DNA from: Escherichia phage HermannAdler_Bas98
Sequence record: PQ850608.1
Strand: one strand, 5' to 3'
Length of the DNA stretch: 64,000 nt
Part shown: in pieces, positions 1 to 64,000 of the stretch
Layout: each line of letters opens with the position of its first letter
Numbering within the stretch: position 1 is the first letter of the stretch
Notes under the pieces: generated by a model
The model's input: only the letters and a program-made list of their open reading frames with translations
The model's database searches: none
Told to the model about the DNA's origin: nothing
Translations under genes and position numbers: made by a program

Positions 1-1428
1 ATGTACCAGTTGAATCCTGCTTTAAAAGAAGTCTGGAAGACAAAAGCGCGATACAAAGTAATATACGGCGGTCGTGCATCTTCCAAATCGCACGATGCCG
101 CTGGTTTTGCTATTTATTTGGCGGCAAACTTCAAATTAAAATTCCTTTGCGTTCGACAATTCCAAAACAAGATTTCTGAATCTGTATATACTCTATTAAA
201 AGACAAAATAGAGATTTCTGATTTCAAAGATGAGTTCAATTTATTAAAGAACTCTATTGAACATAAAAGAACTAAATCTGAATTTCTATTTTACGGTATC
301 GCACGTAACGTTGATGAAATCAAATCAACGGAAGGTGTTGACGTCCTTTGGCTGGAAGAGGCGCACGCGCTTACTGAAGAACAGTGGGACATTATTGAGC
401 CGACAATCCGTAAAGAAGGGTCAGAAATATGGATCATCTTTAACCCTGATGAAGAGGCCGATTTCGTCTACCAAAACTTTGTTATGCGACCACCGAAGAA
501 TGCCATAGTTAAAAAGATAAACTGGCAAGACAACCCATTCTTGTCGCAAACAATGCTGGATGTTATCGCAGGCATGTACGAGCGCGACCCGAAAAAGGCA
601 GAGCACGTTTATGGCGGCGTGCCGAAGACTGGCGGCGATAAATCTGTAATCAACCGTGCATTCGTTAAGGCCGCTCTTAATCTCCACAAACACCCTACGC
701 TGGGCTGGAGTTTGTCAGGGTCTAACCGTATAGGATTTGACGTAGCGGACGATGGCGACGACCTTAACGCCACTGCATTCGTCACAGGAAACGTATTGCG
801 CGGCATCAAGACGTGGGAAGGTCTGGAAGATGAATTGTTGAAATCGGCAAGCGGAGTTTGGAAAGATGCGCTTACATTTGGCGCTTCTATAACTTATGAC
901 GCCATCGGTGTCGGCGCTTTTGCTGGTTCAAAATTTGATGAACTAAACGAGTATGCAATACATGAAAATCCATCATTTCCAAGAATCGAATTTAATGCGT
1001 TCAACGCGCAAGGGTCTGTTGATGATCCTGATGACGTTTTTCTTGAGCTACCACACGTTGAAATACTCAATAAAGACCATTTCGCAAACATAAAAGCGCA
1101 AAAGTGGACTGAAATTGCAGAGAGATTCAGAAAGACATACGAATATGCAACTGGGCAAGCCGTATATCCGACTGATGAATTGATTTCAATCGACACCGAT
1201 GGTATACCGGAACTTGGGATTCCAGCTTGGACTACTGAAGAGATTGAGACGTTTCTTTTTGAGATGTCAGCGCCGCGCAAAGATACGTCTGTTCTTGGCA
1301 AGTTCAAAGTTGAATCCAAAAAGGATATGGCAAAGCGTGGAGTCAAATCACCTAACAAAGCGGACGCAGCAATCATGGCATTGATGAAACCAATCGTTGC
1401 AGCATCCGGCTTCTTCTCTAACCTTTAA
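1..1428 (+). CDS. terL: Terminase large subunit (may be 5'-truncated by window edge)
   Basis: 475 aa; N-terminal P-loop-like GGRASSKSH; immediately upstream of portal gene; typical packaging-module position. Confidence 0.8.
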   Translation: MYQLNPALKEVWKTKARYKVIYGGRASSKSHDAAGFAIYLAANFKLKFLCVRQFQNKISESVYTLLKDKIEISDFKDEFNLLKNSIEHKRTKSEFLFYGIARNVDEIKSTEGVDVLWLEEAHALTEEQWDIIEPTIRKEGSEIWIIFNPDEEADFVYQNFVMRPPKNAIVKKINWQDNPFLSQTMLDVIAGMYERDPKKAEHVYGGVPKTGGDKSVINRAFVKAALNLHKHPTLGWSLSGSNRIGFDVADDGDDLNATAFVTGNVLRGIKTWEGLEDELLKSASGVWKDALTFGASITYDAIGVGAFAGSKFDELNEYAIHENPSFPRIEFNAFNAQGSVDDPDDVFLELPHVEILNKDHFANIKAQKWTEIAERFRKTYEYATGQAVYPTDELISIDTDGIPELGIPAWTTEEIETFLFEMSAPRKDTSVLGKFKVESKKDMAKRGVKSPNKADAAIMALMKPIVAASGFFSNL

Positions 1429-1431
1429 CAA

Positions 1432-1671
1432 TCAAAGCATTCCGTGCTGAAGGTCAAGCTTTCTTGCGGCAAACGACCTGGCACGGAATCGCTTACCCGC
1501 TCTCACCGCCTGCCGAATCTTCTTTTGCATACACTTACGGTCAAAATCGTTGCGGTCAACGGCTTCGAGTAAATCCCGACGCAAAGCACCTAGTGTCGCC
1601 TTTTCGGATAATTCTACGCCCAGCGCGGCTGCAACGTCTTTCAAAACATCGAGTTCGGTTAACGTTCTCAT
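1432..1671 (-). CDS. Hypothetical protein, antisense to structural module
   Basis: 79-aa ORF, 4-bp overlap with upstream minus-strand ORF 1668-2084; basic C-terminus; no recognisable motif. Confidence 0.35.
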   Translation of the reverse strand: MRTLTELDVLKDVAAALGVELSEKATLGALRRDLLEAVDRNDFDRKCMQKKIRQAVRAGKRFRARSFAARKLDLQHGML

Positions 1672-2084
1672 TTGATGATCCCCTTGATGTCTGATTCTGC
1701 CATAAAGATTGGAGTGCCGCCGCCAGGAACAATCGAGCGCGTTACTTTGTCGAACATATCGTTCTCTTCAACTTGAATACGATAAAATTTATTTTTGGAT
1801 GAAGATGGGCACAATCCAATAAATTTACCAATGCCGCGAACGCATTCATCTTCAAAGTATACTGTTTCACCTTGAATGGATTCGATGTTTTCAACCGGAT
1901 ACACCTTGCGACCTAAAAGCCACTCATCCATGGTCGCCTGCAACACGTTTCGCGCATCCAAAATCCAAGGGTCAACTGTGGCGCCTTCATATCGCGAAGC
2001 AGTGGCTTTTGCCAGTTCTTCATATTCGCATACGTTAACGACTTCGCCGTTGTGCAAGACGACAAATACAATTGTTGTGCTCAT
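1668..2084 (-). CDS. Hypothetical protein, antisense to structural module
   Basis: 138-aa ORF on opposite strand between terminase and portal; AT-rich divergent region 2085-2246 upstream. Confidence 0.4.
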   Translation of the reverse strand: MSTTIVFVVLHNGEVVNVCEYEELAKATASRYEGATVDPWILDARNVLQATMDEWLLGRKVYPVENIESIQGETVYFEDECVRGIGKFIGLCPSSSKNKFYRIQVEENDMFDKVTRSIVPGGGTPIFMAESDIKGIIK

Positions 2085-2179
2085 TTCAATCTCCTTTCGT
2101 TTGGTTAACTAAAATATAACTCAAAATGATACAAAAGCAAAATATTTTATGAACTATTTATGATCACCATACATATCAT

Positions 2180-2208
2180 TTGCTTACAAACACATGAATA
2201 TTTATAAT
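2180..2208 (+). promoter_or_regulatory. Sigma70-like promoter TTGCTT-N17-TATAAT upstream of portal gene
   Basis: -35 TTGCTT at 2180-2185, 17-nt spacer, -10 TATAAT at 2203-2208, followed by RBS AGGTGG and ATG at 2247. Confidence 0.6.
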
Positions 2209-2246
2209 ATAGATTGATTCCCTTTCACTGTCAGGTGGCGTTAACA

Positions 2247-4622
2247 ATGAAAATTCTTGGCATAAAACTCTGGGAGAAGACGCAACCAGAAGCCGAACCA
2301 GCGGAGATGCCGCCAGGCGACCCATTGGCACCGTTTGAACGCCTTGAAAGGCGCGGCAGCGGTCAACGCTGGGAAAAGACTGAAAGCAATCGACCGACCT
2401 TTAAAACGGTTGATGACTTCCCTTTATATGAGCCTGATATTAATGGCGATGGTGTTGCAATCATAAAAGGTCGTTCAGTCGATTCCGCAACAGTATCCAA
2501 AAAGGTTATGGATAATGCCTTAAAGAACATCAGTTCAGAAGGGCAAGTCAACCCATACACAGTACCTATTCAACTTCAAAACTGGTATTTGTCACAGTCA
2601 TTCATCGGCTATCAAGCTTGTGCCATCATCGCACAGCATTGGCTGGTGAACAAGGCGTGTTCCATGGTAGGCCGCGATGCGGTCCGTAAAGGTTGGGAAG
2701 TCAAATCCAGTTCTGAGTCAGAATTGTCAGTACAGGCAAGCGAACGCCTAAAGCAAATTGATAAAGAATTTAATATCAAAGAGCACTTAGTTGAAGCCGA
2801 ACGATTCAAAAATATTTTTGGTATCCGCGTCATCATATTTGATGTGCGTAGCGATGACCCAGAATATTACAGCAAGCCTTTTAACATTGATGGCGTGACA
2901 AAGGGGTCTTATAAGGGAATCATTCAGGTTGACCCTTATTGGATGATGCCGTTTCTGACGTCTGAAAACACAGCAGACCCTGCATCACAGCACTTCTATG
3001 ACCCAGAATATTGGGTAATCAGCGGACAACGTTATCATCGCAGCCACCTCATAATCTTGCGCAACGATGAGCCAGCCGATATTCTCAAGCCGACTTATAT
3101 TTACGGCGGCATTCCTCTGACTCAGCAGATTTATGAACGCATCTATGCCGCTGAACGTACCGCCAACGAAGCGCCATTGCTGGCGATGTCCAAGCGTACA
3201 ACGACGCTGCGGACCGACGTTGACAAGGCTATTGCCAATGAGCGGTCTTTTGCAGAACGTCTGATGATGTGGATCAAGTACCGCGACAACTATGCAGTCA
3301 AAGTGCTTGGCCAAAAAGAAGAGATGGACCAGTTTGACATCAACTTGTCAGACTTCGACAGCATCATCATGAACCAGTACCAGCTGGTGGCCGCAATCGC
3401 AAAAGTTCCGTCGACAAAACTGTTAGGGACGTCACCTAAAGGCTTTAACGCCACTGGTGAGTTCGAGATGGTCAGCTATCACGAAGAATTGGAAACTTGT
3501 CAGCAGCACGATTTGACGAAGATTCTGGACCGTCACTATAAAATCCTTTTGAAATCTGAAGGTGTTGAAGTCGACGTTAAAGTGGCATGGGAGCCAGTTG
3601 GTTCACTTACTGCTACTCAGCTTGCAGAGATTAACGACAAACGAGCGAATACTGGTAAGACTCTCATTGATGCTGGCGTCATCTCCCCTGATGAAGAGCG
3701 CGACCGCATCAAGGACGACAAAAACAGCGGCTACAACCGTCTGCCGGAAGATGCAGCGGAAGAAACCCCAGGGATGTCTCCAGAGAACATGGCGTTGCTT
3801 GGCAAGTCTGCTGGTGAAGTGCTGCAAGGTAAGGCTGATATTGAACAGGCTAAGGCTGATGTTGTCAAGATGGGCGGCCAGTTCTATAGCGAGACTGGTA
3901 TCATGCCGGAAGGTGCCGCGCGCGGTGAGTTGGCAGAAAACCCTGACAGGGCACCAGTTGAGATTAACATGGATGATACCGATGACGAATCAAGCCATCA
4001 CGTTGATGTCCTAACGCAACTGAAAGAAGGTCTGGAGGGTATTGCTGACTATTACCTTAAAGAAGGTCAGGATGTGGATTTTGACCCTCAAAAAGATGCA
4101 AGGTCGGTGCAACCGTCTACGCTTCCAAGCGTAAAAGGAAATGTCGTAAACTTGCGACACAATGTAGGGAAGATGGATGCCGCATCGCTGCCTAAGATGA
4201 AGTTGCACGGGATGATTCTTGGTATTGAGAATCCTCGCAACAGCATTCGCAGGGGCAACAGCCTTGATGGTGAATGGGCAGTTAAGATGCCGCACCATTA
4301 CGGATTTATCAAAGGCACCAAGGGCGCTGATGGTGATGAAGTCGACTGCTTTGTTGGACCAAATATGAAGTCGCCTAAAGTATTCATCATTAACCAAAAT
4401 GATAATTATTCTGGCGAATTTGATGAACACAAGTGTATGCTTGGATTTGATTCAGCAGAAGAAGCGAAAGAAGCTTATCAGGCGTCATTTGGTAACGGTT
4501 GGAACGGATTTGACTCAATCCACGAATTGGATGTCAACTCATTCAAGGAGTGGTTGAAGGGTGATTGCTCTCAAGCATATGGAGCACTCAACAATCCTAC
4601 TAATTCACCGAAGCAAGGTTGA
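2247..4622 (+). CDS. Portal protein with extended C-terminal domain
   Basis: Large ORF directly after terminase; start refined to Met12 of track ORF behind RBS AGGTGG; about 790 aa is longer than typical portals, C-terminal roughly 180 aa looks like an extra domain. Confidence 0.7.
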   Translation: MKILGIKLWEKTQPEAEPAEMPPGDPLAPFERLERRGSGQRWEKTESNRPTFKTVDDFPLYEPDINGDGVAIIKGRSVDSATVSKKVMDNALKNISSEGQVNPYTVPIQLQNWYLSQSFIGYQACAIIAQHWLVNKACSMVGRDAVRKGWEVKSSSESELSVQASERLKQIDKEFNIKEHLVEAERFKNIFGIRVIIFDVRSDDPEYYSKPFNIDGVTKGSYKGIIQVDPYWMMPFLTSENTADPASQHFYDPEYWVISGQRYHRSHLIILRNDEPADILKPTYIYGGIPLTQQIYERIYAAERTANEAPLLAMSKRTTTLRTDVDKAIANERSFAERLMMWIKYRDNYAVKVLGQKEEMDQFDINLSDFDSIIMNQYQLVAAIAKVPSTKLLGTSPKGFNATGEFEMVSYHEELETCQQHDLTKILDRHYKILLKSEGVEVDVKVAWEPVGSLTATQLAEINDKRANTGKTLIDAGVISPDEERDRIKDDKNSGYNRLPEDAAEETPGMSPENMALLGKSAGEVLQGKADIEQAKADVVKMGGQFYSETGIMPEGAARGELAENPDRAPVEINMDDTDDESSHHVDVLTQLKEGLEGIADYYLKEGQDVDFDPQKDARSVQPSTLPSVKGNVVNLRHNVGKMDAASLPKMKLHGMILGIENPRNSIRRGNSLDGEWAVKMPHHYGFIKGTKGADGDEVDCFVGPNMKSPKVFIINQNDNYSGEFDEHKCMLGFDSAEEAKEAYQASFGNGWNGFDSIHELDVNSFKEWLKGDCSQAYGALNNPTNSPKQG

Positions 4623-4623
4623 T

Positions 4624-5475
4624 ATGGCTTTTAAAGCTTCGAAAAAACGTGAACGCCGCTTACCCGATAGAGTCGGGCGCGGCAGTCCGATAATCCCATC
4701 CAACGCAATCGCGATGGCCTATCGTCGTGAGATGAAAGGTCTTTGCTATGCGATGATTGACGACTATCAAGAAGGAATTGCTGAGTGGCTTGAAAAGAAG
4801 CAGGTAAAAAAATTCTTTGCGCAAGACTCTGCTGATTCAACTTTTCAAACCTTGATGAAGCGCCTTCAACTGAAATGGGCAAAAGCATTCGCCCGTGTCG
4901 GGTCAAAGATTGCCGCAGATTTCATCAAGTCAGTTGAAAAGGGCGCGACTTCTGCTACATTTGCAAGTCTTAAATCTGCAGGAATAGAAGCGCCAAAAGC
5001 CACATATAATAAATTCGTTGAGAACACTCTTAAAACAAGCGAGACGTTCAACACGACTTTAGTGACTAAGGTTGGCGAGGATATTCACAACAGGGTGTAC
5101 GAAGCGGTGATGCTTTCGCTGACTTCGCCAGACCCAGCGCAACAAGGCACGTCCGGCATTCAGGCGGCATTAAGGCATGTAAAACACTTCTCTGCAAAAC
5201 GCGTAGACCTTATCGCCAAAGACCAAACGAGCAAACTTTATTGCGTATTAAGTGATGAAAGAATGCGACAGAATGGCGTTGAGGAATTTGAGTGGGCGCA
5301 TTCAGGAGCAGGAAAAGAGCCGCGAATATCGCATGAGCATGTCGATGGGATGAGATTCAAGCTTGATGACAAACGCTTATGGGAAGTAGGTGGAGAACTT
5401 AAGTTCAAAAAGGGTGACATCGGTCCTCCTGGATGGGCGATACACTGCAAGTGCAGAAAAATACCAATTATCTGA
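4624..5475 (+). CDS. Head morphogenesis protein (Mu F / SPP1 gp7-like minor head protein)
   Basis: Position immediately after portal with 1-nt gap; size about 283 aa; family call by gene order and general sequence character. Confidence 0.55.
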   Translation: MAFKASKKRERRLPDRVGRGSPIIPSNAIAMAYRREMKGLCYAMIDDYQEGIAEWLEKKQVKKFFAQDSADSTFQTLMKRLQLKWAKAFARVGSKIAADFIKSVEKGATSATFASLKSAGIEAPKATYNKFVENTLKTSETFNTTLVTKVGEDIHNRVYEAVMLSLTSPDPAQQGTSGIQAALRHVKHFSAKRVDLIAKDQTSKLYCVLSDERMRQNGVEEFEWAHSGAGKEPRISHEHVDGMRFKLDDKRLWEVGGELKFKKGDIGPPGWAIHCKCRKIPII

Positions 5476-5482
5476 GGTCATT

Positions 5483-6403
5483 ATGACGATACCAATCAAC
5501 ACATTCCCTCTATCTGGACAAACTCCAGTCTTGCCTGCGGTGTATGCTAATGGCTTGGCAATTGTCTCAGAATTCACTTCTGATAAAAACTTGATTGTTC
5601 CACTGAGCCCGCCGCTTGCATCAGGGTATAACTCAGTAGGTCAATTCTTTATGATTGGAAATGATGGCGATTCGACCAGCAAGCCTAATCTGACATTGTC
5701 TGTACCTAAGATGGACATCACAGACGTTCAAACTGGCTTGACTGCATCAACAATCACCATTGCTTTTGGAGAAGCGGTGATTATAGGAATGGAGTCTGGA
5801 GGGTCCAAGAATGCTGTCGCCGTTAAGGTAGTCAAATCCATCGACAACCAATACACGTTACCAGCTGCGACGGCTTCCGTTCTCGGCGGCGTCAAAATAG
5901 GAAGCGGAATAAGCGTCGCAGGTGACGGTACAATTAGCGTCACCCAATACTCATTGCCGATTGCGTCAGCATCTACTTTAGGCGGCGTAAAGGTCGGTAC
6001 AACTCTATCAATTGATGGTTCCGGTGTGCTTAACGCAGCGGAAAGCACCGTCCAGAATGCCACGAACAGTGTTAGCAATCCTCCAACCACTTTGGTTAAT
6101 CTGGCGACCTTAAACCTTCCTGCAGGAAAGTGGCTTGTGACGGCAAGTCAGTTGACTGTCGCGACAGCAGGAATTCAAGCGAATACCGGAATTACATCCA
6201 AATTGTCAACAAGCGATTCAGATATTACGGATGATGCATTTACGATGTCAGCTGGCATTCGGGCTGCAGGTCGTTTCGGCGGCAATATTCCAACAAAGAT
6301 AATTACTCTTGCCGCTCCTGGCGATGTGTATCTAAACTATCAATGCACAGATGCGTTGACATCTACCGTTTACGGACAGATCACCGCAATCAAGCTGAAC
6401 TAA
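5483..6403 (+). CDS. Structural protein with Gly/Ser/Thr/Val-rich internal repeats
   Basis: Internal repeated segments (SVLGGVKIGSGISV / STLGGVKVGTTLSI); RBS GAGGT before ATG. Confidence 0.45.
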   Translation: MTIPINTFPLSGQTPVLPAVYANGLAIVSEFTSDKNLIVPLSPPLASGYNSVGQFFMIGNDGDSTSKPNLTLSVPKMDITDVQTGLTASTITIAFGEAVIIGMESGGSKNAVAVKVVKSIDNQYTLPAATASVLGGVKIGSGISVAGDGTISVTQYSLPIASASTLGGVKVGTTLSIDGSGVLNAAESTVQNATNSVSNPPTTLVNLATLNLPAGKWLVTASQLTVATAGIQANTGITSKLSTSDSDITDDAFTMSAGIRAAGRFGGNIPTKIITLAAPGDVYLNYQCTDALTSTVYGQITAIKLN

Positions 6404-6579
6404 AGAGGAAGTTATGCAAAAGATTATTCAGTCACGTTATGTTAAAGTGCGAAATATTAATTGCAACTCTTTGCTTTCTTGGAAATGGGCCGTTTACGAC
6501 TCGATGTTAATTGGCGTTTTAGTTGCAGGAGTGCTATTTAATATTCACTGAATTCATCGGCAAAGGATTGCCGCGAGTT

Positions 6580-6870
6580 TTATACGTATAATGACGTATC
6601 ATCCGTATCAAGTAAGTTATTGTTTTCAAAAGAATCTTACGGATGATACGGATGATACGCGTTGCCGCCGTACTATATAGGAATTCAAATAAATTAATTT
6701 AAAATTATATATCTAATTTAATTTTATTTTTTTATAAACTCTTATATATGAAAAGTATCCGTATCATCCGTATCATCCGTAGCACACCAGTGATAGCGCG
6801 GCTTATACACCGATACGGATAAAAATACGCCTCATTTTATCCGTATCATCCGTATCACACTAATAAAGGC
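6580..6870. repeat. Iteron array flanking AT-rich spacer (copy A of a duplicated element)
   Basis: Multiple direct and inverted copies of CCGTATCAT / GGATGATACGGATGATACG around an AT-rich core (AATTAATTTAAAATTATAT...TTTTTTT); homologous to 58900-59170. Confidence 0.7.
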
Positions 6871-6914
6871 GCGGCTATATTGGTTGTTATACATATTCAA
6901 ACCATAATTATTGT

Positions 6915-6943
6915 TTGCCTAAGTTTTTTTCATTAGATATAAT
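6915..6943 (+). promoter_or_regulatory. Sigma70-like promoter TTGCCT-N17-TATAAT upstream of scaffold/capsid genes
   Basis: -35 TTGCCT 6915-6920, 17-nt spacer, -10 TATAAT 6938-6943; RBS GAGGGTGG then ATG 6973. Confidence 0.6.
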
Positions 6944-6972
6944 ACACAATACTTATTTGAGGGTGGATGCGA

Positions 6973-8388
6973 ATGCAAACGGCACGCGAAATTGACAAAA
7001 ATGGATTCTTGACGATTATGGGTTGTCCAATTTCGTCATTTGGCATTTTTGATTATTCTGCTGGTCAAGTCGGTCTTGATGGTGATCCGAATCGCATCGT
7101 AAAAGTCTATCGCCCTGAGTCAGCGGTGAAAGACCCCGAAGCGATAGATTCATTCAAAAATATCCCTTTCATCGACAATCACGAAATGCTTTCTGGATTT
7201 GAAGGTGATGAGGATAACACAGCACCCGAAGAGTATGGAGTTGATGGCGTTCTGACTGGCAATGTTTATTATGACAAGCCATGGATGCGCGGCGACCTTA
7301 AAGTGTTTAGCCGTCGTCTGAAGAAGGCCATTGATTCTGGAAAGGTTGACTTGTCTTTGGGCTATGACTGTGAATTCATCATACAGTCTGGAGAGTTTGA
7401 CGGGCAGCCGTATGAAGTGGTGCAGACAACTCTTCGCGGCAACCACATTGCTCTCGTGGACGTTGGTCGAGTACCAGGTGCACGGGTGCTGGATGGTCGT
7501 TGCTTTGACCATCTTTGTTTGACGACTGTAACACCATCCAACGAGGATTTAGACATGCCAAAACCGTTAAAAGGTAAAGCGCGTGATAATGCTGTTGAAC
7601 AGCTGAAATCACTGATCCCTGCGCTCGAACAATTTCTGAACGAAGAGAGTACTGAAGCTGCTCATCAGGACGAAGTTGAAGTGAAAGCAGAAGAGAAGGA
7701 CTCAACCGAAAATCGTGAAGAAGTAATGGTTGATCCAGAAGTCAAGGCAGAAGCAGAAGAAACCCCAGAAGGTGAAGAGAAGTTTGAAGTTGAAACTGAA
7801 TCTCACGCTGGCGGCGAACTTCCGCAATTGATCAGCCAAATCGAAGCACTTATTGCAAAACTGAAAGGTGGCGCGGTAGGTGATGAAGAAGAAGTTGAAG
7901 CCGAAGTCAAAGACGAAGAAGAAGTTGAAGTCAAGGCTGAAGATGTATCACCTTGCGACAAAGCTGAAGATGTGGTTAGCGGCCTGCAAAACAGCAACGT
8001 AAAGGGGGCTTCGGTCGAAAAAGATGACAAACCGACAAAAGCGGCGAAAGCGTCGCCAGGTCCAGCAAAAGGGGAACACTCAATGGCATCTGATTCAGCA
8101 GTTGCTGCTTTCTACGCTGATTCTGCTCGTAAGAATAGCCTCTACCAGCGCCTGTCTAAAGTTGTTGGTGCCTTTGATCATGCAACTATGGACTCCAAGT
8201 CCGTAGCGAAATATGGCGCTAAAAAGTTAGGCTTGAAGTGCGTTGATGGTGCTGAGTTTGACGTGGTGGATAATTATCTGCGCGGCGTTGAGCACGGTCA
8301 AAAACAGCGTGTAGTCGCAAAACAAAAGGCCGCTGCGGATTCTGCAGCAACTGACGAAGCATTTGAAGCTTGGTTGAAAGGGGAATAA
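6973..8388 (+). CDS. Scaffold-like / prohead-associated protein with acidic Glu/Val/Lys-rich repeat region
   Basis: Globular N-terminal domain followed by low-complexity acidic repeats (EEVEAEVKDEEEVEVKAED); located just upstream of capsid genes. Confidence 0.5.
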   Translation: MQTAREIDKNGFLTIMGCPISSFGIFDYSAGQVGLDGDPNRIVKVYRPESAVKDPEAIDSFKNIPFIDNHEMLSGFEGDEDNTAPEEYGVDGVLTGNVYYDKPWMRGDLKVFSRRLKKAIDSGKVDLSLGYDCEFIIQSGEFDGQPYEVVQTTLRGNHIALVDVGRVPGARVLDGRCFDHLCLTTVTPSNEDLDMPKPLKGKARDNAVEQLKSLIPALEQFLNEESTEAAHQDEVEVKAEEKDSTENREEVMVDPEVKAEAEETPEGEEKFEVETESHAGGELPQLISQIEALIAKLKGGAVGDEEEVEAEVKDEEEVEVKAEDVSPCDKAEDVVSGLQNSNVKGASVEKDDKPTKAAKASPGPAKGEHSMASDSAVAAFYADSARKNSLYQRLSKVVGAFDHATMDSKSVAKYGAKKLGLKCVDGAEFDVVDNYLRGVEHGQKQRVVAKQKAAADSAATDEAFEAWLKGE

Positions 8389-8390
8389 AC

Positions 8391-9008
8391 ATGACTTTCC
8401 AAACTAGTGTAGGCCGTCAATATACAACTGGCTTTCCTGGCGACATCGTTCGCGACGGCCCACAGCGTGGGAAGCCAGGTCGAATCGTTAGCGCCAACGA
8501 TGGTGCAAACGTAAACGCCATCAGCCGTGTGTTCGGTTTTAAAGATGACGTATCTTTAATGGGTACTGGTCAAACCAAAACCTTGGGCGCGCAGGACTTT
8601 GAAGTTGAACTGGGCGGCACCAATTACTATGGCATCCTTGGCAACAGCAAGCGTTACGCTCTGTATGGCAACTCTACTGGTCCTTTGGGCGCCAGCATGG
8701 TTCTGCCTCAATATAGCGAAGGCGAGTTCTATGATATGTGCACGGGCCTCGTAGTTGAAGTATTCAACCCAAGCACCAGTCCGCAGACGCTGAACTACGG
8801 CGACCTGCTCGCTTATGTACCTAAAGGCATTTCCAGCGGTAACAACCCGAACAACTTGCCTATCGGTGCAATTATCGCCTACACTGGCTCACTGCCAACT
8901 GGCATGGTTGCCATTCCAGGCGGTATCGTGATTGACCCGACTGCTATTGCCCTTTCCGGCCCAAGCGTCCAGTCTTCCACTTATACCACTGTACAATTGA
9001 CTCGTTAA
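8391..9008 (+). CDS. Hypothetical head protein (possible decoration or minor capsid protein)
   Basis: ORF between scaffold-like gene and major capsid gene; start at Met8 of track ORF, abutting upstream stop. Confidence 0.45.
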   Translation: MTFQTSVGRQYTTGFPGDIVRDGPQRGKPGRIVSANDGANVNAISRVFGFKDDVSLMGTGQTKTLGAQDFEVELGGTNYYGILGNSKRYALYGNSTGPLGASMVLPQYSEGEFYDMCTGLVVEVFNPSTSPQTLNYGDLLAYVPKGISSGNNPNNLPIGAIIAYTGSLPTGMVAIPGGIVIDPTAIALSGPSVQSSTYTTVQLTR

Positions 9009-9022
9009 TAGGCAGGTGAATA

Positions 9023-10162
9023 ATGACTCGCATTAGCCAAACACACTCTCGCCTCCCAGCGAGCAAGGTGCGCCCTTTTGATATGCAATCCGTCACCGAC
9101 GCGGCTGTTTCCCAGCTTGCTCGTATCGGTATTGTGTTTGATTCCGCGATTGTGCGTGATCAGATTGAGCACTTAAACCGTGCAGGCGCTTTTCGCGTAG
9201 GTGACGCCGCGTTTACTGCGCCGCAGACTACTCCGTCAATCCCGACCCCGTTGCAGTTCCTGCAGCAGTGGTTGCCTGGCTTCGTCAAAATCATGACCGC
9301 TGCTCGTAAAATCGACGAGCTGGTTGGTATTGATACTGTTGGTCAGTGGGAAGATGCAGAAATCGTTCAGGGTATCGTTGAACCAGCTGGCACCGCAGTT
9401 GAATATGGTGATTTCACCTCTATTCCTCTGGCAAGCTGGAACGTAAACTTTGAACGTCGTTCTATCGTTCGTGGCGAAATGGGCATGGCAGTTGGTATGC
9501 TGGAAGAAGGCCGCGCGTCTGCGATGCGTCTGAACTCCGCAGAAACCAAGCGCCAGCAGGCTGCTGTATCTCTGGAAATCATGCGTAACGCAATCGGCTT
9601 CTATGGTTGGTACAACGGGAATAACCGCACGTTCGGATTCCTGAATGATCCAAACCTGCCAGCGGCGATGACTTCCAACACCACTTCCGGCTGGGCTACT
9701 GCGACCTTCCAACAGGTTACTGCAGACATCCGTTTGATGGTTCGTCAAATTCGTGTGAACTCTCAGGACCAGATTGATCCAGAGAAGGTTGACATGACTC
9801 TTGCGCTGCCGACTAACTCTATCGATTGGCTGTCCAACACCACTGACTTCGGTATTTCTGTACGTGACTGGATCACCCAGACTTATCCGAAGATGAAGAT
9901 CAAATCTGCACCGGAACTCAACGGCGCACTTGGCAGTGACCCGACTTTCTTGAACGTGGCATACCTGTACGCTGATCACATTGATTCCTCAATCGATGGC
10001 TCAAGCGATGATGGTTCCGTATTCAGTCAGCTGGTTCAGACCAAGTTCATGACTCTGGGCGTTGAAAAGCGTGCTAAGAGCTATGTCGAAGACTACGCAA
10101 ACGCAACAGCAGGCGTTCTGCTCAAGCGTCCTTTCGCAGTCGTCCGTATGACTGGTATTTAA
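9023..10162 (+). CDS. Major capsid protein (putative)
   Basis: 379 aa ORF in canonical position after scaffold; followed by hairpin at 10188-10217. Confidence 0.6.
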
Positions 10163-10187
10163 TTGCTGTGATTACACAGTAAAACAC

Positions 10188-10217
10188 ATGGGGCGTGGTC
10201 GAAAGGCTTCGCCCCAT
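10188..10217 (+). terminator. Hairpin (ATGGGGCG...CGCCCCAT) downstream of capsid gene
   Basis: 8-bp GC-rich inverted repeat; no clear U-run, so may be attenuator or processing site rather than strong terminator. Confidence 0.4.
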
Positions 10218-10277
10218 ATCAATAGACCTCAAGGGCTGTAGGGGCTTATCTGAGGCTTATATAAATAGGACTACAAA

Positions 10278-10742
10278 ATGTCAAAATACATCGTTTCAAC
10301 TATGTCTATGTCAGTTAACTACACTTTCTATACGGAAGTGAAAGAAAACCCGAATGCAAAAGCTGGTTCAGGCGCTCTTCCAAATATTCGCAAACAGATT
10401 CTAATCAAGGGCGGCGCTGGTCTTACTTCAGCAACTTCCGGCTTTGGTGAAATGGCAAAAGGCGCTGACGGTGCACCTTTGTGGACTCCTGAAGGAATCG
10501 TCACCGTTGTAAGCGATGCAGATTTTGAGCATCTGAAAGATCATCACGTGTTTAAGCAGCATCTTGAAAAAGGTTTGGTGAAAGTCGTAAATCACGACAT
10601 TGTTGGCAATCACAAGGCCGTCGCTAAAGAAGTTCGCGGCATGTCAGACGACCCGTTTGCGCCTATGACGCGCGAAACTGCTGACAAGCGCATCAAGGTC
10701 AAATTGAGCGGCGACCAAGAAGATGATTTATTCCGCGTTTAA
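10278..10742 (+). CDS. Hypothetical structural protein
   Basis: 154-aa ORF in head-tail joining region, same-strand tandem array. Confidence 0.45.
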   Translation: MSKYIVSTMSMSVNYTFYTEVKENPNAKAGSGALPNIRKQILIKGGAGLTSATSGFGEMAKGADGAPLWTPEGIVTVVSDADFEHLKDHHVFKQHLEKGLVKVVNHDIVGNHKAVAKEVRGMSDDPFAPMTRETADKRIKVKLSGDQEDDLFRV

Positions 10743-10756
10743 ATAAGGTGAATGCC

Positions 10757-11212
10757 ATGTCATTAGATTACGAAAAGTTCAGAATTAAATTTCCACAGTT
10801 TGCTGATCAGGTCAAATTCCCTGACGCAACACTTCAAGTATTCTATGACATGGCATGTGAATTTATTGAATCACAAGACAGTCCTTGTCGTGTTTTAAAT
10901 GGCAGTAAATTGGAGCTGGCATTGGAATATATGACGGCTCATCTTTTATGCATAGCCGCAGACCAACAAGTGTCTGTGTCTTCTGGTGACGGAGTTGAAC
11001 AAGGCGGCTTCGTGACTGGCGCAACAATTGGTGACATCACAGTGAACAAAGTCGCGCCGCCTGCGAGTGATGGCTGGGAATACTGGCTATCAAGCACTCC
11101 ATATGGCATGGCGCTGTGGGCGCTTCTTCAAGCACTGGCCGTTGGCGGCTTGTCATTCGGCGGTCTTCCAGAGCGTGAGGGATTTCGTAAAATTGGTGGG
11201 GTGTTCTGGTGA
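10757..11212 (+). CDS. Hypothetical structural protein (head-tail connector region)
   Basis: ATG at Met4 of track ORF behind RBS AAGGTG. Confidence 0.45.
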   Translation: MSLDYEKFRIKFPQFADQVKFPDATLQVFYDMACEFIESQDSPCRVLNGSKLELALEYMTAHLLCIAADQQVSVSSGDGVEQGGFVTGATIGDITVNKVAPPASDGWEYWLSSTPYGMALWALLQALAVGGLSFGGLPEREGFRKIGGVFW

Positions 11213-11595
11213 GGATTCCTGGCGTAAACTTATATCGAGTTGCGACAAAGGTTATCGGTCGCCAACCGATTCAATATTACATGTACAAGGGGCGCACCCT
11301 TGATAAGATGCGCAACTATGCCACTACATATGAAGAACCAATCACCTTACTTGCTTCGGTGCAGGCTGTACTTCGAAACCAATACGTTGAGCTTGGCTTA
11401 GAGCTTCAAAAGAACTATGTCAAAATCTGGGTGGACAAAGACGTTGTTGACCTTGACCGCGACGCTTCCGGCGACTATTTTGTGTTTGGTGGCAAAACGT
11501 ACAAGATGGAAGATGAAACGACATGGTTTGACCAAGATGGTTGGACGTCTTGCCTTGCCGTGGAAGTAAAACAAAGCTTTCCAGTGTCTACTTGA
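11209..11595 (+). CDS. Hypothetical structural protein
   Basis: Apparent GTG start overlapping upstream stop (GTGA); tandem array. Confidence 0.4.
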   Translation: MRIPGVNLYRVATKVIGRQPIQYYMYKGRTLDKMRNYATTYEEPITLLASVQAVLRNQYVELGLELQKNYVKIWVDKDVVDLDRDASGDYFVFGGKTYKMEDETTWFDQDGWTSCLAVEVKQSFPVST

Positions 11596-11602
11596 GGTGT
11601 AT

Positions 11603-12178
11603 ATGACAGATGTCGACCTGATTGACATGCTGGCAACGCGAATTGAAGAAGGTCTGGCGGCGTATAGTCGTGCAGACCTTTCTGCTGTTCCGGTCCAGAA
11701 AAAATACCAACCGACTCAACAGGGCATTCCGACTGGTGATCAGATTTGGTTTAACCTTTTATTCTCAGTCCCATTCGGTTGGTCAATGAGAAAGAATGAA
11801 TTTGTCAATGATGAATCTCAATTCGTTAATGGCAAATTTAAAGATATTGAAGATCAGATATATGCAACACGTTTTCAAATTAGCGGCTTATTTCCAGAAG
11901 TTCCTGGCAATCCAGAAAAGCCTACGGCTAATGACGTTTTGACTTATTTAGCAAGATTCATAACCCACAAGGCTAATTTGAGGGATTGGTTTAAAAGGCA
12001 TCAAGCTTCAGTATATAGAGTCGACATGAACAACAATGAAAAGTTCTATGACGACATGTCTCAGTTTGAATCGTTTCCTTCTTTTGATTTGGTAATCCTT
12101 CACAGAAACGCAATTTCAATTGACACGCCTGCTGTTGCAAGAGCTGTTAATAACGATTTAGGCGATATTCCGGTGTGA
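11603..12178 (+). CDS. Hypothetical structural protein
   Basis: ATG behind RBS GAGGTG; 191 aa. Confidence 0.45.
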   Translation: MTDVDLIDMLATRIEEGLAAYSRADLSAVPVQKKYQPTQQGIPTGDQIWFNLLFSVPFGWSMRKNEFVNDESQFVNGKFKDIEDQIYATRFQISGLFPEVPGNPEKPTANDVLTYLARFITHKANLRDWFKRHQASVYRVDMNNNEKFYDDMSQFESFPSFDLVILHRNAISIDTPAVARAVNNDLGDIPV

Positions 12179-12179
12179 T

Positions 12180-12665
12180 ATGACAAAATCAAAAATGATA
12201 GAAAAACAGATAAAGGCGCTTCAATCGATGAAGGGTCTTACTGTTGAAGCAGGATGGTTTGATTCTACCAGATACCCTTCAGAAACTGGTGGGGAAGGAA
12301 TGTTGGTGTCAGAAGTCGCGCGGCTTAATGAATTTGGTCACATAGCCGTTTTGAACTTTGGGCAAGGGCCAGTCAGGGTAGAAGTGCCACCCAGACCATT
12401 CATGAGATATGCCTATGAATTATTCGTTAGTGAGCGCAGTGAAATAGAGAATAAAATTGCTAAAAAGATTTTTTCCGGTAAAATAGACGCTAGACAGGCA
12501 TTAGGTCAGATTGGGCTTGCGATGGAAGCAAAGATTGTCGAATCAATTAAAAACGGACCTTGGCAAAGAAACGCCAGATATACCGTGCGTGTGAAAGGAT
12601 TCGACAAACCTTTAATTCACAGCGGCCTTATGTGGCAATCTGTCAACAGCCAAGTCATTAAATAA
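12180..12665 (+). CDS. Hypothetical structural protein (tail completion region)
   Basis: ATG abutting upstream stop; 161 aa. Confidence 0.45.
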   Translation: MTKSKMIEKQIKALQSMKGLTVEAGWFDSTRYPSETGGEGMLVSEVARLNEFGHIAVLNFGQGPVRVEVPPRPFMRYAYELFVSERSEIENKIAKKIFSGKIDARQALGQIGLAMEAKIVESIKNGPWQRNARYTVRVKGFDKPLIHSGLMWQSVNSQVIK

Positions 12666-12677
12666 GAGGACACCGAC

Positions 12678-14216
12678 GTGATCAGTCAATCTCGTTATAT
12701 TAAAATTGTATCAGGGGTCGGAGCAGGCGCGGCTGTTGCAGTTCGCAAACTGTCGCTTCGCATCATGACTTCCAATACAGTTCTGCCGCCAGGCATTGTC
12801 GCAGAATTTTCAACTGCTGATGCCGTTGGATCATATTTCGGTTTTTCTTCCGAAGAATACAAGCGTGCAGCACTGTATTTCGGATTCATCAGCAAGCAAA
12901 TCAACTCGCCTGATTCAATCAGCTTTTCTCGCGTTGTATCCACGGCGATTCCTGCAATGGTTATCGGCGACACTGAGCCTAAAACGCTTGCTACTTTCCA
13001 GGCATTCACTGGCGCTATCTTAAGCATCACTTATGACGGCACAGACTACCTGACTGACGCCATCAACCTTTCAGCGGCAACAAGTCTTGCCAACGTAGCG
13101 GAACTTTTGGAAACGGCAATCAACACTAAGTTTGCAGCAGAAGGTGGCACGTCGGTGCCTGCACTTGCTGATGCAGAAGTGTATTGGAATGCCAACACCC
13201 AGCAGTTCACTTTGGAAGCCGCTACGTCGACCGCTGGCGCTGGAAACCTTTCGATTAACGTCACAGGTCAACCGACAGACCCATCTCAGGCGCTTGGTTG
13301 GACGACTACTGGCACCGTTACGGTTGCTGGCCAGGGTGTAGCAAGTCCGGTAGAAGCCATCGCGGCATCTGTGGAGATTTCCAACAACTTTGGCTCATTC
13401 CTTTTCGCTGGAGCAGACCGAACGCTGGAAGAAATCACAGCCGTTGCAGCTTGGACTCACTCGCAGAACAACATGTACATGTATCTGTTCTCGACTGCAT
13501 TCGCCAACATCGGCTCATACTATACCGCGTTGAAAGGTTACTCAGGCGTTGGTATGATGATCCGTGCAACTAACCTCGCGAATGATTACATCGACCAGGC
13601 ACCTGCTGAAATTCTCGCGGCGACAAACTATAACACTGTAAATGCAACTCAAAACTACATGTATTATCAGTTTGAAACGCGAAATGTAACCGTATCGACT
13701 GATTCACGCGCAGATACTGCTGATCAAAACCGTGCAAACTATATCGGTGCGACTCAGCAAGCTGGTCAAACTCTCGCGTTCTTCCAGCGTGGTGTTCTGA
13801 TGGGCGGGTCTACCGCAGCAGTTGATATGAACACTTATGCCAACGAGATGTGGCTTAAATCTGCTATCACTTCTCAGCTGTTCAGCATGTTCTTGAATCT
13901 TGGTCGCGTGCCTGCAAACGAAGAAGGCAAAGCAACTGTACAAGCAATGATTCAAGTTGCTGTTGACAATGCGAAGGTTAACGGCACCATCTCTGTCGGT
14001 AAGGCGCTGACGGAAATCCAGAAACAGTACATCACGCAAACTTCCGGTGATAACACTGCTTGGCGGCAGGTTGAGACTATCGGTTATTGGTTGACTGTCG
14101 ATTTTGACACTGAAACCACTTCCGATAACCGCACCGAATACTATGCAACATACACGCTAATCTACTCTAAAGATGATGCTGTGCGTCGCGTTGAAGGTCG
14201 TGACGTTCTTATTTAA
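12678..14216 (+). CDS. Tail sheath-like protein (putative)
   Basis: 512-aa protein immediately upstream of tube-like gene; RBS AGAGGA before GTG start; resembles DUF3383-type sheath proteins by recollection, not searched. Confidence 0.55.
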   Translation: MISQSRYIKIVSGVGAGAAVAVRKLSLRIMTSNTVLPPGIVAEFSTADAVGSYFGFSSEEYKRAALYFGFISKQINSPDSISFSRVVSTAIPAMVIGDTEPKTLATFQAFTGAILSITYDGTDYLTDAINLSAATSLANVAELLETAINTKFAAEGGTSVPALADAEVYWNANTQQFTLEAATSTAGAGNLSINVTGQPTDPSQALGWTTTGTVTVAGQGVASPVEAIAASVEISNNFGSFLFAGADRTLEEITAVAAWTHSQNNMYMYLFSTAFANIGSYYTALKGYSGVGMMIRATNLANDYIDQAPAEILAATNYNTVNATQNYMYYQFETRNVTVSTDSRADTADQNRANYIGATQQAGQTLAFFQRGVLMGGSTAAVDMNTYANEMWLKSAITSQLFSMFLNLGRVPANEEGKATVQAMIQVAVDNAKVNGTISVGKALTEIQKQYITQTSGDNTAWRQVETIGYWLTVDFDTETTSDNRTEYYATYTLIYSKDDAVRRVEGRDVLI

Positions 14217-14222
14217 ATAATT

Positions 14223-14240
14223 GCCGCCGTAACTGGCGGC
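14223..14240 (+). terminator. Short hairpin between sheath-like and tube-like genes
   Basis: GCCGCCGTAACTGGCGGC inverted repeat; no U-tract; possible attenuator. Confidence 0.35.
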
Positions 14241-14263
14241 CATCTCTCTGAGAGGAATCTGTA

Positions 14264-14731
14264 ATGATTAACGTTTCCGGTTTTGGCGCTTCGATTCGTT
14301 TGGTAGCATCAAACACTTTCCCTAATGGTGTGACCCTTTCTGATTTTGCAGATGATGCTGATCCGATTGACGCGCCGGACCTGCAAATCTCTGAGGCTGC
14401 AATGGGCCTTAACGGTGACTTAGTAGTGTGGAACCGTGCAAACCCGCTTGAAGTAGGTGTGAACATCATCCCTACTTCTGAAAGTGATGTCAACTTGGAC
14501 GTTCTTGCAGCCGCAAACCGCGTAGGCAAGCGCAAGAACTCCGCAAAAGACGTGATCACACTTGTGCTGACTTATCCTTCTGGAATGGTTATCACGCTAA
14601 ACAAAGGCACCTTGACAACTGGTTCAGTAATTCCTGGCATCCAGTCTCAAGGTCGTGTGAAAACACGTCAATATCGCTTCAAGTTTGAGAACGTAGTCAA
14701 AACTGGCGTGAGCAACCAAGAGATTTTATAA
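14264..14731 (+). CDS. Tail tube-like protein (paralog 1)
   Basis: 155 aa; N-terminus MINVSGFGASIRLVA...; clear paralog of 15682-16179; follows sheath-like gene. Confidence 0.55.
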   Translation: MINVSGFGASIRLVASNTFPNGVTLSDFADDADPIDAPDLQISEAAMGLNGDLVVWNRANPLEVGVNIIPTSESDVNLDVLAAANRVGKRKNSAKDVITLVLTYPSGMVITLNKGTLTTGSVIPGIQSQGRVKTRQYRFKFENVVKTGVSNQEIL

Positions 14732-15060
14732 TGTATCAAATACCACTTGACAGCGTACCTAACCAGAATATCAGCTTTAACGTTGACGGTGCATATTGGC
14801 AGTTGCACATTTTTGCCGCTATCGAGCATATGTGTGCCGACGTATATCGCAATGGTGAACTTTTGATTCAAGGGGTGCGCTGTTTTGGTGGTATCCCAAT
14901 GGTGCCTTATAAGTATCTCATGATTGGGTACGGTAATTTCATTTTCGACAGCGTACCTGATTATGAAAGGTTTAACTCTGGCGGCTGTAATCTATATTAC
15001 ATGTCAGAATCTGAGTTGGCTGAATTCCAGGCCACTGCTGAAGCGGAGTTTGCAATTTGA
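14731..15060 (+). CDS. Hypothetical protein
   Basis: 109-aa ORF, start abuts upstream stop. Confidence 0.45.
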   Translation: MYQIPLDSVPNQNISFNVDGAYWQLHIFAAIEHMCADVYRNGELLIQGVRCFGGIPMVPYKYLMIGYGNFIFDSVPDYERFNSGGCNLYYMSESELAEFQATAEAEFAI

Positions 15061-15413
15061 CAACTCTAACCATTGAAGTGAACGAAAATAATGACCTTTT
15101 TCTACCTGATGGAAGAAACTTAAATATTCTTTCAGGAGAAAAAGCGATGGTGCAAGTAATCAAGGCCGCGCATCAGATGCGACTTGGTGAAGACTTGTAC
15201 GATATAGAAAACGGGGTCGATTATTTGGGGACCGTTTTCAAGTCGCCCGTTGACGAAGACGGTGCGCGAAAGTCGATTGCAGATGCTATTCTGAAGAAAG
15301 CAGACGTTGCCGGAATCGACTCATTGACTGTCACCATCCAAAACGGTATCCTTGGATTCACTGCAGAAGTGGTGACTATTTATGGCGAACGTATAAAGGT
15401 GAGTAATCAATAA
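15057..15413 (+). CDS. Hypothetical protein
   Basis: Apparent TTG start overlapping upstream stop; start uncertain (internal ATG about 90 nt downstream possible). Confidence 0.35.
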   Translation: MTTLTIEVNENNDLFLPDGRNLNILSGEKAMVQVIKAAHQMRLGEDLYDIENGVDYLGTVFKSPVDEDGARKSIADAILKKADVAGIDSLTVTIQNGILGFTAEVVTIYGERIKVSNQ

Positions 15414-15679
15414 TGGCACAAGTAATTCATTTTGCAAATGGCGTCATGAAATTTGGCGAAAAATTTGAAGACGCATCAGAGCTGTTTAATAAGAAGGTTG
15501 AGCCTGTTACAGAAATCAAAGAGCAGGTCGAAGAAAAGTCCGTTGAACAAAAACTCGATTTTGATTCCATGAGCGTTTCAGAATTGAAGTCTTATGCCAA
15601 AGAAAATGGCATCGACATCAAGGGTCTTTCTTATAAGGATGAAATTCTTGCTGCAGTTAAATCTGCATCTGCGGAGTAA
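15413..15679 (+). CDS. Hypothetical small acidic protein
   Basis: 88-aa ORF, ATG overlapping upstream stop. Confidence 0.45.
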   Translation: MAQVIHFANGVMKFGEKFEDASELFNKKVEPVTEIKEQVEEKSVEQKLDFDSMSVSELKSYAKENGIDIKGLSYKDEILAAVKSASAE

Positions 15680-15681
15680 AC

Positions 15682-16179
15682 ATGGTCAATATTAGTGGAT
15701 TTGGCACAAGCATTAGAATTGTCGCTCTTCAATCTTTTCCTGTTGGGCTGAATATCAGTTCTTTGTCTGATGACCAGGATTCGCTAATTATTGAGGAAGT
15801 TGAATCAGTAGGTTATCAACTTACTTACGACGGCGGCATTTGCATATACGACAAAGCCGCCGTCGTTCGCGTATCCATTGCGGTCATTCCAAACACTGAA
15901 GATGACATAAATCTTAAGCTTTTATTATCTGCCCGTAAAGGTGGATTCAAGTGGTTGCCAATTCAGGATGTGACATCGATGCTCATTACATATCCTGACG
16001 GTGGAAGGGTGGCATTCTCTAACGGAACGATAATCAGCGGTCCGCTTGGTGACTCCATAGAGCAATCAGGCCGTCGCAAGACAAACCGATACACATTTGT
16101 GTTTGCCAGCTACGGTGGCGCACAGAGCACGTCTCAAATTGCCAAGGGCGTGGTGCAAAGCATATTGGGGTCCATTTAA
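15682..16179 (+). CDS. Tail tube-like protein (paralog 2)
   Basis: 165 aa; N-terminus MVNISGFGTSIRIVA... and shared motifs (ITYPDG, RYTFVF vs ITLNKG, RQYRFKF) with 14264-14731. Confidence 0.55.
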   Translation: MVNISGFGTSIRIVALQSFPVGLNISSLSDDQDSLIIEEVESVGYQLTYDGGICIYDKAAVVRVSIAVIPNTEDDINLKLLLSARKGGFKWLPIQDVTSMLITYPDGGRVAFSNGTIISGPLGDSIEQSGRRKTNRYTFVFASYGGAQSTSQIAKGVVQSILGSI

Positions 16180-16712
16180 TGGCTATCGATTTACTGTCAT
16201 ATAGTCTATCAAACAGAAGCTTCACGATAAAGAGCTTCAACCTTGGAGAAGTATCCACGCTTGGATGGGCCATAGTCAACGTCAAAATAAGACTCCAAGC
16301 GAAGATATTCAAAAACCAAAGGGAAGACGGCAGCTATATTGTCGATGGCAGAGTAAAGATGCCGCGAATACTCACTGTCACCGTGATAGCTCAGACGAAA
16401 AGCGCATCAGATGCAATAGCTAAGATGTTGCAAAACAGGTCGACTATATACACAATTAATTCCCGTGGTCTAATATTCGAACGTATGGTGCTGCAAAATA
16501 ACAACTTCAGCCAGGACGCTGACAATATAACGTCTCAGCCCATACAATTGGTCTTCCATGAGATATTAACACAGCAGGATGTGTCTATTCAAACAGCGCA
16601 GGCAGGCGACTCAACAGTAATAGAGCGCGGCATTGCATACATAAAAGAAACTTCTGCCAGCGTCACTGGCGTCGCTACAAAGGTGATGAATGGTATCAAG
16701 GGGATGTTCTGA
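16179..16712 (+). CDS. Hypothetical tail protein
   Basis: 177-aa ORF, translationally coupled (ATG overlaps stop). Confidence 0.45.
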   Translation: MAIDLLSYSLSNRSFTIKSFNLGEVSTLGWAIVNVKIRLQAKIFKNQREDGSYIVDGRVKMPRILTVTVIAQTKSASDAIAKMLQNRSTIYTINSRGLIFERMVLQNNNFSQDADNITSQPIQLVFHEILTQQDVSIQTAQAGDSTVIERGIAYIKETSASVTGVATKVMNGIKGMF

Positions 16713-17272
16713 TGGACTTCGTTTCGATTCTGCTTTCTGGTCAATCTTTGACCATAACGAATGAGTCAACAGGTCTTCCTGTCTGGACAAGGCTTTCACC
16801 TGTTTCTGCAGAAATAACATCCCCAGCAGAAACAACTCAATTCCCTCTTGCTGGTACAGCCATGCAGGTTGTCGAAGTATCAAGCACGTCATCAGTAAGC
16901 AATTTACAGGCGGCAAAGGTTGTAATGCCAGCCCATATGGCGTTAAACGTAATTTGCAATGACCAGTCTACAATTGAAAATATCATAAATTCATTTGATG
17001 ATGACGAAGTCACATTTTCAATAACTTCACGAAGCATCATTGCCAGTAAAATGTCGATGTCCGACGTTGAAATAACCCAGTCAGAAGAAAACTTGAATGG
17101 AGTCTCAATAGTAATAACTTTCGAGCAAACGTCATTTAGCATTCAAGGAAGCTTCGACCCTAAACAATCTGCAGACGAATCATCAAATGGTGTTGCTATT
17201 AAAGAACCAGTCAGTTTGACTACAACTGTGAGTTCGTTATATAATAAAATAAAATCAACAGTAGGAATATAA
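16712..17272 (+). CDS. Hypothetical tail protein
   Basis: 186-aa ORF, coupled. Confidence 0.45.
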   Translation: MDFVSILLSGQSLTITNESTGLPVWTRLSPVSAEITSPAETTQFPLAGTAMQVVEVSSTSSVSNLQAAKVVMPAHMALNVICNDQSTIENIINSFDDDEVTFSITSRSIIASKMSMSDVEITQSEENLNGVSIVITFEQTSFSIQGSFDPKQSADESSNGVAIKEPVSLTTTVSSLYNKIKSTVGI

Positions 17273-17273
17273 A

Positions 17274-17690
17274 ATGAAGATCACCAACAAACAAACTGGT
17301 CGTACAGTAGAAATTAAAATCAGCAAAATGACTGCGATGGAAGGCTGGAATATTCAGCGTCGCTTTGTCGAATTTGCAATGTCGAAAGACCCTGCGTTTC
17401 GTTCAGAGTATACGATGGAAGTGTTGAGCTTCGCAAAAGTCGAGCTTGATGTGGGCCAAGAAATCCCATTAAGCACTGGTGCACTAATTGACAACCATCT
17501 TGGTGACTGGGAAAACCTTAAAGAAGTCTTCGAAGCAGTCCTCATGGAGAACGGTATAAACCCAGATACTCACGCCGAGCGTGAAGGCTACTGGGAACAA
17601 GCTGGCGGCGAAATGGCTGCAGCATTCATCGGCGAATCGATGCGATTAATCGCGCCATTCCTCAGCGGCGAGACTCCAAACAAGGGGTAA
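17274..17690 (+). CDS. Hypothetical protein (possible tail assembly chaperone by position)
   Basis: 138-aa ORF immediately upstream of tape-measure-like gene. Confidence 0.4.
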   Translation: MKITNKQTGRTVEIKISKMTAMEGWNIQRRFVEFAMSKDPAFRSEYTMEVLSFAKVELDVGQEIPLSTGALIDNHLGDWENLKEVFEAVLMENGINPDTHAEREGYWEQAGGEMAAAFIGESMRLIAPFLSGETPNKG

Positions 17691-17693
17691 ACT

Positions 17694-19874
17694 GTGTCTG
17701 ACTCATTAGAAAAATTTGTGCTTCAATATACGGTGGACTTGAAAGAGTCCATCAATCGTCTTGAGCAATTGCAAGATAAGGTTGATCAGACAAACAAAAA
17801 GGCAAAATCCGCTGGCAAAGATTTCTCTGGAGCATTCAAAGATGTTTTTGGCGAGCTAAAGCCGCTTACTGGTGAGCTAGGGTCAATTGACGGAATACTT
17901 GCGCGGCTGACATATCGTTTTGCCGCGCTCGTTCCTGTTGTCGCAGGATTGGCAGTCGTCGTCAAATCCATCGTTGATGTTCGAAAAGAATACGAAGCGC
18001 AAAGAAAGCTTGGTTTTGAAGCCGGACTCTCTCCAATGGGTGTCGAACAACTACAACGACAGTTGAATGAAAGTTCAGGTGGCATCCTTGGCGCACAGGG
18101 GTCGCGAGACTTAATCAGCAAAGCTTCTAATCTGGCATTCAATGCATACACCAACCCCGATGTGATGAACAAGGACAACTTGTTGTTGAACAAGATGGGG
18201 ACAAGTCCTTTCAACAGTAACGGCGGCATCAAAGACACGAATCAGCTGCTTGATGAAATTGGAACAAAGCTGAGAAGTGTGAATGAGCAAACCGCTCGTG
18301 CTATTGGTGCTCTGGCAGGTTTTACCGCCGATGAAGTCCGCGCCCTTCGCGAGCGCAACCAGTCTGTGAAAGAAAGCACACGCATAAGCGATGAGGAAAC
18401 GGCAAAGCTGCAGCGCCAACAAGCTGCTCTTGAGACTATACGAAATAGTATGGGGCAAATTCAAGAAGATTGGCGGCGTATTGAGCTGGTTATCGGTGAA
18501 AACGTCATGCCTGCATTCTCGACGCTTGTCAGCAAAACCGCCGATACAGTCGAAGGATTCCAGATGATGTTCCAAAGAATGTCTGACGGATGGAGCGAAT
18601 TTGTCGACAATTTCATCGCTGACTTGAAACACCCGTTTGATAAACAGGCGGCTGTTAACGAGCGTCACGAGCGTGCCGTTGATAGATGGATCACGCAGAT
18701 GGCCGAAGGCGATGTGAAACGCCAGAGGAACCAGGAGCAAAACGCAGCTGAACAACGTTCTGCGCAAGCACTTTTCACTCGCGATATAAACCTGTTTTCA
18801 AGCGCCGTTTCAACATTTGCTGGCGTCATTGATGAGCGACAAGCATGGGCTGCATGGGCTGGTGAAATAGGACGAAGCGCAGGTCAATCTGCTATGCCTG
18901 GAACACCAGCACTAAGTACTGGCGCGACCGTAGGTAACAACTTGGGATCAGGCAATCCGACCGCTTACGACTCAATCTATGAGGAAGCATCCAAGCGTTA
19001 TGGAATCCCTGTTGCGATGATGAAGGCCGTAACAGAAGTCGAATCTGGATTCAACCCAAATGCCGTAAGCGGAGCAGGTGCGACCGGACTGATGCAAATC
19101 ATGCCTTCCAACTTCAAGGGTCTTGGTATCACAGACGGCAACGACCCTAGACAAAACATTATGGGCGGCGCTCAACTGTTGAAAGAGTATTTAAACGCTG
19201 CCAACGGCGATTGGAATCTTGCGCTGACGATGTATCACGGTGGCTACGACCGCAGCGGCTGGGGCAAGAATACACGCGCTTATCCTGGAAAGGTCATGGC
19301 CGCTCTCGACCGACAATCCAATGGTGAGTATGCCACGGCAGCGCCGCAAGGTGCACCAGTTACTCCAGTACTTAGCGGTAGCGGAGCGGAAGCACCAAAG
19401 GGAAGCTATGCACCAGTACAAGGCCAATCGCGCCAAACGGTGCAATACAGGCAATTGCAAGAAGCCATTGCAGGATACCTGAACGTACCAGTTGAGCAGT
19501 TGATGCAGGGACAAGTCAACAAAGGTGATATTGACTTTGCTCAAACTTACCTTAAGCTTGGAACGCAAAGGGATTATATTAAAAATATGCAGCTGGCTTC
19601 AACTCCAGGTGTAAGACCGAACATTCAAGCCGAAGCGATGAAAAACGCTCGTCTTGCTGCATTCCAACTTGAAGCATTCCAGAAATACGGCGGCGACCTT
19701 TCCGCGAATAGTCGACCTGGTGGGCGTGATATTACTATGGGTCAGAAAAACGTTGTCATCAACGTCAACGGCGCTCAAGACCCACGCAGCACGGCATTCG
19801 AAACGAAACGGGTGCTTGAACAAGATGATATCAACGACATAAACAACCTTACTGCTACACCTTTGAAGTGGTGA
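17694..19874 (+). CDS. Tape-measure-like tail protein with lytic transglycosylase (SLT) domain
   Basis: 726 aa; coiled-coil-rich N-terminal part; C-terminal region has SLT-like signature (EVESGFNPNAVSGAGATGLMQIMPSNF ... TMYHGGYD). Confidence 0.7.
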   Translation: MSDSLEKFVLQYTVDLKESINRLEQLQDKVDQTNKKAKSAGKDFSGAFKDVFGELKPLTGELGSIDGILARLTYRFAALVPVVAGLAVVVKSIVDVRKEYEAQRKLGFEAGLSPMGVEQLQRQLNESSGGILGAQGSRDLISKASNLAFNAYTNPDVMNKDNLLLNKMGTSPFNSNGGIKDTNQLLDEIGTKLRSVNEQTARAIGALAGFTADEVRALRERNQSVKESTRISDEETAKLQRQQAALETIRNSMGQIQEDWRRIELVIGENVMPAFSTLVSKTADTVEGFQMMFQRMSDGWSEFVDNFIADLKHPFDKQAAVNERHERAVDRWITQMAEGDVKRQRNQEQNAAEQRSAQALFTRDINLFSSAVSTFAGVIDERQAWAAWAGEIGRSAGQSAMPGTPALSTGATVGNNLGSGNPTAYDSIYEEASKRYGIPVAMMKAVTEVESGFNPNAVSGAGATGLMQIMPSNFKGLGITDGNDPRQNIMGGAQLLKEYLNAANGDWNLALTMYHGGYDRSGWGKNTRAYPGKVMAALDRQSNGEYATAAPQGAPVTPVLSGSGAEAPKGSYAPVQGQSRQTVQYRQLQEAIAGYLNVPVEQLMQGQVNKGDIDFAQTYLKLGTQRDYIKNMQLASTPGVRPNIQAEAMKNARLAAFQLEAFQKYGGDLSANSRPGGRDITMGQKNVVINVNGAQDPRSTAFETKRVLEQDDINDINNLTATPLKW

Positions 19875-19878
19875 TAAT

Positions 19879-20751
19879 TTGAAAAAGAGAATCCTTAAAG
19901 TCACCTTATCTATGCCGGATGGCACAAGCCAAGTGCTTGATGAAGGATTGATGCTTAGATGCCGAATCAAAAAGGCAGCACTTTCCGTGCAAAATAAGGC
20001 CACAATCGAAGTCGCAGGATTGACAGGGTACTTGAGAGAGTACCTGCTTTCCAACTTCACCGCATTCAACAAACGTCTGCGTGATCAAGGCCAATTGGCG
20101 GCGAATTACGTCAACGTAACAATTGAAGCTGGATATAGAGAAGGCAACGTTGTTAGCAGCAACTTGGTATACAAGGGACAGGTGACGACTGTCGAGATAA
20201 CAGCGCCGCCGCCGAACATCGTCATACGCATCACTTGCTACACCAACCAGATAAACAGGACTAAGTTTATCACTCAAGCTGCACCGTCAAACCCAACCTT
20301 CAAAGAGTTTGTGGAGTGGTCAGCAAAGCAAATGGATATTGATACTGTTATATGCGATACGTCGATTAACAATCAACGTCTTGTGAACCCAGGCCGAACA
20401 ACATATGTTGCAGCAGCCTTGCTGCTTGAGATTCAGAACTATCAAAGGAACTCTATTGCGGCATATATCGATGATGATACGCTCATCGTCAAGGATAAAG
20501 ACAAAATTCTGAATCCAGAACAGATAACGGTGATTGAGGAATTTGTCGGAATACCGATGTGGAACGAGTGGGGCGCTGACTTCACTTGCATGTATAACGC
20601 GGATTTGAAGCTTGCCCAAGGTGTGAAATTCAAATCAGTCTTAAACCCAAGCTTGAACGACACCACATTCGTCATCATGCAACTTGAATATGATTTAGCA
20701 AGTCGTGATGACATATTTACGGTGACGGGCGGCGTTGCACCATCGGCCTAA
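19879..20751 (+). CDS. Hypothetical tail/baseplate protein
   Basis: 290-aa ORF after tape measure; apparent TTG start, start uncertain. Confidence 0.45.
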   Translation: MKKRILKVTLSMPDGTSQVLDEGLMLRCRIKKAALSVQNKATIEVAGLTGYLREYLLSNFTAFNKRLRDQGQLAANYVNVTIEAGYREGNVVSSNLVYKGQVTTVEITAPPPNIVIRITCYTNQINRTKFITQAAPSNPTFKEFVEWSAKQMDIDTVICDTSINNQRLVNPGRTTYVAAALLLEIQNYQRNSIAAYIDDDTLIVKDKDKILNPEQITVIEEFVGIPMWNEWGADFTCMYNADLKLAQGVKFKSVLNPSLNDTTFVIMQLEYDLASRDDIFTVTGGVAPSA

Positions 20752-20753
20752 AT

Positions 20754-21275
20754 ATGAGAAAGAATAAAGTAATTGAGTTGTTTGGAGTTACTTATGAAAT
20801 ACATCAATTCAGCGCAATAGATGCGTTTGAAATGGTTGATGCGATAAGCATATTAACTCCACTTGAATTATTAAGTGAATGTCATGTTATTAAATATGAC
20901 GGAACTAAAGTCAGGTTGAATTCTGAGAAGGCCATCAGTGAAGAAGTGAAAAGTGTGCCAAATCACTTGCCGCCCAACCTTGTATTGAAAGTTCTAATGG
21001 AAGCGGTAAAGAAGCACAATTTTGGATTCCTCAGTGATTGGAAAGGCACTAAGATTCCAAATAGATTCTTGGCTGATGTTCCGACCGTAGAGCCTAATTA
21101 TCTTGAGCCGATGGTTGCAAGCCTAATAAACAATGGTCTTGCTTCGTTAAAAGAATTGGAAGAATATTATTCATTGCGTGATGCATTCGCTATGTTTGAT
21201 GGACTAATAGCAAAATCACTTAATGAAGCCTACTCAAACGAAGCTGCCATTAAAGAATCAAAGTCAAATCGCTAA
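20754..21275 (+). CDS. Hypothetical protein
   Basis: 173-aa ORF, ATG start. Confidence 0.45.
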   Translation: MRKNKVIELFGVTYEIHQFSAIDAFEMVDAISILTPLELLSECHVIKYDGTKVRLNSEKAISEEVKSVPNHLPPNLVLKVLMEAVKKHNFGFLSDWKGTKIPNRFLADVPTVEPNYLEPMVASLINNGLASLKELEEYYSLRDAFAMFDGLIAKSLNEAYSNEAAIKESKSNR

Positions 21276-21279
21276 AATA

Positions 21280-21308
21280 TTGCTTATAGACTCCTTATAG
21301 ATTATAAT
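21280..21308 (+). promoter_or_regulatory. Sigma70-like promoter TTGCTT-N17-TATAAT with inverted repeat overlapping downstream RBS
   Basis: -35 TTGCTT 21280-21285, -10 TATAAT 21303-21308; inverted repeat AGACTCCTTATA / TATAAGGAGTCT pairs promoter spacer with the AAGGAG RBS of the next gene. Confidence 0.5.
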
Positions 21309-21332
21309 TTGTTGATCAGATATAAGGAGTCT

Positions 21333-22061
21333 ATGATGGCAGAAAAGTTAACCCAACTTACAAGCCCCAACCAAACTGACAAATCAAGTATGTTTGCCGC
21401 GCTGCAGGGAATGCTGGACCGTGGCAAGTATACCACTGACGGCATGATTCCTGCACAAGTAATATCTTATGACCGCAAACAGAATTTAGCAGTCATAAAG
21501 CCTGTTATTCATTTCGTAAGTCTTGATGATAAACCAGTGGAGCGTCAACCACTGGTGTCAATTCCTGTATTGGCAATCGGCGGCGGCGGCTTCGTAATCA
21601 ACTTTCCTCTGAAAGAGGGTGATTTGGGCTGGATATTCGCTGGCGACCGCGAGTTGTCGACATTCCTTGAAGAATTGAAGCCGACCGCGCCTACCAATGG
21701 CCGCGCGAAAACTTTCGCTGATGGACTGTTCATACCGGATGTATTTCGAAAATACACCATAAGCGGAGAGGATGCAGGCTCAATGGTGATCCAGTCACTC
21801 AGCGGCGCTGTCCGCATTGCATTAAGTGATGACTCGATAAACATAACTGCATCGGCTGGAGTAAATGTGAAAACACCAATAACCACTATCGACCAACAAT
21901 TGATAGTTAATGGAAAGGCAACGTTCAATGGTGGTATAGAAGGGAAAGAAGGAACGACGGCAACGCTTCCGACTGGTACAACAATCGGCGGCACAAATGT
22001 ATCCACTCACGGTCACATAGGTAACGGACCTGGAAACAGAACTGGGGATATGATAGAATGA
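21333..22061 (+). CDS. Baseplate spike / gpV-like protein (putative)
   Basis: Start at Met9 behind RBS AAGGAG; Gly-rich beta-type sequence; position upstream of J-like gene. Confidence 0.45.
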   Translation: MMAEKLTQLTSPNQTDKSSMFAALQGMLDRGKYTTDGMIPAQVISYDRKQNLAVIKPVIHFVSLDDKPVERQPLVSIPVLAIGGGGFVINFPLKEGDLGWIFAGDRELSTFLEELKPTAPTNGRAKTFADGLFIPDVFRKYTISGEDAGSMVIQSLSGAVRIALSDDSINITASAGVNVKTPITTIDQQLIVNGKATFNGGIEGKEGTTATLPTGTTIGGTNVSTHGHIGNGPGNRTGDMIE

Positions 22062-23329
22062 GTGCACAATATTCTTACATAGTAAGCACTGGTGTAATAA
22101 CCATCGACACAGCCGATTTGCTGGCTGACGTTCAAAGTGAATGGATTGAGTCATTAGGGGTCGGGCTTGACGTTGATGCCTCGACACCGCAAGGCACCCT
22201 AATCGCGACAGAGACTTTGGCAAGAACTTCAGTCATGAAGAACAACGCCGAGCTGGGAAGTCTCATCAACCCTAATTATTCATATGGCGTATACCTTGAT
22301 GCCATCGCGGCATTGCTTGGTATTGAGCGAACGAAAAACATCAGCACGATGTTGAAAGGAATTACCGCAGAAGGAACGCCGCTGTTGGAAATTCCTGCTG
22401 GAAGTTTGCTGACGGATTCAAACGGTACATACTGGTATGTTCTTGAAGACGTTCAAATCACTTCGACTGGCAAGACAAGCAATATGACTCTTGCATCAAA
22501 AGAGTATGGCTCATTTACTGTTGCACCTGATGAAGAGTTTACCGTGGTGCAAGGATATGACGTCATCGGATGGTCAAGAACGTATTCAACATCAGCAACG
22601 ACGACCGTACCAGGTACGCAATACATGGGCGACGGAGCGTTAAAGGCCGCTCGCGTTAAGCGCCTTTACCAGCAGGGAATTGCATCGCTTGGTGCTATTC
22701 GCGCTCGCGCCATGTCGGTCGACGGCGTGGAATCGGTGATGGTCGTAGAGAACGACACGGGATTGCCTGGAACGGTGCGCGGCATCACCTTTTCAACGCC
22801 TAACGGTGTCTGGGTGTGCGCAAGCGGAACGTTCGATAAGCAAGTCTTTGCTGAGACTATTTTCAAGGCAAAGATGGGTGGCCAGCCGTGGGACTTTGGT
22901 GCTACCAACCAGGGTGATCCAGTCAACTCGCCTGATGGAATAGAAGTTGTCGACGAAGAATCGCAACTGTCTTATTTCGTAAAGTTCAACACTGCTGTCA
23001 TATATGACTTGTATGTCGATATTACTGTTGTAAGAGGCACCGCAACCGCCGATGCCGAATCTATTATTGCCGCTGTGTTGAATTACGGTAATGGAAATTT
23101 TAACGGCGAGCAAGGATATGCAGTGGGCCAATCTCAATCTTCTTTTGAGATTGCTTCAGCAGTGTCTTGCGAGTATCCAGGTCTGTACATCAAAGATTGC
23201 AAAATTGCAGCAGTAAAAAGCGGACAGGCAGCGCCAAATTATCCATCCGATTACGGCAGCGAGTGGATTGCCAACCCTTGGGATAAGGCGAATACTATGC
23301 GCGGCTTCATCAACGTTAAATTTGTGTGA
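22058..23329 (+). CDS. Baseplate J-like protein (putative)
   Basis: 423 aa, coupled to upstream gene, upstream of tail fibre genes. Confidence 0.5.
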   Translation: MSAQYSYIVSTGVITIDTADLLADVQSEWIESLGVGLDVDASTPQGTLIATETLARTSVMKNNAELGSLINPNYSYGVYLDAIAALLGIERTKNISTMLKGITAEGTPLLEIPAGSLLTDSNGTYWYVLEDVQITSTGKTSNMTLASKEYGSFTVAPDEEFTVVQGYDVIGWSRTYSTSATTTVPGTQYMGDGALKAARVKRLYQQGIASLGAIRARAMSVDGVESVMVVENDTGLPGTVRGITFSTPNGVWVCASGTFDKQVFAETIFKAKMGGQPWDFGATNQGDPVNSPDGIEVVDEESQLSYFVKFNTAVIYDLYVDITVVRGTATADAESIIAAVLNYGNGNFNGEQGYAVGQSQSSFEIASAVSCEYPGLYIKDCKIAAVKSGQAAPNYPSDYGSEWIANPWDKANTMRGFINVKFV

Positions 23330-23335
23330 GGAACT

Positions 23336-26074
23336 ATGCAAAAGTTTGACACAAACCTGTTGCAAAACCTTAAGTGGATGCAGAACAATGCACCAAACAT
23401 TACATCTTTGGTGCAAAAGAAAAGTGACTGGTATGAAAGATACCAAGATCAGTTTTGGACTGACTGGTACAATAACATTTTTAACATTGACACTTGTGAT
23501 GCAATGGGCATTTATATTTGGTGCGACATTCTTTGCATACCAAGAGACTTTGTGGACTTAAGCAATTATGAGCACAACTGGGCGTTTGGACCGACGCGCG
23601 ACAACTTTGAAGGTGCGGACAACATCGGCGGCAACTTCTTTGGTGCTGGCGGGAAGGTTGTAAAGAATATCGAAGAAGCGCGCATACTTCTTAAGCTTCG
23701 TTATCTGACGCTTACAAGTGATGGTCGCATCGAAAGTATCAACCGCATGCTTAAGTGGATTTTCAACCGTGGAGAGGCTTGGGATTACTCTTCATCACGC
23801 TACGCATACGTGACCGACAACACTCAAGGTGCGGTGTCTTCATCTGAATCAACAAATGGATCATTCCTTCTATACGACTGGCAGGGGTCGACTGAGATTC
23901 AGCACGATTATAAGCAGATACTTTTAAGCCATGGCAACAACGCCGGACTGACTATCAGCGGAGTGTCAGGCACCGTGTCACGGATGGCGCACCCAGATTG
24001 GTACTCATGGGGGAATGGTTCCGGCACAGGTCTTGTCGGCGGCGACACCAGACAGTATGGTGGGCCTGATTACTATGGGCAGTTGTGTGGTGATTACCCA
24101 GGCGAGGCCATAGAGAATTTTGCCAACGCAGTAAGGGTCATCAAGACGGCTTCAAGCGGTGATCCTGTGTATTCTTTGGCCAATAATCCAAGTGCCAAAT
24201 CAATTTCGCTTCCTTCGCAGGCTGGCGTCAACGTTTGCTATAGCTTCTACATAAAGGTGCTTTCTGAAAATGTCGCTTCTGTTTCTGTTACAGAGAATAG
24301 TGATGCATCGAGTAATGGAAAGCTGTTTGACCCCGTCACTGGCCAGTTCAACTTGGACCCGTCATTGAGTTATTTCATCAAAGGCAAATTCGATGGAGTA
24401 AGAAGGGAATCAAACCGTGGTGGCATAAAAGCAATTGGCGGCGATTGGTATCGAATCTGGATTGTAGAGCAGACGGCAACCGCTGCTTCTGGAGTAAGTA
24501 CCAGCTTTTCAATAGAGTTGAAGGCGACTGCCGCTGGATCAACTCAAACTCGTGAATTGCCTGAAGGGTCTGATGCTCTTTTGTTTGGATACTCGATTTG
24601 CGTCTGCGACCCTGTTCAGAATCCAAATGGACCTGAGCCTTATTTTTATGGAACGCAAAACCCTCCTTCTGACGGAACAGCAATCCTGTCTGTAACGGCG
24701 GGAACACTCAATAACATCTCCTGTGCAAACGGACCGCTGACGACAAGAAACGGTGTGGTTGGCGAGTCATTCATGCAACCTGGCTCATCACTTGCATACT
24801 CTGGCTCAATCGGTGGCTACCCGTACCCAGGGAACGCCACGCTGATTGCAGAGACTGATGGAATCAGACGCTCATGGAACGTTAGCAGGCTGGATGGAGT
24901 ACCGCCGCCGCCGACCGCCGACTATTACATGGAATACGTCATCGGACCTTATTTCGCCAACAACCTGTCTGACAACTTTAAGACGCTAGTTGGCGACAGG
25001 AATGAAGGATTCTTGCCAGCAAATGCCGGAATACGTTGGCAGCTTTACCAAGAAGTCGCAGACTTATCTGATATTGATTTGACCGTCAGCAACATAACAG
25101 ACACGCGAGTAGGATTCGAAACGGAAGGTGTCGCATGGATTAACACTGACGGCATCATCAGAGTTGGCGGCATTAACGAGTGGCCGCTGAACAACTTCAA
25201 CGGTGTGATACGCCAGCTTGAATCTTTGAAAGGTGTAAACCAGGTCGTCGACGGCGCACTTGTCAACGACTATTCAATCTCAAAAGCATCAAGAGATGAC
25301 TTTGGTCGTGAAATACCACGCGCGCCAATCACTAACTATTGGCGCTACACACAGCCAAATGACGGTACATCTTTTGGCAATATCATTGAGGATGGCGCAA
25401 ACACTGTCACAGCGACGCCAATCAGCGGTGCGCCCAACCAGTTCCCATCATTCAAGCTTTCCGCTACAATAGGGACTGTGCCAGCATCCGGTTATGCACG
25501 CGCTGTGCTTGCTACTAAATACACTGGCACCCTGACTGGCCCTTTGTCATTTATCGCAATAGTCAAAAACAACACGGTTAACGGTCAAAAACTTTTTGTA
25601 ACTGTACCGGATGGGATGGGTGGCTATATCCCTAAATTCTACAACATAGGCGCAGGTGATTTGCAACGTATCGAAATTGACCTTGCCGCTGAGATTGTTG
25701 AAGGCGCTACCTGGGATGGATCAACAGGCGGCATCAGCATCGGTTTGATATCAGGGAAAGACTTGCCGACCGAAGTTGGTACGACTCTTGAACTTGATAT
25801 TTTAAGCTTGATGCTTGTGTCTGGTAGTACGATGAATGCGCTTGCAATTTCAACAAGCGAAGATTTTGCAAAGAAAACTGCGACTTCTATATACATCAAA
25901 AACCCAGGATCACTTGCCACTGGAGTTCAATTGATTGCTTCTAATGGTGATGTTGTAGCAACAGTAAACTTTCCGAGAAGTGCTGCTGGTGGTTATGTTT
26001 CAAGCATGAACATAACTGACTTAACTGGTGATTGGGCATCAACCCTTTTATCAAAAATTAAATACATCGTGTAG
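23336..26074 (+). CDS. Tail fibre protein (large)
   Basis: 912 aa, Gly/Ser/Thr/Asn-rich, downstream of baseplate genes. Confidence 0.55.
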   Translation: MQKFDTNLLQNLKWMQNNAPNITSLVQKKSDWYERYQDQFWTDWYNNIFNIDTCDAMGIYIWCDILCIPRDFVDLSNYEHNWAFGPTRDNFEGADNIGGNFFGAGGKVVKNIEEARILLKLRYLTLTSDGRIESINRMLKWIFNRGEAWDYSSSRYAYVTDNTQGAVSSSESTNGSFLLYDWQGSTEIQHDYKQILLSHGNNAGLTISGVSGTVSRMAHPDWYSWGNGSGTGLVGGDTRQYGGPDYYGQLCGDYPGEAIENFANAVRVIKTASSGDPVYSLANNPSAKSISLPSQAGVNVCYSFYIKVLSENVASVSVTENSDASSNGKLFDPVTGQFNLDPSLSYFIKGKFDGVRRESNRGGIKAIGGDWYRIWIVEQTATAASGVSTSFSIELKATAAGSTQTRELPEGSDALLFGYSICVCDPVQNPNGPEPYFYGTQNPPSDGTAILSVTAGTLNNISCANGPLTTRNGVVGESFMQPGSSLAYSGSIGGYPYPGNATLIAETDGIRRSWNVSRLDGVPPPPTADYYMEYVIGPYFANNLSDNFKTLVGDRNEGFLPANAGIRWQLYQEVADLSDIDLTVSNITDTRVGFETEGVAWINTDGIIRVGGINEWPLNNFNGVIRQLESLKGVNQVVDGALVNDYSISKASRDDFGREIPRAPITNYWRYTQPNDGTSFGNIIEDGANTVTATPISGAPNQFPSFKLSATIGTVPASGYARAVLATKYTGTLTGPLSFIAIVKNNTVNGQKLFVTVPDGMGGYIPKFYNIGAGDLQRIEIDLAAEIVEGATWDGSTGGISIGLISGKDLPTEVGTTLELDILSLMLVSGSTMNALAISTSEDFAKKTATSIYIKNPGSLATGVQLIASNGDVVATVNFPRSAAGGYVSSMNITDLTGDWASTLLSKIKYIV

Positions 26075-26084
26075 AGGAACGGCA

Positions 26085-27872
26085 ATGCCAACACTTATTA
26101 ACAGACCTTTCGCGCAAAGCGGTGATGTATCCGTGGTGCCGGATGCAAGCCCAAGCGGTTATGTGAACTTCCAGCGCGGCTACACCCCTGACTATGCACT
26201 TGCGCTGGAAGCCGGAAACGTCGCTGCGAAAGCAGTTGAACGTGAGTCGATGAACTGGTTGCTGAATCTGATCACCGACAACCTTATGTTCATCCAGGAC
26301 CACGGCGCTCAACAGTATTTCTCGTCTGACTTGAAGCCAGATGGATACCCGAAAAATGCCATCGTTGTCAGCAACTCTGGCACCCCTTCAGCGCCTGAAT
26401 GGCGCATTTTCCAGAGCGTGGTTGACGGCAACACCAGCGCAGTACCAGCTAACGGCGAAACGGAATCTTGGCAAGAATTGACGCTGCCTAGCGAAGCGCG
26501 AAAATATATTCCTATGCCTGCTGGCGGCGATGCGCAAAACCCGTATTTTGTTCGCGGACTGATTTCAAACTTTGTGGACTTTGATAATATCACGACTTCC
26601 ACAACTATTGTTATTCAATCTGACGCAGTCGCCGCTCTATGCTCTAACATCCCGAACGCGGTTGGTGCGACGAAGGTTGCAGGTCGTCTACAGGTTTGCG
26701 CTTGGCAGGTTGATGCGCAGACTTTCGCCCTGCAACAATACACGTCAATGAACGGATATGTTTTCACCCGCTCTTATACGTCTGGTGCTTGGAGTGCTTG
26801 GATTCAAAATGCAACTGTTCAAGACGTGCAAATCGGCACGCCGAATCTTGCATCAGGTAAAGGCGCACAAGATATAATCCTTACCGTTCCGGCAGGTTAT
26901 GCATGGCCGCCGTCAGCAGGTAGTCGCCTGACAATTGTCAATGATGTAACGACTACCGGACCTGTTACCGTGACCATTGGTGCAAACAAAGTTGCAGTCC
27001 TTGGATTCGACGGCGGCGAGCTGCCAGCAGGGTCCATCGTCGGCCTTCTTCCTTTTACTATTATTTATGACGGCACCGTTTGGCGTCTTCTTCAAGCATT
27101 CGGCGCGGCGCAAATCGGTGTCGATGCTAGTGAGCCGCAACAGTTTGTTACAAAGCGCCAACTCGATGCTCTGGCCGCGAAGTTGATCACTATGGGTGAT
27201 GTGTTCGAAGTCGGTGAGACTCGATTCTTGACTAATGGCACCAACCCAAATACTAAACTGGGCGCTTACGGTCAGGTATGGACCAGATTGCCTGATAACA
27301 TGGTCATCAGGACGTCTGGCACGGCAAGAAACGGTCTTGACACTGGAGGTGCAGACTCTGTTACTCTTACTGCCGCCATGCTTCCTCTGCACAATCACAG
27401 CGTGAACATAACTACGCGACAAAGTGGTCCATGGTCCAATACCACTGGAGACGCAGGCAACCATAACCACACAGGCGATACCAGTCAAAACGGTGCTCAC
27501 GTGCACGGAATGGATTCAGCAGGTAACCACCACCATGACAGTAGCTGGGGTGAAGCAAATACGAATGATGCGCGGTATGGCGTGTATGATGGGACGCACA
27601 ACAACTTCGGAAGTCGAAAGGGCGGCGACTGGGACAACTATAAATACAACACCTCAACTAACGGCAACCACGTTCACAATATTCAATCTTCTGGGTCACA
27701 CACTCATGGGTTGAATATAAATTACGCTGGCAATCACAGCCATGGATATACCCTCCCCGCTCACACTCACGATGTGGTCGGTAACACTGGCGATGCAGGG
27801 CAGTCCGTCCCAACGGCTGTTTCAACTCTGCCGCGATATGTCGTCTTGAACGGCTGGTACAGAAGCGCATAA
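26085..27872 (+). CDS. Tail fibre protein with C-terminal His-x-His repeats
   Basis: Start at Met20 behind RBS AGAGGA; C-terminal region has repeated HxH motifs (HNHSVN, HNHTGD, HVHGMD, NHHHD, HVHNIQ, HTHGLN, HSHGYT, HTHDV) like metal-coordinating fibre tips. Confidence 0.6.
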   Translation: MPTLINRPFAQSGDVSVVPDASPSGYVNFQRGYTPDYALALEAGNVAAKAVERESMNWLLNLITDNLMFIQDHGAQQYFSSDLKPDGYPKNAIVVSNSGTPSAPEWRIFQSVVDGNTSAVPANGETESWQELTLPSEARKYIPMPAGGDAQNPYFVRGLISNFVDFDNITTSTTIVIQSDAVAALCSNIPNAVGATKVAGRLQVCAWQVDAQTFALQQYTSMNGYVFTRSYTSGAWSAWIQNATVQDVQIGTPNLASGKGAQDIILTVPAGYAWPPSAGSRLTIVNDVTTTGPVTVTIGANKVAVLGFDGGELPAGSIVGLLPFTIIYDGTVWRLLQAFGAAQIGVDASEPQQFVTKRQLDALAAKLITMGDVFEVGETRFLTNGTNPNTKLGAYGQVWTRLPDNMVIRTSGTARNGLDTGGADSVTLTAAMLPLHNHSVNITTRQSGPWSNTTGDAGNHNHTGDTSQNGAHVHGMDSAGNHHHDSSWGEANTNDARYGVYDGTHNNFGSRKGGDWDNYKYNTSTNGNHVHNIQSSGSHTHGLNINYAGNHSHGYTLPAHTHDVVGNTGDAGQSVPTAVSTLPRYVVLNGWYRSA

Positions 27873-27880
27873 GGTGATTT

Positions 27881-28525
27881 ATGATTAATGCAAACGTAAT
27901 ATCTAAAGGGACCGGATGCAGCATGGATGTTGCTGAAAAATGGGTCGACCCCTTCAAGCAGGCTTGTGAGCACTACGGAATCAAAAGCAAGAATGCCATC
28001 GCTGCGCTGCTTGCAAACGTAGGAGTGGAAACAGGCAGTCTGAAGACCTTTGTGGAAAACCTGAATTATTCCGCTCAAGGTCTTGCTAATACGTGGCCTA
28101 GCCGTTACAGCGCCAGCGGTCGTTTCGGTGGCGCACCAAACTCCTTGGCATTGTCGATTGCCCGTAAACCAATGGAAATCGCCAATAATACATATGCAAA
28201 CCGAATGGGAAATGGTTCGGTAGCATCTGGCGACGGTTGGAAGTACCGTGGCCGTGGTGCCATTCAGCTGACTGGAAAGGATAACTATGCAGAGTATTCA
28301 AAGCAATCAGGGTATGACGCATTGAATAACCCTGACATTTTGACTGAGCCGAAATACATTGCTGACAGCGCGGCATGGTTCTTCAAGAACAGCGGTTGCA
28401 TTCCACTTGCCGATGCGGGCGCATTTGATTCGACCGTGAAGCGGATTAACGGGGCCGCGCCAAATACGGCTAACCATGGGGATTTGCGACGGAAGCGTTA
28501 CAAGGAAGCACTAGCAGTTATGTAA
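27881..28525 (+). CDS. Endolysin, GH19 chitinase-like lysozyme
   Basis: Signature YRGRGAIQLTGKDNY typical of glycoside hydrolase family 19 muramidases; 214 aa. Confidence 0.8.
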   Translation: MINANVISKGTGCSMDVAEKWVDPFKQACEHYGIKSKNAIAALLANVGVETGSLKTFVENLNYSAQGLANTWPSRYSASGRFGGAPNSLALSIARKPMEIANNTYANRMGNGSVASGDGWKYRGRGAIQLTGKDNYAEYSKQSGYDALNNPDILTEPKYIADSAAWFFKNSGCIPLADAGAFDSTVKRINGAAPNTANHGDLRRKRYKEALAVM

Positions 28526-28526
28526 G

Positions 28527-28558
28527 AAAAGGCCCATATGGGCCTTTGTTTATTTTAC
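28527..28558. terminator. Bidirectional rho-independent terminator between convergent blocks
   Basis: AAAAGGCCCATATGGGCCTTTGTTTATTTT: perfect GC-rich stem flanked by A-run and T-run. Confidence 0.75.
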
Positions 28559-28762
28559 GGCTTCAACCTGGACGGGCGGCGCGGAACTTGTATCGATGTC
28601 TGGCAAGTCGAAGTAATACCCCGCCATGCCAATCACGCCAACAATCGCGGCCCGTGCCACCTTGTTGCTAATTGACTCCCCAATAAGCTTTACCAACAGG
28701 GACAAGATTTGAGACGTCAAAGCCTTTTTCAGCCTTTTGTTTTCTTCCAAATCTTTCTGCAT
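28550..28762 (-). CDS. Small membrane protein (holin candidate, weak)
   Basis: About 70 aa from Met7 of track ORF; one hydrophobic segment (ARAAIVGVIGMAGYYF); convergent with endolysin. Confidence 0.3.
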   Translation of the reverse strand: MQKDLEENKRLKKALTSQILSLLVKLIGESISNKVARAAIVGVIGMAGYYFDLPDIDTSSAPPVQVEAVK

Positions 28763-28776
28763 AACTACCACCCATG

Positions 28777-29319
28777 TCAACGCACATCCTGTGTCTTAAC
28801 ATTACCTGAAGCATCTCTTAATGGCAGTGGATAGTAGGCCATTTGGTAGTCTGATACGCCTTCAACATGATAAAACACGATTACGTCTTTGCTGTTGATG
28901 AGCATGTTAACGACATCTGATTTATCTTCTGGAGTGAGTATGAGTGCGCCGCCTGTCCTGCTGTCTACTGCAACAGGGTATGTCTTATCGACAAGGCCGC
29001 TGTCCAATGTATTATACCTGACAACGATTTCAGGGGCATCAACTTTTGCAATTGACATTCCGAACACAAACGACACGACTTGGCGACCGCGATCATTCAT
29101 TACGCACATCTTTTCCTTGTCAAACCTTTCCTTTATCACATCGTATTTATTCCAGCAAAATTCGAACGATTGGCCGTTGTTAAAATATCTCGTTAACACT
29201 TTGGCATTACTATTTGGCGGCGTAAACATACTTTCAGCCGCTGCACTTTTGGTGAAGAACAAAACTGTCAGCATAGCCATGATGATGATCAAAACAATCT
29301 TTAAGTTTTTCGATTTCAT
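28777..29319 (-). CDS. Secreted / periplasmic protein with signal peptide
   Basis: N-terminus MKSKNLKIVLIIIMAMLTVLFFTKSAAAES is a classic signal peptide; 180 aa. Confidence 0.5.
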   Translation of the reverse strand: MKSKNLKIVLIIIMAMLTVLFFTKSAAAESMFTPPNSNAKVLTRYFNNGQSFEFCWNKYDVIKERFDKEKMCVMNDRGRQVVSFVFGMSIAKVDAPEIVVRYNTLDSGLVDKTYPVAVDSRTGGALILTPEDKSDVVNMLINSKDVIVFYHVEGVSDYQMAYYPLPLRDASGNVKTQDVR

Positions 29320-29396
29320 TATAATTCACCTTTTGATTACGAATATTAATAGTATAGGCCGAAGGTTTTGAAAGTAAATAAGGCGAAAGGTAAATA

Positions 29397-29424
29397 AAAG
29401 AAAAGCCGGAGATTTCCGGCTTTA
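29397..29424 (-). terminator. Rho-independent terminator for minus-strand operon
   Basis: AGCCGGAGATTTCCGGCT hairpin with T-run on minus strand (A-run on plus). Confidence 0.6.
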
Positions 29425-29495
29425 TGTATACACTGTATATTAAATTCTATAAAACGACGCGATAGATTATCCGCACCAATTACTTATCTAGTGTC

Positions 29496-30470
29496 TTAAA
29501 AATACTCCATATCGGTAATATCACGGAAGCATTTATACAAAGCAGAGCGCGGCACGTCGACGATGCCAAAGTTAAAGAATTTATACGTTAGGTATTTATC
29601 GCGATAGTTCTCGCGATTCTCCCAAAGCATTTTACGCTCTGCCATAGGCATTGAACCAGCGGAGACGCGGAAAGGAATCATTTCACCTTTCTCATCCACA
29701 TATTTTGGATTGACGACTACGAATGAGCCAAGGTATCCTTTCGCAACTAAACCTTCAGCCTCTTTTGAACGCTTGGTGCGACCCAATTCGTCAATGAATG
29801 CTTCGTTGTTGTTCTCCATCATCTCAACGAAGTCTATGATCAACCCTTCTTCATCGGTCCACGGCTTGTCCTTCCACACATCACGTGACTTCGGCGTCGC
29901 GCGGCCATGCTTATATTTGCCCGTCCAAGACTTGCCATACAAGCCTTCATAGCCAAGCTGGTCTGCTTCGATTTGCATTGCCGCGTACTGGTCCATATTT
30001 TCGATGTTGCGATATTCGAGAGCGCGAAGGAATGGACGTCGGCCATGGTCAATGAGATGTTGATTGACCTCAGCAACACGTCGATTGTACTTCTCATAAC
30101 GGGCCGAGAATGGCAAATCAGGTTCGCTAAAGTCATCAAACACCCACCATGTAAAGTTAGTGATTGCATCAGTGTTCATGCATGCAGTATAGGCCTGTTG
30201 CATGACGTTCTTGTCATTTGGATTGCCGTCGATTAGCTCTCCATCAAGTCCGTGAATTAATTCACCCAAGAAGAGGAACTCTTTTTTGATTTGAATGTTG
30301 CGCAGCGCCATGCCGGACGTGCCCATTGGCAAGTTGTCATACGCCATTGCGCGTATGCCATCGACCTTGAATGACAATCCGCAAGGCAGCGGCACGTCTT
30401 CGCCGCGCTCGATTATTTGCTTACGCTGGCAACCCTTCATTGGTTTTAATGCTTTGATTTCTCCTGCCAT
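29496..30470 (-). CDS. ATP-dependent DNA ligase
   Basis: Adenylation motif I KVDGIR (FKVDGIRAMAY); start at ATG behind RBS AAGGAG; about 324 aa. Confidence 0.8.
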   Translation of the reverse strand: MAGEIKALKPMKGCQRKQIIERGEDVPLPCGLSFKVDGIRAMAYDNLPMGTSGMALRNIQIKKEFLFLGELIHGLDGELIDGNPNDKNVMQQAYTACMNTDAITNFTWWVFDDFSEPDLPFSARYEKYNRRVAEVNQHLIDHGRRPFLRALEYRNIENMDQYAAMQIEADQLGYEGLYGKSWTGKYKHGRATPKSRDVWKDKPWTDEEGLIIDFVEMMENNNEAFIDELGRTKRSKEAEGLVAKGYLGSFVVVNPKYVDEKGEMIPFRVSAGSMPMAERKMLWENRENYRDKYLTYKFFNFGIVDVPRSALYKCFRDITDMEYF

Positions 30471-31063
30471 CACTCAAACTCCTTATTCATCACTTGTTCC
30501 AGCGCATAGGCGTAATCCTGATCAGTCGATTTGATAAACGTGCCGTTGTACATGACGCCTTTGCGGTCTTTGATGTCTTCGTAGGCAGCTTGCGCACAGT
30601 CGGATAAGCGAAGGCCATAATCATGAGCTACGCCGGAAAGGTAATCGACTGCGGCCATGATGGTGACGTCAATATCCATGGTTTGATTCTTGGCAATAGC
30701 ATCACCAAGTCGTCCAAGGGTCTTTGCCAGGCGAAGGATAAATGAATGAGGGTGAGCGCCTTTATCAGCGCAACCGCCGCCATTAATGTTTTCGATTTCA
30801 GCACCGTTTTGCGCTGCCAGGATGGTCAACACAACAAGGCAATCGCCAATGTCGTCCTTAATTGCAGCTTGCAAGTCACAGATGGCCTGCTCTGTATATC
30901 CAATTTCAGGGTCGAAGAACACAAGGTCATGGAGTTGATCAACGTGGTCGGTTAACTCCCCAAACTCGCTGATAAGCTTCGGGTATTGGTCCTTAAGGTC
31001 GCAACCTTGGATGATGTTACGGTCAGAAGCCCACTGGCGAATGTTTGCATAAATCTGTTTCAT
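30470..31063 (-). CDS. MazG-like nucleotide pyrophosphohydrolase (putative)
   Basis: All-alpha character with EFGEL and DIGDCLVVL motifs resembling MazG EExGE / GDxL signatures; ATGA overlap with ligase. Confidence 0.5.
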   Translation of the reverse strand: MKQIYANIRQWASDRNIIQGCDLKDQYPKLISEFGELTDHVDQLHDLVFFDPEIGYTEQAICDLQAAIKDDIGDCLVVLTILAAQNGAEIENINGGGCADKGAHPHSFILRLAKTLGRLGDAIAKNQTMDIDVTIMAAVDYLSGVAHDYGLRLSDCAQAAYEDIKDRKGVMYNGTFIKSTDQDYAYALEQVMNKEFE

Positions 31064-31578
31064 TTATTTTCCTTTGATGCATTGAATTGATCGATTTTTA
31101 TTTTAGCCTGATTATAAGTATCAATCAAGCCATTAACTTTCTCTTTTAATCGATTTGTTTCTGCGGCGAACTGAACAAGAAATCTGACATCTTCTTCTGA
31201 TAGTCCACAGTTTCCTTCTGGGATAGAGAGGCGTCCAGTGGTCGCAGAGTCGGGCACACTCCTGAGTAACTCACGGGAGCAGCTGAGTTGCTCGCGCAGC
31301 TTGATATTCCCAGACTTGTAACGAGCAATAGTGTCATCAGCAACCAGTTGCGCTTCCTGGCGACCTTTCTCATATGCCGATGCCGATTCAACCTGTAAAG
31401 ATGCAATTTGCTCTTCGAGTGCATTTATCTTGTCCTTACGCTCATTAAGCGATGTCAGATATTGATTATCCTTGGCCAGTGATGCGTTGGTTTGCTGCAG
31501 GTCTTCAACGTATGATCCAGCGGCAAACGCGCCAACAAGGGCCAGAATCTTCAGGAGCGGTACAATTCTTTCTATCAT
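31060..31578 (-). CDS. Rz: Rz-like i-spanin
   Basis: N-terminal transmembrane segment (IVPLLKILALVGAFAAGSYV), coiled-coil periplasmic region, 172 aa, with embedded out-of-frame lipoprotein ORF. Confidence 0.6.
   Translation of the reverse strand: MIERIVPLLKILALVGAFAAGSYVEDLQQTNASLAKDNQYLTSLNERKDKINALEEQIASLQVESASAYEKGRQEAQLVADDTIARYKSGNIKLREQLSCSRELLRSVPDSATTGRLSIPEGNCGLSEEDVRFLVQFAAETNRLKEKVNGLIDTYNQAKIKIDQFNASKENK
31146..31337 (-). CDS. Rz1: Rz1-like o-spanin lipoprotein, embedded in Rz in another frame
   Basis: From Met30 of track ORF: MTLLLVTSLGISSCAS has signal plus lipobox (ISSC), Pro-rich; entirely inside 31060-31578. Confidence 0.55.
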   Translation of the reverse strand: MTLLLVTSLGISSCASNSAAPVSYSGVCPTLRPLDASLSQKETVDYQKKMSDFLFSSPQKQID

Positions 31579-31635
31579 GATGCACCAGATAAATAAAAGG
31601 CCGCCAATCGGCAGCCTTGTTGATTTGATTGTCGA

Positions 31636-32496
31636 TTAAAACTCTTCTGCGTCGGTCGGAGTTTCATTGACAGGACCAGCGGCACCGCTTGCTTCTTCCT
31701 GCTTGCTGCGGTCGATGTTGACGTTGCCGCCCACTACGTCATTGTGGAATGCCTTGGCGACTTCGTACAGACCTTTGTCCTGCACCAGACCTTCCAACTC
31801 AAACTTCAGAACGGACCAGGTGTTGCCGTCTTTGGACTGAGATGCAGTGCCCATGCGAACAATGTTCATAAAGGTCGGCGGCGTTTTCAGGCCCTGCGGA
31901 GTCTGAACTTTCTTCTGCTGCAGAGCGGTCATCAGCATGCGAGACGGCTTGATCATGGAAGAAGTCAGGGACAGCATTGCGCTACCAAATTCACCCGTTT
32001 CTTCGTTCAACAGAATCACGAAGTGGTTACGTGTATCTGCATAGTAAGGAGATTTCTTCTCGTGCACTTTGCCGTTTTCGTCCGGCACAAATACCTTACC
32101 GTTGATCTCAACAGCGCGGCCTGCCGCGACTTCTGCATCAACGTGCTCTTTGGTGAATTCACCTTTAAAGCCTTTATCGTCGGACTCGCGACCGCCCCAA
32201 AGGATGAAGGTGCGTTTGAATGCGCAAGGGATGATCTGCACGCCTTTCTTGCCGTCATACAACTCACCAGTGACGGTGTTGTACAGCATGCCAGCTTTTG
32301 CGCCAGGAACGTGTTTAGGATCATCTTCGTCGACCATAGGTGACATCTTCTGCAGGACGACGATAAAAGGAATGGCATACGCATCGGCATCGGCACCTTC
32401 AAAACCAGCGCCAAAATCGGTCATGTCGACAAAATCAGCCATAGCGGACATCTGGGTGTTTTTCACTGCAACTTCGGTGGTTTCTTTCTTAGACAT
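31636..32496 (-). CDS. Single-stranded DNA-binding / annealing protein (putative)
   Basis: 286 aa with acidic C-terminal tail ending ...TDAEEF, as in SSB-type proteins; located in replication block. Confidence 0.45.
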   Translation of the reverse strand: MSKKETTEVAVKNTQMSAMADFVDMTDFGAGFEGADADAYAIPFIVVLQKMSPMVDEDDPKHVPGAKAGMLYNTVTGELYDGKKGVQIIPCAFKRTFILWGGRESDDKGFKGEFTKEHVDAEVAAGRAVEINGKVFVPDENGKVHEKKSPYYADTRNHFVILLNEETGEFGSAMLSLTSSMIKPSRMLMTALQQKKVQTPQGLKTPPTFMNIVRMGTASQSKDGNTWSVLKFELEGLVQDKGLYEVAKAFHNDVVGGNVNIDRSKQEEASGAAGPVNETPTDAEEF

Positions 32497-32555
32497 TTGA
32501 TATTTTCCTATAGTATCAAGTTTCGTGGCAACCTGATTTCAAGATAAAGGTTAAA

Positions 32556-33113
32556 TTACTTTTTGCTTTTAGGCAAGGTTATTTTAGCTTCTTTGTATTC
32601 AAAAACGCTAATATCTTCACTAACTGGATTGCCTGCTTCCAGCTGTTCTTTTACAAACGACTTCAGTGTAGCAGAATGAACGCCTTGTTTCAATGTGGCT
32701 TCAACACCATCTTCACGCAGCGCGGCAACAATCTCTTGCGCCTGTTCGATTTCTTCGCGACCGAACTCAGCCGTGACGCTGGACTTGATCAGGCCGCCGT
32801 AACCGTTGTTGACAAGCCAATCGAAAACTTTTAATTCGTTTTCTTTCTTGATCGAAGCATTCACCTTGGACTCGACCTTGATTTTGGTCTTGTCCTCAAG
32901 CTTGATCTCAGACACGCCAAGCTCCTCCATAACGCCAGGAAGCAGAACAGTTTTGATTTCACTGATGCGCTGCTTTTGCATATCAGCTTCATCTTCAAGC
33001 TCTGTCAAAGCCTCTTGGCGTTCTGCCAGTTCAGATACTAAGCGCGCAAGGCGCTCTTGAATGCTCTCAGGAGCGACCTGCGGCAAATCATCTTCCCAAT
33101 TAATATTGCTCAT
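32556..33113 (-). CDS. Hypothetical protein with N-terminal coiled coil
   Basis: 185 aa; between SSB-like and helicase genes; no confident motif. Confidence 0.45.
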   Translation of the reverse strand: MSNINWEDDLPQVAPESIQERLARLVSELAERQEALTELEDEADMQKQRISEIKTVLLPGVMEELGVSEIKLEDKTKIKVESKVNASIKKENELKVFDWLVNNGYGGLIKSSVTAEFGREEIEQAQEIVAALREDGVEATLKQGVHSATLKSFVKEQLEAGNPVSEDISVFEYKEAKITLPKSKK

Positions 33114-33373
33114 ATTTTACCTTCTTGCATTAACCCTTCAACACGGGTCATTTGATAACGTTCAGGTTTCCAAGCAGCCAAAGCCTTCTCAGCGCCTTTT
33201 AAGGTTTTATACGCCTTGATGCCAGGCATAATAACGGTATTCACCCCAGCACCGTTGCCATGATCAAACTCTTTAACAACGCGAAACATTCCGTCAATTT
33301 CTTTGACCAAAAGACGTTTGAAAGCGATTGCGCCAGTAGCTTCATTTTTGTAACGTTCAAGGATGCGTACCAT
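33110..33373 (-). CDS. Hypothetical small protein
   Basis: 87-aa ORF, ATGA-type overlap with downstream gene, RBS AGAGGA. Confidence 0.45.
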   Translation of the reverse strand: MVRILERYKNEATGAIAFKRLLVKEIDGMFRVVKEFDHGNGAGVNTVIMPGIKAYKTLKGAEKALAAWKPERYQMTRVEGLMQEGKI

Positions 33374-33387
33374 TTTGTATTCCTCTG

Positions 33388-33417
33388 TTTCGTTTCGATG
33401 AAGTAATTATGACTCAT
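33388..33417 (-). promoter_or_regulatory. Conserved inverted-repeat element upstream of RBS (copy 1)
   Basis: GTTTCGATGAAGTAATTATGACTCATC, closely similar to element at 40537-40570; sits just 5' of the RBS of gene 33110-33373 on the minus strand. Confidence 0.45.
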
Positions 33418-33447
33418 CTTCCGTGACAAGTCAAATTATTTTTGATA

Positions 33448-34971
33448 TTAATTCATCTTTTTGCCGTCGAGGATGTGATCAGCAAGCATAGATTTCATGC
33501 TCAGTGAACGCTGAATTTCTTCGTCGATGGTATCAACACCAATAAAATCAACATACAACACGCTTGATTTGGTGCCGATGCGGTGATTTCGGTCTTCGGA
33601 TTGCTTGCGCAACTCGTTGTCATAGTTGCAAGAATAATAGATTGCCAAGTCAGCGGCGGTAAGCGTGATTCCGATGCCTGCCGCAGCTGCGTGACACACC
33701 AACACTTGCGTTCCACCGTTCTCGACTGTGTTTTTCTGGAAGTCATCAATCAAGAACTCGCGCTGCTCTTTTGATGTTTCACCGTTGTACGCACCAGTGA
33801 CCACGCCTTCAGACTCAAGCCAATCCTTAATCTGGTTCATCTCTTCCTTAAAGATGGCCCACACGATGAATTTGCGCTCTGGGTCGTCTTCCAGCACCCC
33901 TTCCACATAGTCCTTAAAGGCCGTGAATCGTGGGTTGTCTTCCATGTAGACCATCTCATCATACACCTTAACAAAGCCTGATGTCACCTGCTTCATCTTG
34001 GTGCGAGATGCGATCATCTCAAACTTAACGTTTTCTTCTTCGCCTTTGTACTCCATCAAATAGTTGTACTCATTCTTGAGTTCATCGTAGACATCGCGCT
34101 GCTTAGGCGACAACTCGAAGTCGATAAACTTGTACACCTTCTCTGGAAGGTCCGGCAAGTATTCCGCTTTTGTCGCGCGGAAATAGTGCGGCTCCATCAG
34201 CCGGATAAGCTTGTCAAGGTTTTTGTACATCGGTCGACCAAACTGGTCTTTGCGCGGCACTTGCGGAATGCCATAACCGTTGCCGCCGATTTTCTTGAGA
34301 ATGGCCTGCATCTCTGGGTCGTGCGCTTCAAGTAGAACTGTGAATTCAGAGTTGAATGCACGGAACGATTTGGTGCCAAGCAAGCCAGCTTCAAGGAAGT
34401 GATATTGCATGTAAATATCAGCAGGCGAGCGTGGCAGCGGCGTACCAGAAAGGATTCGACGGGCCTTTGCCAGCCGTCCCAATTCCACAACCTTGATGGA
34501 GCGTTTGGCTGTGTTATTTTTGATACGCGTCGATTCATCAATGATCATCAAACAGCGGTATTTCTTCAAGACCGACTCAATGTGTTGATAACCGACTGGT
34601 GTGTTGACGGTGTCAATGTTGAATGAGAAGATGCGCGCAGGCACTTCGCCTTCAGGGTAGTGATCAGCAAACATCTTCTCCCAAAGCGCCTTGCCCTTTT
34701 TAGTCTTCATCTTGTCATTGCCGCGCCAGTAATGCCCAATCCACTTGATGGAAAGGTGCTCTGGCGCTTCACGACGAATCCAGTTTGAGTGGACACCGTT
34801 TGGAGCAATAACAACCATGGCATCAAACGCGCCAGCAGTGAAGTGCTTTTCAAACTCTGCCAAAGCAGTCCAGGTTTTGCCAAGACCCTGCTCCATAAAA
34901 TAAGCAAAGTATTTTCTGCGGCCTGCTTTATCAAGCGCCAATAATTGGTGGCGCATTCCTTGTGTTTTCAT
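33448..34971 (-). CDS. SNF2-family helicase / ATPase
   Basis: Walker A GLGKT (EQGLGKTW), DExx box MIIDESTR, 507 aa. Confidence 0.8.
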   Translation of the reverse strand: MKTQGMRHQLLALDKAGRRKYFAYFMEQGLGKTWTALAEFEKHFTAGAFDAMVVIAPNGVHSNWIRREAPEHLSIKWIGHYWRGNDKMKTKKGKALWEKMFADHYPEGEVPARIFSFNIDTVNTPVGYQHIESVLKKYRCLMIIDESTRIKNNTAKRSIKVVELGRLAKARRILSGTPLPRSPADIYMQYHFLEAGLLGTKSFRAFNSEFTVLLEAHDPEMQAILKKIGGNGYGIPQVPRKDQFGRPMYKNLDKLIRLMEPHYFRATKAEYLPDLPEKVYKFIDFELSPKQRDVYDELKNEYNYLMEYKGEEENVKFEMIASRTKMKQVTSGFVKVYDEMVYMEDNPRFTAFKDYVEGVLEDDPERKFIVWAIFKEEMNQIKDWLESEGVVTGAYNGETSKEQREFLIDDFQKNTVENGGTQVLVCHAAAAGIGITLTAADLAIYYSCNYDNELRKQSEDRNHRIGTKSSVLYVDFIGVDTIDEEIQRSLSMKSMLADHILDGKKMN

Positions 34972-35390
34972 GACAATTCCTCTAAATACTTGATGATGTG
35001 ATGAATAGTTCCCTTCACGATTATCTCACGTTGAACGTCTGCAGTATTATAACGCTTTAATTCAATAGAAGGGTGGACTAAATAAAACATCTTCTCAGAA
35101 TCAACCTTAAGCAAAACGAATGATGGGTATCGCCAATCATTCCACGAAGAAAGGAAGCTGCACTGTCCTTTCTCAAATGCATTTCTGAAAGGTGCAGTGG
35201 TGGCCCTTGCAGGCCACGATTCAAAGAACTTCATTTCAAGCCAAAAGCCGCGCCCTTTCCGGTTGGTGCCGATTACGTCCGGCACGCCATCACCAGTCAT
35301 TGACTCGATTCGTTGAAGCTTCAATACTGATTCTGAATGCTTCTTCAAAGGTACGAATATGTATTTCTGCTCACGGTTATTTGTTGCCAT
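34968..35390 (-). CDS. VRR-NUC domain nuclease (PD-(D/E)xK)
   Basis: GDGVPDVIG ... GRGFWLEMK matches the D...ExK active-site pattern of VRR-NUC; 140 aa. Confidence 0.6.
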   Translation of the reverse strand: MATNNREQKYIFVPLKKHSESVLKLQRIESMTGDGVPDVIGTNRKGRGFWLEMKFFESWPARATTAPFRNAFEKGQCSFLSSWNDWRYPSFVLLKVDSEKMFYLVHPSIELKRYNTADVQREIIVKGTIHHIIKYLEELS

Positions 35391-38274
35391 CTGGATACAC
35401 CTGTTTGATCACGTCAACGATGAACATGTCAATGCCTTCAAGCTTACGACCTTTCATCAGGAAGAATGCGCCGTTCCCGACGTTTTCAGCAATGTACTTC
35501 CCGTACTTCTGGAACTTCTCTGGACGAATCCTGAAGCGCATTGGCGAGTCGGTCGAGTCGTCTTTGCACATAAGGTCAATGAACTGAGTCTCAAGCTTGT
35601 TTCCATACTGGTCAAACTCTGCGTAGCGGCCATCAGCTTGAAGACCCTTTTTAAGTTTGCCGTGCTTTGTATAAATGCCGCGCTCAAGACGTTTACGGAT
35701 GCGTGTTGCTTCGTTCTCGTCCGCAAGCACTTTCTTTGTCAACTTGCCGATTACTATTGCGCGCTCGTCATCACCGACTTCCTTCATCTGGCGTATTGAA
35801 GCGCCGGACGTCACACCAATCAGATACGGGTCATTATACGCCCAGCCAAACTTTGTGTGCATCTCTGTAAGGTCGCCGTATTTGACTTCAGCATTGGCCA
35901 ATGCGTCCTTTTGCTTCTGCGTTAAGGTTCCGGCTTCACGCGCTTCGATGTACTTCATCGCCTTCACCATTCCGTACCCTTTCGCGTTCATAATGCCGCC
36001 GATTAGCTTTCCGTTCGCGATTGTCCAGTTCATTGAAGAGTGATCAGGGTCGATTGGAACGTAATCCACGCCTTCCTTCGCAAGTTCACGTAATATCGCA
36101 ATCGTCTGGTCTTCGTCCTTAGCAGCGCGTAAGCAGGCTGCGGCAAATTCCAACGGGTAGTGTCGCTTAAGCCACAATGTCCAGTAGGTCACGACCGCGT
36201 ATGACACGGAGTGTGACTTGTTAAAGCCCCATGACCCGAACGTAGCCATCGCTTGCCAAAGCTTTCTTGCATCCGCTTCCGGTACTCCGTTATTGATTGC
36301 GCCTGCAACAAAGTCCTCGCCAAGCTTGTTAAAGTATTCTTCACCCTTACGGCCTGACATCGCCTTACGCACAGCTGACGTTTTCGCCCAGTCAAATGAA
36401 CCAATCTCTTTAACCACGGCCATGATTTGCTCTTGGTAAAGAAACACGCCGTAAGTCTCTTTCAAGTACGGCTCAAGCTGCGGCACGTCGTACTCAATCG
36501 GCGCACGTCCTGCCGCGCGTTCAATGTATTTCTGGGCCATACCGGATGACAACGGGCCAGGTCGACCCAAAGCTGTCAGGTTGTCGATTTTGTTAAAGTT
36601 GTCGACGTGCACAAAGTTTGTTACTGAGCGTACAGCGTCACCTTCAAACTGGAAGATGCCTGACATCTTGTTTTCGTTAAGAATGTCAAGTACGCTTTGA
36701 TCATCAAGCTTGATTCCGTAGAGCGTTTCAGCATCAATAACGCCTGTATCAGAAATAATGCCGAGAGTACGAAGGCCCAGCGCATCAAGCTTCAAAAGGT
36801 TAAGGTATTCGCTGTCAGGCTTATCGATTTGTGCAATCCCTTCCGCAGTTACAGTACAGTAATCAGAGATTGGGTCATTACACACAATGATTCCCGCTGC
36901 GTGAACACCTGTGTGAGACGGGTGAATCTCAAGGTCACCCATGCAACGCGCGGCGTCAGGATATTTCGCCACGAACTCTTGGCCCGTGGTCGTTGTTGCA
37001 AAGGTATCCTCCAGGCCGTGGCCATAACGGGCGTCACCTGACGAGTATTCAAGCAGTGCGTTTTTAATGTTGGCCGTTTCGTGGTATCCAATGTTGAACT
37101 TCTTACCAACCTGCGCCATTACTGAGTTGGCCTTAAGCGTGTTGATGTTGCCAAGCTTTGCAACATTCATTTCGCCGTATTTCTCTTTAAGATAATCAAA
37201 CACCATATAGCGTTTGGTATCTTCAAAGTCGATGTCGATGTCAGGGAGGTCGGCGCGGCTTACGTCGATGAATCGGGCAAACAGCAGCTTATACGGGATT
37301 GGGTCCACTTCCGTGATGCCGAGGCAATAGCAAACAAGTGAACCAGCCGATGAGCCGCGAGCAGGACCGACGAGCATTTTTGTTTTTGCGAATCGTACAA
37401 GGTCCGCTACTACCAGAAAGTATGAGTCGAAATCTTTCAGCTGAATCTGGTGAATTTCTTCGTTGAAGCGGTCCTCATATTCCTGAGTCCATTCTTTGAT
37501 GTGACCTGCTTTGAGACGGTACTCCATCCCCTCACGCGCAAGCTTTACCATATCACCAGCAAGGTGGATAATCGGTGCCTTGCGTAATTTCAGGTCAAGT
37601 CCGACTATGCCGTTTGCTATGTCAACAGCATTGGCCGTTGCCTGATTCAGCTCATCTTCCGTCAAGATGCCTTTAAGCTGTTTGCGCAAGTCTTCCGCGT
37701 CAACGATGCAGTGCGGCTTGACCGTGTCGCGCACTTCCCAAGCATAAGCAAAGTCAACGTGCTCAGGTGAAGGCATGTGGTTGTATCCGGTTAAAACCAG
37801 CGGCCTTCCACCGCTACGATGAGCCAATGCCTGGCGCTTTGCCAAAAGGAACGATGATGGGTTGACGTCTATATAGTCGTAGTCCTCTGGCCGCAGCAAC
37901 TCCACGGCACCGCCACAGAATTTAACGACGCCATCGAGCGCCCCGAACTCTGCACGGGTAAGTCCACCGCGCTGCGTTGCAAGTGTTGTAGCGTTGTAAA
38001 AAGATTTTAAGTCAAGGGCCAATATCCAAGCCTTCGGTTTGAATCCCTTTTTCGGGTCCGCATCAGGGTCGATGATTGGAATCTCCATTCCAAACATAGG
38101 CTTAATATCATTTTTCTGGCATTCCTTTTCCCAGCGAACGTGACCCCATGTATTGTTATCAACTAATGCCGCGACTTCGCAGCCCAACTCTTTGAGCCGT
38201 GCTATAATTTCAGGATGCCGTCCATATACTTCTTTGAACGTGTAACCGCTGCGAACTCTCAATTGTGGAAACAT
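35377..38274 (-). CDS. dnaE: DNA polymerase III alpha subunit (DnaE-type)
   Basis: 965 aa; PHP N-terminus; GPARGSSAGSLVCYCLGITEVDPI matches DnaE conserved block. Confidence 0.9.
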   Translation of the reverse strand: MFPQLRVRSGYTFKEVYGRHPEIIARLKELGCEVAALVDNNTWGHVRWEKECQKNDIKPMFGMEIPIIDPDADPKKGFKPKAWILALDLKSFYNATTLATQRGGLTRAEFGALDGVVKFCGGAVELLRPEDYDYIDVNPSSFLLAKRQALAHRSGGRPLVLTGYNHMPSPEHVDFAYAWEVRDTVKPHCIVDAEDLRKQLKGILTEDELNQATANAVDIANGIVGLDLKLRKAPIIHLAGDMVKLAREGMEYRLKAGHIKEWTQEYEDRFNEEIHQIQLKDFDSYFLVVADLVRFAKTKMLVGPARGSSAGSLVCYCLGITEVDPIPYKLLFARFIDVSRADLPDIDIDFEDTKRYMVFDYLKEKYGEMNVAKLGNINTLKANSVMAQVGKKFNIGYHETANIKNALLEYSSGDARYGHGLEDTFATTTTGQEFVAKYPDAARCMGDLEIHPSHTGVHAAGIIVCNDPISDYCTVTAEGIAQIDKPDSEYLNLLKLDALGLRTLGIISDTGVIDAETLYGIKLDDQSVLDILNENKMSGIFQFEGDAVRSVTNFVHVDNFNKIDNLTALGRPGPLSSGMAQKYIERAAGRAPIEYDVPQLEPYLKETYGVFLYQEQIMAVVKEIGSFDWAKTSAVRKAMSGRKGEEYFNKLGEDFVAGAINNGVPEADARKLWQAMATFGSWGFNKSHSVSYAVVTYWTLWLKRHYPLEFAAACLRAAKDEDQTIAILRELAKEGVDYVPIDPDHSSMNWTIANGKLIGGIMNAKGYGMVKAMKYIEAREAGTLTQKQKDALANAEVKYGDLTEMHTKFGWAYNDPYLIGVTSGASIRQMKEVGDDERAIVIGKLTKKVLADENEATRIRKRLERGIYTKHGKLKKGLQADGRYAEFDQYGNKLETQFIDLMCKDDSTDSPMRFRIRPEKFQKYGKYIAENVGNGAFFLMKGRKLEGIDMFIVDVIKQVYPDGNK

Positions 38275-38816
38275 TATTTACTCCAGATGTCATATACGCC
38301 AATTTGTTGGCAGACTTTGTGCAGTAATATTACGTCGTCTAATGCACGGTGCTTCTGTTCATATTTTCCGAAATATAATTCATACAGCTCTTGAAGCTTA
38401 ACTCTTCGGCCAAAAATAGGCAAGGTTTGCTCGACCGTACAAACGTTTATTTCTGGGAAATTAACATCATCAAGTGTAAGTCCTTCGCGCTGTAATGCAT
38501 AATCAAGAATGTTTTTATCGAACGCATGGTTGTGCGCGATAGTGGCATCAGTTTTCTTGAAGATTTCTTTTAGCTGTGGAACGAAGTTGATGAATGGTGG
38601 ATTGCACTCAAGGTCTTCATTGGTTAATCCGGTAATCTTTGTAATGATTTCTTCAATCACAATTTCAGGATTAATTATGAATTCAAACGTTTCAAGAATC
38701 TCTTTGCCGTCCGTCAACAGGCCTGCAAATTCAATAGGGCGCGGCTGCATTCCAAGCGGCGCTTTCGGGTGCACGGTCAGTCCGGTTGTTTCGAAGTCAT
38801 AAGGGAGAAATAACAC
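38274..38816 (-). CDS. DnaQ-like 3'-5' exonuclease
   Basis: Exo I motif FDFETTGL; GTG start behind strong RBS AGGAGG; overlaps dnaE start. Confidence 0.7.
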   Translation of the reverse strand: MLFLPYDFETTGLTVHPKAPLGMQPRPIEFAGLLTDGKEILETFEFIINPEIVIEEIITKITGLTNEDLECNPPFINFVPQLKEIFKKTDATIAHNHAFDKNILDYALQREGLTLDDVNFPEINVCTVEQTLPIFGRRVKLQELYELYFGKYEQKHRALDDVILLHKVCQQIGVYDIWSK

Positions 38817-38827
38817 ATTAGCCTCCT

Positions 38828-38853
38828 ACAAAAAGGCCGCCCATTAGGACGGC
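38828..38853 (-). terminator. Hairpin terminator downstream of 38871-39422 (minus strand)
   Basis: GGCCGCCCATTAGGACGGCC hairpin followed on minus strand by T-run. Confidence 0.5.
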
Positions 38854-38870
38854 CACAGATTCACGATTCG

Positions 38871-39422
38871 TTATACAGTGTACGGAGTACCTTCTTGATT
38901 CAAGCGCACGATAAACTTCAAATCAACGCCGATGATTTCACGCGTATCAAAGATCACATAGTTGTAACGACGTTGGCCAGCGATGTTTGGGTTGGTGTGA
39001 GAATCAGTTACGACTTCCTGTGCAACCTGAATGCCTTCTTCGCTAAAGAACTTACGCCATTCAGCAAGTTCAGCAGCAGTCACGTGCATACCAAGGTGGC
39101 TGACCTGATTATCGTGCGCATCGAGCATGTCGATGTTTTCATTAATCCAGTTGCAACCTTTTGTGTAGTCAAGGATTTCAAGCTCAAGAGGCTTACCAGC
39201 GCCGCCATCAGTACCGTTGCCAGCCTGATAGTTGAAGCGCAAGTCAGCTTCATTGGTGCAATCGCCGCGCTGACCTTTAAAGTCATCAGCTTCAAATACG
39301 CGACCAGTAGCAACAACGTGATCATGGAACCACTCTGTCAGGCCGATTTTAGCCAGGAAGTCCTGAGCGCGTTGAGCATCTGGAATGGACAGGGCGATTT
39401 GTTCAATTTTAAAATGTGGCAT
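38871..39422 (-). CDS. Hypothetical protein, VOC/glyoxalase-like fold suspected
   Basis: 183 aa; N-terminal MPHFKIEQIALSIPD...FLAKIGL pattern reminiscent of VOC enzymes; weak. Confidence 0.4.
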   Translation of the reverse strand: MPHFKIEQIALSIPDAQRAQDFLAKIGLTEWFHDHVVATGRVFEADDFKGQRGDCTNEADLRFNYQAGNGTDGGAGKPLELEILDYTKGCNWINENIDMLDAHDNQVSHLGMHVTAAELAEWRKFFSEEGIQVAQEVVTDSHTNPNIAGQRRYNYVIFDTREIIGVDLKFIVRLNQEGTPYTV

Positions 39423-39442
39423 TTTGTTTCCTTAATTAAATA

Positions 39443-39658
39443 TTATTGATTAATTACTGTGTTGTCTTCGTCCTGTTTCTTTTCAGGAGCGGGTGTGACA
39501 ACTTCAAATTTAGGTTTGGGTAATTCACCTTTAGCGCCTGGGACTTCAACGACAATCTTTTTGTCAGGCTCAACAGGATTTGGAACTTCAAATTTGATTG
39601 TGTATCCTAATACAACAAGAAGCACTAAACCGATTACCGCTACCCAGGCTTTGTTCAT
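39443..39658 (-). CDS. Small membrane-anchored Pro/Lys/Glu-rich protein
   Basis: N-terminal TM (AWVAVIGLVLLVVLGY) followed by Pro-rich extended segment; 71 aa. Confidence 0.45.
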   Translation of the reverse strand: MNKAWVAVIGLVLLVVLGYTIKFEVPNPVEPDKKIVVEVPGAKGELPKPKFEVVTPAPEKKQDEDNTVINQ

Positions 39659-39660
39659 GG

Positions 39661-39828
39661 TTATTCGCCCTTATCTTTGCCTTCTATGGAATAAGTCTCA
39701 ATGGAACCGACGCGCTCGTGGTTAACCTTTGCGTTTTCGATTCTTATTACTTCAAATCCAACGCCTTCTTGATCAATCTTCACTTCTGCCACGTCGCCAA
39801 TCACTTCTACAACAACTTTGATAGTCAT
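39661..39828 (-). CDS. Small hypothetical protein (about 55 aa, below track length cutoff)
   Basis: Read by eye as MTIKVVVEVIGDVAEVKIDQEGVGFEV...; fills gap between flanking genes; coordinates approximate within 1-2 nt. Confidence 0.3.
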   Translation of the reverse strand: MTIKVVVEVIGDVAEVKIDQEGVGFEVIRIENAKVNHERVGSIETYSIEGKDKGE

Positions 39829-39831
39829 GAT

Positions 39832-40515
39832 TTATTTCCCAAATGGAATATCAGTACCAGACATAAAGCGCCATGCGCCCGTAATTAAGATATGGCGAAT
39901 GAAGTCAGCAATTACTTGCGGCTCAGTCTCCAATCCATTCATCAATGCCTTTTTCTGGTATTCAGCGGCGTATTCAGGAGTCCATCCGCGAGTCGCGCAA
40001 ACAGCATCTTCAATCTGTTTAGACATACCAGTGCCGCGCAACTTGTTAGGACTAATAGAGAATACCGTGATGCCGTATTTAGGCGTAAGCTCGTGAGCCA
40101 TCTGCTTGCTAATCATAAGCGCAGCAGCCTTGGATGCATTATAACACAAGCTGGACGTCATAGGAATATGCGCAGCGTTAGAAACGATATTGATCACAAA
40201 ACCTTTGTTGTCGATAAGACTTTTCAGCGCGGCCTGAGTCGTGTTGACGAAAGAGAAGGCGTTGGTGTGCATAACGCGATTGAACTCTTCGTAGTTAACA
40301 TCTTCGAACCAGTTGTTGGAGTTGACGCCAGCGCAGTTGATCAAGCCTTCTACATCATATGGGCTTAAAATTTCTTTCATCTGTTTAGCGTCGCGGACGT
40401 CATATCCGTATGCTGAATCGATTCCAAGCACGTTATGACCGTAAGCGCCAAGGGTGTCAAAAATAGATTTACCAAGACCGGAATTGGAACCTGTTACAAC
40501 AATTACTTTTTTCAT
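39832..40515 (-). CDS. Short-chain dehydrogenase/reductase (SDR) family oxidoreductase
   Basis: Rossmann motif TGSNSGLG near N-terminus and catalytic YNASK (YxxxK); 227 aa. Confidence 0.8.
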   Translation of the reverse strand: MKKVIVVTGSNSGLGKSIFDTLGAYGHNVLGIDSAYGYDVRDAKQMKEILSPYDVEGLINCAGVNSNNWFEDVNYEEFNRVMHTNAFSFVNTTQAALKSLIDNKGFVINIVSNAAHIPMTSSLCYNASKAAALMISKQMAHELTPKYGITVFSISPNKLRGTGMSKQIEDAVCATRGWTPEYAAEYQKKALMNGLETEPQVIADFIRHILITGAWRFMSGTDIPFGK

Positions 40516-40536
40516 TTATTTATCCTTTTTGGACTT

Positions 40537-40570
40537 CGTTTCGATGAGGTAAATATAACTCATCGAAACG
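40537..40570 (-). promoter_or_regulatory. Conserved inverted-repeat element upstream of RBS (copy 2)
   Basis: Perfect 12-bp inverted repeat CGTTTCGATGAG...CTCATCGAAACG with 10-nt loop; just 5' of SDR gene RBS on the minus strand. Confidence 0.5.
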
Positions 40571-40580
40571 CACAAGTAAA

Positions 40581-41456
40581 CTATTTATTGAAATTAATAT
40601 TATGGGTGTTAACAAGACGTTCACACATGGCGCTATAAACACCATCGTCGTGTATTGAGTCTTCGTGCTTCAGGCCGCTGATTGCGAAGCGTGTAAGCTT
40701 GACAATCTTAAGCTCGAACAGATGCCACATGTGGTAGTCTTCCGGTGTCTTCAAAGTTACGCCATTAGGGAACAACACCTGCATAACCTGACCTACCATC
40801 ACAGCGTTATCGCCATAAACGGCATTGCGCTCACGGAAGGTCGCGGCCATCGCATCAAGAATATCAGCAGCGGTTGCTGGGGCTTGTTGTTCAACTTCAA
40901 CAAGTTTAGTCTCTTCTTTCCCTGTTGCACTTGGATCAACTGCTAATTGTTGCACCACTTCACCTGCCTTGCAAAGATTAAATGTAAAGGCGATTTTATT
41001 TTGCGCCATGGAATTATAGTGCAAAGCTTCTTCTTGCATCCGCGCGAGTACGTCTTGTCGGTCGTCGAATACATTGATGATTCGATAATCGCCGTGCCGC
41101 AAAGCGTGCGATAGCCATGCAGATTTCATAATAGTTGATGGACGTTTGTCGCCATAGTCTCTCATCTTGATTGTAAATTCATCAAAAGGGAAAACATTGT
41201 CCAGACGTTCAAAAGTCACTTGTCTGTATTTTTCTGGCCTTGCAGTCCAATATTCAACCGCCTCACCGCGAAGAGATGCCGACTCTACTGCTGATGCAAT
41301 GTGAGGATAGAACTGATCATAACCAATACCGCTGTGATAGTCATCATAGTCTGACAACGGACCTGCCACCTTGATGCGGTCTAAGCGCCAACGGTCATCA
41401 AACAGCGTTCCGTCAAGGTCGAATACGTTTAAGATTTCGCTGTTTTTAATGCTCAT
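40581..41456 (-). CDS. HAD-superfamily phosphatase with C-terminal extension
   Basis: N-terminal motif I FDLDGTLFD (DxDGT); 291 aa, C-terminal half unassigned. Confidence 0.6.
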   Translation of the reverse strand: MSIKNSEILNVFDLDGTLFDDRWRLDRIKVAGPLSDYDDYHSGIGYDQFYPHIASAVESASLRGEAVEYWTARPEKYRQVTFERLDNVFPFDEFTIKMRDYGDKRPSTIMKSAWLSHALRHGDYRIINVFDDRQDVLARMQEEALHYNSMAQNKIAFTFNLCKAGEVVQQLAVDPSATGKEETKLVEVEQQAPATAADILDAMAATFRERNAVYGDNAVMVGQVMQVLFPNGVTLKTPEDYHMWHLFELKIVKLTRFAISGLKHEDSIHDDGVYSAMCERLVNTHNINFNK

Positions 41457-42262
41457 CCTTTTGATACTCCATCTTTAGCAACTGGATTGTTGGTGATTGG
41501 CATTGCACTCCAAAACTGGATGCGCAACTCTTCTTGCTGTGCCGTGGTATCCATCCAATCACGATACCAAGGGCAATGGGCTTTGCCATGACGAGGAAAC
41601 GCGCATTTACCCATACCGATGCATTGCGGCTGTAATAGTGGATTTGCCCACGGGTGCACCTTGAGGACTTCCGCAACCATTGCGCGGAATACTTCTTGAT
41701 ACTCGCCTTGGGTGCGCGTGCACAAGCGGTTTGACGCCATCTGCTGCAGCGTGCGCAAGTTGAACTTTGCCATGATATGCGTTTGCATATTAGAAGGCAA
41801 CACGGCACGTGCATCTTGAATCTCTGCGCCAGCCGCGCGAAGCTCTTGGTATAGAGCGTCAATCGTGGCCATCGCATCATCCCACTTCTCTGCCAATGAG
41901 TGATTTCTTATGTGCACATCATCAAATGCATTTTCATCATTGCAGTCAAAAGGGTGCTCGAATGCCTTCGGACGAATCGCATCAAATGCAGACGACTCCT
42001 GAGCGCGGCTGGTGCGTTCTTGATATGCGCCTGTGCGTGTGCGTACCATCTGATGGGTCATGTTCTTTGATACAGCTGTGATATCAAAGATATAGTCCAC
42101 AAAGTCAAAAGGAGACCTGATTGTATCAAGCATGTAGCGCCAGTGCTCTTGCTTCTCTGATTCTGTCATCTCAGAGACTGGCTTACCAGTCATGCGCGTG
42201 TTCTTTGTTTCCAGCAAAAGGTCAAGTGCATCTTGGGTGTATCGAATTAATTCAACTTTCAT
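41453..42262 (-). CDS. Divergent ThyX-like (flavin-dependent thymidylate synthase family) protein
   Basis: Aligns by eye to the ThyX core: QMVRTRTGAYQERTSR where ThyX has the RHR-x7-S motif, and RAVLPSNMQTH...R.L..M...R against the second ThyX block; Cys-rich C-terminal tail CIGMGKCAFPRHGKAHCPWY. Confidence 0.65.
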   Translation of the reverse strand: MKVELIRYTQDALDLLLETKNTRMTGKPVSEMTESEKQEHWRYMLDTIRSPFDFVDYIFDITAVSKNMTHQMVRTRTGAYQERTSRAQESSAFDAIRPKAFEHPFDCNDENAFDDVHIRNHSLAEKWDDAMATIDALYQELRAAGAEIQDARAVLPSNMQTHIMAKFNLRTLQQMASNRLCTRTQGEYQEVFRAMVAEVLKVHPWANPLLQPQCIGMGKCAFPRHGKAHCPWYRDWMDTTAQQEELRIQFWSAMPITNNPVAKDGVSKG

Positions 42263-42275
42263 TTTAATTATCCTA

Positions 42276-42722
42276 TTAACGGTAATTCACTAGTTGCTGA
42301 TCACCAGAGAAGGTGCAATGATAAACGAATTGTGCGTTATAAAGCAACTGAAAACTTTTCTTTGGTTCATTATTAGAACTCATTGATGTAAAGATTTCTG
42401 CACCAGAACGGTTTTCACCAATCAGGTTAATAAAGTCGCCAGTTGAACGAGGCTGAACGAAAGTGAAACGCTGCATCCACGGAGTCCGGTTGGCACCTTT
42501 TCCGGTGAATCCCTGAATCTGAATATTCAGACCTTCTTGCTCGTTCACACCGATGTAAGTGGTAATTGTTGCGCCAGTCGTCGCTGCAGTCTTGCCGTCC
42601 ATCGCTTCGCAATCGTAAACAGCGATTGAATCGGAAGTACGGACAGCGGCTTCAGTCGCTTCCATATACATGGTTCCGAGAATAGCAGTTGCGGCAAGCG
42701 CGATTCCAGTGATGCGTTTCAT
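42276..42722 (-). CDS. Secreted protein with signal peptide
   Basis: N-terminus MKRITGIALAATAILGTMYMEA; 148 aa. Confidence 0.5.
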   Translation of the reverse strand: MKRITGIALAATAILGTMYMEATEAAVRTSDSIAVYDCEAMDGKTAATTGATITTYIGVNEQEGLNIQIQGFTGKGANRTPWMQRFTFVQPRSTGDFINLIGENRSGAEIFTSMSSNNEPKKSFQLLYNAQFVYHCTFSGDQQLVNYR

Positions 42723-42787
42723 TTTCGTTTCCTCTATGAGTTCTGCTTCAATGATTAAAGTATACGCCCATTGAAGCAGAAAGCAAA

Positions 42788-43783
42788 TTATTTATTAGCA
42801 ATATAAGCAAATTTTTGATAGTTATTTGCTTTGATGAGTTTTTCAACTTCAGCAAGGTCATGAGCGACGTCATCAAGCAAAATGTTTCGCCAAGTAGCGA
42901 ATCGACCGACACTAAATACGTTCAAATCCATGGTCAGTTGCAGGAGTAGAGCGTGTCGCAAGTCTTTCGGAATGTCGACAATCTTGCCATACTTCTGGTC
43001 GACCTTTTCAACTTCTTCGAGAGCGATGTCACTCCATGATAGGCCAAAGGCTGTCAATACTTCGTCAACTTCTGCACGCAACTTAATGTCACGGTAACGA
43101 GTAATGCCGCCAGCGGCTTCAACTGCGGCTTCACTTACGCTAACCAAAGGAATTGTTTCGATGATCAGCGTGTCACCAGTGATTGATGCGCGGTAAGTTC
43201 TGACGGAGTAGTCAGGGAAGTAAATTGTCTGATACAACTCACACTTACGTTTAATCTTAAAGCGGTAAACACGAATGTTTGCTTTATCAAATGAAAAATC
43301 AAGCTTTTGATCAATCCCAGCCAGCTTCATCATAACTGGCAGCGGCGACGTGTTGATGATTGGCGTCTCGCTATAGCCGCAAAGAGTATCAACAGGAGTA
43401 TTAAAGAATATGCGGTCGCCCAGTTTGTCGACAAGCTGATCATAAAAGTCATCAGGCGCAATATAACGCGTTGCAGTTTTAAGCTTCATGATTGAACGGC
43501 TGCCAAACTGATTGGTGACCTTCATGGAATACATATTGGCAAGGTTGATTGGACAATGGTCGTGGTAGTAGTTGCCGCGAAAATACACAGCCTTGTCAAC
43601 TGTCACGGCCTTAAAAGGGATTCCGGTAATACGGCTTACTTCTTCGCCGCGAAAGCGTAGCAGTGCCTTGTGCTGTGGCGCTCGCTCCCCTGCTTCGTAC
43701 ACAATAGAGTTCGGGAAGTGACACGCGGTGATAAGTCCTGCCAAACCGCCGCCGATAATCATTACAGGTTGTTTCATGTTCAT
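42788..43783 (-). CDS. FAD/NAD(P)-binding oxidoreductase
   Basis: Dinucleotide-binding GxGxxG at N-terminus (MIIGGGLAGL) followed by acidic residue pattern; 331 aa. Confidence 0.6.
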   Translation of the reverse strand: MNMKQPVMIIGGGLAGLITACHFPNSIVYEAGERAPQHKALLRFRGEEVSRITGIPFKAVTVDKAVYFRGNYYHDHCPINLANMYSMKVTNQFGSRSIMKLKTATRYIAPDDFYDQLVDKLGDRIFFNTPVDTLCGYSETPIINTSPLPVMMKLAGIDQKLDFSFDKANIRVYRFKIKRKCELYQTIYFPDYSVRTYRASITGDTLIIETIPLVSVSEAAVEAAGGITRYRDIKLRAEVDEVLTAFGLSWSDIALEEVEKVDQKYGKIVDIPKDLRHALLLQLTMDLNVFSVGRFATWRNILLDDVAHDLAEVEKLIKANNYQKFAYIANK

Positions 43784-43863
43784 TTGTCCTTTGTGGGTGA
43801 TATGAGAAGTATAATAGCTAAATTATTTTACAGCAACAAGTCATTTCTATTTAGTACAGACGA

Positions 43864-43890
43864 AAAAAGACCCACAACAAGTGTGGGTCA
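43864..43890 (-). terminator. Rho-independent terminator (minus strand)
   Basis: GACCCACAACAAGTGTGGGTC hairpin, T-run on minus strand (AAAAAA on plus). Confidence 0.6.
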
Positions 43891-43917
43891 ATTACCGCTA
43901 TATAACCGTCCTACAGG

Positions 43918-44763
43918 TTATTCCGCTTGATCACCGTCTTCGGCATCGTCGTTGGATTCAACATCGACAAACTCGATGTGGCCCATCTCTTCCAGCTTGC
44001 TCAGGTAGGAGCGAACGGAAGCGCCAAACAGCTGATCTTTAACTTTCTCGCCCAGCTCATCGATAGACTGCGCCACGCCAACTTCGCCTTCTTTGATCGC
44101 CGCCAGAACGCGCCCACGGGTGGAGTGCTCCTGCGGCTGGCTCAGGCCGTTGCCAGTGTAGATGAAGTGAGTAGCTTTTGCACGGCGCTGACCGTTTGCC
44201 TTTTTGGCAGCCTTGCGCTCTGCGATGGCTTTGCGACGTTCTTCAGCTTCTTTCTTACGCTGTTCTTTTTGCTGTTCTGCAGCTTCTTTCGCCGCGATCT
44301 TAGCAGCTTCACGCTCTGCCTTGCGTTTCGCTTTCGCTTCTTCTTTAGCCTTCTCTTTTTCGGCCTTTGCTGCAGCACGGGCTTGATCACGCTCTGCTTT
44401 CTTAGCAGCAGCTTGTTCAGCTTTCAGGCGCTTGGCTTCTTCTTTGGCCTTTGCCTTTTCGATTTCTTTTGCTGCTTTAGCGGCTTCACGCTCTGCTTTC
44501 TTAGCAGCAGCCTTTTCTGCACGCTCTTTAGCTTTCTTAGCTGCTTCTTCAGCACGCTTCTGAGCCTTCTCATCAGCAGCCTGTTTGCGCTTCAGCGCGG
44601 CTTCTTCACGCTTGGCTTGTTTTTCCTGCTCACGCTTCTGGCGTTTTTCTTCGGCTTCTTTCTTTTTAGCCAGGCGTTTTTCTTCAGCCACGCGACGACG
44701 TTCTGCTGCGGCTGCTTGTTTTTCTTCTTTAGATAATACTTTGATTGCTTCGGCCATATTCAC
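43918..44763 (-). CDS. Lys/Glu/Ala-rich repeat protein with globular C-terminal domain
   Basis: About 200 aa of KEA-rich low-complexity helix-like repeats (AEEKRLAKKKEAEEKRQK...), then an ordered domain with acidic tail; underlying DNA has tandem repeats. Confidence 0.55.
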   Translation of the reverse strand: MNMAEAIKVLSKEEKQAAAAERRRVAEEKRLAKKKEAEEKRQKREQEKQAKREEAALKRKQAADEKAQKRAEEAAKKAKERAEKAAAKKAEREAAKAAKEIEKAKAKEEAKRLKAEQAAAKKAERDQARAAAKAEKEKAKEEAKAKRKAEREAAKIAAKEAAEQQKEQRKKEAEERRKAIAERKAAKKANGQRRAKATHFIYTGNGLSQPQEHSTRGRVLAAIKEGEVGVAQSIDELGEKVKDQLFGASVRSYLSKLEEMGHIEFVDVESNDDAEDGDQAE

Positions 44764-44916
44764 AGTCCTTAAATAAATTAGTTTATTTTATATTCCCCGT
44801 TTGGGATAACTTAATTATGCCTTCAGTCGCCGCCAGTAGCAACTAAAAACTATGGCGGCAATGCCACTTTAATTAAACTGATTTTCAGTTTTATTTTTCG
44901 TAAATTTACGTCAACA

Positions 44917-46101
44917 TTAACGCGCTTTCAAATCACGGTACACGGTCAGATTCTTCTTAGCACGGGTGATAGCGGTGTACATCATCTTGGAGTACGGAAC
45001 GCCGCGCAGGATTTCTTCCAGCACGCACACATTGTCCCACTCGCTGCCTTGCGATTTGTGCACCGTGATGACATAGCCATAGTCCATGCCTCCAACAGCG
45101 CGTTGCGCTTCTTTGCGCACTTCCTGATCAGTAGAGAAGGAAAGAGGATTGATCTTCACCTTTATATCTTTACCATCAGTTAATGAACGTAAGTTGACAT
45201 ACATTATTTCATTCGACTCATCTTCATCCCTTTCGAAGTCCGGCACTGGCTCATAGCTAATAACAATCCCTTGCTCGCCATTACAGAATCCTGGCCCGTG
45301 TTGGTTGAAGGTGCAAATAACCTTCTCACCGATTCCTGGCATTGGCGTTATACGTCCGCTCACTTGCCGTAATAATGAATTCCATTTATCTTTTGTGCTA
45401 TTATAGGAGCAAATAATTTGATCATCTTCGCCCATGAATTTCTTCAATGCAGTAACGCGCGGCGATTCTGCCAATACTTTGACGTCATCGTATTCACGCG
45501 GAGGAAGGCGGTTGCCTTGGCGCACGAAGAAGGAGGCGCGGATTATATTGGACTCTTTCCCTTGCCGCATGATTTCTGTTAACAGTACGTCAACGGCATC
45601 TTCAGTAAAGTAGGCGGCGGCTTTTACCGGAGGGACTTGTCCAATGTCGCCTAATGCCAGGACAGGGATGCGGTGATCAAGAAGGCGCTCTGTGTCCCAC
45701 TCGCCAACCATCGACGCTTCATCGAGTACAACAAGATGCGGCCTTTCATCCAGCTTTGACTTTCTCGAAAAGATTGGCTCATTGTCGTCATTTACGCCGC
45801 GCACGTTATAGATGAACTGGTGAAGGGTCTTAGCGCCACGACAGCCTTTTTGCTTTAATCGGCTTGCAGCCTTTCCGGTCGGCGCAATATAGATAGCTCC
45901 ATACTCACCGACACAACGGCGCACAATCTCGCGAGCAATAGAGGTTTTACCAGTCCCTGCATAGCCAGCAATGAAAAACACGCGCTTCGTCGTTTTACCG
46001 TCCTGCAATCGCTTGTACCATGCAACGGCTTTCTCGATGGCGTCGATTTGTTGCGCGTTAAACTGAATCACTGGCTCATCATTAAATTCTGGAATGTTCA
46101 T
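44917..46101 (-). CDS. RecD/Dda-like superfamily 1 DNA helicase
   Basis: Walker A GYAGTGKTS, Walker B VVLDEASMV, C-terminal TVHKSQGSEWD motif. Confidence 0.8.
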   Translation of the reverse strand: MNIPEFNDEPVIQFNAQQIDAIEKAVAWYKRLQDGKTTKRVFFIAGYAGTGKTSIAREIVRRCVGEYGAIYIAPTGKAASRLKQKGCRGAKTLHQFIYNVRGVNDDNEPIFSRKSKLDERPHLVVLDEASMVGEWDTERLLDHRIPVLALGDIGQVPPVKAAAYFTEDAVDVLLTEIMRQGKESNIIRASFFVRQGNRLPPREYDDVKVLAESPRVTALKKFMGEDDQIICSYNSTKDKWNSLLRQVSGRITPMPGIGEKVICTFNQHGPGFCNGEQGIVISYEPVPDFERDEDESNEIMYVNLRSLTDGKDIKVKINPLSFSTDQEVRKEAQRAVGGMDYGYVITVHKSQGSEWDNVCVLEEILRGVPYSKMMYTAITRAKKNLTVYRDLKAR

Positions 46102-46427
46102 TATAACTCCACTACGCTGTCAAGGTCCAGATATACTGGAATAAAATGGCAATCTTCTTTTCGTTCAAACATCTCACCATCAACATGGCTGAAGAAAACA
46201 GTTGTGTTTGGTATCTTCCATCCTTTCTCGTCGCGCACTAAGTACGCCATGGATTCAACAGGGATGTACAGCGATACCGGATTTGCGGCAAAAATAAATT
46301 TGATTCTGTCTGGTTGACCCAGAAATCGCATGATTGTTAGGCTTGAATTCAATCTTGTATTAAGGAAGGACTCAACGATTCCGACGTGTGTTGCACGTTC
46401 GCGTTGCTTCGTCTCTTTTTCGTTCAT
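46101..46427 (-). CDS. Hypothetical protein
   Basis: 108-aa ORF, first gene of minus-strand block adjacent to divergent promoter region. Confidence 0.45.
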   Translation of the reverse strand: MNEKETKQRERATHVGIVESFLNTRLNSSLTIMRFLGQPDRIKFIFAANPVSLYIPVESMAYLVRDEKGWKIPNTTVFFSHVDGEMFERKEDCHFIPVYLDLDSVVEL

Positions 46428-46530
46428 TTCAGGCGACCTTTGTTAGTGCGGAAATATTTTCTGATAGTATAATTGCAGATATAGTATAAAGCAAAGTAAA
46501 TCGAAATTGTGAACTAAATGGTAAATATTG

Positions 46531-46558
46531 TTGACTTTGTATCACTCAATATTATACT
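46531..46558 (+). promoter_or_regulatory. Sigma70-like promoter TTGACT-N16-TATACT in divergent intergenic region
   Basis: -35 TTGACT 46531-46536, -10 TATACT 46553-46558, then RBS GAAGGAAAG and ATG 46588. Confidence 0.55.
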
Positions 46559-46587
46559 GCAGGTATTGATCACCGAAGGAAAGAAAG

Positions 46588-47670
46588 ATGGCTAGTTTAA
46601 GAGAAGAAGCAAAAATAATCGAAGAGTTTTTGACGGAACTCCAAAGAGGCATTCCAGAAGACGAACGCGTCATGACCGTGTTTGCGCCTGAAGCGACAGT
46701 GCAGACTGACGAGCGCGGCAAGAAGATCAACAGCAGCTTCTGGCCTAAGCCTTGGAAGTTGGGCAAGTCGCTCATGCAGCACCAAAACGGCTATGCGTGC
46801 ATCAGTTCAATGCGTAAGTCTCCCAACCCAAAGACGGGTGAGATGCGATACTGGCGTACAGAGTCGGCCTTTGGTCACGGCATGGCGATGATGGTCGACG
46901 ACATCGGTCACGGTAAAGGGTCCAAAGGCGATTTAGATTTGGAATTCTTTTTTGAGCGACTGAAGCCGACTGTCATCGTCGAGACTTCACCGAACAACCA
47001 CCAGCTTTGGTACTTCTTTAAAGAACCGATTGACCATCTTATTCAGTTCAAAGCGTTCCTTGGGTCTTTCGTTAACATGGTACTCAAGAAGGGCGGCGAC
47101 AACACGATTAAAGACGTAACGCGCGTGGGCCGTGTTCCTGGGTGCATCAACAACAAGCGTGTGACTCACGACGGCCCCTATAAATATGTCGATGAGAACG
47201 GCGACCCGTTCCGCTGCCGACTTGTCCATGCAGACTACTCATTGCGCTACACCATCGAAGACATTTGTCAGGCATTTGGCTTTCACGTCGTCATGCCGCA
47301 AAAGCGTGAGATTCAAATTGACGTCGATGAATACAAGTATGATGCTGTTTGGTATAAAATAGCCCAGCAGATTCTATCGCGCAACAAAATGGGTGAAGGG
47401 TCTGATGGCGACGTCATCGAGAACATGTCAGGCAAGTGCCGCATAATCTGTCCTTGGGGTGAAGAACACACCAACGGCGACCCGTATGGCGCTTACTTTC
47501 GCGGCCCTATTCCTGGTGCAGAACATGAGTTTGTGTTCGGTTGCGCCCACGACTGTCACCGGAAAGGGGAAGGCAAGAAAGGTTGGACTGCTTTTGTTGA
47601 AGCAATCGTCATGCCTTATATTGAGAATCAACTTGACATGATAAATCGTCGTGCAGGTGGCATAAAATAG
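46588..47670 (+). CDS. Primase-like protein (archaeo-eukaryotic primase-type suspected) with C-terminal Cys/His cluster
   Basis: Acidic DxD-type motif MMVDDIGHG, SPNNHQLWY block, C-terminal CPWGEEH...CAHDCH metal-binding cluster; adjacent to VirE-like P-loop protein. Confidence 0.45.
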   Translation: MASLREEAKIIEEFLTELQRGIPEDERVMTVFAPEATVQTDERGKKINSSFWPKPWKLGKSLMQHQNGYACISSMRKSPNPKTGEMRYWRTESAFGHGMAMMVDDIGHGKGSKGDLDLEFFFERLKPTVIVETSPNNHQLWYFFKEPIDHLIQFKAFLGSFVNMVLKKGGDNTIKDVTRVGRVPGCINNKRVTHDGPYKYVDENGDPFRCRLVHADYSLRYTIEDICQAFGFHVVMPQKREIQIDVDEYKYDAVWYKIAQQILSRNKMGEGSDGDVIENMSGKCRIICPWGEEHTNGDPYGAYFRGPIPGAEHEFVFGCAHDCHRKGEGKKGWTAFVEAIVMPYIENQLDMINRRAGGIK

Positions 47671-47728
47671 TTTGCTTTTATTTTCATAGCAACTATAATC
47701 ATTTTATGAACTGAAGCAGAGGTGATTC

Positions 47729-47875
47729 ATGCAAAGCGAAGAATTGAACATCGAGGTTGAATGTCTGTTAAAGTCGTTAGAACCTAAACCAGCAGAGCTT
47801 CCGACCCTTCAAGGAGTCATGGCTCACCATCAAGCGGCTGCGGCCCAACACTACTCTGAATTTGTTAAGGAATAA
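47729..47875 (+). CDS. Small hypothetical protein (48 aa, below track cutoff)
   Basis: ATG behind RBS GAGGTG; stop 3 nt before next ATG. Confidence 0.3.
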   Translation: MQSEELNIEVECLLKSLEPKPAELPTLQGVMAHHQAAAAQHYSEFVKE

Positions 47876-47877
47876 AA

Positions 47878-48168
47878 ATGAACGAACCAAAAATGATGAC
47901 CGTTGAAGAAGCACAAAATCTTCGTGTTGAAAACGAGCTTAAGCTTGTCAACCAGATTCTTCCCTTGTTTGCAGGCTACGCAGTGGAGGAAGTTGTTGGT
48001 GCAATCCTTAACGTATCCACGCATGTCGCTATGAATCTTCAGGCCGAACGATTCAACACGCTGCTGACTATTAAAAACCTTACGGTCAGTGCAACGTTCA
48101 CCGTTGAGCCAGTCAATTTTGACGAAGCTTCAGCCGCGATTCAACAGCAAAGAGATCAAGAGGTGTAG
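47878..48168 (+). CDS. Hypothetical protein
   Basis: 96-aa ORF in same-strand array. Confidence 0.4.
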   Translation: MNEPKMMTVEEAQNLRVENELKLVNQILPLFAGYAVEEVVGAILNVSTHVAMNLQAERFNTLLTIKNLTVSATFTVEPVNFDEASAAIQQQRDQEV

Positions 48169-48169
48169 C

Positions 48170-48433
48170 ATGGGCGCTTTCCGTAACGAGTTCATCTGGA
48201 ACGTTACCAGCAATCTCTCGACCTGCCCTAACTGTGCAAGCGATGTTATCAAGGTGCGGCAACATCGCAACGCGGAGGAAGGTGCCTGGGAAGATGGCGA
48301 CCTTGTAGAGTGCCAGTGCTGCTCTCATGAAGGAGTTGTTGAGCTTCAAGCTGGTGAAGGTTGCCCACCAGCAGAGCGCACAGCACGCGTTGAATGGGAT
48401 GCGACAGACTCCATTGGTGATCCTCAACAGTAA
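48170..48433 (+). CDS. Small Cys-rich (zinc-binding-like) protein
   Basis: CPNC ... CQCC spacing suggests a zinc ribbon; start at Met28 of track ORF. Confidence 0.4.
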   Translation: MGAFRNEFIWNVTSNLSTCPNCASDVIKVRQHRNAEEGAWEDGDLVECQCCSHEGVVELQAGEGCPPAERTARVEWDATDSIGDPQQ

Positions 48434-48552
48434 ATTTAGGTATAGATACTTATGAAAGCCGTAAAGAAATACACATTAATCATTTCCCTTGTTATCATCC
48501 TGGGGCTATTATATGTATTGGATATGGCATATTATTTGGCAGGGGTGAGTAA

Positions 48553-48843
48553 ATGAATATTGTAATTCTTTATGGTGAAAATATCAGCGATGACGACATC
48601 GAAGTTGCCGTTGATGTTTACGGTATCGATGAGGTGAAACGTGTTGAAGAAATTAGTGGCGCAAATCTCAATGAGATTGTCAAAGAAGCTGGCTGTCCTT
48701 CGGAAGAGATTCTGGTGGTTACTAACGATGACCTGTCTTCTATGGATCATTTGCGCCGCATCTTCACCGATTGCCAATACCTTCATGCTGTTCAATCAGT
48801 AAACAAATTGAGAAAGGCATACGCTGACCAATTTCCTTGCTGA
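48553..48843 (+). CDS. Hypothetical protein
   Basis: 96-aa ORF. Confidence 0.4.
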   Translation: MNIVILYGENISDDDIEVAVDVYGIDEVKRVEEISGANLNEIVKEAGCPSEEILVVTNDDLSSMDHLRRIFTDCQYLHAVQSVNKLRKAYADQFPC

Positions 48844-48979
48844 TAGTTCACCAGTTATATTGCTTTAAATTGAGTTTTACTATATTAATATACAACGCCA
48901 GATTTCTGGCGTTTATTTACCGCACCCTGAAAGGATATATCCATGCAACAATATAACAAAGCCGTATCAGGAGGATTAA

Positions 48980-50650
48980 ATGTCAATTAATAATGACAAT
49001 CTTCCAGAGGATACAGGTGATGAATTTGGTGCAATCTTTGACGAAATTCAAGATGCAGGCGTTTCGGAAGAAATGCAGGCAGCAGAGCAGCAAGGCACCA
49101 GAGCTAAAATCAGCCTTCAACACAAAGCCGTTGAAAAAGATTCAGAGCGCATGGAATGCTACGGTGAAGAAGACTTGGTTGAAAGAGCACGCTTGCTCGC
49201 CTCACTTCAGGTAATCAAGTTCCCTCACTACAAGCCTACCAAAGATGACTTCGTTCTACAGGCAGACCGGACGAGTGACATGAACCGTTATGCGGTTTTC
49301 GACGCGTTGTTTGATAAGGGAAGTGGCGTTGTTCCATTCCCTCACAAAGATACTTTTCGTGGGCGCTTAGTCGACCATCGCGGCGAAACTTTCACCGACC
49401 GGACGTTGGAAGTCACAGAGATAGTTGCCGCTGTCGACGCAGCAGGTCTGTCCAACCCAAACTCACGTCAGGTAGCTCAATCCTATAAGGAATGGGCTAT
49501 GCGTTATCAGCGTGACGACCTGATGGACTTCTTCTACAAGAAGCTGCCTGAATGGGACGGTACTGCGCGCATTGAGAAATACCTTATCGAGCTATTCCGA
49601 CCGTTCGATACAGAGTTAAACCGACAAATCGGTGTGTATTTTTGGCTATCGCTCTACAACCGACTGACCAACCCTGGCTGTCAAGCGCCAATCTCCATCG
49701 CGCTCATCGGCGGCCAGAACGCAGGGAAGAGTTATTTTAGCAAGCTACTTTGCGAAGCTATTATGAACGACCGCCACGCAACACCGATTCCGTTGAACTT
49801 AGCCGCGCAGAACTTCAACCCGTTCTTGCGAGCTATTACGGGTCGCTCAATTATCGCGAACGTCGGCGAGATGACAGGCTTTAAAAAGGCCGACATCGAA
49901 AACATGAAAGCATTCCTGACTAAGACGGAAGATGACCTGGACTTCAAATTTGAAGATACTCAGGTTAAACCACGCCAGTGGATTGCTATCATGGACGGCA
50001 ACGAATACGCAGGCATGCAGCGTGATGACACGGGCAACCGTCGTGTGTATCCTATCTTTGTTGGCCAACTCGCTGACAAGGACGGGCAACCGAACTGGTC
50101 GAAAGATTTCCAAGCTGACCTTTCCACTTTGAAAGAAGACGTTTGGCAGTTGATGGCTGAGTGCGCTGCATGGATGGAGAAGCACGGCGAAGCAGGCTAT
50201 AACGCGTTTGTTGGTGAAACATCTCGCATGCTTACTGAGTTCAGTAAAAACGAAATGGAACGTGCACGCGGCGTTATTCGTGATGAGATGGTTGACAACG
50301 ACCTTGTTGAAGTCGTCATCACCGCGCCTTATGACCGACATCACAGCGGACGCTGGCACATCACCAGTGGTGCTATTGCTATGGGATTCAGAGCGAAGTG
50401 CGGCAAGTCGCCTTTCTCTCGTACCCTTGCGCCGCACATGTCGAAGCTTGGTTTTGAGCCTGCGACCTATCGCAACCAGCGCGGTTACTTTACGCCGCTG
50501 ATTAAGAATGAAGCAGGGGAATACATTTCCGACTTGATGACCATCTTAGCGTATCTTATCCGTGATGAGTCTGACCCTGAAGATATTGAATTCTTGAAGA
50601 AGGTTATCGAGCGTAAACGTTCTTTGGGAAGAGATAAGGATGAATTCTGA
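48980..50650 (+). CDS. VirE-like / primase-associated P-loop NTPase (putative replicative helicase)
   Basis: Walker A IGGQNAGKS; 556 aa; RBS AGGAGG; adjacency to primase-like gene. Confidence 0.55.
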   Translation: MSINNDNLPEDTGDEFGAIFDEIQDAGVSEEMQAAEQQGTRAKISLQHKAVEKDSERMECYGEEDLVERARLLASLQVIKFPHYKPTKDDFVLQADRTSDMNRYAVFDALFDKGSGVVPFPHKDTFRGRLVDHRGETFTDRTLEVTEIVAAVDAAGLSNPNSRQVAQSYKEWAMRYQRDDLMDFFYKKLPEWDGTARIEKYLIELFRPFDTELNRQIGVYFWLSLYNRLTNPGCQAPISIALIGGQNAGKSYFSKLLCEAIMNDRHATPIPLNLAAQNFNPFLRAITGRSIIANVGEMTGFKKADIENMKAFLTKTEDDLDFKFEDTQVKPRQWIAIMDGNEYAGMQRDDTGNRRVYPIFVGQLADKDGQPNWSKDFQADLSTLKEDVWQLMAECAAWMEKHGEAGYNAFVGETSRMLTEFSKNEMERARGVIRDEMVDNDLVEVVITAPYDRHHSGRWHITSGAIAMGFRAKCGKSPFSRTLAPHMSKLGFEPATYRNQRGYFTPLIKNEAGEYISDLMTILAYLIRDESDPEDIEFLKKVIERKRSLGRDKDEF

Positions 50651-51297
50651 TGAATAAAGCAATCAACATCGCTAAATTCTTTCAACATCTTGGTGAACTG
50701 AACAAAGAAAGTGACGTTCACGGCGAAGAAATGAACCGGATGATCTCAACCGTGTTGCGTGGCTTTGGTTATGATAAGGACTCAATCACTTGCAAGCGTA
50801 CAAAGCTTGTTGATGAGTCTTATCTTTACTACGTAGAGCTGCGCATCGGGAAAGATGTGATGATCATTGACCCTAAACTGGAAGGGGCGCACTGTTTTGG
50901 CGCTCACCCTCGTGCGAGTGAATTCAAGGGGCGCGGTCGCAACCGAATCCAGAAGCTTGATGACGCAGGCGACTTGAACATTGCAATGTTCCTTAAAGAG
51001 TTCCTTGCGCTACCGAAGGTTGCATCATCCACTGGCCGTGATGACCCTTGCAAGATTGGATTCAGAACTAAAGATTTGCGCAATGCGCTACGCAAGAAGG
51101 GATTTGTGCCTTCTTATGACAACGTCGCCGCGCTGATGGCTTCAATGGAGGAAGCTGAAGCAATGGATAAAGTGCGCGGCTATTTCCTGAATACAGGCTT
51201 CACCATGTATGAATGGCACACGAAGGGATTGACTGTCGCCGACTTCATCTATTCATTAGAGCAGAAGTATGTACGCAATATGCAGGCCACAGGATAA
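50650..51297 (+). CDS. Hypothetical protein
   Basis: 215-aa ORF, ATGA overlap with upstream gene. Confidence 0.45.
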   Translation: MNKAINIAKFFQHLGELNKESDVHGEEMNRMISTVLRGFGYDKDSITCKRTKLVDESYLYYVELRIGKDVMIIDPKLEGAHCFGAHPRASEFKGRGRNRIQKLDDAGDLNIAMFLKEFLALPKVASSTGRDDPCKIGFRTKDLRNALRKKGFVPSYDNVAALMASMEEAEAMDKVRGYFLNTGFTMYEWHTKGLTVADFIYSLEQKYVRNMQATG

Positions 51298-51336
51298 TTA
51301 TCATCAAAATATTTGCTTTTCTGACGAGGTGATATT

Positions 51337-51561
51337 ATGATTAATTTAGACAGGATTGAGTTAGCACTTAGTACCTTAATCAAATATTACCAGTTTGCTT
51401 TTAAGGCTAGTTTGTTTGGCTTGTTCAATCCTCATCAAGCAGCAAAGGCGCGAAGCAATGCCAACCGCCTGCGCTGCACTGGTATAGTTATCCACGACCG
51501 GATATTGACAGAGGGTAGATTCAGCCATGAATACACAAGGGAGAATAACAAAGCAACGTAG
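51337..51561 (+). CDS. Hypothetical small protein
   Basis: 74-aa ORF behind RBS GAGGTG. Confidence 0.35.
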   Translation: MINLDRIELALSTLIKYYQFAFKASLFGLFNPHQAAKARSNANRLRCTGIVIHDRILTEGRFSHEYTRENNKAT

Positions 51562-51736
51562 GGCTTTACAAGTCCTCATCCACTACCTGTCACGCCTTTA
51601 TCCAACGGCGCACGAGCAGAATCCAGCAACTGGTCATCTGTTTAAGCGCCGTAACCTTTCGCTAAAAACATTCGCTTTAATCCAACATGACCGCTACCTG
51701 GACGGGCGCTATTGCGGCCCGAAGGATTCTCTATGA
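51527..51736 (+). CDS. Hypothetical small basic protein
   Basis: 69-aa ORF overlapping neighbours; weak. Confidence 0.3.
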   Translation: MNTQGRITKQRRALQVLIHYLSRLYPTAHEQNPATGHLFKRRNLSLKTFALIQHDRYLDGRYCGPKDSL

Positions 51737-52011
51737 TTACTACATACAAAGTATTCTTCGTCAAGTGCACATCATCTATTGATGACCAATTTACTGCTGG
51801 CAAGAATTATCCCGTGATTTCTGAGTCAAAGCTAGATATAATCTTGAACGATCATGAAATCTATGAGCCGATGCCAGCGACTGCGTTTGATGTTATCGGT
51901 CACGTTCGGATTAAGACGAATGTTGAAACGATGCATGATCCGTTGTTCAAGAAGCAAATTAAGAATGCCATGCAAGACTTTTGCGCGGCTATGTTTAAAT
52001 ATTATAAGTGA
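51712..52011 (+). CDS. Hypothetical protein
   Basis: 99-aa ORF. Confidence 0.4.
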   Translation: MRPEGFSMITTYKVFFVKCTSSIDDQFTAGKNYPVISESKLDIILNDHEIYEPMPATAFDVIGHVRIKTNVETMHDPLFKKQIKNAMQDFCAAMFKYYK

Positions 52012-52018
52012 GTTGAAG

Positions 52019-52240
52019 ATGAGCAAGAAAACCCTTAAGGCTGGCGACCGTATCCGTTGGGTATCAGGACAGCACATGCGTGCAGGCACCATCCTTGAGC
52101 TGGACGAATACCTTACCGATTCGCGCGGTCGTAATCACTACCGTGTAAGAATCGATACAGTAAAAGAAGATGACAAGTCGCTGGTTGGTGAAGTCGTCAT
52201 TGTAACTCCACGTCAAATAAAGGCGGCTTGTGAAGCATGA
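52019..52240 (+). CDS. Hypothetical small protein
   Basis: Start at Met56 of track ORF (MSKKTLKAG...). Confidence 0.4.
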   Translation: MSKKTLKAGDRIRWVSGQHMRAGTILELDEYLTDSRGRNHYRVRIDTVKEDDKSLVGEVVIVTPRQIKAACEA

Positions 52241-52392
52241 ATAAATATCAATTTAACGATAATAAAATCAGTAAGGCAGACGCAATCAAGCAGCTTCGCC
52301 GCGTACTTGAAGCCAGCGGCCATACGAAAGAGCGCGCACGCGTCCTAGCCAAAGAACATTATAAACGTTTTGTGTCACAAATCAGAGGTTAA
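52237..52392 (+). CDS. Small hypothetical protein (51 aa, below track cutoff)
   Basis: ATGA overlap with upstream stop; ends 2 nt before next ATG. Confidence 0.3.
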   Translation: MNKYQFNDNKISKADAIKQLRRVLEASGHTKERARVLAKEHYKRFVSQIRG

Positions 52393-52394
52393 TT

Positions 52395-52889
52395 ATGATC
52401 ATCCATCGCCCTTTAATGTTAAACAAAGAAGAGTGTGAAGAAATTTTACACGCATTGAGACGTGCAGAAGCAGATGTTAACCTTCGTGTAAGGGTAAGAG
52501 ACTTCATCATGAAGGAGTTTGAAAGTGATGATGTTGACTATGCCATTGATGAATTGCTGAAGCGCAACGTCAAGGGTGCAACAAGACCTATTCACCATCA
52601 ATCACGTTGCGTACAAGTTCCTATTCAAACTTATGTTGATAAAAAGCCGCGCCTTAAGCCTGTTCCGGCTGATAAGATAGAAGTTGGTGACGTTATTGTT
52701 TGCGTATATTACGGCAGTCAGATTTTCAATGCTGTTGTGGTAAGGCGATACAGCATAAACGGTTGCCAATACATGGAAGTGACAAACACAAAGAAAGAAC
52801 CTGGCAGCTTGAACGTGGCTTACGCATTAAGTGAATGCAGCAGTCCTTCTTGCACTCTTTATAAGGTACTCGACCATGGCTCATGTTAA
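52395..52889 (+). CDS. Hypothetical protein
   Basis: 164-aa ORF. Confidence 0.45.
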   Translation: MIIHRPLMLNKEECEEILHALRRAEADVNLRVRVRDFIMKEFESDDVDYAIDELLKRNVKGATRPIHHQSRCVQVPIQTYVDKKPRLKPVPADKIEVGDVIVCVYYGSQIFNAVVVRRYSINGCQYMEVTNTKKEPGSLNVAYALSECSSPSCTLYKVLDHGSC

Positions 52890-53223
52890 AGACGAAGTGC
52901 TTTTTGGCGCAGAGATTAAGAAACGTGTCAGAGAAATGGCAGGAGAAGAAAGAATGAAGCCGTTGCGAAAAGGTTTTGATCACATCAATGGCGTATCCGG
53001 CACGAAGGAGATGGGCGTGTTGGTAAAAGACATTCGCATTGGCGATGTCATGGTCATCGACCGACAAGCGCGCGTCGTTATCCAGGTGCAACCGAACGAT
53101 GATGAAGGTTGTGTTCTATTGAAGCTGAAGAAGCTTTCATCCAGCCCAGCGAAGGCCGTCATCAAGAAGGTATGGCCCGAAGGATTACGCAAACTCATTC
53201 GTCGACCCGTGGAGAATGTTTAA
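52876..53223 (+). CDS. Hypothetical protein
   Basis: Start at Met16 of track ORF. Confidence 0.4.
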   Translation: MAHVKDEVLFGAEIKKRVREMAGEERMKPLRKGFDHINGVSGTKEMGVLVKDIRIGDVMVIDRQARVVIQVQPNDDEGCVLLKLKKLSSSPAKAVIKKVWPEGLRKLIRRPVENV

Positions 53224-53459
53224 TGGAAGATTATATTAACGCGATGTATATGGCATTCTATGTCGTGCAAATTCCCAATGGCGCGGTATTCTATGGCGAG
53301 TATACCTTTGACGTTCAATATGACGTTTCAGAGCGTACAGTGTTAACAAGGGAGCTAATCGCGGACCTTAAGGACGACATCAAGCGCGTCGCGCGGCAGC
53401 AGTTCAATTTAGATGACACCGTAATCGTTCGCATTACCGGAATAACAGAGGTGCAGTGA
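53223..53459 (+). CDS. Hypothetical small protein
   Basis: Start at Met39 of track ORF, abutting upstream stop. Confidence 0.4.
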   Translation: MEDYINAMYMAFYVVQIPNGAVFYGEYTFDVQYDVSERTVLTRELIADLKDDIKRVARQQFNLDDTVIVRITGITEVQ

Positions 53460-53788
53460 TGACCCGTGATCAGATACTCGCCGCGCATGAGCGTGGGTTG
53501 ATAAAGGAAGTGTGGAAGAAGGCCAATGCCTTTGCTGATTCTTATTACTTCTTAAAGAAGTGCATAAAAGAAAATGCAAGAATGGGCAATACAGTATTGA
53601 CTTTTAATCTTCTTTCTTATGGCGAAAAGCTTAATGCAATATATGCTTGTCGACTAGCCAGCATGAAGTTCGATAGAGGAAATGACGGAGAGTTGACCAT
53701 CTATCGATTCTCCCACAGGACGGGAGATACAAAGATAACAAGGACGCGTGACCAGATAGAGATTGACTTACTCCACTATGCAAAATGA
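53456..53788 (+). CDS. Hypothetical protein
   Basis: 110-aa ORF followed by terminator. Confidence 0.45.
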   Translation: MMTRDQILAAHERGLIKEVWKKANAFADSYYFLKKCIKENARMGNTVLTFNLLSYGEKLNAIYACRLASMKFDRGNDGELTIYRFSHRTGDTKITRTRDQIEIDLLHYAK

Positions 53789-53792
53789 ATAT

Positions 53793-53828
53793 CAAAAAGG
53801 TGAGCTAAATGCTTGCCTTTTCTTTTAT
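53793..53828 (+). terminator. Rho-independent terminator (repeated module, copy 1)
   Basis: AAAGGTGAGCTAAATGCTTGCCTTTT hairpin (G-U wobble pairs) with U-run; 30-nt core identical to copy at 55332-55365. Confidence 0.6.
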
Positions 53829-53873
53829 CAATACTTATACTCTTTTCATCAAGACGAACAAGTGAGGTGAATT

Positions 53874-54191
53874 ATGATTTACTTAGGAATGGACGAAGAT
53901 GCGCACAAAGACCTTTCAAGGGTGCCAAACGTTAAGTTAGACACAGCCGTACACATCAAGCCTTGGCCAATCGTCCACCCAAACGTAGTTGTACCAGTCG
54001 CGCCTGGCACGCGTTACGTGGCCATTGATGACGACGGAGTCATTCACTGTTATTCGGAAAAACCAAAGTACATAGAGCAATATCACGGTTGGTTCTTGGA
54101 TGAGCGTGCAATGGCGCGTTACTGCGGCGAAGTCGGTCTGGAAGGCTGGGGATTCAAGGCTAGTGAATCGTGTGTCGAGGTGCAATTATGA
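53874..54191 (+). CDS. Hypothetical protein
   Basis: 105-aa ORF behind RBS GAGGTG. Confidence 0.45.
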   Translation: MIYLGMDEDAHKDLSRVPNVKLDTAVHIKPWPIVHPNVVVPVAPGTRYVAIDDDGVIHCYSEKPKYIEQYHGWFLDERAMARYCGEVGLEGWGFKASESCVEVQL

Positions 54192-54406
54192 ATGCCGCGC
54201 TGGGTAAGCTGTCTTTCAACAAGCGTAATGAGCTGAGAATGGTGTCGCGCTTTCAACAAACATATTCATCACTAATAAAGATTACAAATAAGGCCGACTC
54301 TCGTGTTTGCTCTAAAGAAGAATGGGAAGAATTGAACGAGCGTCGTAAACAATTACAACATGCCGCATTCAAGCTGCAGCAATATGCTATGGAGTATGCA
54401 AAATGA
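54188..54406 (+). CDS. Hypothetical small protein
   Basis: Start at Met7 of track ORF. Confidence 0.4.
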   Translation: MNAALGKLSFNKRNELRMVSRFQQTYSSLIKITNKADSRVCSKEEWEELNERRKQLQHAAFKLQQYAMEYAK

Positions 54407-54687
54407 AGATGCAAAGATGTCCCCATTGCTTGTCCACGATGCAGCTTACTGCTGAAGAATATTTACATCACGTTAACGTTTGTGAGGCTAATCCTGAAAA
54501 CTCGACGCGTTACTATTATCATTATCACGCAGAAGCGGAAGATGGATCAGGCGCAACAGGCATCGTCACCACTAAAGAAATGGTGATAACTAAAAAGGCA
54601 TATGAAAGCTTGCTGGAGACGATTAAAGAAGTTTCTGGCAAAGAAATCACCTGTATTAAATCTTTATCTTTCTTGCACGAGGTATAA
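54403..54687 (+). CDS. Small CxxC zinc-ribbon-like protein (paralog A)
   Basis: MKMQRCPHCLSTMQLTAEEYLHHVNVCEANPENS; paralogous N-terminus to the next gene. Confidence 0.45.
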   Translation: MKMQRCPHCLSTMQLTAEEYLHHVNVCEANPENSTRYYYHYHAEAEDGSGATGIVTTKEMVITKKAYESLLETIKEVSGKEITCIKSLSFLHEV

Positions 54688-54688
54688 A

Positions 54689-55072
54689 ATGAGAATGAAG
54701 CGTTGCCCTTACTGCCACGATGTGATGCATCTTCCACACGAAGAGTTTGTGCAGCACATGACTAACTGTGATAAGAATCCTAATAGCGAAAGCCAACTTG
54801 AAGAAAGAATGTTTCTTGTGTCATTCAAAGCTTCTGCTTATGAAGTGCAACGGGCTTACGGCGCACCAAGTACGATTTACTGTCCAACAACATTGAGAAG
54901 CGACATCGACTCAATTCAGCTTGCGGCCTGGATTAACGTTAAGGAAGGCATCACGCCGCACTTTATTGCGCGCATCCAATCTCAGATTCTACAAATGAAG
55001 CGCGAATACAACCGTGACATCACTGAAGTGAAGGTGCTGTCTATCACGCCGATGAATAAGGAGTTGCCGTGA
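54689..55072 (+). CDS. Small CxxC zinc-ribbon-like protein (paralog B)
   Basis: MRMKRCPYCHDVMHLPHEEFVQHMTNCDKNPNSES; start at Met30 of track ORF, 1 nt after upstream stop. Confidence 0.45.
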   Translation: MRMKRCPYCHDVMHLPHEEFVQHMTNCDKNPNSESQLEERMFLVSFKASAYEVQRAYGAPSTIYCPTTLRSDIDSIQLAAWINVKEGITPHFIARIQSQILQMKREYNRDITEVKVLSITPMNKELP

Positions 55073-55329
55073 ACAAGGGTCCGATGACTAAGTTAGCCGT
55101 TGCCGCGCGGAAGCTTCGACAAGCCGTTAATGGGTCGCGGCCCGTGGCGTTAACACTCGACGATGCAAAGGCACTGGTAGAGCTACTCGACGAGCACAAC
55201 CGACGCAAGAATCTGGAGAACACATTACGCTGGCGCGTTACTCCGAAAGGGCGGGAGAGCGAAAAGAAAGCTTACTTGCGGCGCAAACTAAGGTCGGTCG
55301 GCCTTCACGAAGAGGCGAAGAATATTTAA
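55069..55329 (+). CDS. Hypothetical small basic protein
   Basis: 86-aa ORF followed by terminator. Confidence 0.4.
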   Translation: MNKGPMTKLAVAARKLRQAVNGSRPVALTLDDAKALVELLDEHNRRKNLENTLRWRVTPKGRESEKKAYLRRKLRSVGLHEEAKNI

Positions 55330-55331
55330 TT

Positions 55332-55365
55332 CAAAAAGGTGAGCTAAATGCTTGCCTTTTTATTT
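55332..55365 (+). terminator. Rho-independent terminator (repeated module, copy 2)
   Basis: Same 30-nt hairpin core as 53793-53828, followed by TTTTTATTTGCCTG. Confidence 0.6.
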
Positions 55366-55401
55366 GCCTGTATTATACTTAGTTCATCAAGCAAAGGAGA
55401 A

Positions 55402-55710
55402 ATGATTATGAGTTACGACGAAAGGTTTGGCAGAAGCGGATTATTTCATGACGCTGTACACAAAGACAGCAAAGATGTTGTCTGCGCATTCAAGGTTGAT
55501 TCTTACGGTACGCTGAAACCATTTAAGGTCGGCGAAACATACAAGCTGTTTCACGGATGGTTGACGCGTCGCAACAACTTGCCTGACATGGAAGTCTGGT
55601 GGATAGAATACAAGGGTCAGGCTCATCGTTGCAAGGTTGTAGAGGTGCGCGGCGTGGAATACTATCAATCTGTTATCAGCGGCTTTGTTTTTAAAGAGGG
55701 TGAGCTATGA
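55402..55710 (+). CDS. Hypothetical protein
   Basis: Start behind RBS AAAGGAGA. Confidence 0.45.
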   Translation: MIMSYDERFGRSGLFHDAVHKDSKDVVCAFKVDSYGTLKPFKVGETYKLFHGWLTRRNNLPDMEVWWIEYKGQAHRCKVVEVRGVEYYQSVISGFVFKEGEL

Positions 55711-55892
55711 GTACCGAAGTCCACAACGCATCAGCCTTGGTCAGCTTTTACCGTAACAAAGGCGTGTCACTCGTTAAAACGCCGCAAGGCATGCTGTTCT
55801 TTGGCACGCGCTTCCTTAAGGCTTCGGAGCGTGAAACGCTGTCCAAGTTCGACCAGAAAACATTACACGCAGTTTGGAGAAGACAACCATGA
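55707..55892 (+). CDS. Hypothetical small protein
   Basis: 61-aa ORF coupled to neighbours. Confidence 0.3.
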   Translation: MSTEVHNASALVSFYRNKGVSLVKTPQGMLFFGTRFLKASERETLSKFDQKTLHAVWRRQP

Positions 55893-56125
55893 CATCCAAC
55901 CTTAAGGCCCGTTTATTATTCATCAAGCCGCATGTGCCGTATAAGATTAGTAAGCGCACCTGGCTTAACATTTACAACCGCAGCGGCGACCGTTGTTTGT
56001 ACAAGGCGAAGCGGCGCAAGAAGGTATATTTAAAGGCTGTGATGTCGCAGCCAGTCGATGCATTCATCGTCGGCGAAAATGAATTATCAATCGGCTATCA
56101 AATTGAACTCGGAGTAAAGAAATGA
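55889..56125 (+). CDS. Hypothetical small basic protein
   Basis: Start at Met6 of track ORF. Confidence 0.35.
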   Translation: MTSNLKARLLFIKPHVPYKISKRTWLNIYNRSGDRCLYKAKRRKKVYLKAVMSQPVDAFIVGENELSIGYQIELGVKK

Positions 56126-56625
56126 AAATCGAACAACTCGAAGCAGTATTGGAAATGGCTGTTAAAGCAGGCGCAATCAAAAGCTGGCATCGCGAGAAGT
56201 CGGATGACGCCGCGCACTTTTGTCGCAACTTCTATATCGTTGGCAACCTTAATGACCACTACACCATCGAGTGGTATACTAATATGATGACGCTTAAGTC
56301 GCGCACCATGGAGCTTTGGTGCAATGACATTTGCTTATCCAACACTCATCCATCCTACGACGTGGCATTGGCATTCTATTACGGAAGTCATCAACCAGTA
56401 GCCCACATTGGTGAGAAGCACGAACACCTGAAGGCGGGACCAGAAGATTCAATGGAAGGTTGGATTGAATGGTCTGGCGGCAAGAATCCGGTGCCTGGTA
56501 AAAAGGTCATGTTGATGTGGAGGAATGGCGCAAAGTCATCATACGCTTTCAATTCAAAAGGATACATATGGACTCACGACGGAAGCACCCATGACATCAT
56601 TGCTTATCGCGTCGTGGAGGAATAA
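56122..56625 (+). CDS. Hypothetical protein with conserved C-terminal W-GG-NPVPGK domain
   Basis: C-terminal about 55 aa (WIEWSGGKNPVPGKKV...IIAYRVVEE) shared with 57507-57932. Confidence 0.45.
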   Translation: MKIEQLEAVLEMAVKAGAIKSWHREKSDDAAHFCRNFYIVGNLNDHYTIEWYTNMMTLKSRTMELWCNDICLSNTHPSYDVALAFYYGSHQPVAHIGEKHEHLKAGPEDSMEGWIEWSGGKNPVPGKKVMLMWRNGAKSSYAFNSKGYIWTHDGSTHDIIAYRVVEE

Positions 56626-56966
56626 TGGAAGAGCAAGAAGGCCGTGAGCTAACGTTCGATGAACAGATGGCCGAACTTCAGCGCACATCGCCGCTGCGCG
56701 GTAAGGTTGTTGACATCGAGGCAAGCGAATCCAACCTCACCCAGTGGCGGCTCATGTGCACCAGCGCAGGCAAAGAGTTGTCAAGCTTCAAAGTCGGTCA
56801 GTCTTATTTGCTTTATGAGGCAAAAGGACTTATTATTGATGGAAGGCAAATCGTCTTCACTGTAGTCAGCGGAATGCGTTGGTTCGTGAAGCGTGATGTC
56901 GAGGGTCGTGACATGTTTGTCGCAGGCTTTCCAGAAACAAGATTCCAATTGGAGAAGGTTAAATGA
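56625..56966 (+). CDS. Hypothetical protein
   Basis: 113-aa ORF, ATG overlapping upstream stop. Confidence 0.45.
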   Translation: MEEQEGRELTFDEQMAELQRTSPLRGKVVDIEASESNLTQWRLMCTSAGKELSSFKVGQSYLLYEAKGLIIDGRQIVFTVVSGMRWFVKRDVEGRDMFVAGFPETRFQLEKVK

Positions 56967-57295
56967 AATTGAAATGGTATGTGGACCCTGAGCCGACAGG
57001 CTCATACAGGTCATTCCAACGTCGCGGCTGGCCGATTTGTTACAGCGGCAATCCCGATAAAGAAGACTGCGAGGTGCTTGCCGCGATAGTAAGTCTTAAT
57101 CATGACGGCTATGAAGGCCACTACGCGAGAGCAACCAACCTTCGTCTCAAGGTGCGCATCCATTTCAAGGTCGCAGGCGAGGACCGCACCGGACTCTCCA
57201 AGGAAGAGTTCAGCAGCATTGCCGAAGCAAAGGCATGGCTCAAGGCGTTCTACAAGAACAATCCTAAATTTTATCCAACTAAGGGTGCATTATGA
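56963..57295 (+). CDS. Hypothetical protein
   Basis: 110-aa ORF. Confidence 0.45.
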   Translation: MKLKWYVDPEPTGSYRSFQRRGWPICYSGNPDKEDCEVLAAIVSLNHDGYEGHYARATNLRLKVRIHFKVAGEDRTGLSKEEFSSIAEAKAWLKAFYKNNPKFYPTKGAL

Positions 57296-57510
57296 CCGAT
57301 AATCAATACGCAGTCGGGCAACGTGACATCGAGCAACTCGACGAGGGCGGCTATTATACGCGCCACATCTATGCCATGACTCATGAAGGACTTTACAGCA
57401 AGTCGGACATCGCCGCTGAACTGGCCCATCGTGACTTGCAAATTGACCTTCTCAAGATAGAAATTCAAAACTTACGCAACACCCTGTTAAACACCTGGAG
57501 CTTAAAATGA
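57292..57510 (+). CDS. Hypothetical small protein
   Basis: 72-aa ORF. Confidence 0.4.
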   Translation: MTDNQYAVGQRDIEQLDEGGYYTRHIYAMTHEGLYSKSDIAAELAHRDLQIDLLKIEIQNLRNTLLNTWSLK

Positions 57511-57932
57511 TACAGCGTTACGACCTGACATATGACGTGGCATCAGACGATTTCGCCGTCACTCCCGTTCCAGAAAGTCATGAAGGACGTTTTGTTGCAT
57601 ATGAGGACTATGAATCACTACTCAAGCTTAATGAGTCGCTAACAAAAGAGATTGAGCAATACCGCGAGCGCATCAAAGCCGCTGAAGATGTTATCAAGCT
57701 TTTTAGCGAGGCTGTTGAGAAATACAAGGAGCGCAACGTGCCGATTAAGGAGGAAGCGTGGACCGTGTGGTTTGGTGGCGTGAATCCGGTGCCTGGGAAG
57801 ATGGTTGAGTTTGAATTACTCAACGGTTATAAATCAAAAGGTGCTGTTCCTTCGGATAGTTTGACATGGGATAAAGTCACAAGCCCGACTGGTGCAAAGA
57901 TTGTTGCTTATCGGGTCGTTAAGGAGGGGTGA
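57507..57932 (+). CDS. Hypothetical protein with conserved C-terminal W-GG-NPVPGK domain
   Basis: C-terminal WTVWFGGVNPVPGKMV...IVAYRVVKEG paralogous to C-terminus of 56122-56625. Confidence 0.45.
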   Translation: MIQRYDLTYDVASDDFAVTPVPESHEGRFVAYEDYESLLKLNESLTKEIEQYRERIKAAEDVIKLFSEAVEKYKERNVPIKEEAWTVWFGGVNPVPGKMVEFELLNGYKSKGAVPSDSLTWDKVTSPTGAKIVAYRVVKEG

Positions 57933-58381
57933 TGGGTAACAAGCTTATCGCCGCTGGTTGGGCCATACCGAAGTGGGCTCATCGTGCGCACTACTTTGAT
58001 GAAGGAGAAGTGCAAAGCCTTTGCGGTCGCGCAACATACTTTGGTGATGAGCGCGTCAGCGGCGATTACATCGACTCGCTTTTAGGCAAAGGTGATTGCA
58101 AGAAATGTCAGGATATATTAAGAGATATTCTAACGCAAAAAGGACTGCTTGAGCTTGATGAGTCGGAGGAAGTAATAGAGCTTAAGCTTGAAGCCAATCA
58201 CCTTATTAATATGTTCAAGAATTATTACTCAACGAATATGCGCTCAAAGATGCGTGAGGAAGTAATAAAAGAGGTGCTCACTTACAATCCGTTAAGGATG
58301 AATAAAACTAAACTGAAGAAGTTTAATGCAATAGTAAGAAAGGAATTTAGACGGCTTGGAGTGAAGAATTTTATATTTTAA
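57929..58381 (+). CDS. Hypothetical protein
   Basis: 150-aa ORF followed by strong terminator. Confidence 0.45.
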   Translation: MMGNKLIAAGWAIPKWAHRAHYFDEGEVQSLCGRATYFGDERVSGDYIDSLLGKGDCKKCQDILRDILTQKGLLELDESEEVIELKLEANHLINMFKNYYSTNMRSKMREEVIKEVLTYNPLRMNKTKLKKFNAIVRKEFRRLGVKNFIF

Positions 58382-58396
58382 TTATGATTAATGTTA

Positions 58397-58422
58397 AGAG
58401 GGCCGATTGGCCCTTTTTATTT
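58397..58422 (+). terminator. Rho-independent terminator
   Basis: AGAGGGCCGATTGGCCCTTTTTATTTGCCTG: perfect GC stem plus U-run; same downstream TTTTTATTTGCCTG as at 55352. Confidence 0.7.
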
Positions 58423-58899
58423 GCCTGTGTAATGGGAGGCTTTTGTGGTTATTTACGATTCAAGGCTGTAATTTAAGAGAGCGAAAATATTATAATAATT
58501 TATCAAGATTATTGCATATTGTGGCAATCAACGTTTATACGTATTTATGACAGTTTAATCCACTAAATAATACGGATAGAACAGTGAGGAAAATACAGCG
58601 GTGTATTTTAGTGTAAATATTGAATCAAAAATAAATAATTATGGTGCTATTATATACGCAGATTGTTTGTAATTTATAGGATATTTTATCGTGGAGTATT
58701 GGCTAACGGTGCGTTAGCCGTGGGTCTTGGTGCTTGTGGTGTTGATGCTCAGAATTTTAATAATGTTTTTAGTTTTAGTAATCGTAGTCAATGATGATAC
58801 GTATAAGAAAATGAGAGTCACCCCTTCACAGGATATTGTACCGTGGCCCTGTGGTGCGCCGCGCCTGGGATTGCTGGTATACACTGGTGCTATTTTGCC

Positions 58900-59170
58900 G
58901 CGAAGGCAGTCATTCATACGTATCATGACGTATCATTGGGCTATTGATTTATAAGGAAAAATACGCTGATACGGATGATACGGGTGCAAACATAATATAT
59001 ATAGAATTCCAGAAAATTAATTAACTCCATTTTGAATTAATTTAAATTAATTTTTTTCTACATCCTCATACTTATACTAAACTTATATTCATACGTATCA
59101 TCCGTAAGATATAAGTAAAAACAAGGACTTGCGGCAATACGGATGATACGTCATGATACGCTTCGACCAG
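58900..59170. repeat. Iteron array flanking AT-rich spacer (copy B of a duplicated element)
   Basis: ACGTATCATGACGTATCAT, GATACGGATGATACG, CAATACGGATGATACGTCATGATACG around AT-rich core (AATTAATTAACTCCATTTTGAATTAATTTAAATTAATTTTTTT); collinear with 6580-6870. Confidence 0.7.
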
Positions 59171-59364
59171 CCAGCAGCGGCTAAGTCATTGATTTGCATA
59201 GCAAGCGGCGAAAGGGATGGATTTCTTTTATACGTATCAAACAGTACACCACGCACCACGGTCCGCAATCCTATTTGCAATATGATTTGTGTACGTTTAT
59301 AGCCATAATGAACATCAATCTGCACTTGAATATAATGTCCATCCATTGTATAATTCACACTATT

Positions 59365-60575
59365 AATTTGCACTATGGGATTTTGCACTATGAGTCAAGA
59401 TTATGTAGCGATGCCTGAAGACTTTGAAGACCCGCGATTCGCAGAGCACAATCAGGCTTTATTCGATGAGTTCATTGACCTTGTTATTCAGGGTCATGAC
59501 ATGCGCGCAGCTTTTGCACTAGTATTTGGAATGGAAGTTGCAACGGATAACTACACTGGCCAGCGAATCCTTTGCACGCAACGCAATCCATACTACAAGA
59601 TGCGCTTCAAAAAGCGTATGGAAGAGATGCCACTCAAGGATTTGTGGAGCGTAAAAGGTGCAATTCACAATTTGGTCAAGCTTGTGCGTGATCCAGAAGT
59701 CGCGGCGTCAGCCAAGCTTAATGCTATTCGTGAACTGAATATCATCTACGGCATCACGATGATTGATGAAAACGGCAATAGTAAAATGGGCCGTTCTATG
59801 GACGATTTCTACAAGGATTTTGGAGAGGCTGCCAAAGAAGGAGAGCAATTCTCCCGCCACTAGCCAATTTGCACTATAAAACGGCCCTAGAACACATGTT
59901 CTCCACTTCTAGGGCCATCGGTAATACGACGGGGAAGGTCGCACCCATAAACGCGTTAGAAAGTGTATTATTATAAGTCATCTTTTAGTCGCTTTACGTA
60001 ACAATTTACGACCTTCAACCGTCCAATCGAACGACTCCACCAGCAGATTCGCACTATAACCTAAGACGATGCGCCCTTTCTCGTTATCGACCCGCCAACA
60101 AGTCTCGAATAGCATTCGATTTGCACTATTAACTATTGCCGCAACGCGCGTAGGGTAAGCGCAATTTGCACTATGGTCGTAAAGGGATAAGGTGCGACCA
60201 CTTCCGATGGACAATGTAGCGATGAGAATAAGCGTATTCATAAGCCACCAATTTGCACTATGAAAAGCGACCCCGAAGGGCCGCCATTCGATTAGATAAT
60301 CTGGAAGGTGTAGGACTTGTTGCCGAACTCGAAGTTCAAGCGTCCAGCTTCTTTAAGCTTCATGCGGAAGCGAATGTGCTTGCTATCCGGTAATCCCAGC
60401 GCGGCGAAGGCTACGCGGACCGATTTGAACTCGCCTACACCCTCGACCATAACGCCGTTACGGGTGAGACGCTTTTGCGCCACTTCCTTATTATCCCAAC
60501 TTTTTGCAATACCTTCGCTATTCGAACGGCGATGGGAAGGAGTTCCATTTTGCACTACGCAATTTGCACTATCGT
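59365..60575 (+). repeat. Dispersed cluster of 11-bp motif ATTTGCACTAT (at least 8 copies, same orientation)
   Basis: Copies read near 59365, 59381, 59867, 60046 (ATTCGCACTAT variant), 60120, 60166, 60251, 60547 and 60559; several lie inside predicted minus-strand ORFs. Confidence 0.6.
59390..59863 (+). CDS. Hypothetical protein
   Basis: 157 aa from Met6 of track ORF; start codon overlaps an ATTTGCACTAT motif copy. Confidence 0.45.
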   Translation: MSQDYVAMPEDFEDPRFAEHNQALFDEFIDLVIQGHDMRAAFALVFGMEVATDNYTGQRILCTQRNPYYKMRFKKRMEEMPLKDLWSVKGAIHNLVKLVRDPEVAASAKLNAIRELNIIYGITMIDENGNSKMGRSMDDFYKDFGEAAKEGEQFSRH

Positions 60576-60918
60576 TTAAGCCGCTCTTAACGAAGGCTTC
60601 ATACTCTTCATCGCTCATCGCGTCGAGTTCTTCCTGGGTCGGCTCAGCCTTTTTAACGACCGCACGCGCCTTATGCGTTTTTACATCACTGGACACTTCC
60701 TCACGCGGCTTCGCGTCGGGAATGGGCGATTCGTTGGACGGCTCATCGAGCGCGTTTAAGGACTCGATTAACGCGATTACGCGAGTCTCGGCGGTCCGGC
60801 GGTCCGCAAATTTCTTAATCGGCTTCGAACCGGAATTTGCATTATAAAATGCAACGAGGTCGGCGGTCTTAGTTGCGATAACGTCGCCGCTAGTAGAAAA
60901 GCGATTTAAGCTAACCAT
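60292..60918 (-). CDS. Hypothetical protein
   Basis: 208-aa ORF in CpG-rich terminal segment; contains two motif copies on the opposite strand. Confidence 0.4.
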   Translation of the reverse strand: MVSLNRFSTSGDVIATKTADLVAFYNANSGSKPIKKFADRRTAETRVIALIESLNALDEPSNESPIPDAKPREEVSSDVKTHKARAVVKKAEPTQEELDAMSDEEYEAFVKSGLNDSANCVVQNGTPSHRRSNSEGIAKSWDNKEVAQKRLTRNGVMVEGVGEFKSVRVAFAALGLPDSKHIRFRMKLKEAGRLNFEFGNKSYTFQII

Positions 60919-60998
60919 AATAAACTCCTATTTGTTAGGGCGCTAGGCGCGAAAGAATTTTATTAAAGCGCCGCGCACGACGCTCTAAAAATCCTCTC

Positions 60999-61313
60999 TT
61001 ACTCTTCGTCGTCTTCGATTAATTCGAGGGCGAAGGCGTAAGCTTTGCTATCGTAATTAACTAAAACGGCGAGTTCGAACTCGTTAATAAACGCCGTTTT
61101 ACCGCATAAATTTAATTCCGCATCGACTTCGAAGAATCCGTTTTCGTCGCGCTCTAAGCGAGAAGCAGCGAGTTGCTCGATTACCGTCGCGTCGTTAATT
61201 TCTTCGCCTAAGCGAACGCCGGAGAATTTCGCGAGAATTTCGCCGTAAGTAAGCGTAACGCCCTGGACTTCGGCGGCGGCGTTTTCGAGGGTAAAGCGGG
61301 TAACGATAGCCAT
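60999..61313 (-). CDS. Small acidic hypothetical protein
   Basis: 104 aa, acidic with C-terminal EDDEE; good coding character. Confidence 0.45.
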   Translation of the reverse strand: MAIVTRFTLENAAAEVQGVTLTYGEILAKFSGVRLGEEINDATVIEQLAASRLERDENGFFEVDAELNLCGKTAFINEFELAVLVNYDSKAYAFALELIEDDEE

Positions 61314-61537
61314 AATAAACTCCTAGTTGGGAGAGGCGTTAACGACCTATTCGTTAACTCATCCCGTCCCGATATGAGTACATTATAATATAGTGTAGAA
61401 AAAAGTAAAGCACTTTTTCGATAAAAATGCGATAAATTATTTTATCTTTTTTCTTTACTTCTTCGTACACTCGCGTATACTTGTTTATATCGAGACGGGC
61501 GATGGCCCTTTCTTCTACTAGCATCGGGAGCTTTATT

Positions 61538-61840
61538 ATGACTACTTTAATCTCTTCCATCCTTACTTACGACGAAGACCGCTTAACCGTTCGCTCTCTT
61601 ATCGCCGCCGTTAACGCGGAACTAGAATCTAGCGCCATTAAGGTCCGCGCGGTCGCCTTCATCGGCCTTTCCTTCGACGATATGAAGTATGCCGAACGTA
61701 GCGCCATCCGCTTCGCGAAGACCGACGACGAAGCCGTTACCCTTATCGAGACGGTTACGCCGCGCGGCGAAGCGTTAATTATCGTCGAGTATATCGACGT
61801 AGAAGGCGATAAATCTTATAAACATTTTATCGCAGAATAA
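61538..61840 (+). CDS. Small acidic hypothetical protein
   Basis: About 100 aa from Met20 of track ORF; preceded by shared promoter-like element. Confidence 0.4.
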   Translation: MTTLISSILTYDEDRLTVRSLIAAVNAELESSAIKVRAVAFIGLSFDDMKYAERSAIRFAKTDDEAVTLIETVTPRGEALIIVEYIDVEGDKSYKHFIAE

Positions 61841-61852
61841 CGAAAAAAGTGC

Positions 61853-61881
61853 TTTACTTCTTCGTACACTAAGACTATAAT
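61853..61881 (+). promoter_or_regulatory. Sigma70-like promoter TTTACT-N17-TATAAT containing shared element CTTTACTTCTTCGTACACT
   Basis: -35 TTTACT 61853-61858, -10 TATAAT 61876-61881; the 19-nt element also occurs at 61452-61470 upstream of 61538 gene. Confidence 0.5.
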
Positions 61882-61948
61882 GTTTTATATCGAGAGGGGA
61901 TGAGGTAGCGAATAGGTCACTACCCTCCCGACTAACTAGGAGAATATT

Positions 61949-62239
61949 ATGATTACTTTAGCCGCTATCCGTTCCGCTCGCGTCGAAACTTCCGAAAACT
62001 CTAACGTATTTGGCGAAAAACTTAAAAACGTTTATCTCTTTAACGTAGATGCGACTATCGAGGAGCTTCACAGTCCTATCGATTTTAGCGAATTTACGGA
62101 ACTCGAAGAGGAAGATATTTCTACCTTCCGCGTTACTATCGAAGGCAAGGTTTATTTTGCTACGGAGTTCGGCGGCGAATATCTCGCGGTATCCGAAGGC
62201 GAAGGCCGTTACTCTTTCTTTAAAATCGTTTCCTTATAA
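61949..62239 (+). CDS. Small acidic hypothetical protein
   Basis: 96 aa, Glu-rich; RBS AGGAG before ATG; followed by terminator. Confidence 0.45.
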   Translation: MITLAAIRSARVETSENSNVFGEKLKNVYLFNVDATIEELHSPIDFSEFTELEEEDISTFRVTIEGKVYFATEFGGEYLAVSEGEGRYSFFKIVSL

Positions 62240-62257
62240 TACCCTTCCGTTACTAAT

Positions 62258-62286
62258 AGGCCGCGCTTAGTCGCGGCTTTTCTTCG
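62258..62286 (+). terminator. Rho-independent terminator
   Basis: GGCCGCGCTTAGTCGCGGC hairpin then TTTTCTT. Confidence 0.6.
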
Positions 62287-62937
62287 TCCCTATCTCGATG
62301 CGCTCCTACGCGAAAACTCCTTTATCCTTCCCTTCGTCGTCGCATAATCTTCTTCGAGATGCGTCTTAGTTCGCATAACAGGTATTACGTTAAATGGAGA
62401 ACATCGCGTAAGTCCTTGTTTTATATAGACACCTATATCGGACCGTTAGGGCGGGTCGCGTAAGTCGTTGTTTTATAAAGGCACAAAACTTTCCCTTCGT
62501 TCCGAACTAAAACGAGAAATATGCCGACCCTTCGCCCGAAAATAGTACGTATGCGAAATTACATTCATCTCGAATAATCCCTCCCGATATTATCCTACAC
62601 GCAATCATTCGCTTTCGAATCATTATGCTTCATATTATTATGCGTCGAATCATTCGCTTTCGAATTGTAACGCTGGAAACTGTAACGTCGATTGATTATT
62701 GCGTTCGTGTGGTTTTTATGGCATGGGTCTTTTGGTGCGTTTTGCTACTTGATGGAATTTGCGGTACACTAATCAAAATACGACACATTTGGTCCACTAA
62801 CTTTTCAAAGAAAAAGTCCTAGACAGTACCGTACTATTTTGTACCCACAGGAAATTTGCAGTACACTCCTGAGCGGCAGGCAAAATAAAGGGCCGCACTA
62901 AGCGACCCACGATTCACGGTTAAATCAGCAACACCCA

Positions 62938-63318
62938 CTATTCGCTCTTATGGGCATCACCAAAGCCATCCGCAATCTGGCTGATCAATGATTCAATGGA
63001 CACAGTTTTACCAATTGATCGAGCGGTAATAGCAAGCATATTATCAATCAAACCATGATTGGATGCATATGGTCCAGGTTTTGAATCATCTTCAGGACAA
63101 CCAAAAAGCTGGTCGCGCAAACTTTCGAGAGAACGCTCAATATTTTCCAGCTTCTCTTCTAAATCAGATTGGCGACGTAAAACCCATGTTAAGTCTCGGT
63201 TGCCGACTTCCAATCCATCGAAATCGCAAGCTGGAACGTCAATTTTAATACTTGGATTAAAAGCAGTACCGCTGCCTTTAGTATATTTGTGGTGATTGCG
63301 ATCAATAGTTTGTGACAT
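62938..63318 (-). CDS. Hypothetical protein
   Basis: 126 aa from Met23 of track ORF, behind RBS AAAGGT; C-terminal coiled-coil-like region. Confidence 0.45.
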   Translation of the reverse strand: MSQTIDRNHHKYTKGSGTAFNPSIKIDVPACDFDGLEVGNRDLTWVLRRQSDLEEKLENIERSLESLRDQLFGCPEDDSKPGPYASNHGLIDNMLAITARSIGKTVSIESLISQIADGFGDAHKSE

Positions 63319-63360
63319 ATCATTACCTTTAATATTTGGGTGATTAACAATAACTATAAT

Positions 63361-63380
63361 AAAGCCGCATAGCGCGGCAT
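63361..63380 (-). terminator. Hairpin terminator (minus strand)
   Basis: GCCGCATAGCGCGGC hairpin with T-rich run on minus strand. Confidence 0.45.
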
Positions 63381-63497
63381 TCAAATCGGTTTGTTAATTG
63401 TAACGATTGAATTTACTTATCCAACCAATCAATAAGCGCAATCATAGCAACAACAAATACTGCGCTGATTGCTAATATGATCAAGAACATCACAAAA

Positions 63498-63734
63498 TCA
63501 ACATTCATCAATCGATACCAATTGTGCAGGGTCGCCGGATACAGTTGCGCCGATGATACCCATATGAGAGAAAAATTCTGAATAAACTTCTTTCCAGTAC
63601 TTGCGCGCAGCTTTCTGGGCTTGCCCTTTGCGCTTGTAGCTTTTACCTTGGAAGATGAAGCGGTCGTTTGCTGCGTTATATTCCACCACACCTTCCAGCC
63701 ATTGTAAGAAAGCTACTGATTCATTTTGATTCAT
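63498..63734 (-). CDS. Hypothetical small protein
   Basis: 78-aa ORF. Confidence 0.4.
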   Translation of the reverse strand: MNQNESVAFLQWLEGVVEYNAANDRFIFQGKSYKRKGQAQKAARKYWKEVYSEFFSHMGIIGATVSGDPAQLVSIDEC

Positions 63735-63741
63735 GTTAACC

Positions 63742-63939
63742 TCAACAATCTAATAAGAAAATTTTTAACCAGCTTTCTGCAACCTCGCGGCCCGTAGCCA
63801 ATCGGTCGGTATTTTCCATTGGTCTGGATTTACCGCATGGCAATCCTTTCTGTAGTTGTGTCCCACTGCCAATTCTTATCCAAATTTCCCCATCCTTGTC
63901 GACGTAGGCTTGGCAACCCATAATATCAAGTCTACTCAT
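63742..63939 (-). CDS. Hypothetical small protein
   Basis: 65-aa ORF; upstream region runs off window. Confidence 0.35.
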   Translation of the reverse strand: MSRLDIMGCQAYVDKDGEIWIRIGSGTQLQKGLPCGKSRPMENTDRLATGREVAESWLKIFLLDC

Positions 63940-64000
63940 TAGGGTGTTAAAAACCTTGAGCCTTTCTTTGGCGATGTTGGCTGTTCCTCCATTTCTTGGA

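Follow-up and report, generated by a model that had tools for sequence, protein, structure and literature searches.

What purpose is served by an 11-bp word that recurs in a single orientation within about 1.2 kb of the genome of Wifcevirus, a 68-kb E. coli myovirus? The original prediction, made on the 64-kb stretch of that genome analysed here (the window), counted at least eight co-oriented copies of ATTTGCACTAT; we find ten copies with zero to two mismatches at 59365-60575, namely six exact copies (59366, 59867, 60119, 60164, 60251 and 60562), two with one mismatch (59381 and 60047) and two with two mismatches (59512 and 60548), the span being flanked by weaker copies at 59273, 59353 and 60835. 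Over the whole window, ATTTGCACTAT has six exact and five one-mismatch copies against 1.7 expected, a count of 11 that none of 100 shuffles attained. All of these copies but one (at 41016, on the minus strand) lie on the + strand at 59273-60845. Altogether the array comprises 10-13 copies at 59273-60845, every one of them on the + strand, with a single copy elsewhere in the 64 kb. A scan with T[TC]GCACTA (the motif core being given as TTYGCACTA) returned the same picture: ten matches at 59368-60564, all on the + strand, and one other in the window, on the minus strand. We found no depletion of GCACTA or TAGTGC outside the array. The copies are irregularly spaced (13 to 355 bp), and the tandem pairs, placed at about 12-16 bp in the original prediction, measure 13 bp (59353/59366), 14 bp (60548/60562) and 15 bp (59366/59381).

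The array stands at a genome end. The Mansfield record, in which a 3673-bp direct terminal repeat (DTR) is annotated from PhageTerm, and the WFC record, which carries two DTR copies, both start with ATTTTAAAA..., which aligns to window position 59029; the right boundary of the repeat falls at ~62733 or at 62813, depending on whether it is taken from the Mansfield or the WFC record. The array starts ~250-340 bp from the physical left terminus and occupies the left 1.8 kb of the ~3.7-kb DTR. It is confined to this left part of the repeat independently of gene direction and reading frame: the copies are sense in the small terminase subunit (TerS) gene and antisense in ORF87 and ORF208, they run through coding sequence in both stop-free frames (encoding xSAN or VVQ), and they are also present in noncoding DNA. 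Four copies end in ATG, but a real ORF starts only at those that precede TerS. The features of the region are collected in the table.

Table. Features of the left part of the terminal repeat (window coordinates)
Feature	Coordinates	Strand	Remarks
Direct terminal repeat	59029..62813	.	one copy in this assembly; left terminus 59029
GCGGCAAT element	59131..59138	+	conserved in most related lineages examined, at 90-420 bp upstream of TerS in them
Weak motif copy ATTTGCAATAT	59273..59283	+	..AGCACTAT at the same place in other Wifcevirus genomes
TerS sigma-70-type promoter	59326..59354	+	TTGAAT-17-TATAAT, TG upstream, giving TGTATAAT
Variant motif copy ATTCACACTAT	59353..59363	+	invariant in 12 genomes
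Exact motif copy ATTTGCACTAT	59366..59376	+	tandem pair, member one
Motif copy TTTTGCACTAT	59381..59391	+	overlaps TerS start codon (ATG at 59390)
TerS gene	59390..59863	+	phmmer to PDB 7UXE; phrog_4783; Mansfield annotation
Motif copy TTTTGCACTAG	59512..59522	+	within TerS, codons F-A-L-V; invariant in 12 genomes
Chi-like CCACTAGC (complement of GCTAGTGG)	59857..59864	+	spans TerS stop codon; next motif 2 nt downstream
Exact motif copy	59867..59877	+	between TerS stop codon and hairpin 59883-59917
ORF87	59978..60241	-	small protein gene; homologues in Kyle, PA1, Hera; annotated in all relatives
Canonical Chi complement CCACCAGC	60037..60044	+	sole canonical one in the repeat; 2 nt upstream of motif 60047
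Motif copy ATTCGCACTAT	60047..60057	+	ATTTGCACTAT in most other Wifcevirus genomes; synonymous change (Ala)
Exact motif copy	60119..60129	+	positional homologue of Kyle 1077 and PA1 5241 (ORF87 NSAN codons)
Exact motif copy	60164..60174	+	within ORF87
Exact motif copy	60251..60261	+	gap between hairpin 60267-60284 (after ORF208) and ORF87 start; CCACCA precedes
ORF208 (phrog_4730)	60292..60918	-	conserved two-domain protein; holds accessory motif copies
Motif copy TTTTGCACTAC	60548..60558	+	tandem pair, member one; missing in three Wifcevirus genomes
Exact motif copy	60562..60572	+	tandem pair, member two; missing in the same three genomes as 60548
Weak, variable motif copy ATTTGCATTAT	60835..60845	+	

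The genes among which the copies lie were assigned by comparison. TerS matches the E217 small terminase (PDB 7UXE) with a phmmer E-value of 7e-34 and is followed, 3' of its stop codon, by a hairpin at 59883-59917. Its promoter, of the near-consensus extended -10 sigma-70 type, stands just upstream of the 59366/59381 pair, and three copies (59353, 59366 and 59381) cover its -10 element and start site or follow them closely on the downstream side. A sigma-70 scan placed such promoters elsewhere than on the motif copies (e.g. at 59326-59354), in agreement with the initial view that the motif is not a sigma-70 promoter; an identity of this kind was also rejected on the grounds that no conserved second element surrounds the motif and that most copies are antisense to genes. 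The two minus-strand ORFs each contain three copies, as had been noted (60047, 60119 and 60164 in 59978-60241; 60548, 60562 and 60835 in 60292-60918). The presence of copies had cast doubt on the first of these ORFs as a gene, a doubt that its homologues dispel: ORF87 and its counterparts in Pantoea phages Kyle and PA1 and Serratia phage Hera have in common a signal-peptide-like N-terminus and two conserved cysteines. ORF87 is a real gene, and its small product looks secreted. The ORF208 family is present across all related genera, and ORF208 is a possible DNA binder. Judged by these homologies, both minus-strand ORFs are genuine genes. Upstream of TerS, the GCGGCAAT element is a separate candidate for a conserved terminase or terminus signal. 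A search of Rfam gave two sub-threshold chance matches only, both outside the array, and we found no published description of the motif.

The motif copies are better preserved than their surroundings. Among 12 Wifcevirus genomes, there is almost no variation at the nine central sites (59353-60251), and the sites are ~3 times less variable than their flanks: variable columns amount to 5.1% within motifs and to 14.3% over the remainder of 59029-60300 (Fisher p=0.009), the corresponding values for noncoding DNA only being 3.8% and 17.8% (p=0.006). These alignments indicate that the motif sites are under purifying selection. The outer copies are less constant, since those at 59273 and 60835 are weak and variable among Wifcevirus genomes and the 60548/60562 pair is absent from ECML-117, RCIP0319 and Ro157lw. 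In an alignment of 37 sites, conservation ends by ~12 bp and comprises ~10 informative positions.

The comparison extends beyond Wifcevirus. The array recurs in Kylevirus-like phages and is found in five lineages in all: Wifcevirus, Pantoea phages Kyle and PA1, and Logan contigs L301 and L302, each with 9-14 irregularly spaced sites over 0.9-1.6 kb. The motif, cRATTYGCACTAY, is kept in them even though protein identity between the phages is about 41-81%; GCACTA is present in 37 of the 37 aligned sites, and its inverse in the array zone of none of the five lineages. The four Kylevirus-like lineages, in which protein identity is only ~45%, have the same word in the same orientation and zone, at positions that are mostly non-homologous, which implies that selection acts on word, orientation and zone. 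The array is therefore a genuine, selected, strictly co-oriented array of cis elements. This much of the original prediction holds, and two of its more specific readings, a packaging or replication site and a binding-site array, are still live; its third, a phage-specific promoter, fares poorly, as detailed below.

No such array occurs in Pbunavirus, Myosmarvirus, Carpasinavirus or ~20 metagenomic lineages with TerS homologues. In k-mer searches of ~25 other lineages of the TerS family nothing comparable came up, the exceptions being Chi arrays, a 16-bp tandem repeat (contig L046) and GCGGCAAT and TCGCGGCA elements upstream of TerS. Two pattern scans of IMG/VR gave, among the matches listed, only Wifcevirus and unrelated Ser/Ala-rich coding repeats. 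Seven real ORFs are common to Wifcevirus and PA1 and absent from Pae1650 and Hera; they received no function from Pfam or PHROG.

The polarity of the array finds a parallel in Chi, the signal that E. coli RecBCD reads as 5'-GCTGGTGG-3'. According to the orientation rule for RecBCD (PMC12315714), the Chi site at 60037 is active for an enzyme entering at the left end. This site and the Chi-like words at 59857 and 60244 each stand 0-2 nt upstream of a motif copy. Note that such adjacency could be due to chance in so dense a zone. In the four Kylevirus-like lineages, the motif array lies inside five to nine CCACCAGC sites, all of them active for left-end RecBCD entry; in PA1, seven of the seven CCACCAGC copies fall in the array zone, the rest of the 69 kb containing one Chi, in the opposite orientation. 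Serratia phage MyoSmar has four Chi sites in the same zone. The motif itself is not Chi: on the Chi-bearing strand it reads TAGTGCRAAT, which matches Chi at about four of eight positions. What it has in common with Chi is its arrangement, that is, the lack of inverted copies in five lineages, clustering in the left ~1.8 kb of the repeat and the polarity of the real Chi sites.

We tentatively favor the view that the array is a strand-polar cis signal for genome-end processing, similar to Chi or to single-strand initiation (ssi) signals. It is also possible, if somewhat doubtful, that the motif constitutes a second, non-Chi polar word, previously unrecognized, which an end-tracking or single-strand-reading enzyme would read and which would determine, alongside Chi, what becomes of the repeat's free end. 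On the strand that has its 3' end at the left terminus, the motif is 5'-TAGTGCRAAT-3', and it would be read in one direction only, by a machine entering at or acting on the left genome end. We infer the reader and the process from sequence comparisons: the former could be a tracking enzyme or a single-stranded-DNA reader of host or phage origin (e.g. a RepB-type primase/primosome or a helicase-nuclease), and the latter could be recombination-dependent replication, for which the terminal repeat would be a dedicated landing pad, or concatemer formation between terminal repeats. In the variant that we favor, left-end resection or a D-loop within the repeat would expose the strand, and the RepB-family primase/primosome of the phage would then start on the GTG-containing word; in another, the motif would be a polar barrier to a nuclease or a helicase. 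All these proposals on mechanism rest wholly on comparative anatomy.

Several observations bear on the primase as a candidate reader. ORF 46588-47670 of the phage codes for a primase of the RepB type (PF16793, E=2e-36), and a GTG lies within the invariant core TAGTGC on the 3'-ending strand, with no consistent hairpin seen by eye beside the copies. RepB' of RSF1010 depends on specific signals in single-stranded DNA, its start point being the T in a GTG triplet (PMC8567376). The phage's primase also occurs in two genera without the motif, Pbunavirus and Myosmarvirus, and this counts against it as the reader. A note in the Mansfield annotation that gp81 is RepB'-like was not reproduced by a sequence search against the PDB. 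As regards the polar reading in general, the 13-15 bp tandem pairs and the three copies over the TerS promoter and start resemble operators of a duplex-DNA binder.

An alternative that we consider unlikely, and yet the one to be taken most seriously, is that the array is recognized by TerS or the terminase in the manner of pac or cosB: TerS rings would bind the repeats and thereby mark the DNA for a cut at the nearby repeat boundary, and binding at 59353-59391 would also auto-repress TerS. The pac and cos recognition sites of P22, Sf6, SPP1, P1 and lambda are located in or beside the TerS gene, often as multi-copy direct repeats, and the placement here is similar, with a bona fide TerS gene (59390-59863) amid sites at 59273-60845 and a terminus at 59029. 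Moreover, three copies overlap the promoter, start site and start codon of TerS, and pairs 13-15 bp apart could suit adjacent ring subunits. However, the motif does not follow TerS: homologues ~32-41% identical occur in lineages devoid of the array, and residues 1-62 (the assumed DNA-binding domain) are 42% identical between motif-sharing lineages compared with 38% with Pbunavirus. In Kylevirus-like phages almost no copy is located upstream of TerS; the irregular sites, scattered over more than 1 kb, are too spread for wrapping one ring; and other conserved elements (GCGGCAAT, ATGATACG repeats and an AACAAGGACTT element) stand nearer the terminus. In vitro, the E217 TerS bound DNA poorly, with no appreciable binding (PMC9611059). 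Finally, Chi arrays active for left-end entry suggest, following the logic established for lambda (PMC12315714), that the left end is exposed rather than covered by terminase.

Less probable than recognition by TerS is an operator array for a sequence-specific DNA-binding protein of the phage (ORF208 or a clade-specific small ORF), which would coat or silence the early genes of the terminal repeat or build a nucleoprotein structure. Copies do overlap the TerS promoter and 5' region, one stands just upstream of the ORF87 ribosome-binding site, and several ORFs are common only to Wifcevirus and PA1 (in a comparison with PA1, Pae1650 and Hera). Yet most copies are within coding regions and distant from promoters, and independent operators do not require complete co-orientation over 1-1.5 kb. 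Nor do the candidate readers fit: ORF208 is family-wide and the motif is not, fold matches are below convincing levels, and the motif is constant, whereas identity among the candidates is down to about 45%.

It is improbable that the array is a duplex replication origin in which a phage initiator binds iterons. The sites are co-oriented direct repeats, the phage has its own primase, helicases and Pol III subunits, and phage origins can be intragenic, as is the lambda ori in gene O. Nevertheless, the copies lack the regular phasing of iterons and extend over 0.9-1.6 kb rather than 100-300 bp, and they adjoin no initiator gene, no AT-rich unwinding element and no DnaA box. Indeed, Pfam and PHROGs gave no initiator annotation for TerS, ORF87 or ORF208, the genes beside the array; the invariant CACTA, never CACA in 37 sites, sets the motif apart from the DnaA-box consensus (TTWTNCACA); and the GC skew gives no origin signal, since it follows gene orientation only.

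Promoters for a phage-specific or phage-modified RNA polymerase are more improbable still, although a phage-specific promoter was among the suggestions of the original prediction. T7-type promoters include CACTATAG, which GCACTAT(G/A) resembles, the CACTAT part being like the 3' end of T7/SP6-type promoters, and every copy points inward from the left end, as T7 early promoters do. Against this, the Mansfield annotation contains neither a single-subunit RNA polymerase nor a sigma factor, the ~12-bp conserved stretch has ~10 informative positions compared with the 17-23 bp or so expected of a T7-type promoter, most copies would produce antisense transcripts into conserved leftward genes, TerS is already served by its own sigma-70 promoter, and the other 62 kb are virtually devoid of the motif. 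Last, a chance origin, a by-product of repeated peptide motifs (x-S-A-N is often encoded by the motif in minus-strand ORFs) or a functionless selfish mini-repeat is effectively refuted by the shuffles, by the spread of the copies over noncoding DNA, a plus-strand gene and, within minus-strand genes, two frames, by the lower variability of the sites relative to their flanks and by the recurrence of the array, at mostly non-homologous positions, in five diverged lineages.

Other known elements were compared with the motif by eye or in the 37-site alignment. Sigma-54 promoters, the extended -10 element, the T4 MotA box, the marbox and the DnaA box, as well as Tus-Ter, IHF, Fis, EcoKI and RfaH ops sites, do not fit the invariant GCACTA, several of them matching at only six to seven of 9-11 positions.

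That the end of the repeat carries a 10-bp signal which is conserved and strictly polar, and which is interleaved with Chi in sister phages, points to a defined cis-acting system for handling genome ends. Oriented DNA signals form a very small class, which includes Chi, KOPS, Ter and cosQ; if it is read from a DNA end, the motif would be a new member of this class and would explain how these phages use or escape end-processing by the host. In practical terms, Wifcevirus and its Pbunavirus relatives are candidates for phage therapy or already in use; the motif sites mark sequences to retain when such phages are rebooted or engineered, and the array offers a quick diagnostic of the left end of the terminal repeat and of its orientation in new assemblies.

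How, then, does the array compare with known systems? Terminase recognition sites (the R-sites of lambda cosB, the hexamers of P1 pac, the pacL and pacR boxes of SPP1, and the pac sites in the TerS genes of P22 and Sf6) are likewise multi-copy short repeats at the TerS gene and terminus, inside coding sequence. They span about 20-300 bp and track their own TerS, whereas the present array covers 0.9-1.6 kb, does not vary in step with the TerS N-terminus and has no counterpart in most of the lineages whose TerS is homologous. T7, another phage with direct terminal repeats, has short repeat arrays next to its terminal repeat and co-oriented early promoters at its left end, hence co-oriented short elements in the first ~1 kb as here. 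The T7 early promoters differ in that they are sense to their own genes and match known RNA polymerases; the short repeats are unrelated in sequence to the motif, and to our knowledge no function has been established for them.

The ssiA and ssiB sites on which the RepB' primase of RSF1010 acts resemble the motif in being strand-specific, in a GTG start compatible with TAGTGC and in that the phage encodes a RepB-family primase. The ssi sites are single 40-nt hairpins, one per strand, beside iterons (PMC8567376), whereas the motif forms 10-14 hairpin-less 10-mers on one strand.

Chi offers another parallel, with a match of the two words at only four of eight positions and an enzyme that, for the motif, is a candidate only. 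Terminally clustered Chi sites are found in phages dependent on the RecBCD of their host, among them P1 and the lambdoid phage LLS (PMC12315714), and like the motif they are dispersed, irregular, co-oriented words near one genome end, in coding and noncoding DNA. Chi arrays also evolve in the same manner, by word, orientation and zone rather than by position. The E. coli Wifcevirus has kept the motif array with one Chi and two Chi-like words only, whereas Kyle, PA1, L301 and L302 have theirs physically embedded in arrays of real Chi sites of the same polarity.

The phage belongs to Wifcevirus (68-kb myoviruses of E. coli and Shigella), with 97.9% identity to ManiWeber_Bas99 and 93-97% to WFC, WFH, FEC19, ECML-117 and Mansfield. 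The Mansfield record carries an annotated direct terminal repeat (DTR) of 3,673 bp, predicted by PhageTerm, and the deposited WFC record holds both DTR copies. Since both records start with ATTTTAAAA..., aligned to window position 59029, the motif array lies at about 245-1817 of the DTR and faces inward from the left physical end.

Within the 64-kb window, ATTTGCACTAT is found six times exactly and five times with one mismatch, against about 1.7 copies expected; in 100 shuffles that preserved dinucleotides, a count of 11 was never reached. The clustering and common orientation described in the original prediction are borne out: 10 of the 11 copies (at most one mismatch) lie on the plus strand at 59273-60845. 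A two-mismatch search recovered further copies at 59353, 59512 and 60548, all on the plus strand, and the core T[TC]GCACTA has ten plus-strand matches (59368-60564) and one elsewhere, on the minus strand at 41024. The tandem pairs reported earlier are also present (59366/59381, 15 bp; 60548/60562, 14 bp), together with 59353/59366 (13 bp), as are the copies within both minus-strand ORFs (n=6). Given the position of the promoter of the small terminase gene (TerS), copies 59353, 59366 and 59381 cover its -10 element, start site, 5' UTR and start codon.

The copies inside minus-strand ORFs had been thought to cast doubt on the ORF at 59978-60241 (ORF87), a suspicion that did not hold: ORF87 has homologues in Pantoea phages Kyle and PA1 and in Serratia phage Hera, and its alignment with the Kyle protein reveals a common hydrophobic N-terminus and two conserved cysteines. 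ORF208 (phrog_4730) is present in every related genus. Its C-terminal domain is basic and conserved, and the predicted model of the protein gives only weak matches to nucleic-acid-binding folds. Both ORFs are genuine genes. In them, the motif uses the two frames that avoid its TAG codon (xSAN or VVQ), and within TerS it encodes F-A-L; because frames and peptides differ between copies, the constraint falls on DNA and not on protein. Members of the ORF208 family begin with a three-helix domain, joined by a disordered linker to a C-terminal domain with the invariant ...SKHIRFRMKLK.... In Pbunavirus, as in two metagenomic phages unrelated to it, the gene lies beside that of the large terminase (TerL) in divergent orientation, which suggests a conserved role tied to packaging or early functions.

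In a 12-genome Wifcevirus alignment, the nine central sites (59353-60251) were compared with the rest of 59029-60300 by Fisher's test. Variable columns amounted to 5/99 (5.1%) in the sites versus 168/1173 (14.3%) in the rest (p=0.009) and, in noncoding DNA alone, to 3.8% versus 17.8% (p=0.006). The outer copies are dispensable; the 60548/60562 pair is missing from three of the 12 genomes, and copies 59273 and 60835 drift. The cluster is real and conserved, an array of cis-elements of strictly one polarity in the left half of the DTR, and an origin by chance or as a coding artefact is hardly credible.

Homologues of TerS are found in Pbunavirus, Myosmarvirus, Carpasinavirus, Kylevirus and numerous contigs from metagenomes; in records that annotate the termini or include the repeat twice, TerS lies a few hundred bp in from the left end of the DTR. 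Among the related lineages compared, the GCACTA array is restricted to a clade of Wifcevirus and Kylevirus-like phages. In Kyle, PA1 and two Logan contigs (L301, L302), every copy points the same way as TerS and lies at a distance of about 100-1500 bp from the left end, and a position-weight matrix of 37 sites reads cRATTYGCACTAY. Few positions are homologous across lineages (window 60119 = Kyle 1077 = PA1 5241): word, orientation and zone persist despite turnover of the positions and divergence of the proteins (identity between motif-sharing lineages is 43% for TerS, 46-48% for ORF208 and 81% for TerL). Two IMG/VR pattern scans for the motif pair returned, among the matches listed, Wifcevirus and unrelated coding repeats alone, and a widespread motif pair was rejected. 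A search of the accessible literature found no description of the motif. In one metagenomic relative (L046), the corresponding region holds another type of repeat, located 2.2 kb downstream of TerS.

Coordinates of features in the window and in related sequences
Feature	Position	Strand	Remarks
TerS	59390-59863	+	matches E217 TerS decamer, PDB 7UXE, E=7e-34
TerS sigma-70 promoter, extended -10 TGTATAAT	-10 at 59347-59354
ORF87, leftward, downstream of TerS	59978-60241	-
ORF208, leftward, downstream of TerS	60292-60918	-
ORF104, leftward, downstream of TerS
Hairpins	59883-59917; 60267-60284
GCGGCAAT	59131-59138	+	equivalents in sequences L005, L006, L007, L014, L024, L026, L031, L034, L035, L040, L042
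17-nt element TATAAAACAA(G/C)GACTT(G/A)CG	59120-59130; 62420 and 62472	+; -
Small, strongly acidic DTR proteins	60999-61313; 61481-61840; 61949-62239	-; +; +
CCACCAGC array, Pantoea phage Kyle (L005)	255-1972		9 CCACCAGC; 10 TTYGCACTA-type copies (14 GCACTA cores)
CCACCAGC array, Pantoea phage PA1 (L175)	4361-5940		7 CCACCAGC; 13 motif copies
CCACCAGC array, Logan contig L301			5 CCACCAGC; 10 motif copies
CCACCAGC array, Logan contig L302			6 CCACCAGC; 9 motif copies
CCACCAGC array, Serratia phage MyoSmar (L007)	4653-4993		4 CCACCAGC
Composite ATTTGCACTAcCCACCAGC (motif + Chi)	L005 800-817; L175 ~4944-4961; L301 and L302 TerS +449..+466
ORF208 family members	L304 5001-5579; L305 5001-5705; L006 1339-1950		L304, L305: metagenomic phages
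16-bp tandem repeat, TTCAAATCTTCAAAAG-like	L046 7228-7396		~10 units

As to what reads the motif, we tentatively favor a Chi-like or ssi-like signal serving recombination-dependent replication or concatemer formation. The signal would be read in one direction, starting at the genome end, or else on the strand that end resection or the formation of a D-loop exposes. The phage's RepB-family primase is a possible reader of single-stranded DNA: the RSF1010 RepB' primase initiates at the T within a GTG triplet (PMC8567376), and on the 3'-ending strand the motif has TAGTGC as its invariant core, although the primase also occurs in phages that lack the motif. The constancy of the word across hosts (E. 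coli, Pantoea) and diverged phage proteins would likewise fit a reader conserved in the hosts, as in the case of Chi.

TerS is by position the obvious candidate, yet a pac-like array bound by TerS, with TerS autoregulation, is doubtful. Indeed, TerS homologues of similar identity occur in other genera without the array, the N-terminal domain of TerS is no more similar between motif-sharing lineages (42% identity) than to that of Pbunavirus (38%), hardly any site precedes TerS in Kylevirus-like phages, the E217 protein bound DNA poorly in vitro (PMC9611059), and other conserved elements (GCGGCAAT, the ATGATACG repeats and the 17-nt element) lie nearer the terminus. An operator array for a candidate phage DNA-binding protein is unlikely; ORF208, with its basic domain and weak fold matches, was considered as such a reader, and no annotation was found for the clade-specific ORFs that could supply one. 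An iteron-type replication origin is improbable, with irregular spacing over about 1 kb and no adjoining initiator gene. The phage-specific promoter also proposed earlier is very improbable, since most copies are antisense to real genes, the 37-site matrix shows no second conserved element around the motif, and neither a phage RNA polymerase nor a sigma factor is annotated in Mansfield; GCACTATG resembles the 3' end of a T7-type promoter in part only. The motif's dissimilarity to sigma-70 promoters was correctly noted, good ones being placed elsewhere than the copies. DnaA boxes, Ter sites and marboxes were rejected on the invariance of GCACTA, and a structured RNA on an Rfam search without result.

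Among the other terminal elements, GCGGCAAT lies in plus orientation 90-420 bp upstream of TerS in most of the related lineages that were examined, irrespective of GC content (in Pbunavirus as TCGCGGCA, 3-4 copies). As a candidate for a conserved terminase or terminus signal, it is preferable to the GCACTA array. ATGATACG occurs 14 times (1.5 expected) in two clusters, in both orientations: one (58794-59160) straddles the DTR left boundary and includes a perfect 18-nt inverted repeat (58919-58936/59143-59160), the other (6595-6849) occupies an intergenic gap that precedes the gene for the prohead protease. ATGATACG has the look of an operator bound by a phage regulator. The 17-nt element, with one copy some 90 bp in from the left end of the DTR and two inverted copies about 260-390 bp in from its right end, and with the same layout in Mansfield, WFC and Ro157lw, may represent inward-facing promoters or boundary-recognition sites. 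The three acidic DTR genes are each preceded by a near-consensus sigma-70 promoter; their products, which matched no known family, are reminiscent of early anti-defence or DNA-mimic proteins. Outside the DTR, a minus-strand cluster (38871-44763; ThyX, HAD phosphatase, short-chain dehydrogenase, glyoxalase-fold protein, UDP-galactopyranose mutase) adjoins Pol III alpha and epsilon and points to hypermodified DNA; this would agree with the resistance to restriction reportedly described for Wifcevirus in the BASEL paper.

In all four Kylevirus-like sister phages (Kyle, PA1, L301 and L302), the motif array is nested among 5-9 copies of CCACCAGC (the Chi complement), in one orientation throughout; PA1 has 7/7 copies in the array zone and one other Chi, oppositely oriented, in its remaining 69 kb, and MyoSmar has four Chi sites in the equivalent zone. 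By the orientation rule restated in PMC12315714, this is the active orientation for a RecBCD enzyme that enters from the left end. E. coli Wifcevirus has one Chi (60037) and the Chi-like CCACTAGC (59857) and CCACCAAT (60244), each 0-2 nt upstream of a motif copy. Across these phages, the left part of the DTR is thus a zone that accumulates polar, end-read signals. In Kylevirus-like phages the composite ATTTGCACTAcCCACCAGC encodes the peptide D-L-H-Y-P-P-A at the C-terminus of TerS, and in Wifcevirus the TerS stop codon falls inside CCACTAGC, followed by a motif. We found no description of terminal Chi clusters in this phage family in the literature, where reports concern lambdoid phages and P1; those of lambdoid phage LLS and P1 (PMC12315714) make the Chi-array part a known kind of feature. 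The motif array shares the anatomy of the sister phages' Chi arrays, and we rate it among the oriented signal arrays at phage genome ends, a kind already known.

Follow-up and report, generated by a model that had tools for sequence, protein, structure and literature searches.

Why roughly 2 kb near one end of a phage genome should differ so sharply in composition from the remainder, and what the genes within it might do, are the questions raised by positions 60290-62600 of the window, the whole 64,000-nt stretch analyzed here from Escherichia phage HermannAdler_Bas98 (PQ850608.1). The window is the genome of a Wifcevirus (an E. coli myovirus) and shares 90 to 98% identity with other Wifcevirus genomes. 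A first-pass annotation made from the sequence had described the segment as a CpG-rich genome end encoding small acidic proteins from sigma70-like promoters. It regarded these proteins as candidate anti-restriction or anti-defense DNA mimics or host-takeover factors and took the composition to suggest a separate evolutionary origin.

Position and composition of the segment

Alignment of the window to both ends of the WFC record and to the annotated repeat of Mansfield placed the segment inside a direct terminal repeat (Table 1), in agreement with its supposed position at a genome end. The repeat is present in the window assembly as a single collapsed copy, and its right end is either 62733, the Mansfield/PhageTerm boundary, or 62813, the limit of the exact 3,784-bp repeat of WFC. 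The putative early-gene block (the block) forms its right-hand half. The left part harbors an array of 10 copies of ATTTGCACTAT, with one further copy elsewhere in the window (chance expectation, 1.7), and arrays of TT(T/C)GCACTA were identified as its counterpart in the related phages Kyle and PA1. The array is a candidate packaging or injection-stop element; no DnaA boxes were found.

Table 1. Features of the terminal repeat, in window coordinates
Feature	Position	Strand	Basis or remark
Direct terminal repeat, ~3.8 kb	59029..62813	.	Window aligned with both WFC record ends and Mansfield's annotated repeat
Array of ATTTGCACTAT, 10 same-strand copies, left part of repeat	59273..60845	+	Motif count
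Small terminase subunit (TerS) gene	59375..59863	+	Mansfield annotation; phrog_4783
Terminator-like hairpin then T run, end of leftward operon	60267..60284	-	Read from sequence; WFC terminator annotated at matching place
Basic 208-aa protein, pI 8.9	60292..60918	-	ORF; PHROG match (phrog_4730)
CA/TG-poor, CG- and TA-rich core	60600..62600	.	Dinucleotide o/e
Acidic 104-aa orphan protein, pI 4.07, charge -15	60999..61313	-	ORF; swappable cassette position
Predicted leftward early promoter (TTTACT, 16 nt, TATAAT), for 104-aa and 208-aa genes	61382..61409	-	Sequence
Predicted rightward early promoter P1 (TTTACT, 16 nt, TATACT), for 100-aa gene	61454..61481	+	Sequence
Acidic 100-aa orphan protein, pI 4.65, charge -7	61538..61840	+	ORF
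Predicted rightward early promoter P2 (TTTACT, 17 nt, TATAAT), for 96-aa gene	61853..61881	+	Sequence
Acidic 96-aa orphan protein, pI 4.40, charge -10	61949..62239	+	ORF
Terminator-like hairpin, end of rightward genes	62258..62279	+	Terminator annotated in WFC and Mansfield
Non-coding tail, CA/TG-poor	62290..62600	.	Holds 29-nt direct repeat (62404-62432 and 62456-62484) and inverted repeats

Sliding-window statistics confirmed the CpG richness, with observed/expected (o/e) values of 1.67 to 2.19 in 1-kb windows across 60001-62500 compared with 0.87 to 1.50 elsewhere in the window. The trinucleotides singled out by eye were also in excess (TCG/CGA, ACG/CGT, and CGC/GCG at 2.6, 1.5, and 1.8 times their genome frequency, respectively). 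The primary signal behind this richness is a depletion of CA/TG, whose place is taken by CG and TA. In the core, CA/TG o/e was 0.32, compared with 1.19 ± 0.058 across 2-kb windows from the rest of the genome (minimum, 1.05); the corresponding values were 2.09 and 1.10 ± 0.086 for CG and 1.19 and 0.66 ± 0.074 for TA, with G+C content unchanged at 0.46. To the left of the core lies a graded CA/TG-poor shoulder (~59900 to 60600), and the right-most repeat DNA (62600-62813, the last ~130 to 210 bp) has a normal CA/TG content. Both coding and non-coding DNA of the block are affected, and CA and TG are each depleted on the coding strand at every codon position. The most depleted trinucleotides are CAG/CTG, CAA/TTG, and TCA/TGA, and the block contains fewer distinct 5-mers and 6-mers than every background window. 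Unrelated viral contigs totaling 0.97 Mb contained no 1-kb window with a CA/TG o/e below 0.64, and no published description of a 2-kb CA/TG purge was found in the literature searched.

Selection on dinucleotides in three genera

When block proteins were re-encoded with the phage's own codon usage, the simulated CA+TG counts were 39, 37, and 30, compared with 7, 9, and 7 observed; none of 2,000 simulations matched the observed values. The TerS gene, an internal control within the same repeat, had a normal CA/TG content (76 CA+TG observed versus 68 simulated). CA/TG is avoided through unusual synonymous codons, with CG or TA used instead, and through a scarcity of His, Gln, Cys, Trp, and Met, which together make up 3.0% of residues in block proteins versus 10.5% in the remainder of the genome. 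For leucine, TTA, CTC, and CTT are used in place of TTG and CTG. Polymorphism bears the same mark: the ratio of transitions to transversions at CG/TA positions was 40:36 in the core and 118:40 in the flanks (Fisher P = 0.001), and 33% of core single-nucleotide polymorphisms (SNPs) included a CA/TG allele, compared with 52% in the flanks (P = 0.0006).

A CA/TG-poor block was identified at the same place in relatives infecting Pantoea (Kylevirus) and Serratia or Erwinia (Myosmarvirus), with almost no nucleotide similarity there (no more than ~80 bp to the window). It spans 1500-3300 in Kyle, is also present in PA1, and spans 1550-3350 in Serratia phage MTx (o/e 0.11 to 0.30), where it ends ~170 bp short of the end of the PhageTerm repeat; in Erwinia phage TropicalSun the o/e was 0.12 to 0.36. 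The ranking of depleted trinucleotides is identical in the blocks of the window, Kyle, and PA1. The block was absent from the one Pbunavirus and one Xanthomonas relative examined and from metagenomic relatives harboring a homologue of the 208-aa block protein. Selection at the DNA level is thus ongoing and maintains the CA/TG-poor state in three genera infecting Enterobacterales, the codon simulations and SNP spectra being the grounds for invoking selection rather than a foreign origin.

These observations bear on the separate evolutionary origin proposed at first pass, which did not hold up. A foreign origin, or a local mutation or repair bias with no selection acting on dinucleotides, would fit the sharp contrast with the rest of the genome and the orphan status of the three small proteins, and single transitions do convert CA/TG to CG or TA. 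However, the trait is held syntenically in three genera that retain so little nucleotide similarity, the signal fades gradually inside one conserved gene (that of the 208-aa protein), SNP transitions that recreate CA/TG are under-represented, and an independently swapped cassette gene carries the same bias. A horizontally acquired island, which the deviating composition might suggest, was likewise rejected, as all 28 or more Wifcevirus records contain the block and two other genera have one at the corresponding position, with no integrase, tRNA, or mobility gene flanking it.

Promoters and products of the putative early genes

A 19-nt element said to be shared by the promoters was recovered: CTTTACTTCTTCGTACACT occurs exactly at 61453 and 61852 on the plus strand and with three mismatches at 61392-61410 on the minus strand, with none in shuffled sequences. 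Every copy supplies a TTTACT -35 box lying 16 to 17 nt from TATAAT or TATACT, giving three putative promoters of the form CTTTACT-N16/17-TATAAT that, on sequence evidence, agree with the sigma70-like assignment and point outward from 61380-61480. An alignment of six promoter copies from two genera revealed a common CTTTACT, TATAAT, and TATCG start region. The genes are therefore predicted to be transcribed by the host RNA polymerase in its unmodified form, using strong sigma70-type promoters that are conserved in the two genera.

Three of the four block proteins are the small acidic proteins of about 100 aa described earlier, with net charges of -15, -7, and -10 and pI values from 4.07 to 4.65; the fourth, which the earlier description had not separated out, is basic and 208 aa long. 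It is the only block protein conserved beyond the genus (831 representative clusters), with homologues in Kyle (48%), MTx (38%), and Pbunavirus and Xanthomonas phages, and had no match in Pfam or the PDB. The 100-aa protein is genus restricted, being present in 28 of 28 Wifcevirus records at 84 to 100% identity and nowhere else. For the 104-aa protein only four protein clusters were found, with Kyle gp6 weakly similar, and in Bas99, Mansfield, and ECML-117 the position of its gene is taken by a different acidic gene, of 94 aa, that cannot be aligned with it. The 96-aa gene exists in two allelic forms that are 65% identical. The small block genes, as this swap and these alleles attest, evolve fast.

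The acidic proteins did not match any Pfam, PHROG, or PDB family at permissive thresholds, including known DNA mimics (Ocr and ArdA). AlphaFold returned a poor, unusable model of the 104-aa protein (pLDDT 45), and of five models of the 96-aa protein a single one, which is beta-rich, reached moderate quality (pLDDT 71.6); the sole structural neighbor of this model among PDB and viral structures was its own orthologue. The strong negative net charge fits DNA mimics but is not specific to them, and comparisons against sequence and structure families tied none of the block proteins to any function. Of the first-pass description, the location at a genome end, the sigma70-type promoters, the small acidic proteins, and the proposal of an early or host-takeover module were supported.

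Restriction and candidate explanations for the purge

Wifceviruses withstand restriction of types I, II, and III, resisting all systems tested, including EcoRI, EcoRV, EcoKI, and EcoCFT_II, save EcoP1_I; the protection mechanism is not known, and the published phenotypes indicate an anti-restriction function in these phages (PMC11990801). The Bas99 genome contains 19 EcoRI, 4 EcoRV, 5 EcoKI, 92 EcoCFT_II, and 89 EcoP1I sites, with the EcoCFT_II site deduced to be CACAG from exact counts in two genomes. Within the terminal repeats of Bas99, Bas100, Bas101, and the window, there were no EcoRI or EcoRV sites, zero to one EcoKI site, and zero to one CACAG (5.1 expected), whereas the EcoP1I site, AGACC, occurred five to seven times, on both strands. 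Site counts in the repeat therefore correlate with phenotype, AGACC being present and its enzyme effective, and the other four sites being absent or single and their systems resisted. The zero counts for EcoRI and EcoRV are not significant alone (1.05 and ~0.2 expected). Bas99 and Bas101 each carry one EcoKI site in the block, a single site being harmless only because type I enzymes require a pair (PMC10644984).

The block contained 283 distinct REBASE sites, compared with a minimum of 319 over 114 background windows, and its 6-bp palindromes were at 0.57 of expectation versus 0.81 genome-wide. Nevertheless, GA/TC, AG/CT, and CC/GG rank above CA/TG among the dinucleotides required most by type II sites, and the MTx block retains four EcoRI sites; generic restriction avoidance alone thus does not explain the choice of CA/TG.

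The explanation we favor, and which we consider to have about an even chance of being correct, is that the segment is a T5-like pre-early (immediate-early) module, in which the first-exposed DNA is poor in targets and its products then protect the genome. The last-packaged right end would most likely be the first to enter, and with that order of entry no more than ~200 bp would separate the CA/TG-poor block from the entering end. By analogy with phage T5, block DNA would be in the cell first and unprotected longest, so that it would be kept poor in sequences recognized by DNA-targeting host systems, and at least one block product may then shield the remaining genome against restriction.

In T5-like phages, restriction operates only via sites that lie in first-step-transfer DNA, within the terminal repeat (PMC10644984; bioRxiv 10.1101/866236), with EcoP1I departing from this rule in Tequintaviruses (PMC10644984). 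Like the block, the first-step-transfer region of T5 and other Tequintaviruses carries early genes with host promoters inside a long direct terminal repeat, with a repeat-rich element separating those genes from the inner boundary of the repeat. Both groups are also broadly insensitive to restriction; that only sites in the region count is, for wifceviruses, a site-count correlation, and EcoP1I is effective against wifceviruses but not Tequintaviruses. Both DNAs have a dinucleotide signature unlike the genome remainder, that of T5 being CG/GC-rich and AG/GA-poor and that of the block being CA/TG-free. The T5 region is larger (~9 kb and 17 genes, compared with 2 kb and 4 genes), and neither Pfam nor PHROG gave a match to A1, A2, or Dmp in the block. 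T5 is a siphovirus characterized by two-step DNA entry with a pause at an injection stop signal, whereas Wifcevirus is a myovirus, related to Pbunavirus, whose staged entry is hypothetical.

Phage T7 expresses the DNA mimic gene 0.3/Ocr first, from its leading end. In the block, too, host promoters at the entering end would yield a small acidic protein before other products, and exposed leading DNA, which matters for restriction in T7, would do so here as well. The block proteins lack sequence similarity to Ocr (a family held in Pfam), as well as structural similarity in the one usable model; the acidic ones are less charged than Ocr, and the terminal repeat is far longer than that of T7. In Bacillus phage SPO1, the host-takeover module consists of small early genes with strong host-type promoters in the terminal redundancy, an arrangement shared with the block in a different host; we know of no dinucleotide purge there. 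Vertebrate viruses avoid CpG, which is sensed by the protein ZAP, and there, too, one dinucleotide is removed by synonymous choice, but the block is CpG enriched, is DNA rather than RNA, and covers only 2 kb of the genome.

More tentatively, as a possibility that we rate well short of probable, the purge could be a "stealth code," by which Enterobacterales phages keep the first-exposed 2 kb CA/TG-free since a conserved and as yet unrecognized activity reads short CA/TG words (CAG/CTG and TTGA/TCAA) on incoming DNA. Such an activity could be the host's or the phage's own; to our knowledge, no bacterial CA/TG sensor has been described.

An unlikely alternative is self-immunity, in which an early phage-induced nuclease would cut host DNA at short CA/TG sites before the remaining phage DNA has come in, so that only the first-entered block need lack them. 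The same logic has been proposed for T5 A1 and first-step DNA (bioRxiv 10.1101/866236), and how T5 DNA escapes A1 is still an open question (bioRxiv 10.64898/2026.04.02.716235). Purging of the same element in Escherichia, Pantoea, Serratia, and Erwinia phages is more readily explained by a single conserved agent than by restriction enzymes that differ between strains. However, no nuclease or phosphoesterase domain was identified in any of the four block proteins, the literature searched contained no account of these phages breaking down host DNA, and the normal CA/TG content of the genome remainder would require a strict two-step transfer.

Somewhat less credible is the idea that the purge hides the DNA from a conserved DNA-binding factor of the host instead of from nucleases; -35-like TTGACA or IHF/FNR-type TCAA/TTGA, for instance, would be avoided so that only three designed promoters serve heavily transcribed early DNA. 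TCAA/TTGA is absent from 5 kb of pooled blocks (~80 expected at background frequency), CAA/TTG and CAG/CTG are the most depleted trinucleotides, and the block's own promoters carry TTTACT, not TTGACA. Yet TA-rich words resembling a -10 box are enriched, the repeat shows no shortage of promoter-like matches (12 versus 6.4 expected), and MTx retains four TCAA; moreover, the purge is lacking in related phages of Pseudomonas and Xanthomonas, hosts whose sigma70 and IHF are no different.

We regard it as highly unlikely that virion DNA is modified at a CA/TG-containing motif that blocks restriction, with the early block lacking the motif because it must stay unmodified, either so that host RNA polymerase can use it or so that modification-dependent nucleases leave it alone. 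The breadth of the resistance and its unknown mechanism (PMC11990801) would suit this explanation, and the site of the effective enzyme, EcoP1I (AGACC), is free of CA/TG while CACAG and the GTGC half of the EcoKI site contain it. EcoRI and EcoRV sites also lack CA/TG, yet 19 and 4 of them, respectively, are not restricted. Genes for DNA modification were not detected (the thymidylate synthase is of the ThyX type, with a PNKP-type phosphatase and an SDR as its neighbors), and the BASEL authors likewise found none (PMC11990801). Foreign origin or mutational bias, on the evidence given above, is largely refuted and retains very little probability.

What sets the block apart is that CA/TG is held at a tenth to a third of expectation over 2 kb, against mutation pressure, in three genera. 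The T5-like reading makes the wifcevirus restriction puzzle testable, as it proposes that only sites in the terminal-repeat block count, and it puts forward the four small block genes as candidates for the broad anti-restriction function. It also links to the old question of how first-step-transfer DNA survives in T5, that DNA being odd in composition as well. Because wifceviruses and the related Pbunavirus phages are candidate agents for therapy and biocontrol, identifying the 2 kb that govern sensitivity to host defenses helps in choosing and engineering phages. If CA/TG words are indeed read on incoming DNA, a myovirus lineage would have staged genome delivery of the T5 kind, together with a new anti-restriction function.

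Removal of CA/TG from the block

The first-pass annotation had described 60290-62600 as a CpG-rich segment, and this was borne out: in 1-kb windows across 60001-62500 the observed/expected ratio (o/e) of CpG was 1.67 to 2.19, against 0.87 to 1.50 everywhere else. G+C content was unchanged, and it was the pyrimidine-purine steps that differed. In the core at 60600-62600 (here called the block), CA/TG o/e was 0.32, CG o/e was 2.09, and TA o/e was 1.19, compared with 1.19 ± 0.058, 1.10 ± 0.086, and 0.66 ± 0.074, respectively, in 2-kb windows from the rest of the window. As a single transition turns any CA/TG into CG or TA, the CpG richness is a by-product of CA/TG removal. CA and TG were both depleted on the coding strand and at all three codon positions, and the depletion was equal in the promoter region and the 300-bp noncoding tail. 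Leftward, the bias declines gradually across the 208-aa gene; its other limit, near 62600, is sharper. Across 0.97 Mb of unrelated viral contigs, CA/TG o/e was never below 0.64 in any 1-kb window.

Using simulations in which the same proteins were re-encoded with the codon usage of this phage (n = 2,000), it was found that the three small genes of the block would carry 39, 37, and 30 CA+TG; only 7, 9, and 7 were observed, values reached in none of the simulations, and the small-terminase gene, 1 kb away, had a normal number. Among leucine codons in the block, TTA, CTC, and CTT replace TTG and CTG, while residues whose codons necessarily contain CA or TG (His, Gln, Cys, Trp, and Met) make up 3.0% of the total versus 10.5% elsewhere in the genome. 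Elsewhere in the window, GpC o/e rises to 1.6 to 1.95 over a stretch of unannotated minus-strand genes unrelated to the block, and strong negative AT skew (-0.23) was also recorded (see the table).

The flagged region and its surroundings share 90 to 98% identity with Escherichia and Shigella Wifcevirus phages (WFC, WFH, ECML-117, Mansfield, and Bas99 to Bas101). An equivalently placed CA/TG-poor block within the same architecture was identified in Pantoea phages Kyle and PA1 (Kylevirus), whose nucleotide similarity to the window is confined to approximately 80 bp, as well as in Serratia phage MTx (Myosmarvirus; block CA/TG o/e, 0.11 to 0.30) and Erwinia phage TropicalSun (0.12 to 0.36). The MTx block ends approximately 170 bp short of the PhageTerm-defined end of its repeat. 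Homologs of the 208-aa protein without the CA/TG purge were found in a Pbunavirus (at the same distance from the record start), a Xanthomonas phage, and metagenomic relatives. Trinucleotide depletion followed one ranking in the blocks of the window, Kyle, and PA1, with CAG/CTG, CAA/TTG, and TCA/TGA the most depleted and ATG/CAT the least; TCAG and CCAG were likewise among the most depleted tetranucleotides of the MTx block. Pooled blocks totaling 5 kb contained no TCAA/TTGA, against approximately 80 occurrences expected at background frequency.

To examine single-nucleotide polymorphisms (SNPs), the core was compared with its flanks in seven Wifcevirus genomes. At CG/TA positions the ratio of transitions to transversions was 40:36 in the core versus 118:40 in the flanks (P = 0.001), with transitions that recreate CA/TG underrepresented in the core, and a CA/TG allele was present in 33% of core SNPs versus 52% of flanking SNPs (P = 0.0006). 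A 94-aa gene that occupies the 104-aa position in other isolates has the same CA/TG bias. Taken together, the cross-genus conservation, the SNP spectrum, and this biased replacement gene show that selection acts on the DNA of the block in place. The separate evolutionary origin first proposed from the composition was rejected because the block is conserved in three genera, its bias is graded within the 208-aa gene, and the SNP spectrum speaks against such an origin.

Terminal repeat and predicted transcriptional layout

Wifcevirus phages are myoviruses of approximately 68 kb with a direct terminal repeat of approximately 3.7 kb (PMC6563267). The repeat was placed by alignment of the window to the two ends of the WFC record, an exact repeat of 3,784 bp, and to the Mansfield repeat as defined by PhageTerm. 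It is present in the window as one collapsed copy, and 60290-62600 is therefore its right-hand two thirds. An Rfam search of the repeat gave no match.

Features of the terminal repeat and of other regions of the window
Feature	Coordinates	Strand	Remark
Predicted TTTACT-N16-TATACT promoter	29351-29378	-	outside the repeat
180-aa ORF	28777-29319	-	behind the preceding promoter
Mild CA/TG dip (0.79-0.83) with CpG peak (1.6)	29100-29900		beside the same promoter
High GpC	43500-45000	-	strand of the genes
Negative AT skew	44001-46000
Terminal repeat	59029-62733/62813		alignment to WFC and Mansfield
ATTTGCACTAT cluster	59273-60845	+
Small-terminase gene	59375-59863		within the repeat
CCACCAGC(A/T)	~60033		one copy, adjoining an ATTCGCACTAT copy
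Hairpin terminator	60267-60284		leftward genes
208-aa protein	60295-60918	-
104-aa gene	60999-61313	-
Predicted leftward promoter	~61380-61480	-	drives the 104-aa and 208-aa genes
Two predicted rightward promoters		+	one for the 100-aa gene, one for the 96-aa gene
100-aa gene	61538-61840	+
96-aa gene	61949-62239	+
Terminator	62258-62279		rightward genes
Noncoding tail	62337-62648
29-nt direct repeat in the tail	62404-62432, 62456-62484

The small-terminase gene lies in the left part of the repeat, and hence in two copies per virion genome, together with ten copies of ATTTGCACTAT, all on the same strand. These lie around and downstream of the gene, two of them overlapping its start codon region, with only one near-copy elsewhere in the window. 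Arrays of TT(T/C)GCACTA occupy the equivalent place in Kyle (L004, 580-1476) and PA1 (L005, approximately 4720-5900). Possible roles for the ATTTGCACTAT array are recognition by terminase (a pac element) and stopping of injection. Another short motif, CCACCAGC(A/T), has three to six copies in the left repeat part of Kyle, PA1, and MTx (L132).

The promoters of the block had been said to share a 19-nt element, and two exact copies were recovered on the plus strand and one with three mismatches on the minus strand, with none in shuffled sequence. CTTTACT, a spacer of 16 to 17 nt, TATAAT or TATACT, and a TATCG start region are common to all three promoters in the window and three of Kyle. The -35 form presumably resembles that of T4 early promoters, which we regard as a lead. 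A scan of viral contigs with the promoter pattern returned mostly chance hits but pointed to MTx. A fourth predicted promoter of this form lies outside the repeat (see the table). The noncoding tail contains, besides the direct repeat, three inverted-repeat pairs, with no Rfam matches; the Mansfield annotation places a 39-aa minus-strand ORF in this region.

Proteins encoded in the block

The small acidic proteins predicted from the sequence were confirmed, at 104, 100, and 96 aa, with pI values of 4.07 to 4.65 and net charges of -15, -7, and -10; the fourth protein of the block, of 208 aa, is basic. None of the three had a sequence match in Pfam, PHROG, or PDB, and they are either restricted to the genus or weakly related to a Kyle counterpart. 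Paralogy among them was unsupported by BLASTP and profile comparison. Two of the three positions evolve fast. The 104-aa position is a variable cassette at which Bas99, Mansfield, and ECML-117 carry an unalignable acidic 94-aa gene (pI 4.05; 25791-26075 in Bas99 contig L023). Similarly, the 96-aa position has two alleles, 65% identical, in which the N-terminal 38 residues are conserved. The AlphaFold model of the 104-aa protein was useless (pLDDT, 45), while one of five models of the 96-aa protein was moderate (71.6, beta-rich) and had no structural neighbor in PDB and a viral library except its own ortholog. A DNA-mimic role for these proteins is neither favored nor disfavored by these results.

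The 208-aa protein belongs to phrog_4730, a large phage family with 831 representative clusters, and had no Pfam matches, including when its domains were separated. Both the single sequence and a profile of the family gave, for residues ~7 to 95, a weak, nonsignificant match (E = 0.18 to 0.23) to the N-terminal, RNA polymerase-binding domain of NusA. The C-terminal part gives the impression of a possible helix-turn-helix of the homing endonuclease type.

Restriction sites, the T5 precedent, and candidate agents of the purge

The closest precedent for how the block most likely works is phage T5. Its terminal repeat places pre-early genes on the first-entering DNA, type I and II systems restrict tequintaviruses only when this DNA carries active sites, and the rest of the T5 genome is shielded by an unidentified pre-early function (PMC10644984; bioRxiv 10.1101/866236). 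Like the block, T5 first-step DNA was computed here to have a dinucleotide signature of its own. Between 1-9100 and 10300-20000 of T5 (L021), o/e changes from 1.34 to 0.74 for CG, 1.58 to 1.09 for GC, 0.79 to 1.11 for AG/CT, and 0.76 to 0.98 for GA/TC; GCGC is approximately 8 times denser in the first-step-transfer DNA, and the change falls at the annotated injection stop signal. In the present phage, the right repeat end, with the CA/TG-poor block, would enter the cell first, given the usual last-in, first-out rule and a block that abuts the right repeat boundary. The vB_Eco4M-7 synthesis paper does not mention genome ends (PMC11074155).

Wifcevirus phages withstood every restriction system tested but one: they are strongly sensitive to EcoP1_I, an exception that the authors call notable given that its sites are about as numerous as those of EcoCFT_II (PMC11990801). 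The site of this type III system as used in the BASEL tables is CACAG, which gives exactly the 92 sites of Bas99 and 51 of Bas01; no other candidate 5-mer that matched the Bas99 count also matched that of Bas01. Sites were counted in the repeats of the window phage, Bas99, Bas100, and Bas101, with expectations from genome density. CACAG occurred zero to one time (expected, 5.1), EcoRI and EcoRV sites were absent (expected, 1.05 and approximately 0.2; not significant alone), EcoKI sites numbered zero to one, and AGACC (EcoP1I) occurred five to seven times on both strands (expected, 4.9). These counts match what a T5-like rule would predict, the match being a correlation.

Phages of four host genera share this purge, which Pseudomonas and Xanthomonas relatives lack, and the pattern suggests a single conserved agent linked either to Enterobacterales or to this branch of phages. 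A nuclease of the phage itself, a host DNA-binding factor, and virion DNA modification are each candidates for this agent, with some support and clear objections. Generic restriction-site avoidance does not suffice as a full explanation: no other 2-kb window has so few distinct restriction sites as the block, but type II sites require other dinucleotides more often than CA/TG, and the MTx block keeps four EcoRI sites. Avoidance of 6-bp palindromes, though stronger in the block than elsewhere in the genome, does not explain the choice of dinucleotide. No GATC occurred in the blocks of the window, Kyle, and PA1 (expected, 17.5), but GATC avoidance was rejected as a fixed rule, as other Wifcevirus isolates have one to three copies. 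Thymidine hypermodification, suspected because an annotated thymidylate synthase adjoins a kinase-like gene, had nothing in its favor, as the enzyme is ThyX-type and its neighbor a PNKP-type phosphatase.

The block is best read as a terminal-repeat pre-early module, for which an early or antidefense role is plausible. Such modules are known; what is unusual here, with no relevant earlier description of CA/TG depletion in phages found in the papers searched, is the conserved, selected removal of one dinucleotide.

Follow-up and report, generated by a model that had tools for sequence, protein, structure and literature searches.

The 64,000-nt stretch of DNA analysed here (the window; Escherichia phage HermannAdler_Bas98, PQ850608.1) comes from a Wifcevirus, i.e., an E. 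coli/Shigella myophage of the Lindbergviridae, with phages WFH, Mansfield and ECML-117 among its relatives; positions 61800-63400 are matched by 28 GenBank records at 89-95% identity, all of them Wifcevirus. Within it lies a gene-free gap of 698 nt (62240-62937), bordered on one side by the stop of a 96-aa plus-strand open reading frame (ORF) at 62239 and on the other by the stop of a 126-aa minus-strand ORF at 62938. An earlier note, made from the letters of the sequence, had described 62280-62930 as a gene-free 650 bp; gene-free it is, but its extent proves slightly larger. Each side of the gap is closed by an intrinsic terminator: the left one is annotated in the WFH, WFC and Mansfield records and is 97.5% conserved, and the right one, on the minus strand, is annotated in WFH and WFC. 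We refer to the 601 nt between these convergent terminators as the spacer (Table 1).

Table 1. Features of the inner boundary of the terminal repeat and of its surroundings, in window coordinates (DTR, direct terminal repeat; TerS, small terminase subunit)
Feature	Position	Strand	Remarks
DTR	59029..62732	.	3,704 bp; one copy in the collapsed assembly; placed by homology
Third A core	59118..59133	-	CGCAAGTCCTTGTTTT; inverted; 90-105 nt inside the left DTR end
TerS gene	59390..59863	+	~360 nt inside the left DTR end
TG/CA-poor, CG/TA-rich island	60650..62700	.	covers the right ~2 kb of the DTR, with the initial ~420 nt of the spacer
Intrinsic terminator	62258..62279	+	8-pair stem, then T run; closes the rightward DTR genes (100-aa and 96-aa ORFs)
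Conserved non-coding spacer	62284..62884	.	601 nt between convergent terminators
Repeat A, copy 1	62404..62432	+	core CGTAAGTCCTTGTTTT at 62407-62422
Repeat A, copy 2	62456..62484	+	core CGTAAGTCGTTGTTTT at 62459-62474; 52 nt from copy 1
Repeat B, copy 1	62587..62620	+	34-nt unit; 18-mer at 62603-62620
Repeat B, copy 2	62632..62665	+	45 nt from copy 1; 67 nt short of the DTR end
Cut-site context	62702..62755	+	G/T-rich, unstructured, near-invariant
Repeat C, copy 1	62757..62770	+	ATTTGC(G/A)GTACACT; ~25 nt outside the DTR
Repeat C, copy 2	62854..62867	+	ATTTGC(G/A)GTACACT; 97 nt from copy 1
Intrinsic terminator	62890..62908	-	ends the leftward operon whose last gene is the 126-aa gene

The spacer is non-coding. 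The Mansfield and kaset records annotate small ORFs within it; upon translating six small ORFs across 19 genomes, we found all of them unconvincing as genes, each being broken in some relative, and none of the spacer ORFs has a match in Pfam, PHROG or NCBIfam. The 65-aa ORF at 62625-62822, which is present in the window and had been called probably spurious on first reading, bears out that suspicion: its frame is interrupted in kaset (stop), RCIP0319 (stop plus frameshift) and SP13 (frameshift), and its start is lost in Bas100. Likewise, the minus-strand ORF that Mansfield annotates at 62507-62623 contains stops in kaset and RCIP0363 and, in FEC19 and Ro157lw, has no start. As to the other small ORFs, almost without exception the substitutions alter the amino acid, a pattern that is not coding-like.

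The most conspicuous content of the spacer is three near-identical pairs of direct repeats, here termed A, B and C. All three had been claimed in the earlier note and all are present, with no other direct copies in the 64-kb window. In 300 dinucleotide-preserving shuffles of 62280-62930, direct pairs of at least 13/14 identity occurred at a mean of 0.04, and 0/300 shuffles reached the three that are seen in the actual sequence. Pair A, TCGCGTAAGTC(C/G)TTGTTTTATA at 62404-62425 and 62456-62477 (0.00 expected), extends to a unit of 29 nt with 90% identity between the copies; it is kept in 18 relatives and eight further assemblies, with variation in its core confined to position 3 (Y) and position 9 (N). 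Pair B is an exact 18-mer, AATCATTCGCTTTCGAAT, at 62603-62620 and 62648-62665 (0.11 expected), within 34-nt units that are identical at 27/34 positions and are made of alternating CGAAT/ATTCG 5-mers. The pair had originally been given as a 19-mer; the pairing stands, but the length was one base too great, as copy 1 begins with C rather than G. Pair C has no further occurrence of its motif in the 64-kb window, and the likeness drawn between it and the ATTTGCACTAT motif (59366 and 59381, at the terS start) amounts to a common hexamer, ATTTGC, and is in our judgment unsupported. In Bas100, a viable isolate, exactly one 45-nt B unit (62603-62647) is missing, which indicates that two B copies are not essential.

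A direct terminal repeat is already in print for Wifcevirus, with a length of ~3.7 kb for WFC and WFH (Korf et al. 2019, PMC6563267) and, as determined by PhageTerm, of 3,673 bp for Mansfield (PMC6753283) and 3,533 bp for Ro157lw (PMC6454146). These three papers give the repeat length only and describe no spacer, repeat pairs, conservation or inverted A core; hence, it is the repeat anatomy of the spacer, its conservation and the inverted A core discussed below that are new here, the DTR itself having been published previously. We located the DTR ends by comparing the two ends of the records that contain both copies, together with the Mansfield repeat_region feature. The right end reads ...GGGTCTTT (also read as GGCATGGGTCTTT), followed across the boundary by TGGTGCG, in WFH, Mansfield, Ro157lw and SP13, whose DTRs measure 3,701, 3,673, 3,533 and 3,899 bp, respectively; among these four concordant records, the ends of Mansfield and Ro157lw derive from PhageTerm read-start statistics. 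In the WFC record, the repeat runs on for another 83 nt, to the base that corresponds to window 62813. Five linear records (WFH, WFC, Mansfield, Ro157lw and SP13) begin with the left end, ATTTTGAATTAATTT, which lies at window position 59029. The right junction falls in the window between 62732 and 62733 (+/-1 base owing to a T run), i.e., between pair B and pair C, 67 nt past the second B copy and ~25 nt before the first C copy. As placed by homology, the stretch holds one physical end of the virion DNA, namely the right DTR boundary, which agrees with the earlier supposition of a nearby physical genome end and locates that end inside the gene-free stretch itself. The flanks of the cut site are conserved at 97.1% on the left and 95.7% on the right; the DNA fold of this segment has a z of +1.59 and, like that of the repeat zones, is unremarkable. 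We found no motif common to both DTR cut sites: local alignments scored 23 and 27 as against 22.2 +/- 2.7 for shuffles, and the pattern TGGGTCTTNNGGTGC, sought as such a common motif of the two ends, is not repeated.

The spacer is present in 28/28 Wifcevirus records at 88-98% identity and near-constant length, and is absent elsewhere among 50,697 phage records. The version in the window is 94-98% identical to those of the wifceviruses with a published DTR (WFC, WFH, Mansfield and Ro157lw). Eight further independent assemblies (from Logan, ENA and NCBI) have spacers that are 95-97% identical with one to three gapped positions; in these, pairs A and C, the cut-site motif and the distances between the elements are all retained. 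Nucleotide diversity (pi per 100 nt) is 0.026-0.083 in the spacer and 0.02-0.07 in terS, as opposed to 0.15-0.19 in the 96-aa gene, 0.16-0.21 in the 104-aa gene and 0.08-0.14 in the 126-aa gene. Thus, the spacer is conserved like terS, with a diversity three to five times below that of the adjacent genes. Its best-conserved block is the repeat A zone (9% of columns variable) and its least conserved one 62501-62625 (29%). As for the conservation of the repeats in relatives, the lack of which the earlier note had made part of its refuting condition, the A and C pairs are kept in all of them, and one B unit is missing in Bas100. We recovered no distant relatives of the spacer from the 50,697 phage records, from IMG/VR searched by way of TerS or from E. 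coli genomes, and a search of IMG/VR with the A-core pattern found the pair in wifcevirus contigs only. The Pbunaviruses, which are the nearest family members and are reported to be headful packagers or to have disputed ends (PMC12390725), lack the spacer both in the phage-record search and in a family-level comparison. A family-level kinship of the layout was considered and rejected: Pbunavirus PS44 and Serratia phage SMP have the 208-aa gene, but their architecture differs.

The sole element common to both DTR boundary regions is the 16-nt A core, CGYAAGTCNTTGTTTT. Its pattern has three matches in the 64-kb window against 0.20 expected, and the third (Table 1) is the only one outside pair A. 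This third core is kept as CGCAAGTCTTTGTTTT in 17/17 aligned relatives and in the eight assemblies, with T at the variable ninth position. Read inward from either tip of the chromosome, the A cores have the same polarity. A strict scan with the consensus for the host protein IHF yields no site in the stretch and does not list the A cores. In our reading, the reverse complement of the A core (AAACAAGGACTTA, or AAACAA(G/C/A)GACTT(A/G) across the copies) resembles an IHF site, fitting 8/9 specified positions of the IHF consensus WATCAANNNNTTR in all three copies. It is preceded by TATAAA or TAAAA, i.e., an AT-rich tract. Both spacer copies of the core retain their TG step although the surrounding region is purged of TG/CA.

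The gene inside the left DTR end encodes TerS, as indicated by a phmmer match to the PDB entry 7UXE ('Small terminase', E 7e-34), with which the Mansfield annotation agrees; 7UXE is the TerS of the Pbunavirus E217, which showed no appreciable DNA binding in vitro (PMC9611059). The DTR further holds three sigma-70-type promoters of one kind (TTTACT-N16/17-TATAAT or TATACT), which serve the leftward operon and the two rightward genes that end at the spacer-side terminator. With the right DTR boundary, the repeat pairs and terS-like conservation brought together in one non-coding segment, the stretch probably carries the DNA signals that make the genome end. More specifically, we propose, with roughly even odds (about 0.5), that the spacer is a cis-acting end-formation region in which the terminase makes the right-end cut. 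Conservation by itself fits a packaging role and other cis-acting roles equally. The TG step kept in both A cores and the T5-like layout discussed below also speak for this proposal, whereas the deviating WFC boundary, the missing common motif of the two cut sites, the viability of Bas100 with one B unit fewer and the in vitro behaviour of E217 TerS weigh against it.

Briefly, we advance the following mechanism. In the virion DNA the spacer occurs twice: it is intact where the left DTR copy adjoins the unique DNA, and truncated at 62732 at the right tip. On the concatemer, TerS and TerL would cut the left end between 59028 and 59029; one genome length later, a second, sequence-specific terminase cut would fall between 62732 and 62733 in the invariant G/T-rich segment. 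The B repeats, lying 67-146 nt inside this cut, and the C repeats, 25-135 nt outside it, might furnish its protein-binding context. The A cores, two in the spacer and one inverted at the left, would mark both ends of the DTR with the same polarity toward the nearest end, and could be bound by a bending or bridging protein, either of the phage or IHF. The convergent terminators might then serve to hold transcription, and with it RNA polymerase, out of the spacer. That the repeats bind proteins, and that they direct the cutting or the duplication of the DTR, is what we infer from this arrangement.

There are precedents for such an organization. The concatemer-junction packaging signals of the short-DTR phages T7 and T3, and the cos of lambda, are cis-acting and non-coding, and are cut sequence-specifically by the terminase, with the cut sites flanked by short repeats or by sites for TerS and a host bending protein. 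The lambda cos comprises cosQ, cosN and cosB with an IHF site, and gives cohesive ends at a single site, whereas the T7 terminal repeats are 160 nt long with heptamer arrays at their flanks. Compared with these systems, the wifcevirus spacer as proposed would likewise be a cis-acting, non-coding region with a repeat-flanked cut site. Unlike in T7 and lambda, its two cuts are 3.7 kb apart and lie in unrelated contexts.

In layout, on the other hand, the spacer most resembles Repeat Region 3 of T5, the untranslated, repeat-bearing injection stop signal region with which the terminal repeat of that phage ends on its inner side. In the T5 record, a block of plus-strand genes closes with a terminator (9275-9296); the gene-free iss occupies 9140-10149, the terminal repeat stops at 10219, and beyond it gene-free DNA continues up to a minus-strand gene whose end lies at 10936. 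In both phages, a gene-free region with several direct repeats and palindromes straddles the inner boundary of the terminal repeat, after a plus-strand terminator and before the end of a minus-strand gene. The T5 region has been described (bioRxiv 10.1101/866236) as repeat-rich, as conserved across the genus beside poorly conserved genes, and as having, elsewhere in the repeat, an inverted counterpart to one of its elements. Similarly, the wifcevirus spacer is conserved genus-wide while the coding DNA to its left is variable, and its A element has an inverted partner in the DTR. The differences are that the gene-free region measures ~700 nt in wifceviruses as against 1,662 nt in T5, and that the former are myoviruses of the Lindbergviridae whereas the latter is a siphovirus of the Demerecviridae. 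A homology with the T5 iss was suggested by a shared 11-mer and some 9-mers and was rejected, as the k-mer sharing is at the level of chance (p 0.4-0.8). By analogy, then, the spacer may function like the T5 region, of which it is not a homologue.

This analogy raises the alternative that the spacer acts in the ejection of DNA, instead of or besides packaging. It could be an injection stop or pause at the inner end of a first-entering DTR, like the T5 iss, or, should entry start from the right end, the tip that leads the chromosome in; in either form, the early genes of the DTR would be expressed before the remaining genome arrives. The shared succession of genes, terminator and gene-free DNA in the annotated T5 record, the likewise repeat-rich and conserved T5 region with its variable neighbours and inverted partner, the three promoters in the DTR and a compositional island that stops at the DTR boundary, as would fit first-exposed DNA, all speak for such a function. 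Yet DnaA boxes (TTWTNCACA, up to one mismatch), which in T5 occur in ordered pairs, number zero in 62240-62940; homologues of T5 A1, A2 and dmp were not found in the window (tblastn E > 0.3 for A1 and A2); the k-mers in common with the iss are at chance; the first-step-transfer DNA of T5 has no TG/CA depletion; and a two-step transfer has never been reported in any wifcevirus. On balance, we regard a role in entry as rather unlikely.

The island just mentioned is a singular feature of its own. It has 6-16 TG+CA per 300 nt, as against 42.6 +/- 7.9 in the rest of the window, with symmetrised rho values of 0.38 for CA/TG, 2.08 for CG and 1.13 for TA, and an eleven-fold lower frequency of CAG/CTG. 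In finer windows it begins within a family-core gene, tapers off within the spacer and has vanished immediately beyond the DTR (20.7 versus 43.9 per 300 nt). The bias affects genes on both strands and intergenic DNA, and extends to accessory genes found only in relatives and to alleles that are 25% diverged; its recurrence in the latter two argues that the depletion of TG/CA is actively maintained. The promoters in the island use TTTACT rather than TTGACA, and its proteins are nearly without Cys, Trp, Gln, His and Met. We found nothing relevant in the literature on TG/CA depletion in the early regions of phages. It is conceivable, albeit quite improbable, that the spacer and the island together constitute one system of staged genome delivery, T5- or T7-like, in a myovirus. 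If so, exposure in the cell would begin with the terminal ~2 kb of the DTR, which would have been purged of TG/CA so as to hide it from host factors that bind or cut DNA, and the spacer with its A, B and C repeats would be the tip or stop signal that governs the first step.

The spacer might also be a recombination linker of little sequence-specific function, a conserved boundary sequence kept similar by frequent homologous exchange between co-infecting wifceviruses, flanking a hot spot of gene gain and loss and bearing the remnants of local duplications as its repeat pairs. Indeed, nowhere in the region do genes vary more than immediately to its left: conservation of the 96-aa gene is just 75%, the 104-aa gene is absent in about a quarter of the relatives, an additional 69-aa gene is found in the ECML-117 group and an additional 50-aa gene in RCIP0363, AV128 and ECO71P1. 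Moreover, a 48-nt promoter block is duplicated there (61453-61499 and 61852-61899), and precisely one B unit was lost in Bas100. However, ~600 nt that are nearly free of indels in 36 genomes exceed what a linker needs; the physical end maps within them; both copies of A and of C recur at equal spacing in every genome; and conservation extends to the inverted A core at the opposite DTR end. In light of these observations, we consider a mere linker unlikely. Still less credible to us is a regulatory or small-RNA locus, as suggested in the earlier note; on this reading, the B repeats would be tandem minus-strand promoters (TCGAAA-N18-GATAAT or AATAAT) for a short transcript or peptide, or A and C would be operators. 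There are four promoter-like 9/12 matches on the minus strand (62724-62589), two of them within B units, and it is here that the small ORFs of Mansfield and kaset were annotated. Nevertheless, the stretch has no strong promoter but only such weak 9/12 matches, and the promoter-like count of 8 is not clearly above that of shuffles (4.1 +/- 2.1); an E-value search of 58300-63500 against Rfam found nothing in the stretch; the predicted RNA secondary structure, another check named at the outset, is no better than that of shuffles on either strand (z +0.15 and +0.69); the terminators converge on the spacer; the annotated ORFs have stops or no starts in several relatives; and the C motif, as a would-be operator, is found nowhere else in the window. 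The long inverted repeat I1 (28 nt; 62350-62377 and 62550-62577) was likewise discarded since substitutions break its pairing in most relatives without compensation.

Finally, a replication origin in which a phage initiator uses the repeat pairs as iterons would agree with a conserved, repeat-bearing non-coding region and with the 52-nt spacing of the A copies, which is close to five helical turns. Against this, DnaA boxes are absent, the spacer at a GC of 0.40-0.46 is not rich in AT, its elements come in pairs only, and the GC skew tracks nothing other than gene orientation; the AT-rich, repeat-dense region at the left DTR end (GC 0.33-0.34) would be a better candidate, making an origin in the spacer very improbable.

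Irrespective of which function prevails, there are consequences for annotation, in that the small ORFs called in the spacer of some records are not genes, and that wifcevirus genomes deposited in circular form should be opened at the base corresponding to window 59029. The TG/CA-free island, an extreme in composition, merits a study of its own. With regard to the proposed role in end formation, the mechanism by which long DTRs are generated has been stated to be unknown (PMC6454146), and wifceviruses can now be grown on an engineered E. coli K-12 (BASEL collection, PMC11990801). These are small phages with a solved TerS homologue and a gene-free, invariant target of ~600 nt that has three discrete repeat pairs and a mapped cut site; in Bas100, moreover, a one-unit deletion has arisen naturally. 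Hence, the wifcevirus spacer is a tractable handle on how the concatemer is cut, and a repeat of several kb duplicated, in phages with long DTRs.

An extreme dinucleotide island lies at window positions 60650-62700, in the right part of the direct terminal repeat (DTR), and its right limit coincides with the right boundary of the DTR. Within it, TG and CA together number 6-16 per 300 nt (the window averages 42.6, sd 7.9), with rho values of 0.38 for CA/TG, 2.08 for CG and 1.13 for TA; among trinucleotides, CAG/CTG is 11-fold lower, and TCG/CGA, CTA/TAG and TAA/TTA are each more than 2-fold higher. The bias is seen on both strands and in coding as well as non-coding DNA, and recurs both in the accessory genes of relatives and in diverged alleles. 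C, W, Q, H and M are almost absent from the proteins encoded in the island. No second island of such composition occurs in the 64-kb window.

Phage T5 (AY543070, comparison sequence L028) was compared over positions 1-16000. CpG density in its terminal repeat is 20-38 per 500 nt, about twice the 6-17 of the unique DNA just beyond, and falls near the end of the repeat. TG/CA depletion is absent from T5 1-16000. At T5 9550-9720, we also observed repeat units (AAATGAGAATCATTATCATT) that resemble the Fur-box consensus and are putative Fur boxes.

The promoters in the DTR are listed in the table below. All three early-type promoters have TTTACT as their -35 hexamer, a TG/CA-free substitute for TTGACA. 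Two of them are carried by a duplicated 48-nt block (61453-61499 and 61852-61899), whose copies lie 5' of the 100-aa and 96-aa genes. Downstream of the sigma-70-type promoter, TTTGCACTATG(G/A)G is present twice, with the start codon of terS, the small terminase gene, inside the second copy; this duplication is what the earlier note had termed the ATTTGCACTAT motif.

Predicted promoters in the DTR and an IHF consensus site near its left end
Feature	Window position	Strand	Motif or basis
Early-type promoter	61382-61409	-	TTTACT -35, N16/17, TATAAT or TATACT
Early-type promoter	61454-61481	+	TTTACT -35, N16/17, TATAAT or TATACT
Early-type promoter	61853-61881	+	TTTACT -35, N16/17, TATAAT or TATACT
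Strong sigma-70-type promoter (sequence-predicted)	within 59326-59392		TTGAAT-17-TATAAT; TG precedes, sequence as read
Strict IHF consensus site (in the left-end zone)	59182-59194	-	consensus scan

A hot spot of gene content occupies window 61949-62283, with counterparts in two relatives (L006 4451-4660 and L014 3845-3997). Conservation of the 96-aa gene is only 75%, and about a quarter of the relatives are without the 104-aa gene (window 60999-61313). Additional genes include one of 50 aa in RCIP0363, AV128 and ECO71P1, and one of 69 aa in the ECML-117 group, labelled 'transcriptional regulator', for which Pfam and NCBIfam give no significant match.

Towards the right, the WFC repeat as deposited (MK373777.1; L004/L005) measures 3,784 bp and stops after CAAAGAAA, directly before AAGTCC, equivalent to window 62813. 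This end is 83 nt past the junction common to WFH, Mansfield, Ro157lw and SP13; either WFC has a second cut site there or the record was deposited imprecisely. Further on, a heptamer, CGACCCA/ACCCACG, adjoins the minus-strand terminator (window 62903-62915); there are about six tandem copies in Mansfield (L001 about 3860-3900) and two each in Bas99 and SP13. Rfam gives a weak match to the fstAT antitoxin sRNA at 63312-63401 (-), in the gap that precedes the 126-aa gene. It scores 26 bits, where the gathering score is 72 (E 0.17), and is probably due to chance.

At the left end of the DTR, the cut between 59028 and 59029 is flanked by AATTAAT-type palindromic repeats, with AAATTAATTAACTCC before it and ATTTTGAATTAATTTAAATTAATT after it (window 59013-59052); the sequence context at the right cut is unrelated. 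Directly left of the DTR, 58445-58966 is not conserved among wifceviruses, with a match in Bas99 only, and homology starts again about 60 nt before the DTR. An AT-rich zone (58790-59240; GC 0.33-0.34) surrounds the boundary. On either side of it, ATACGGATGATACG, CGTATCATGACGTATCAT and ATTCATACGTATCAT repeats are densely packed and run in both directions. These repeats and the IHF consensus site are candidate packaging-initiation sites.
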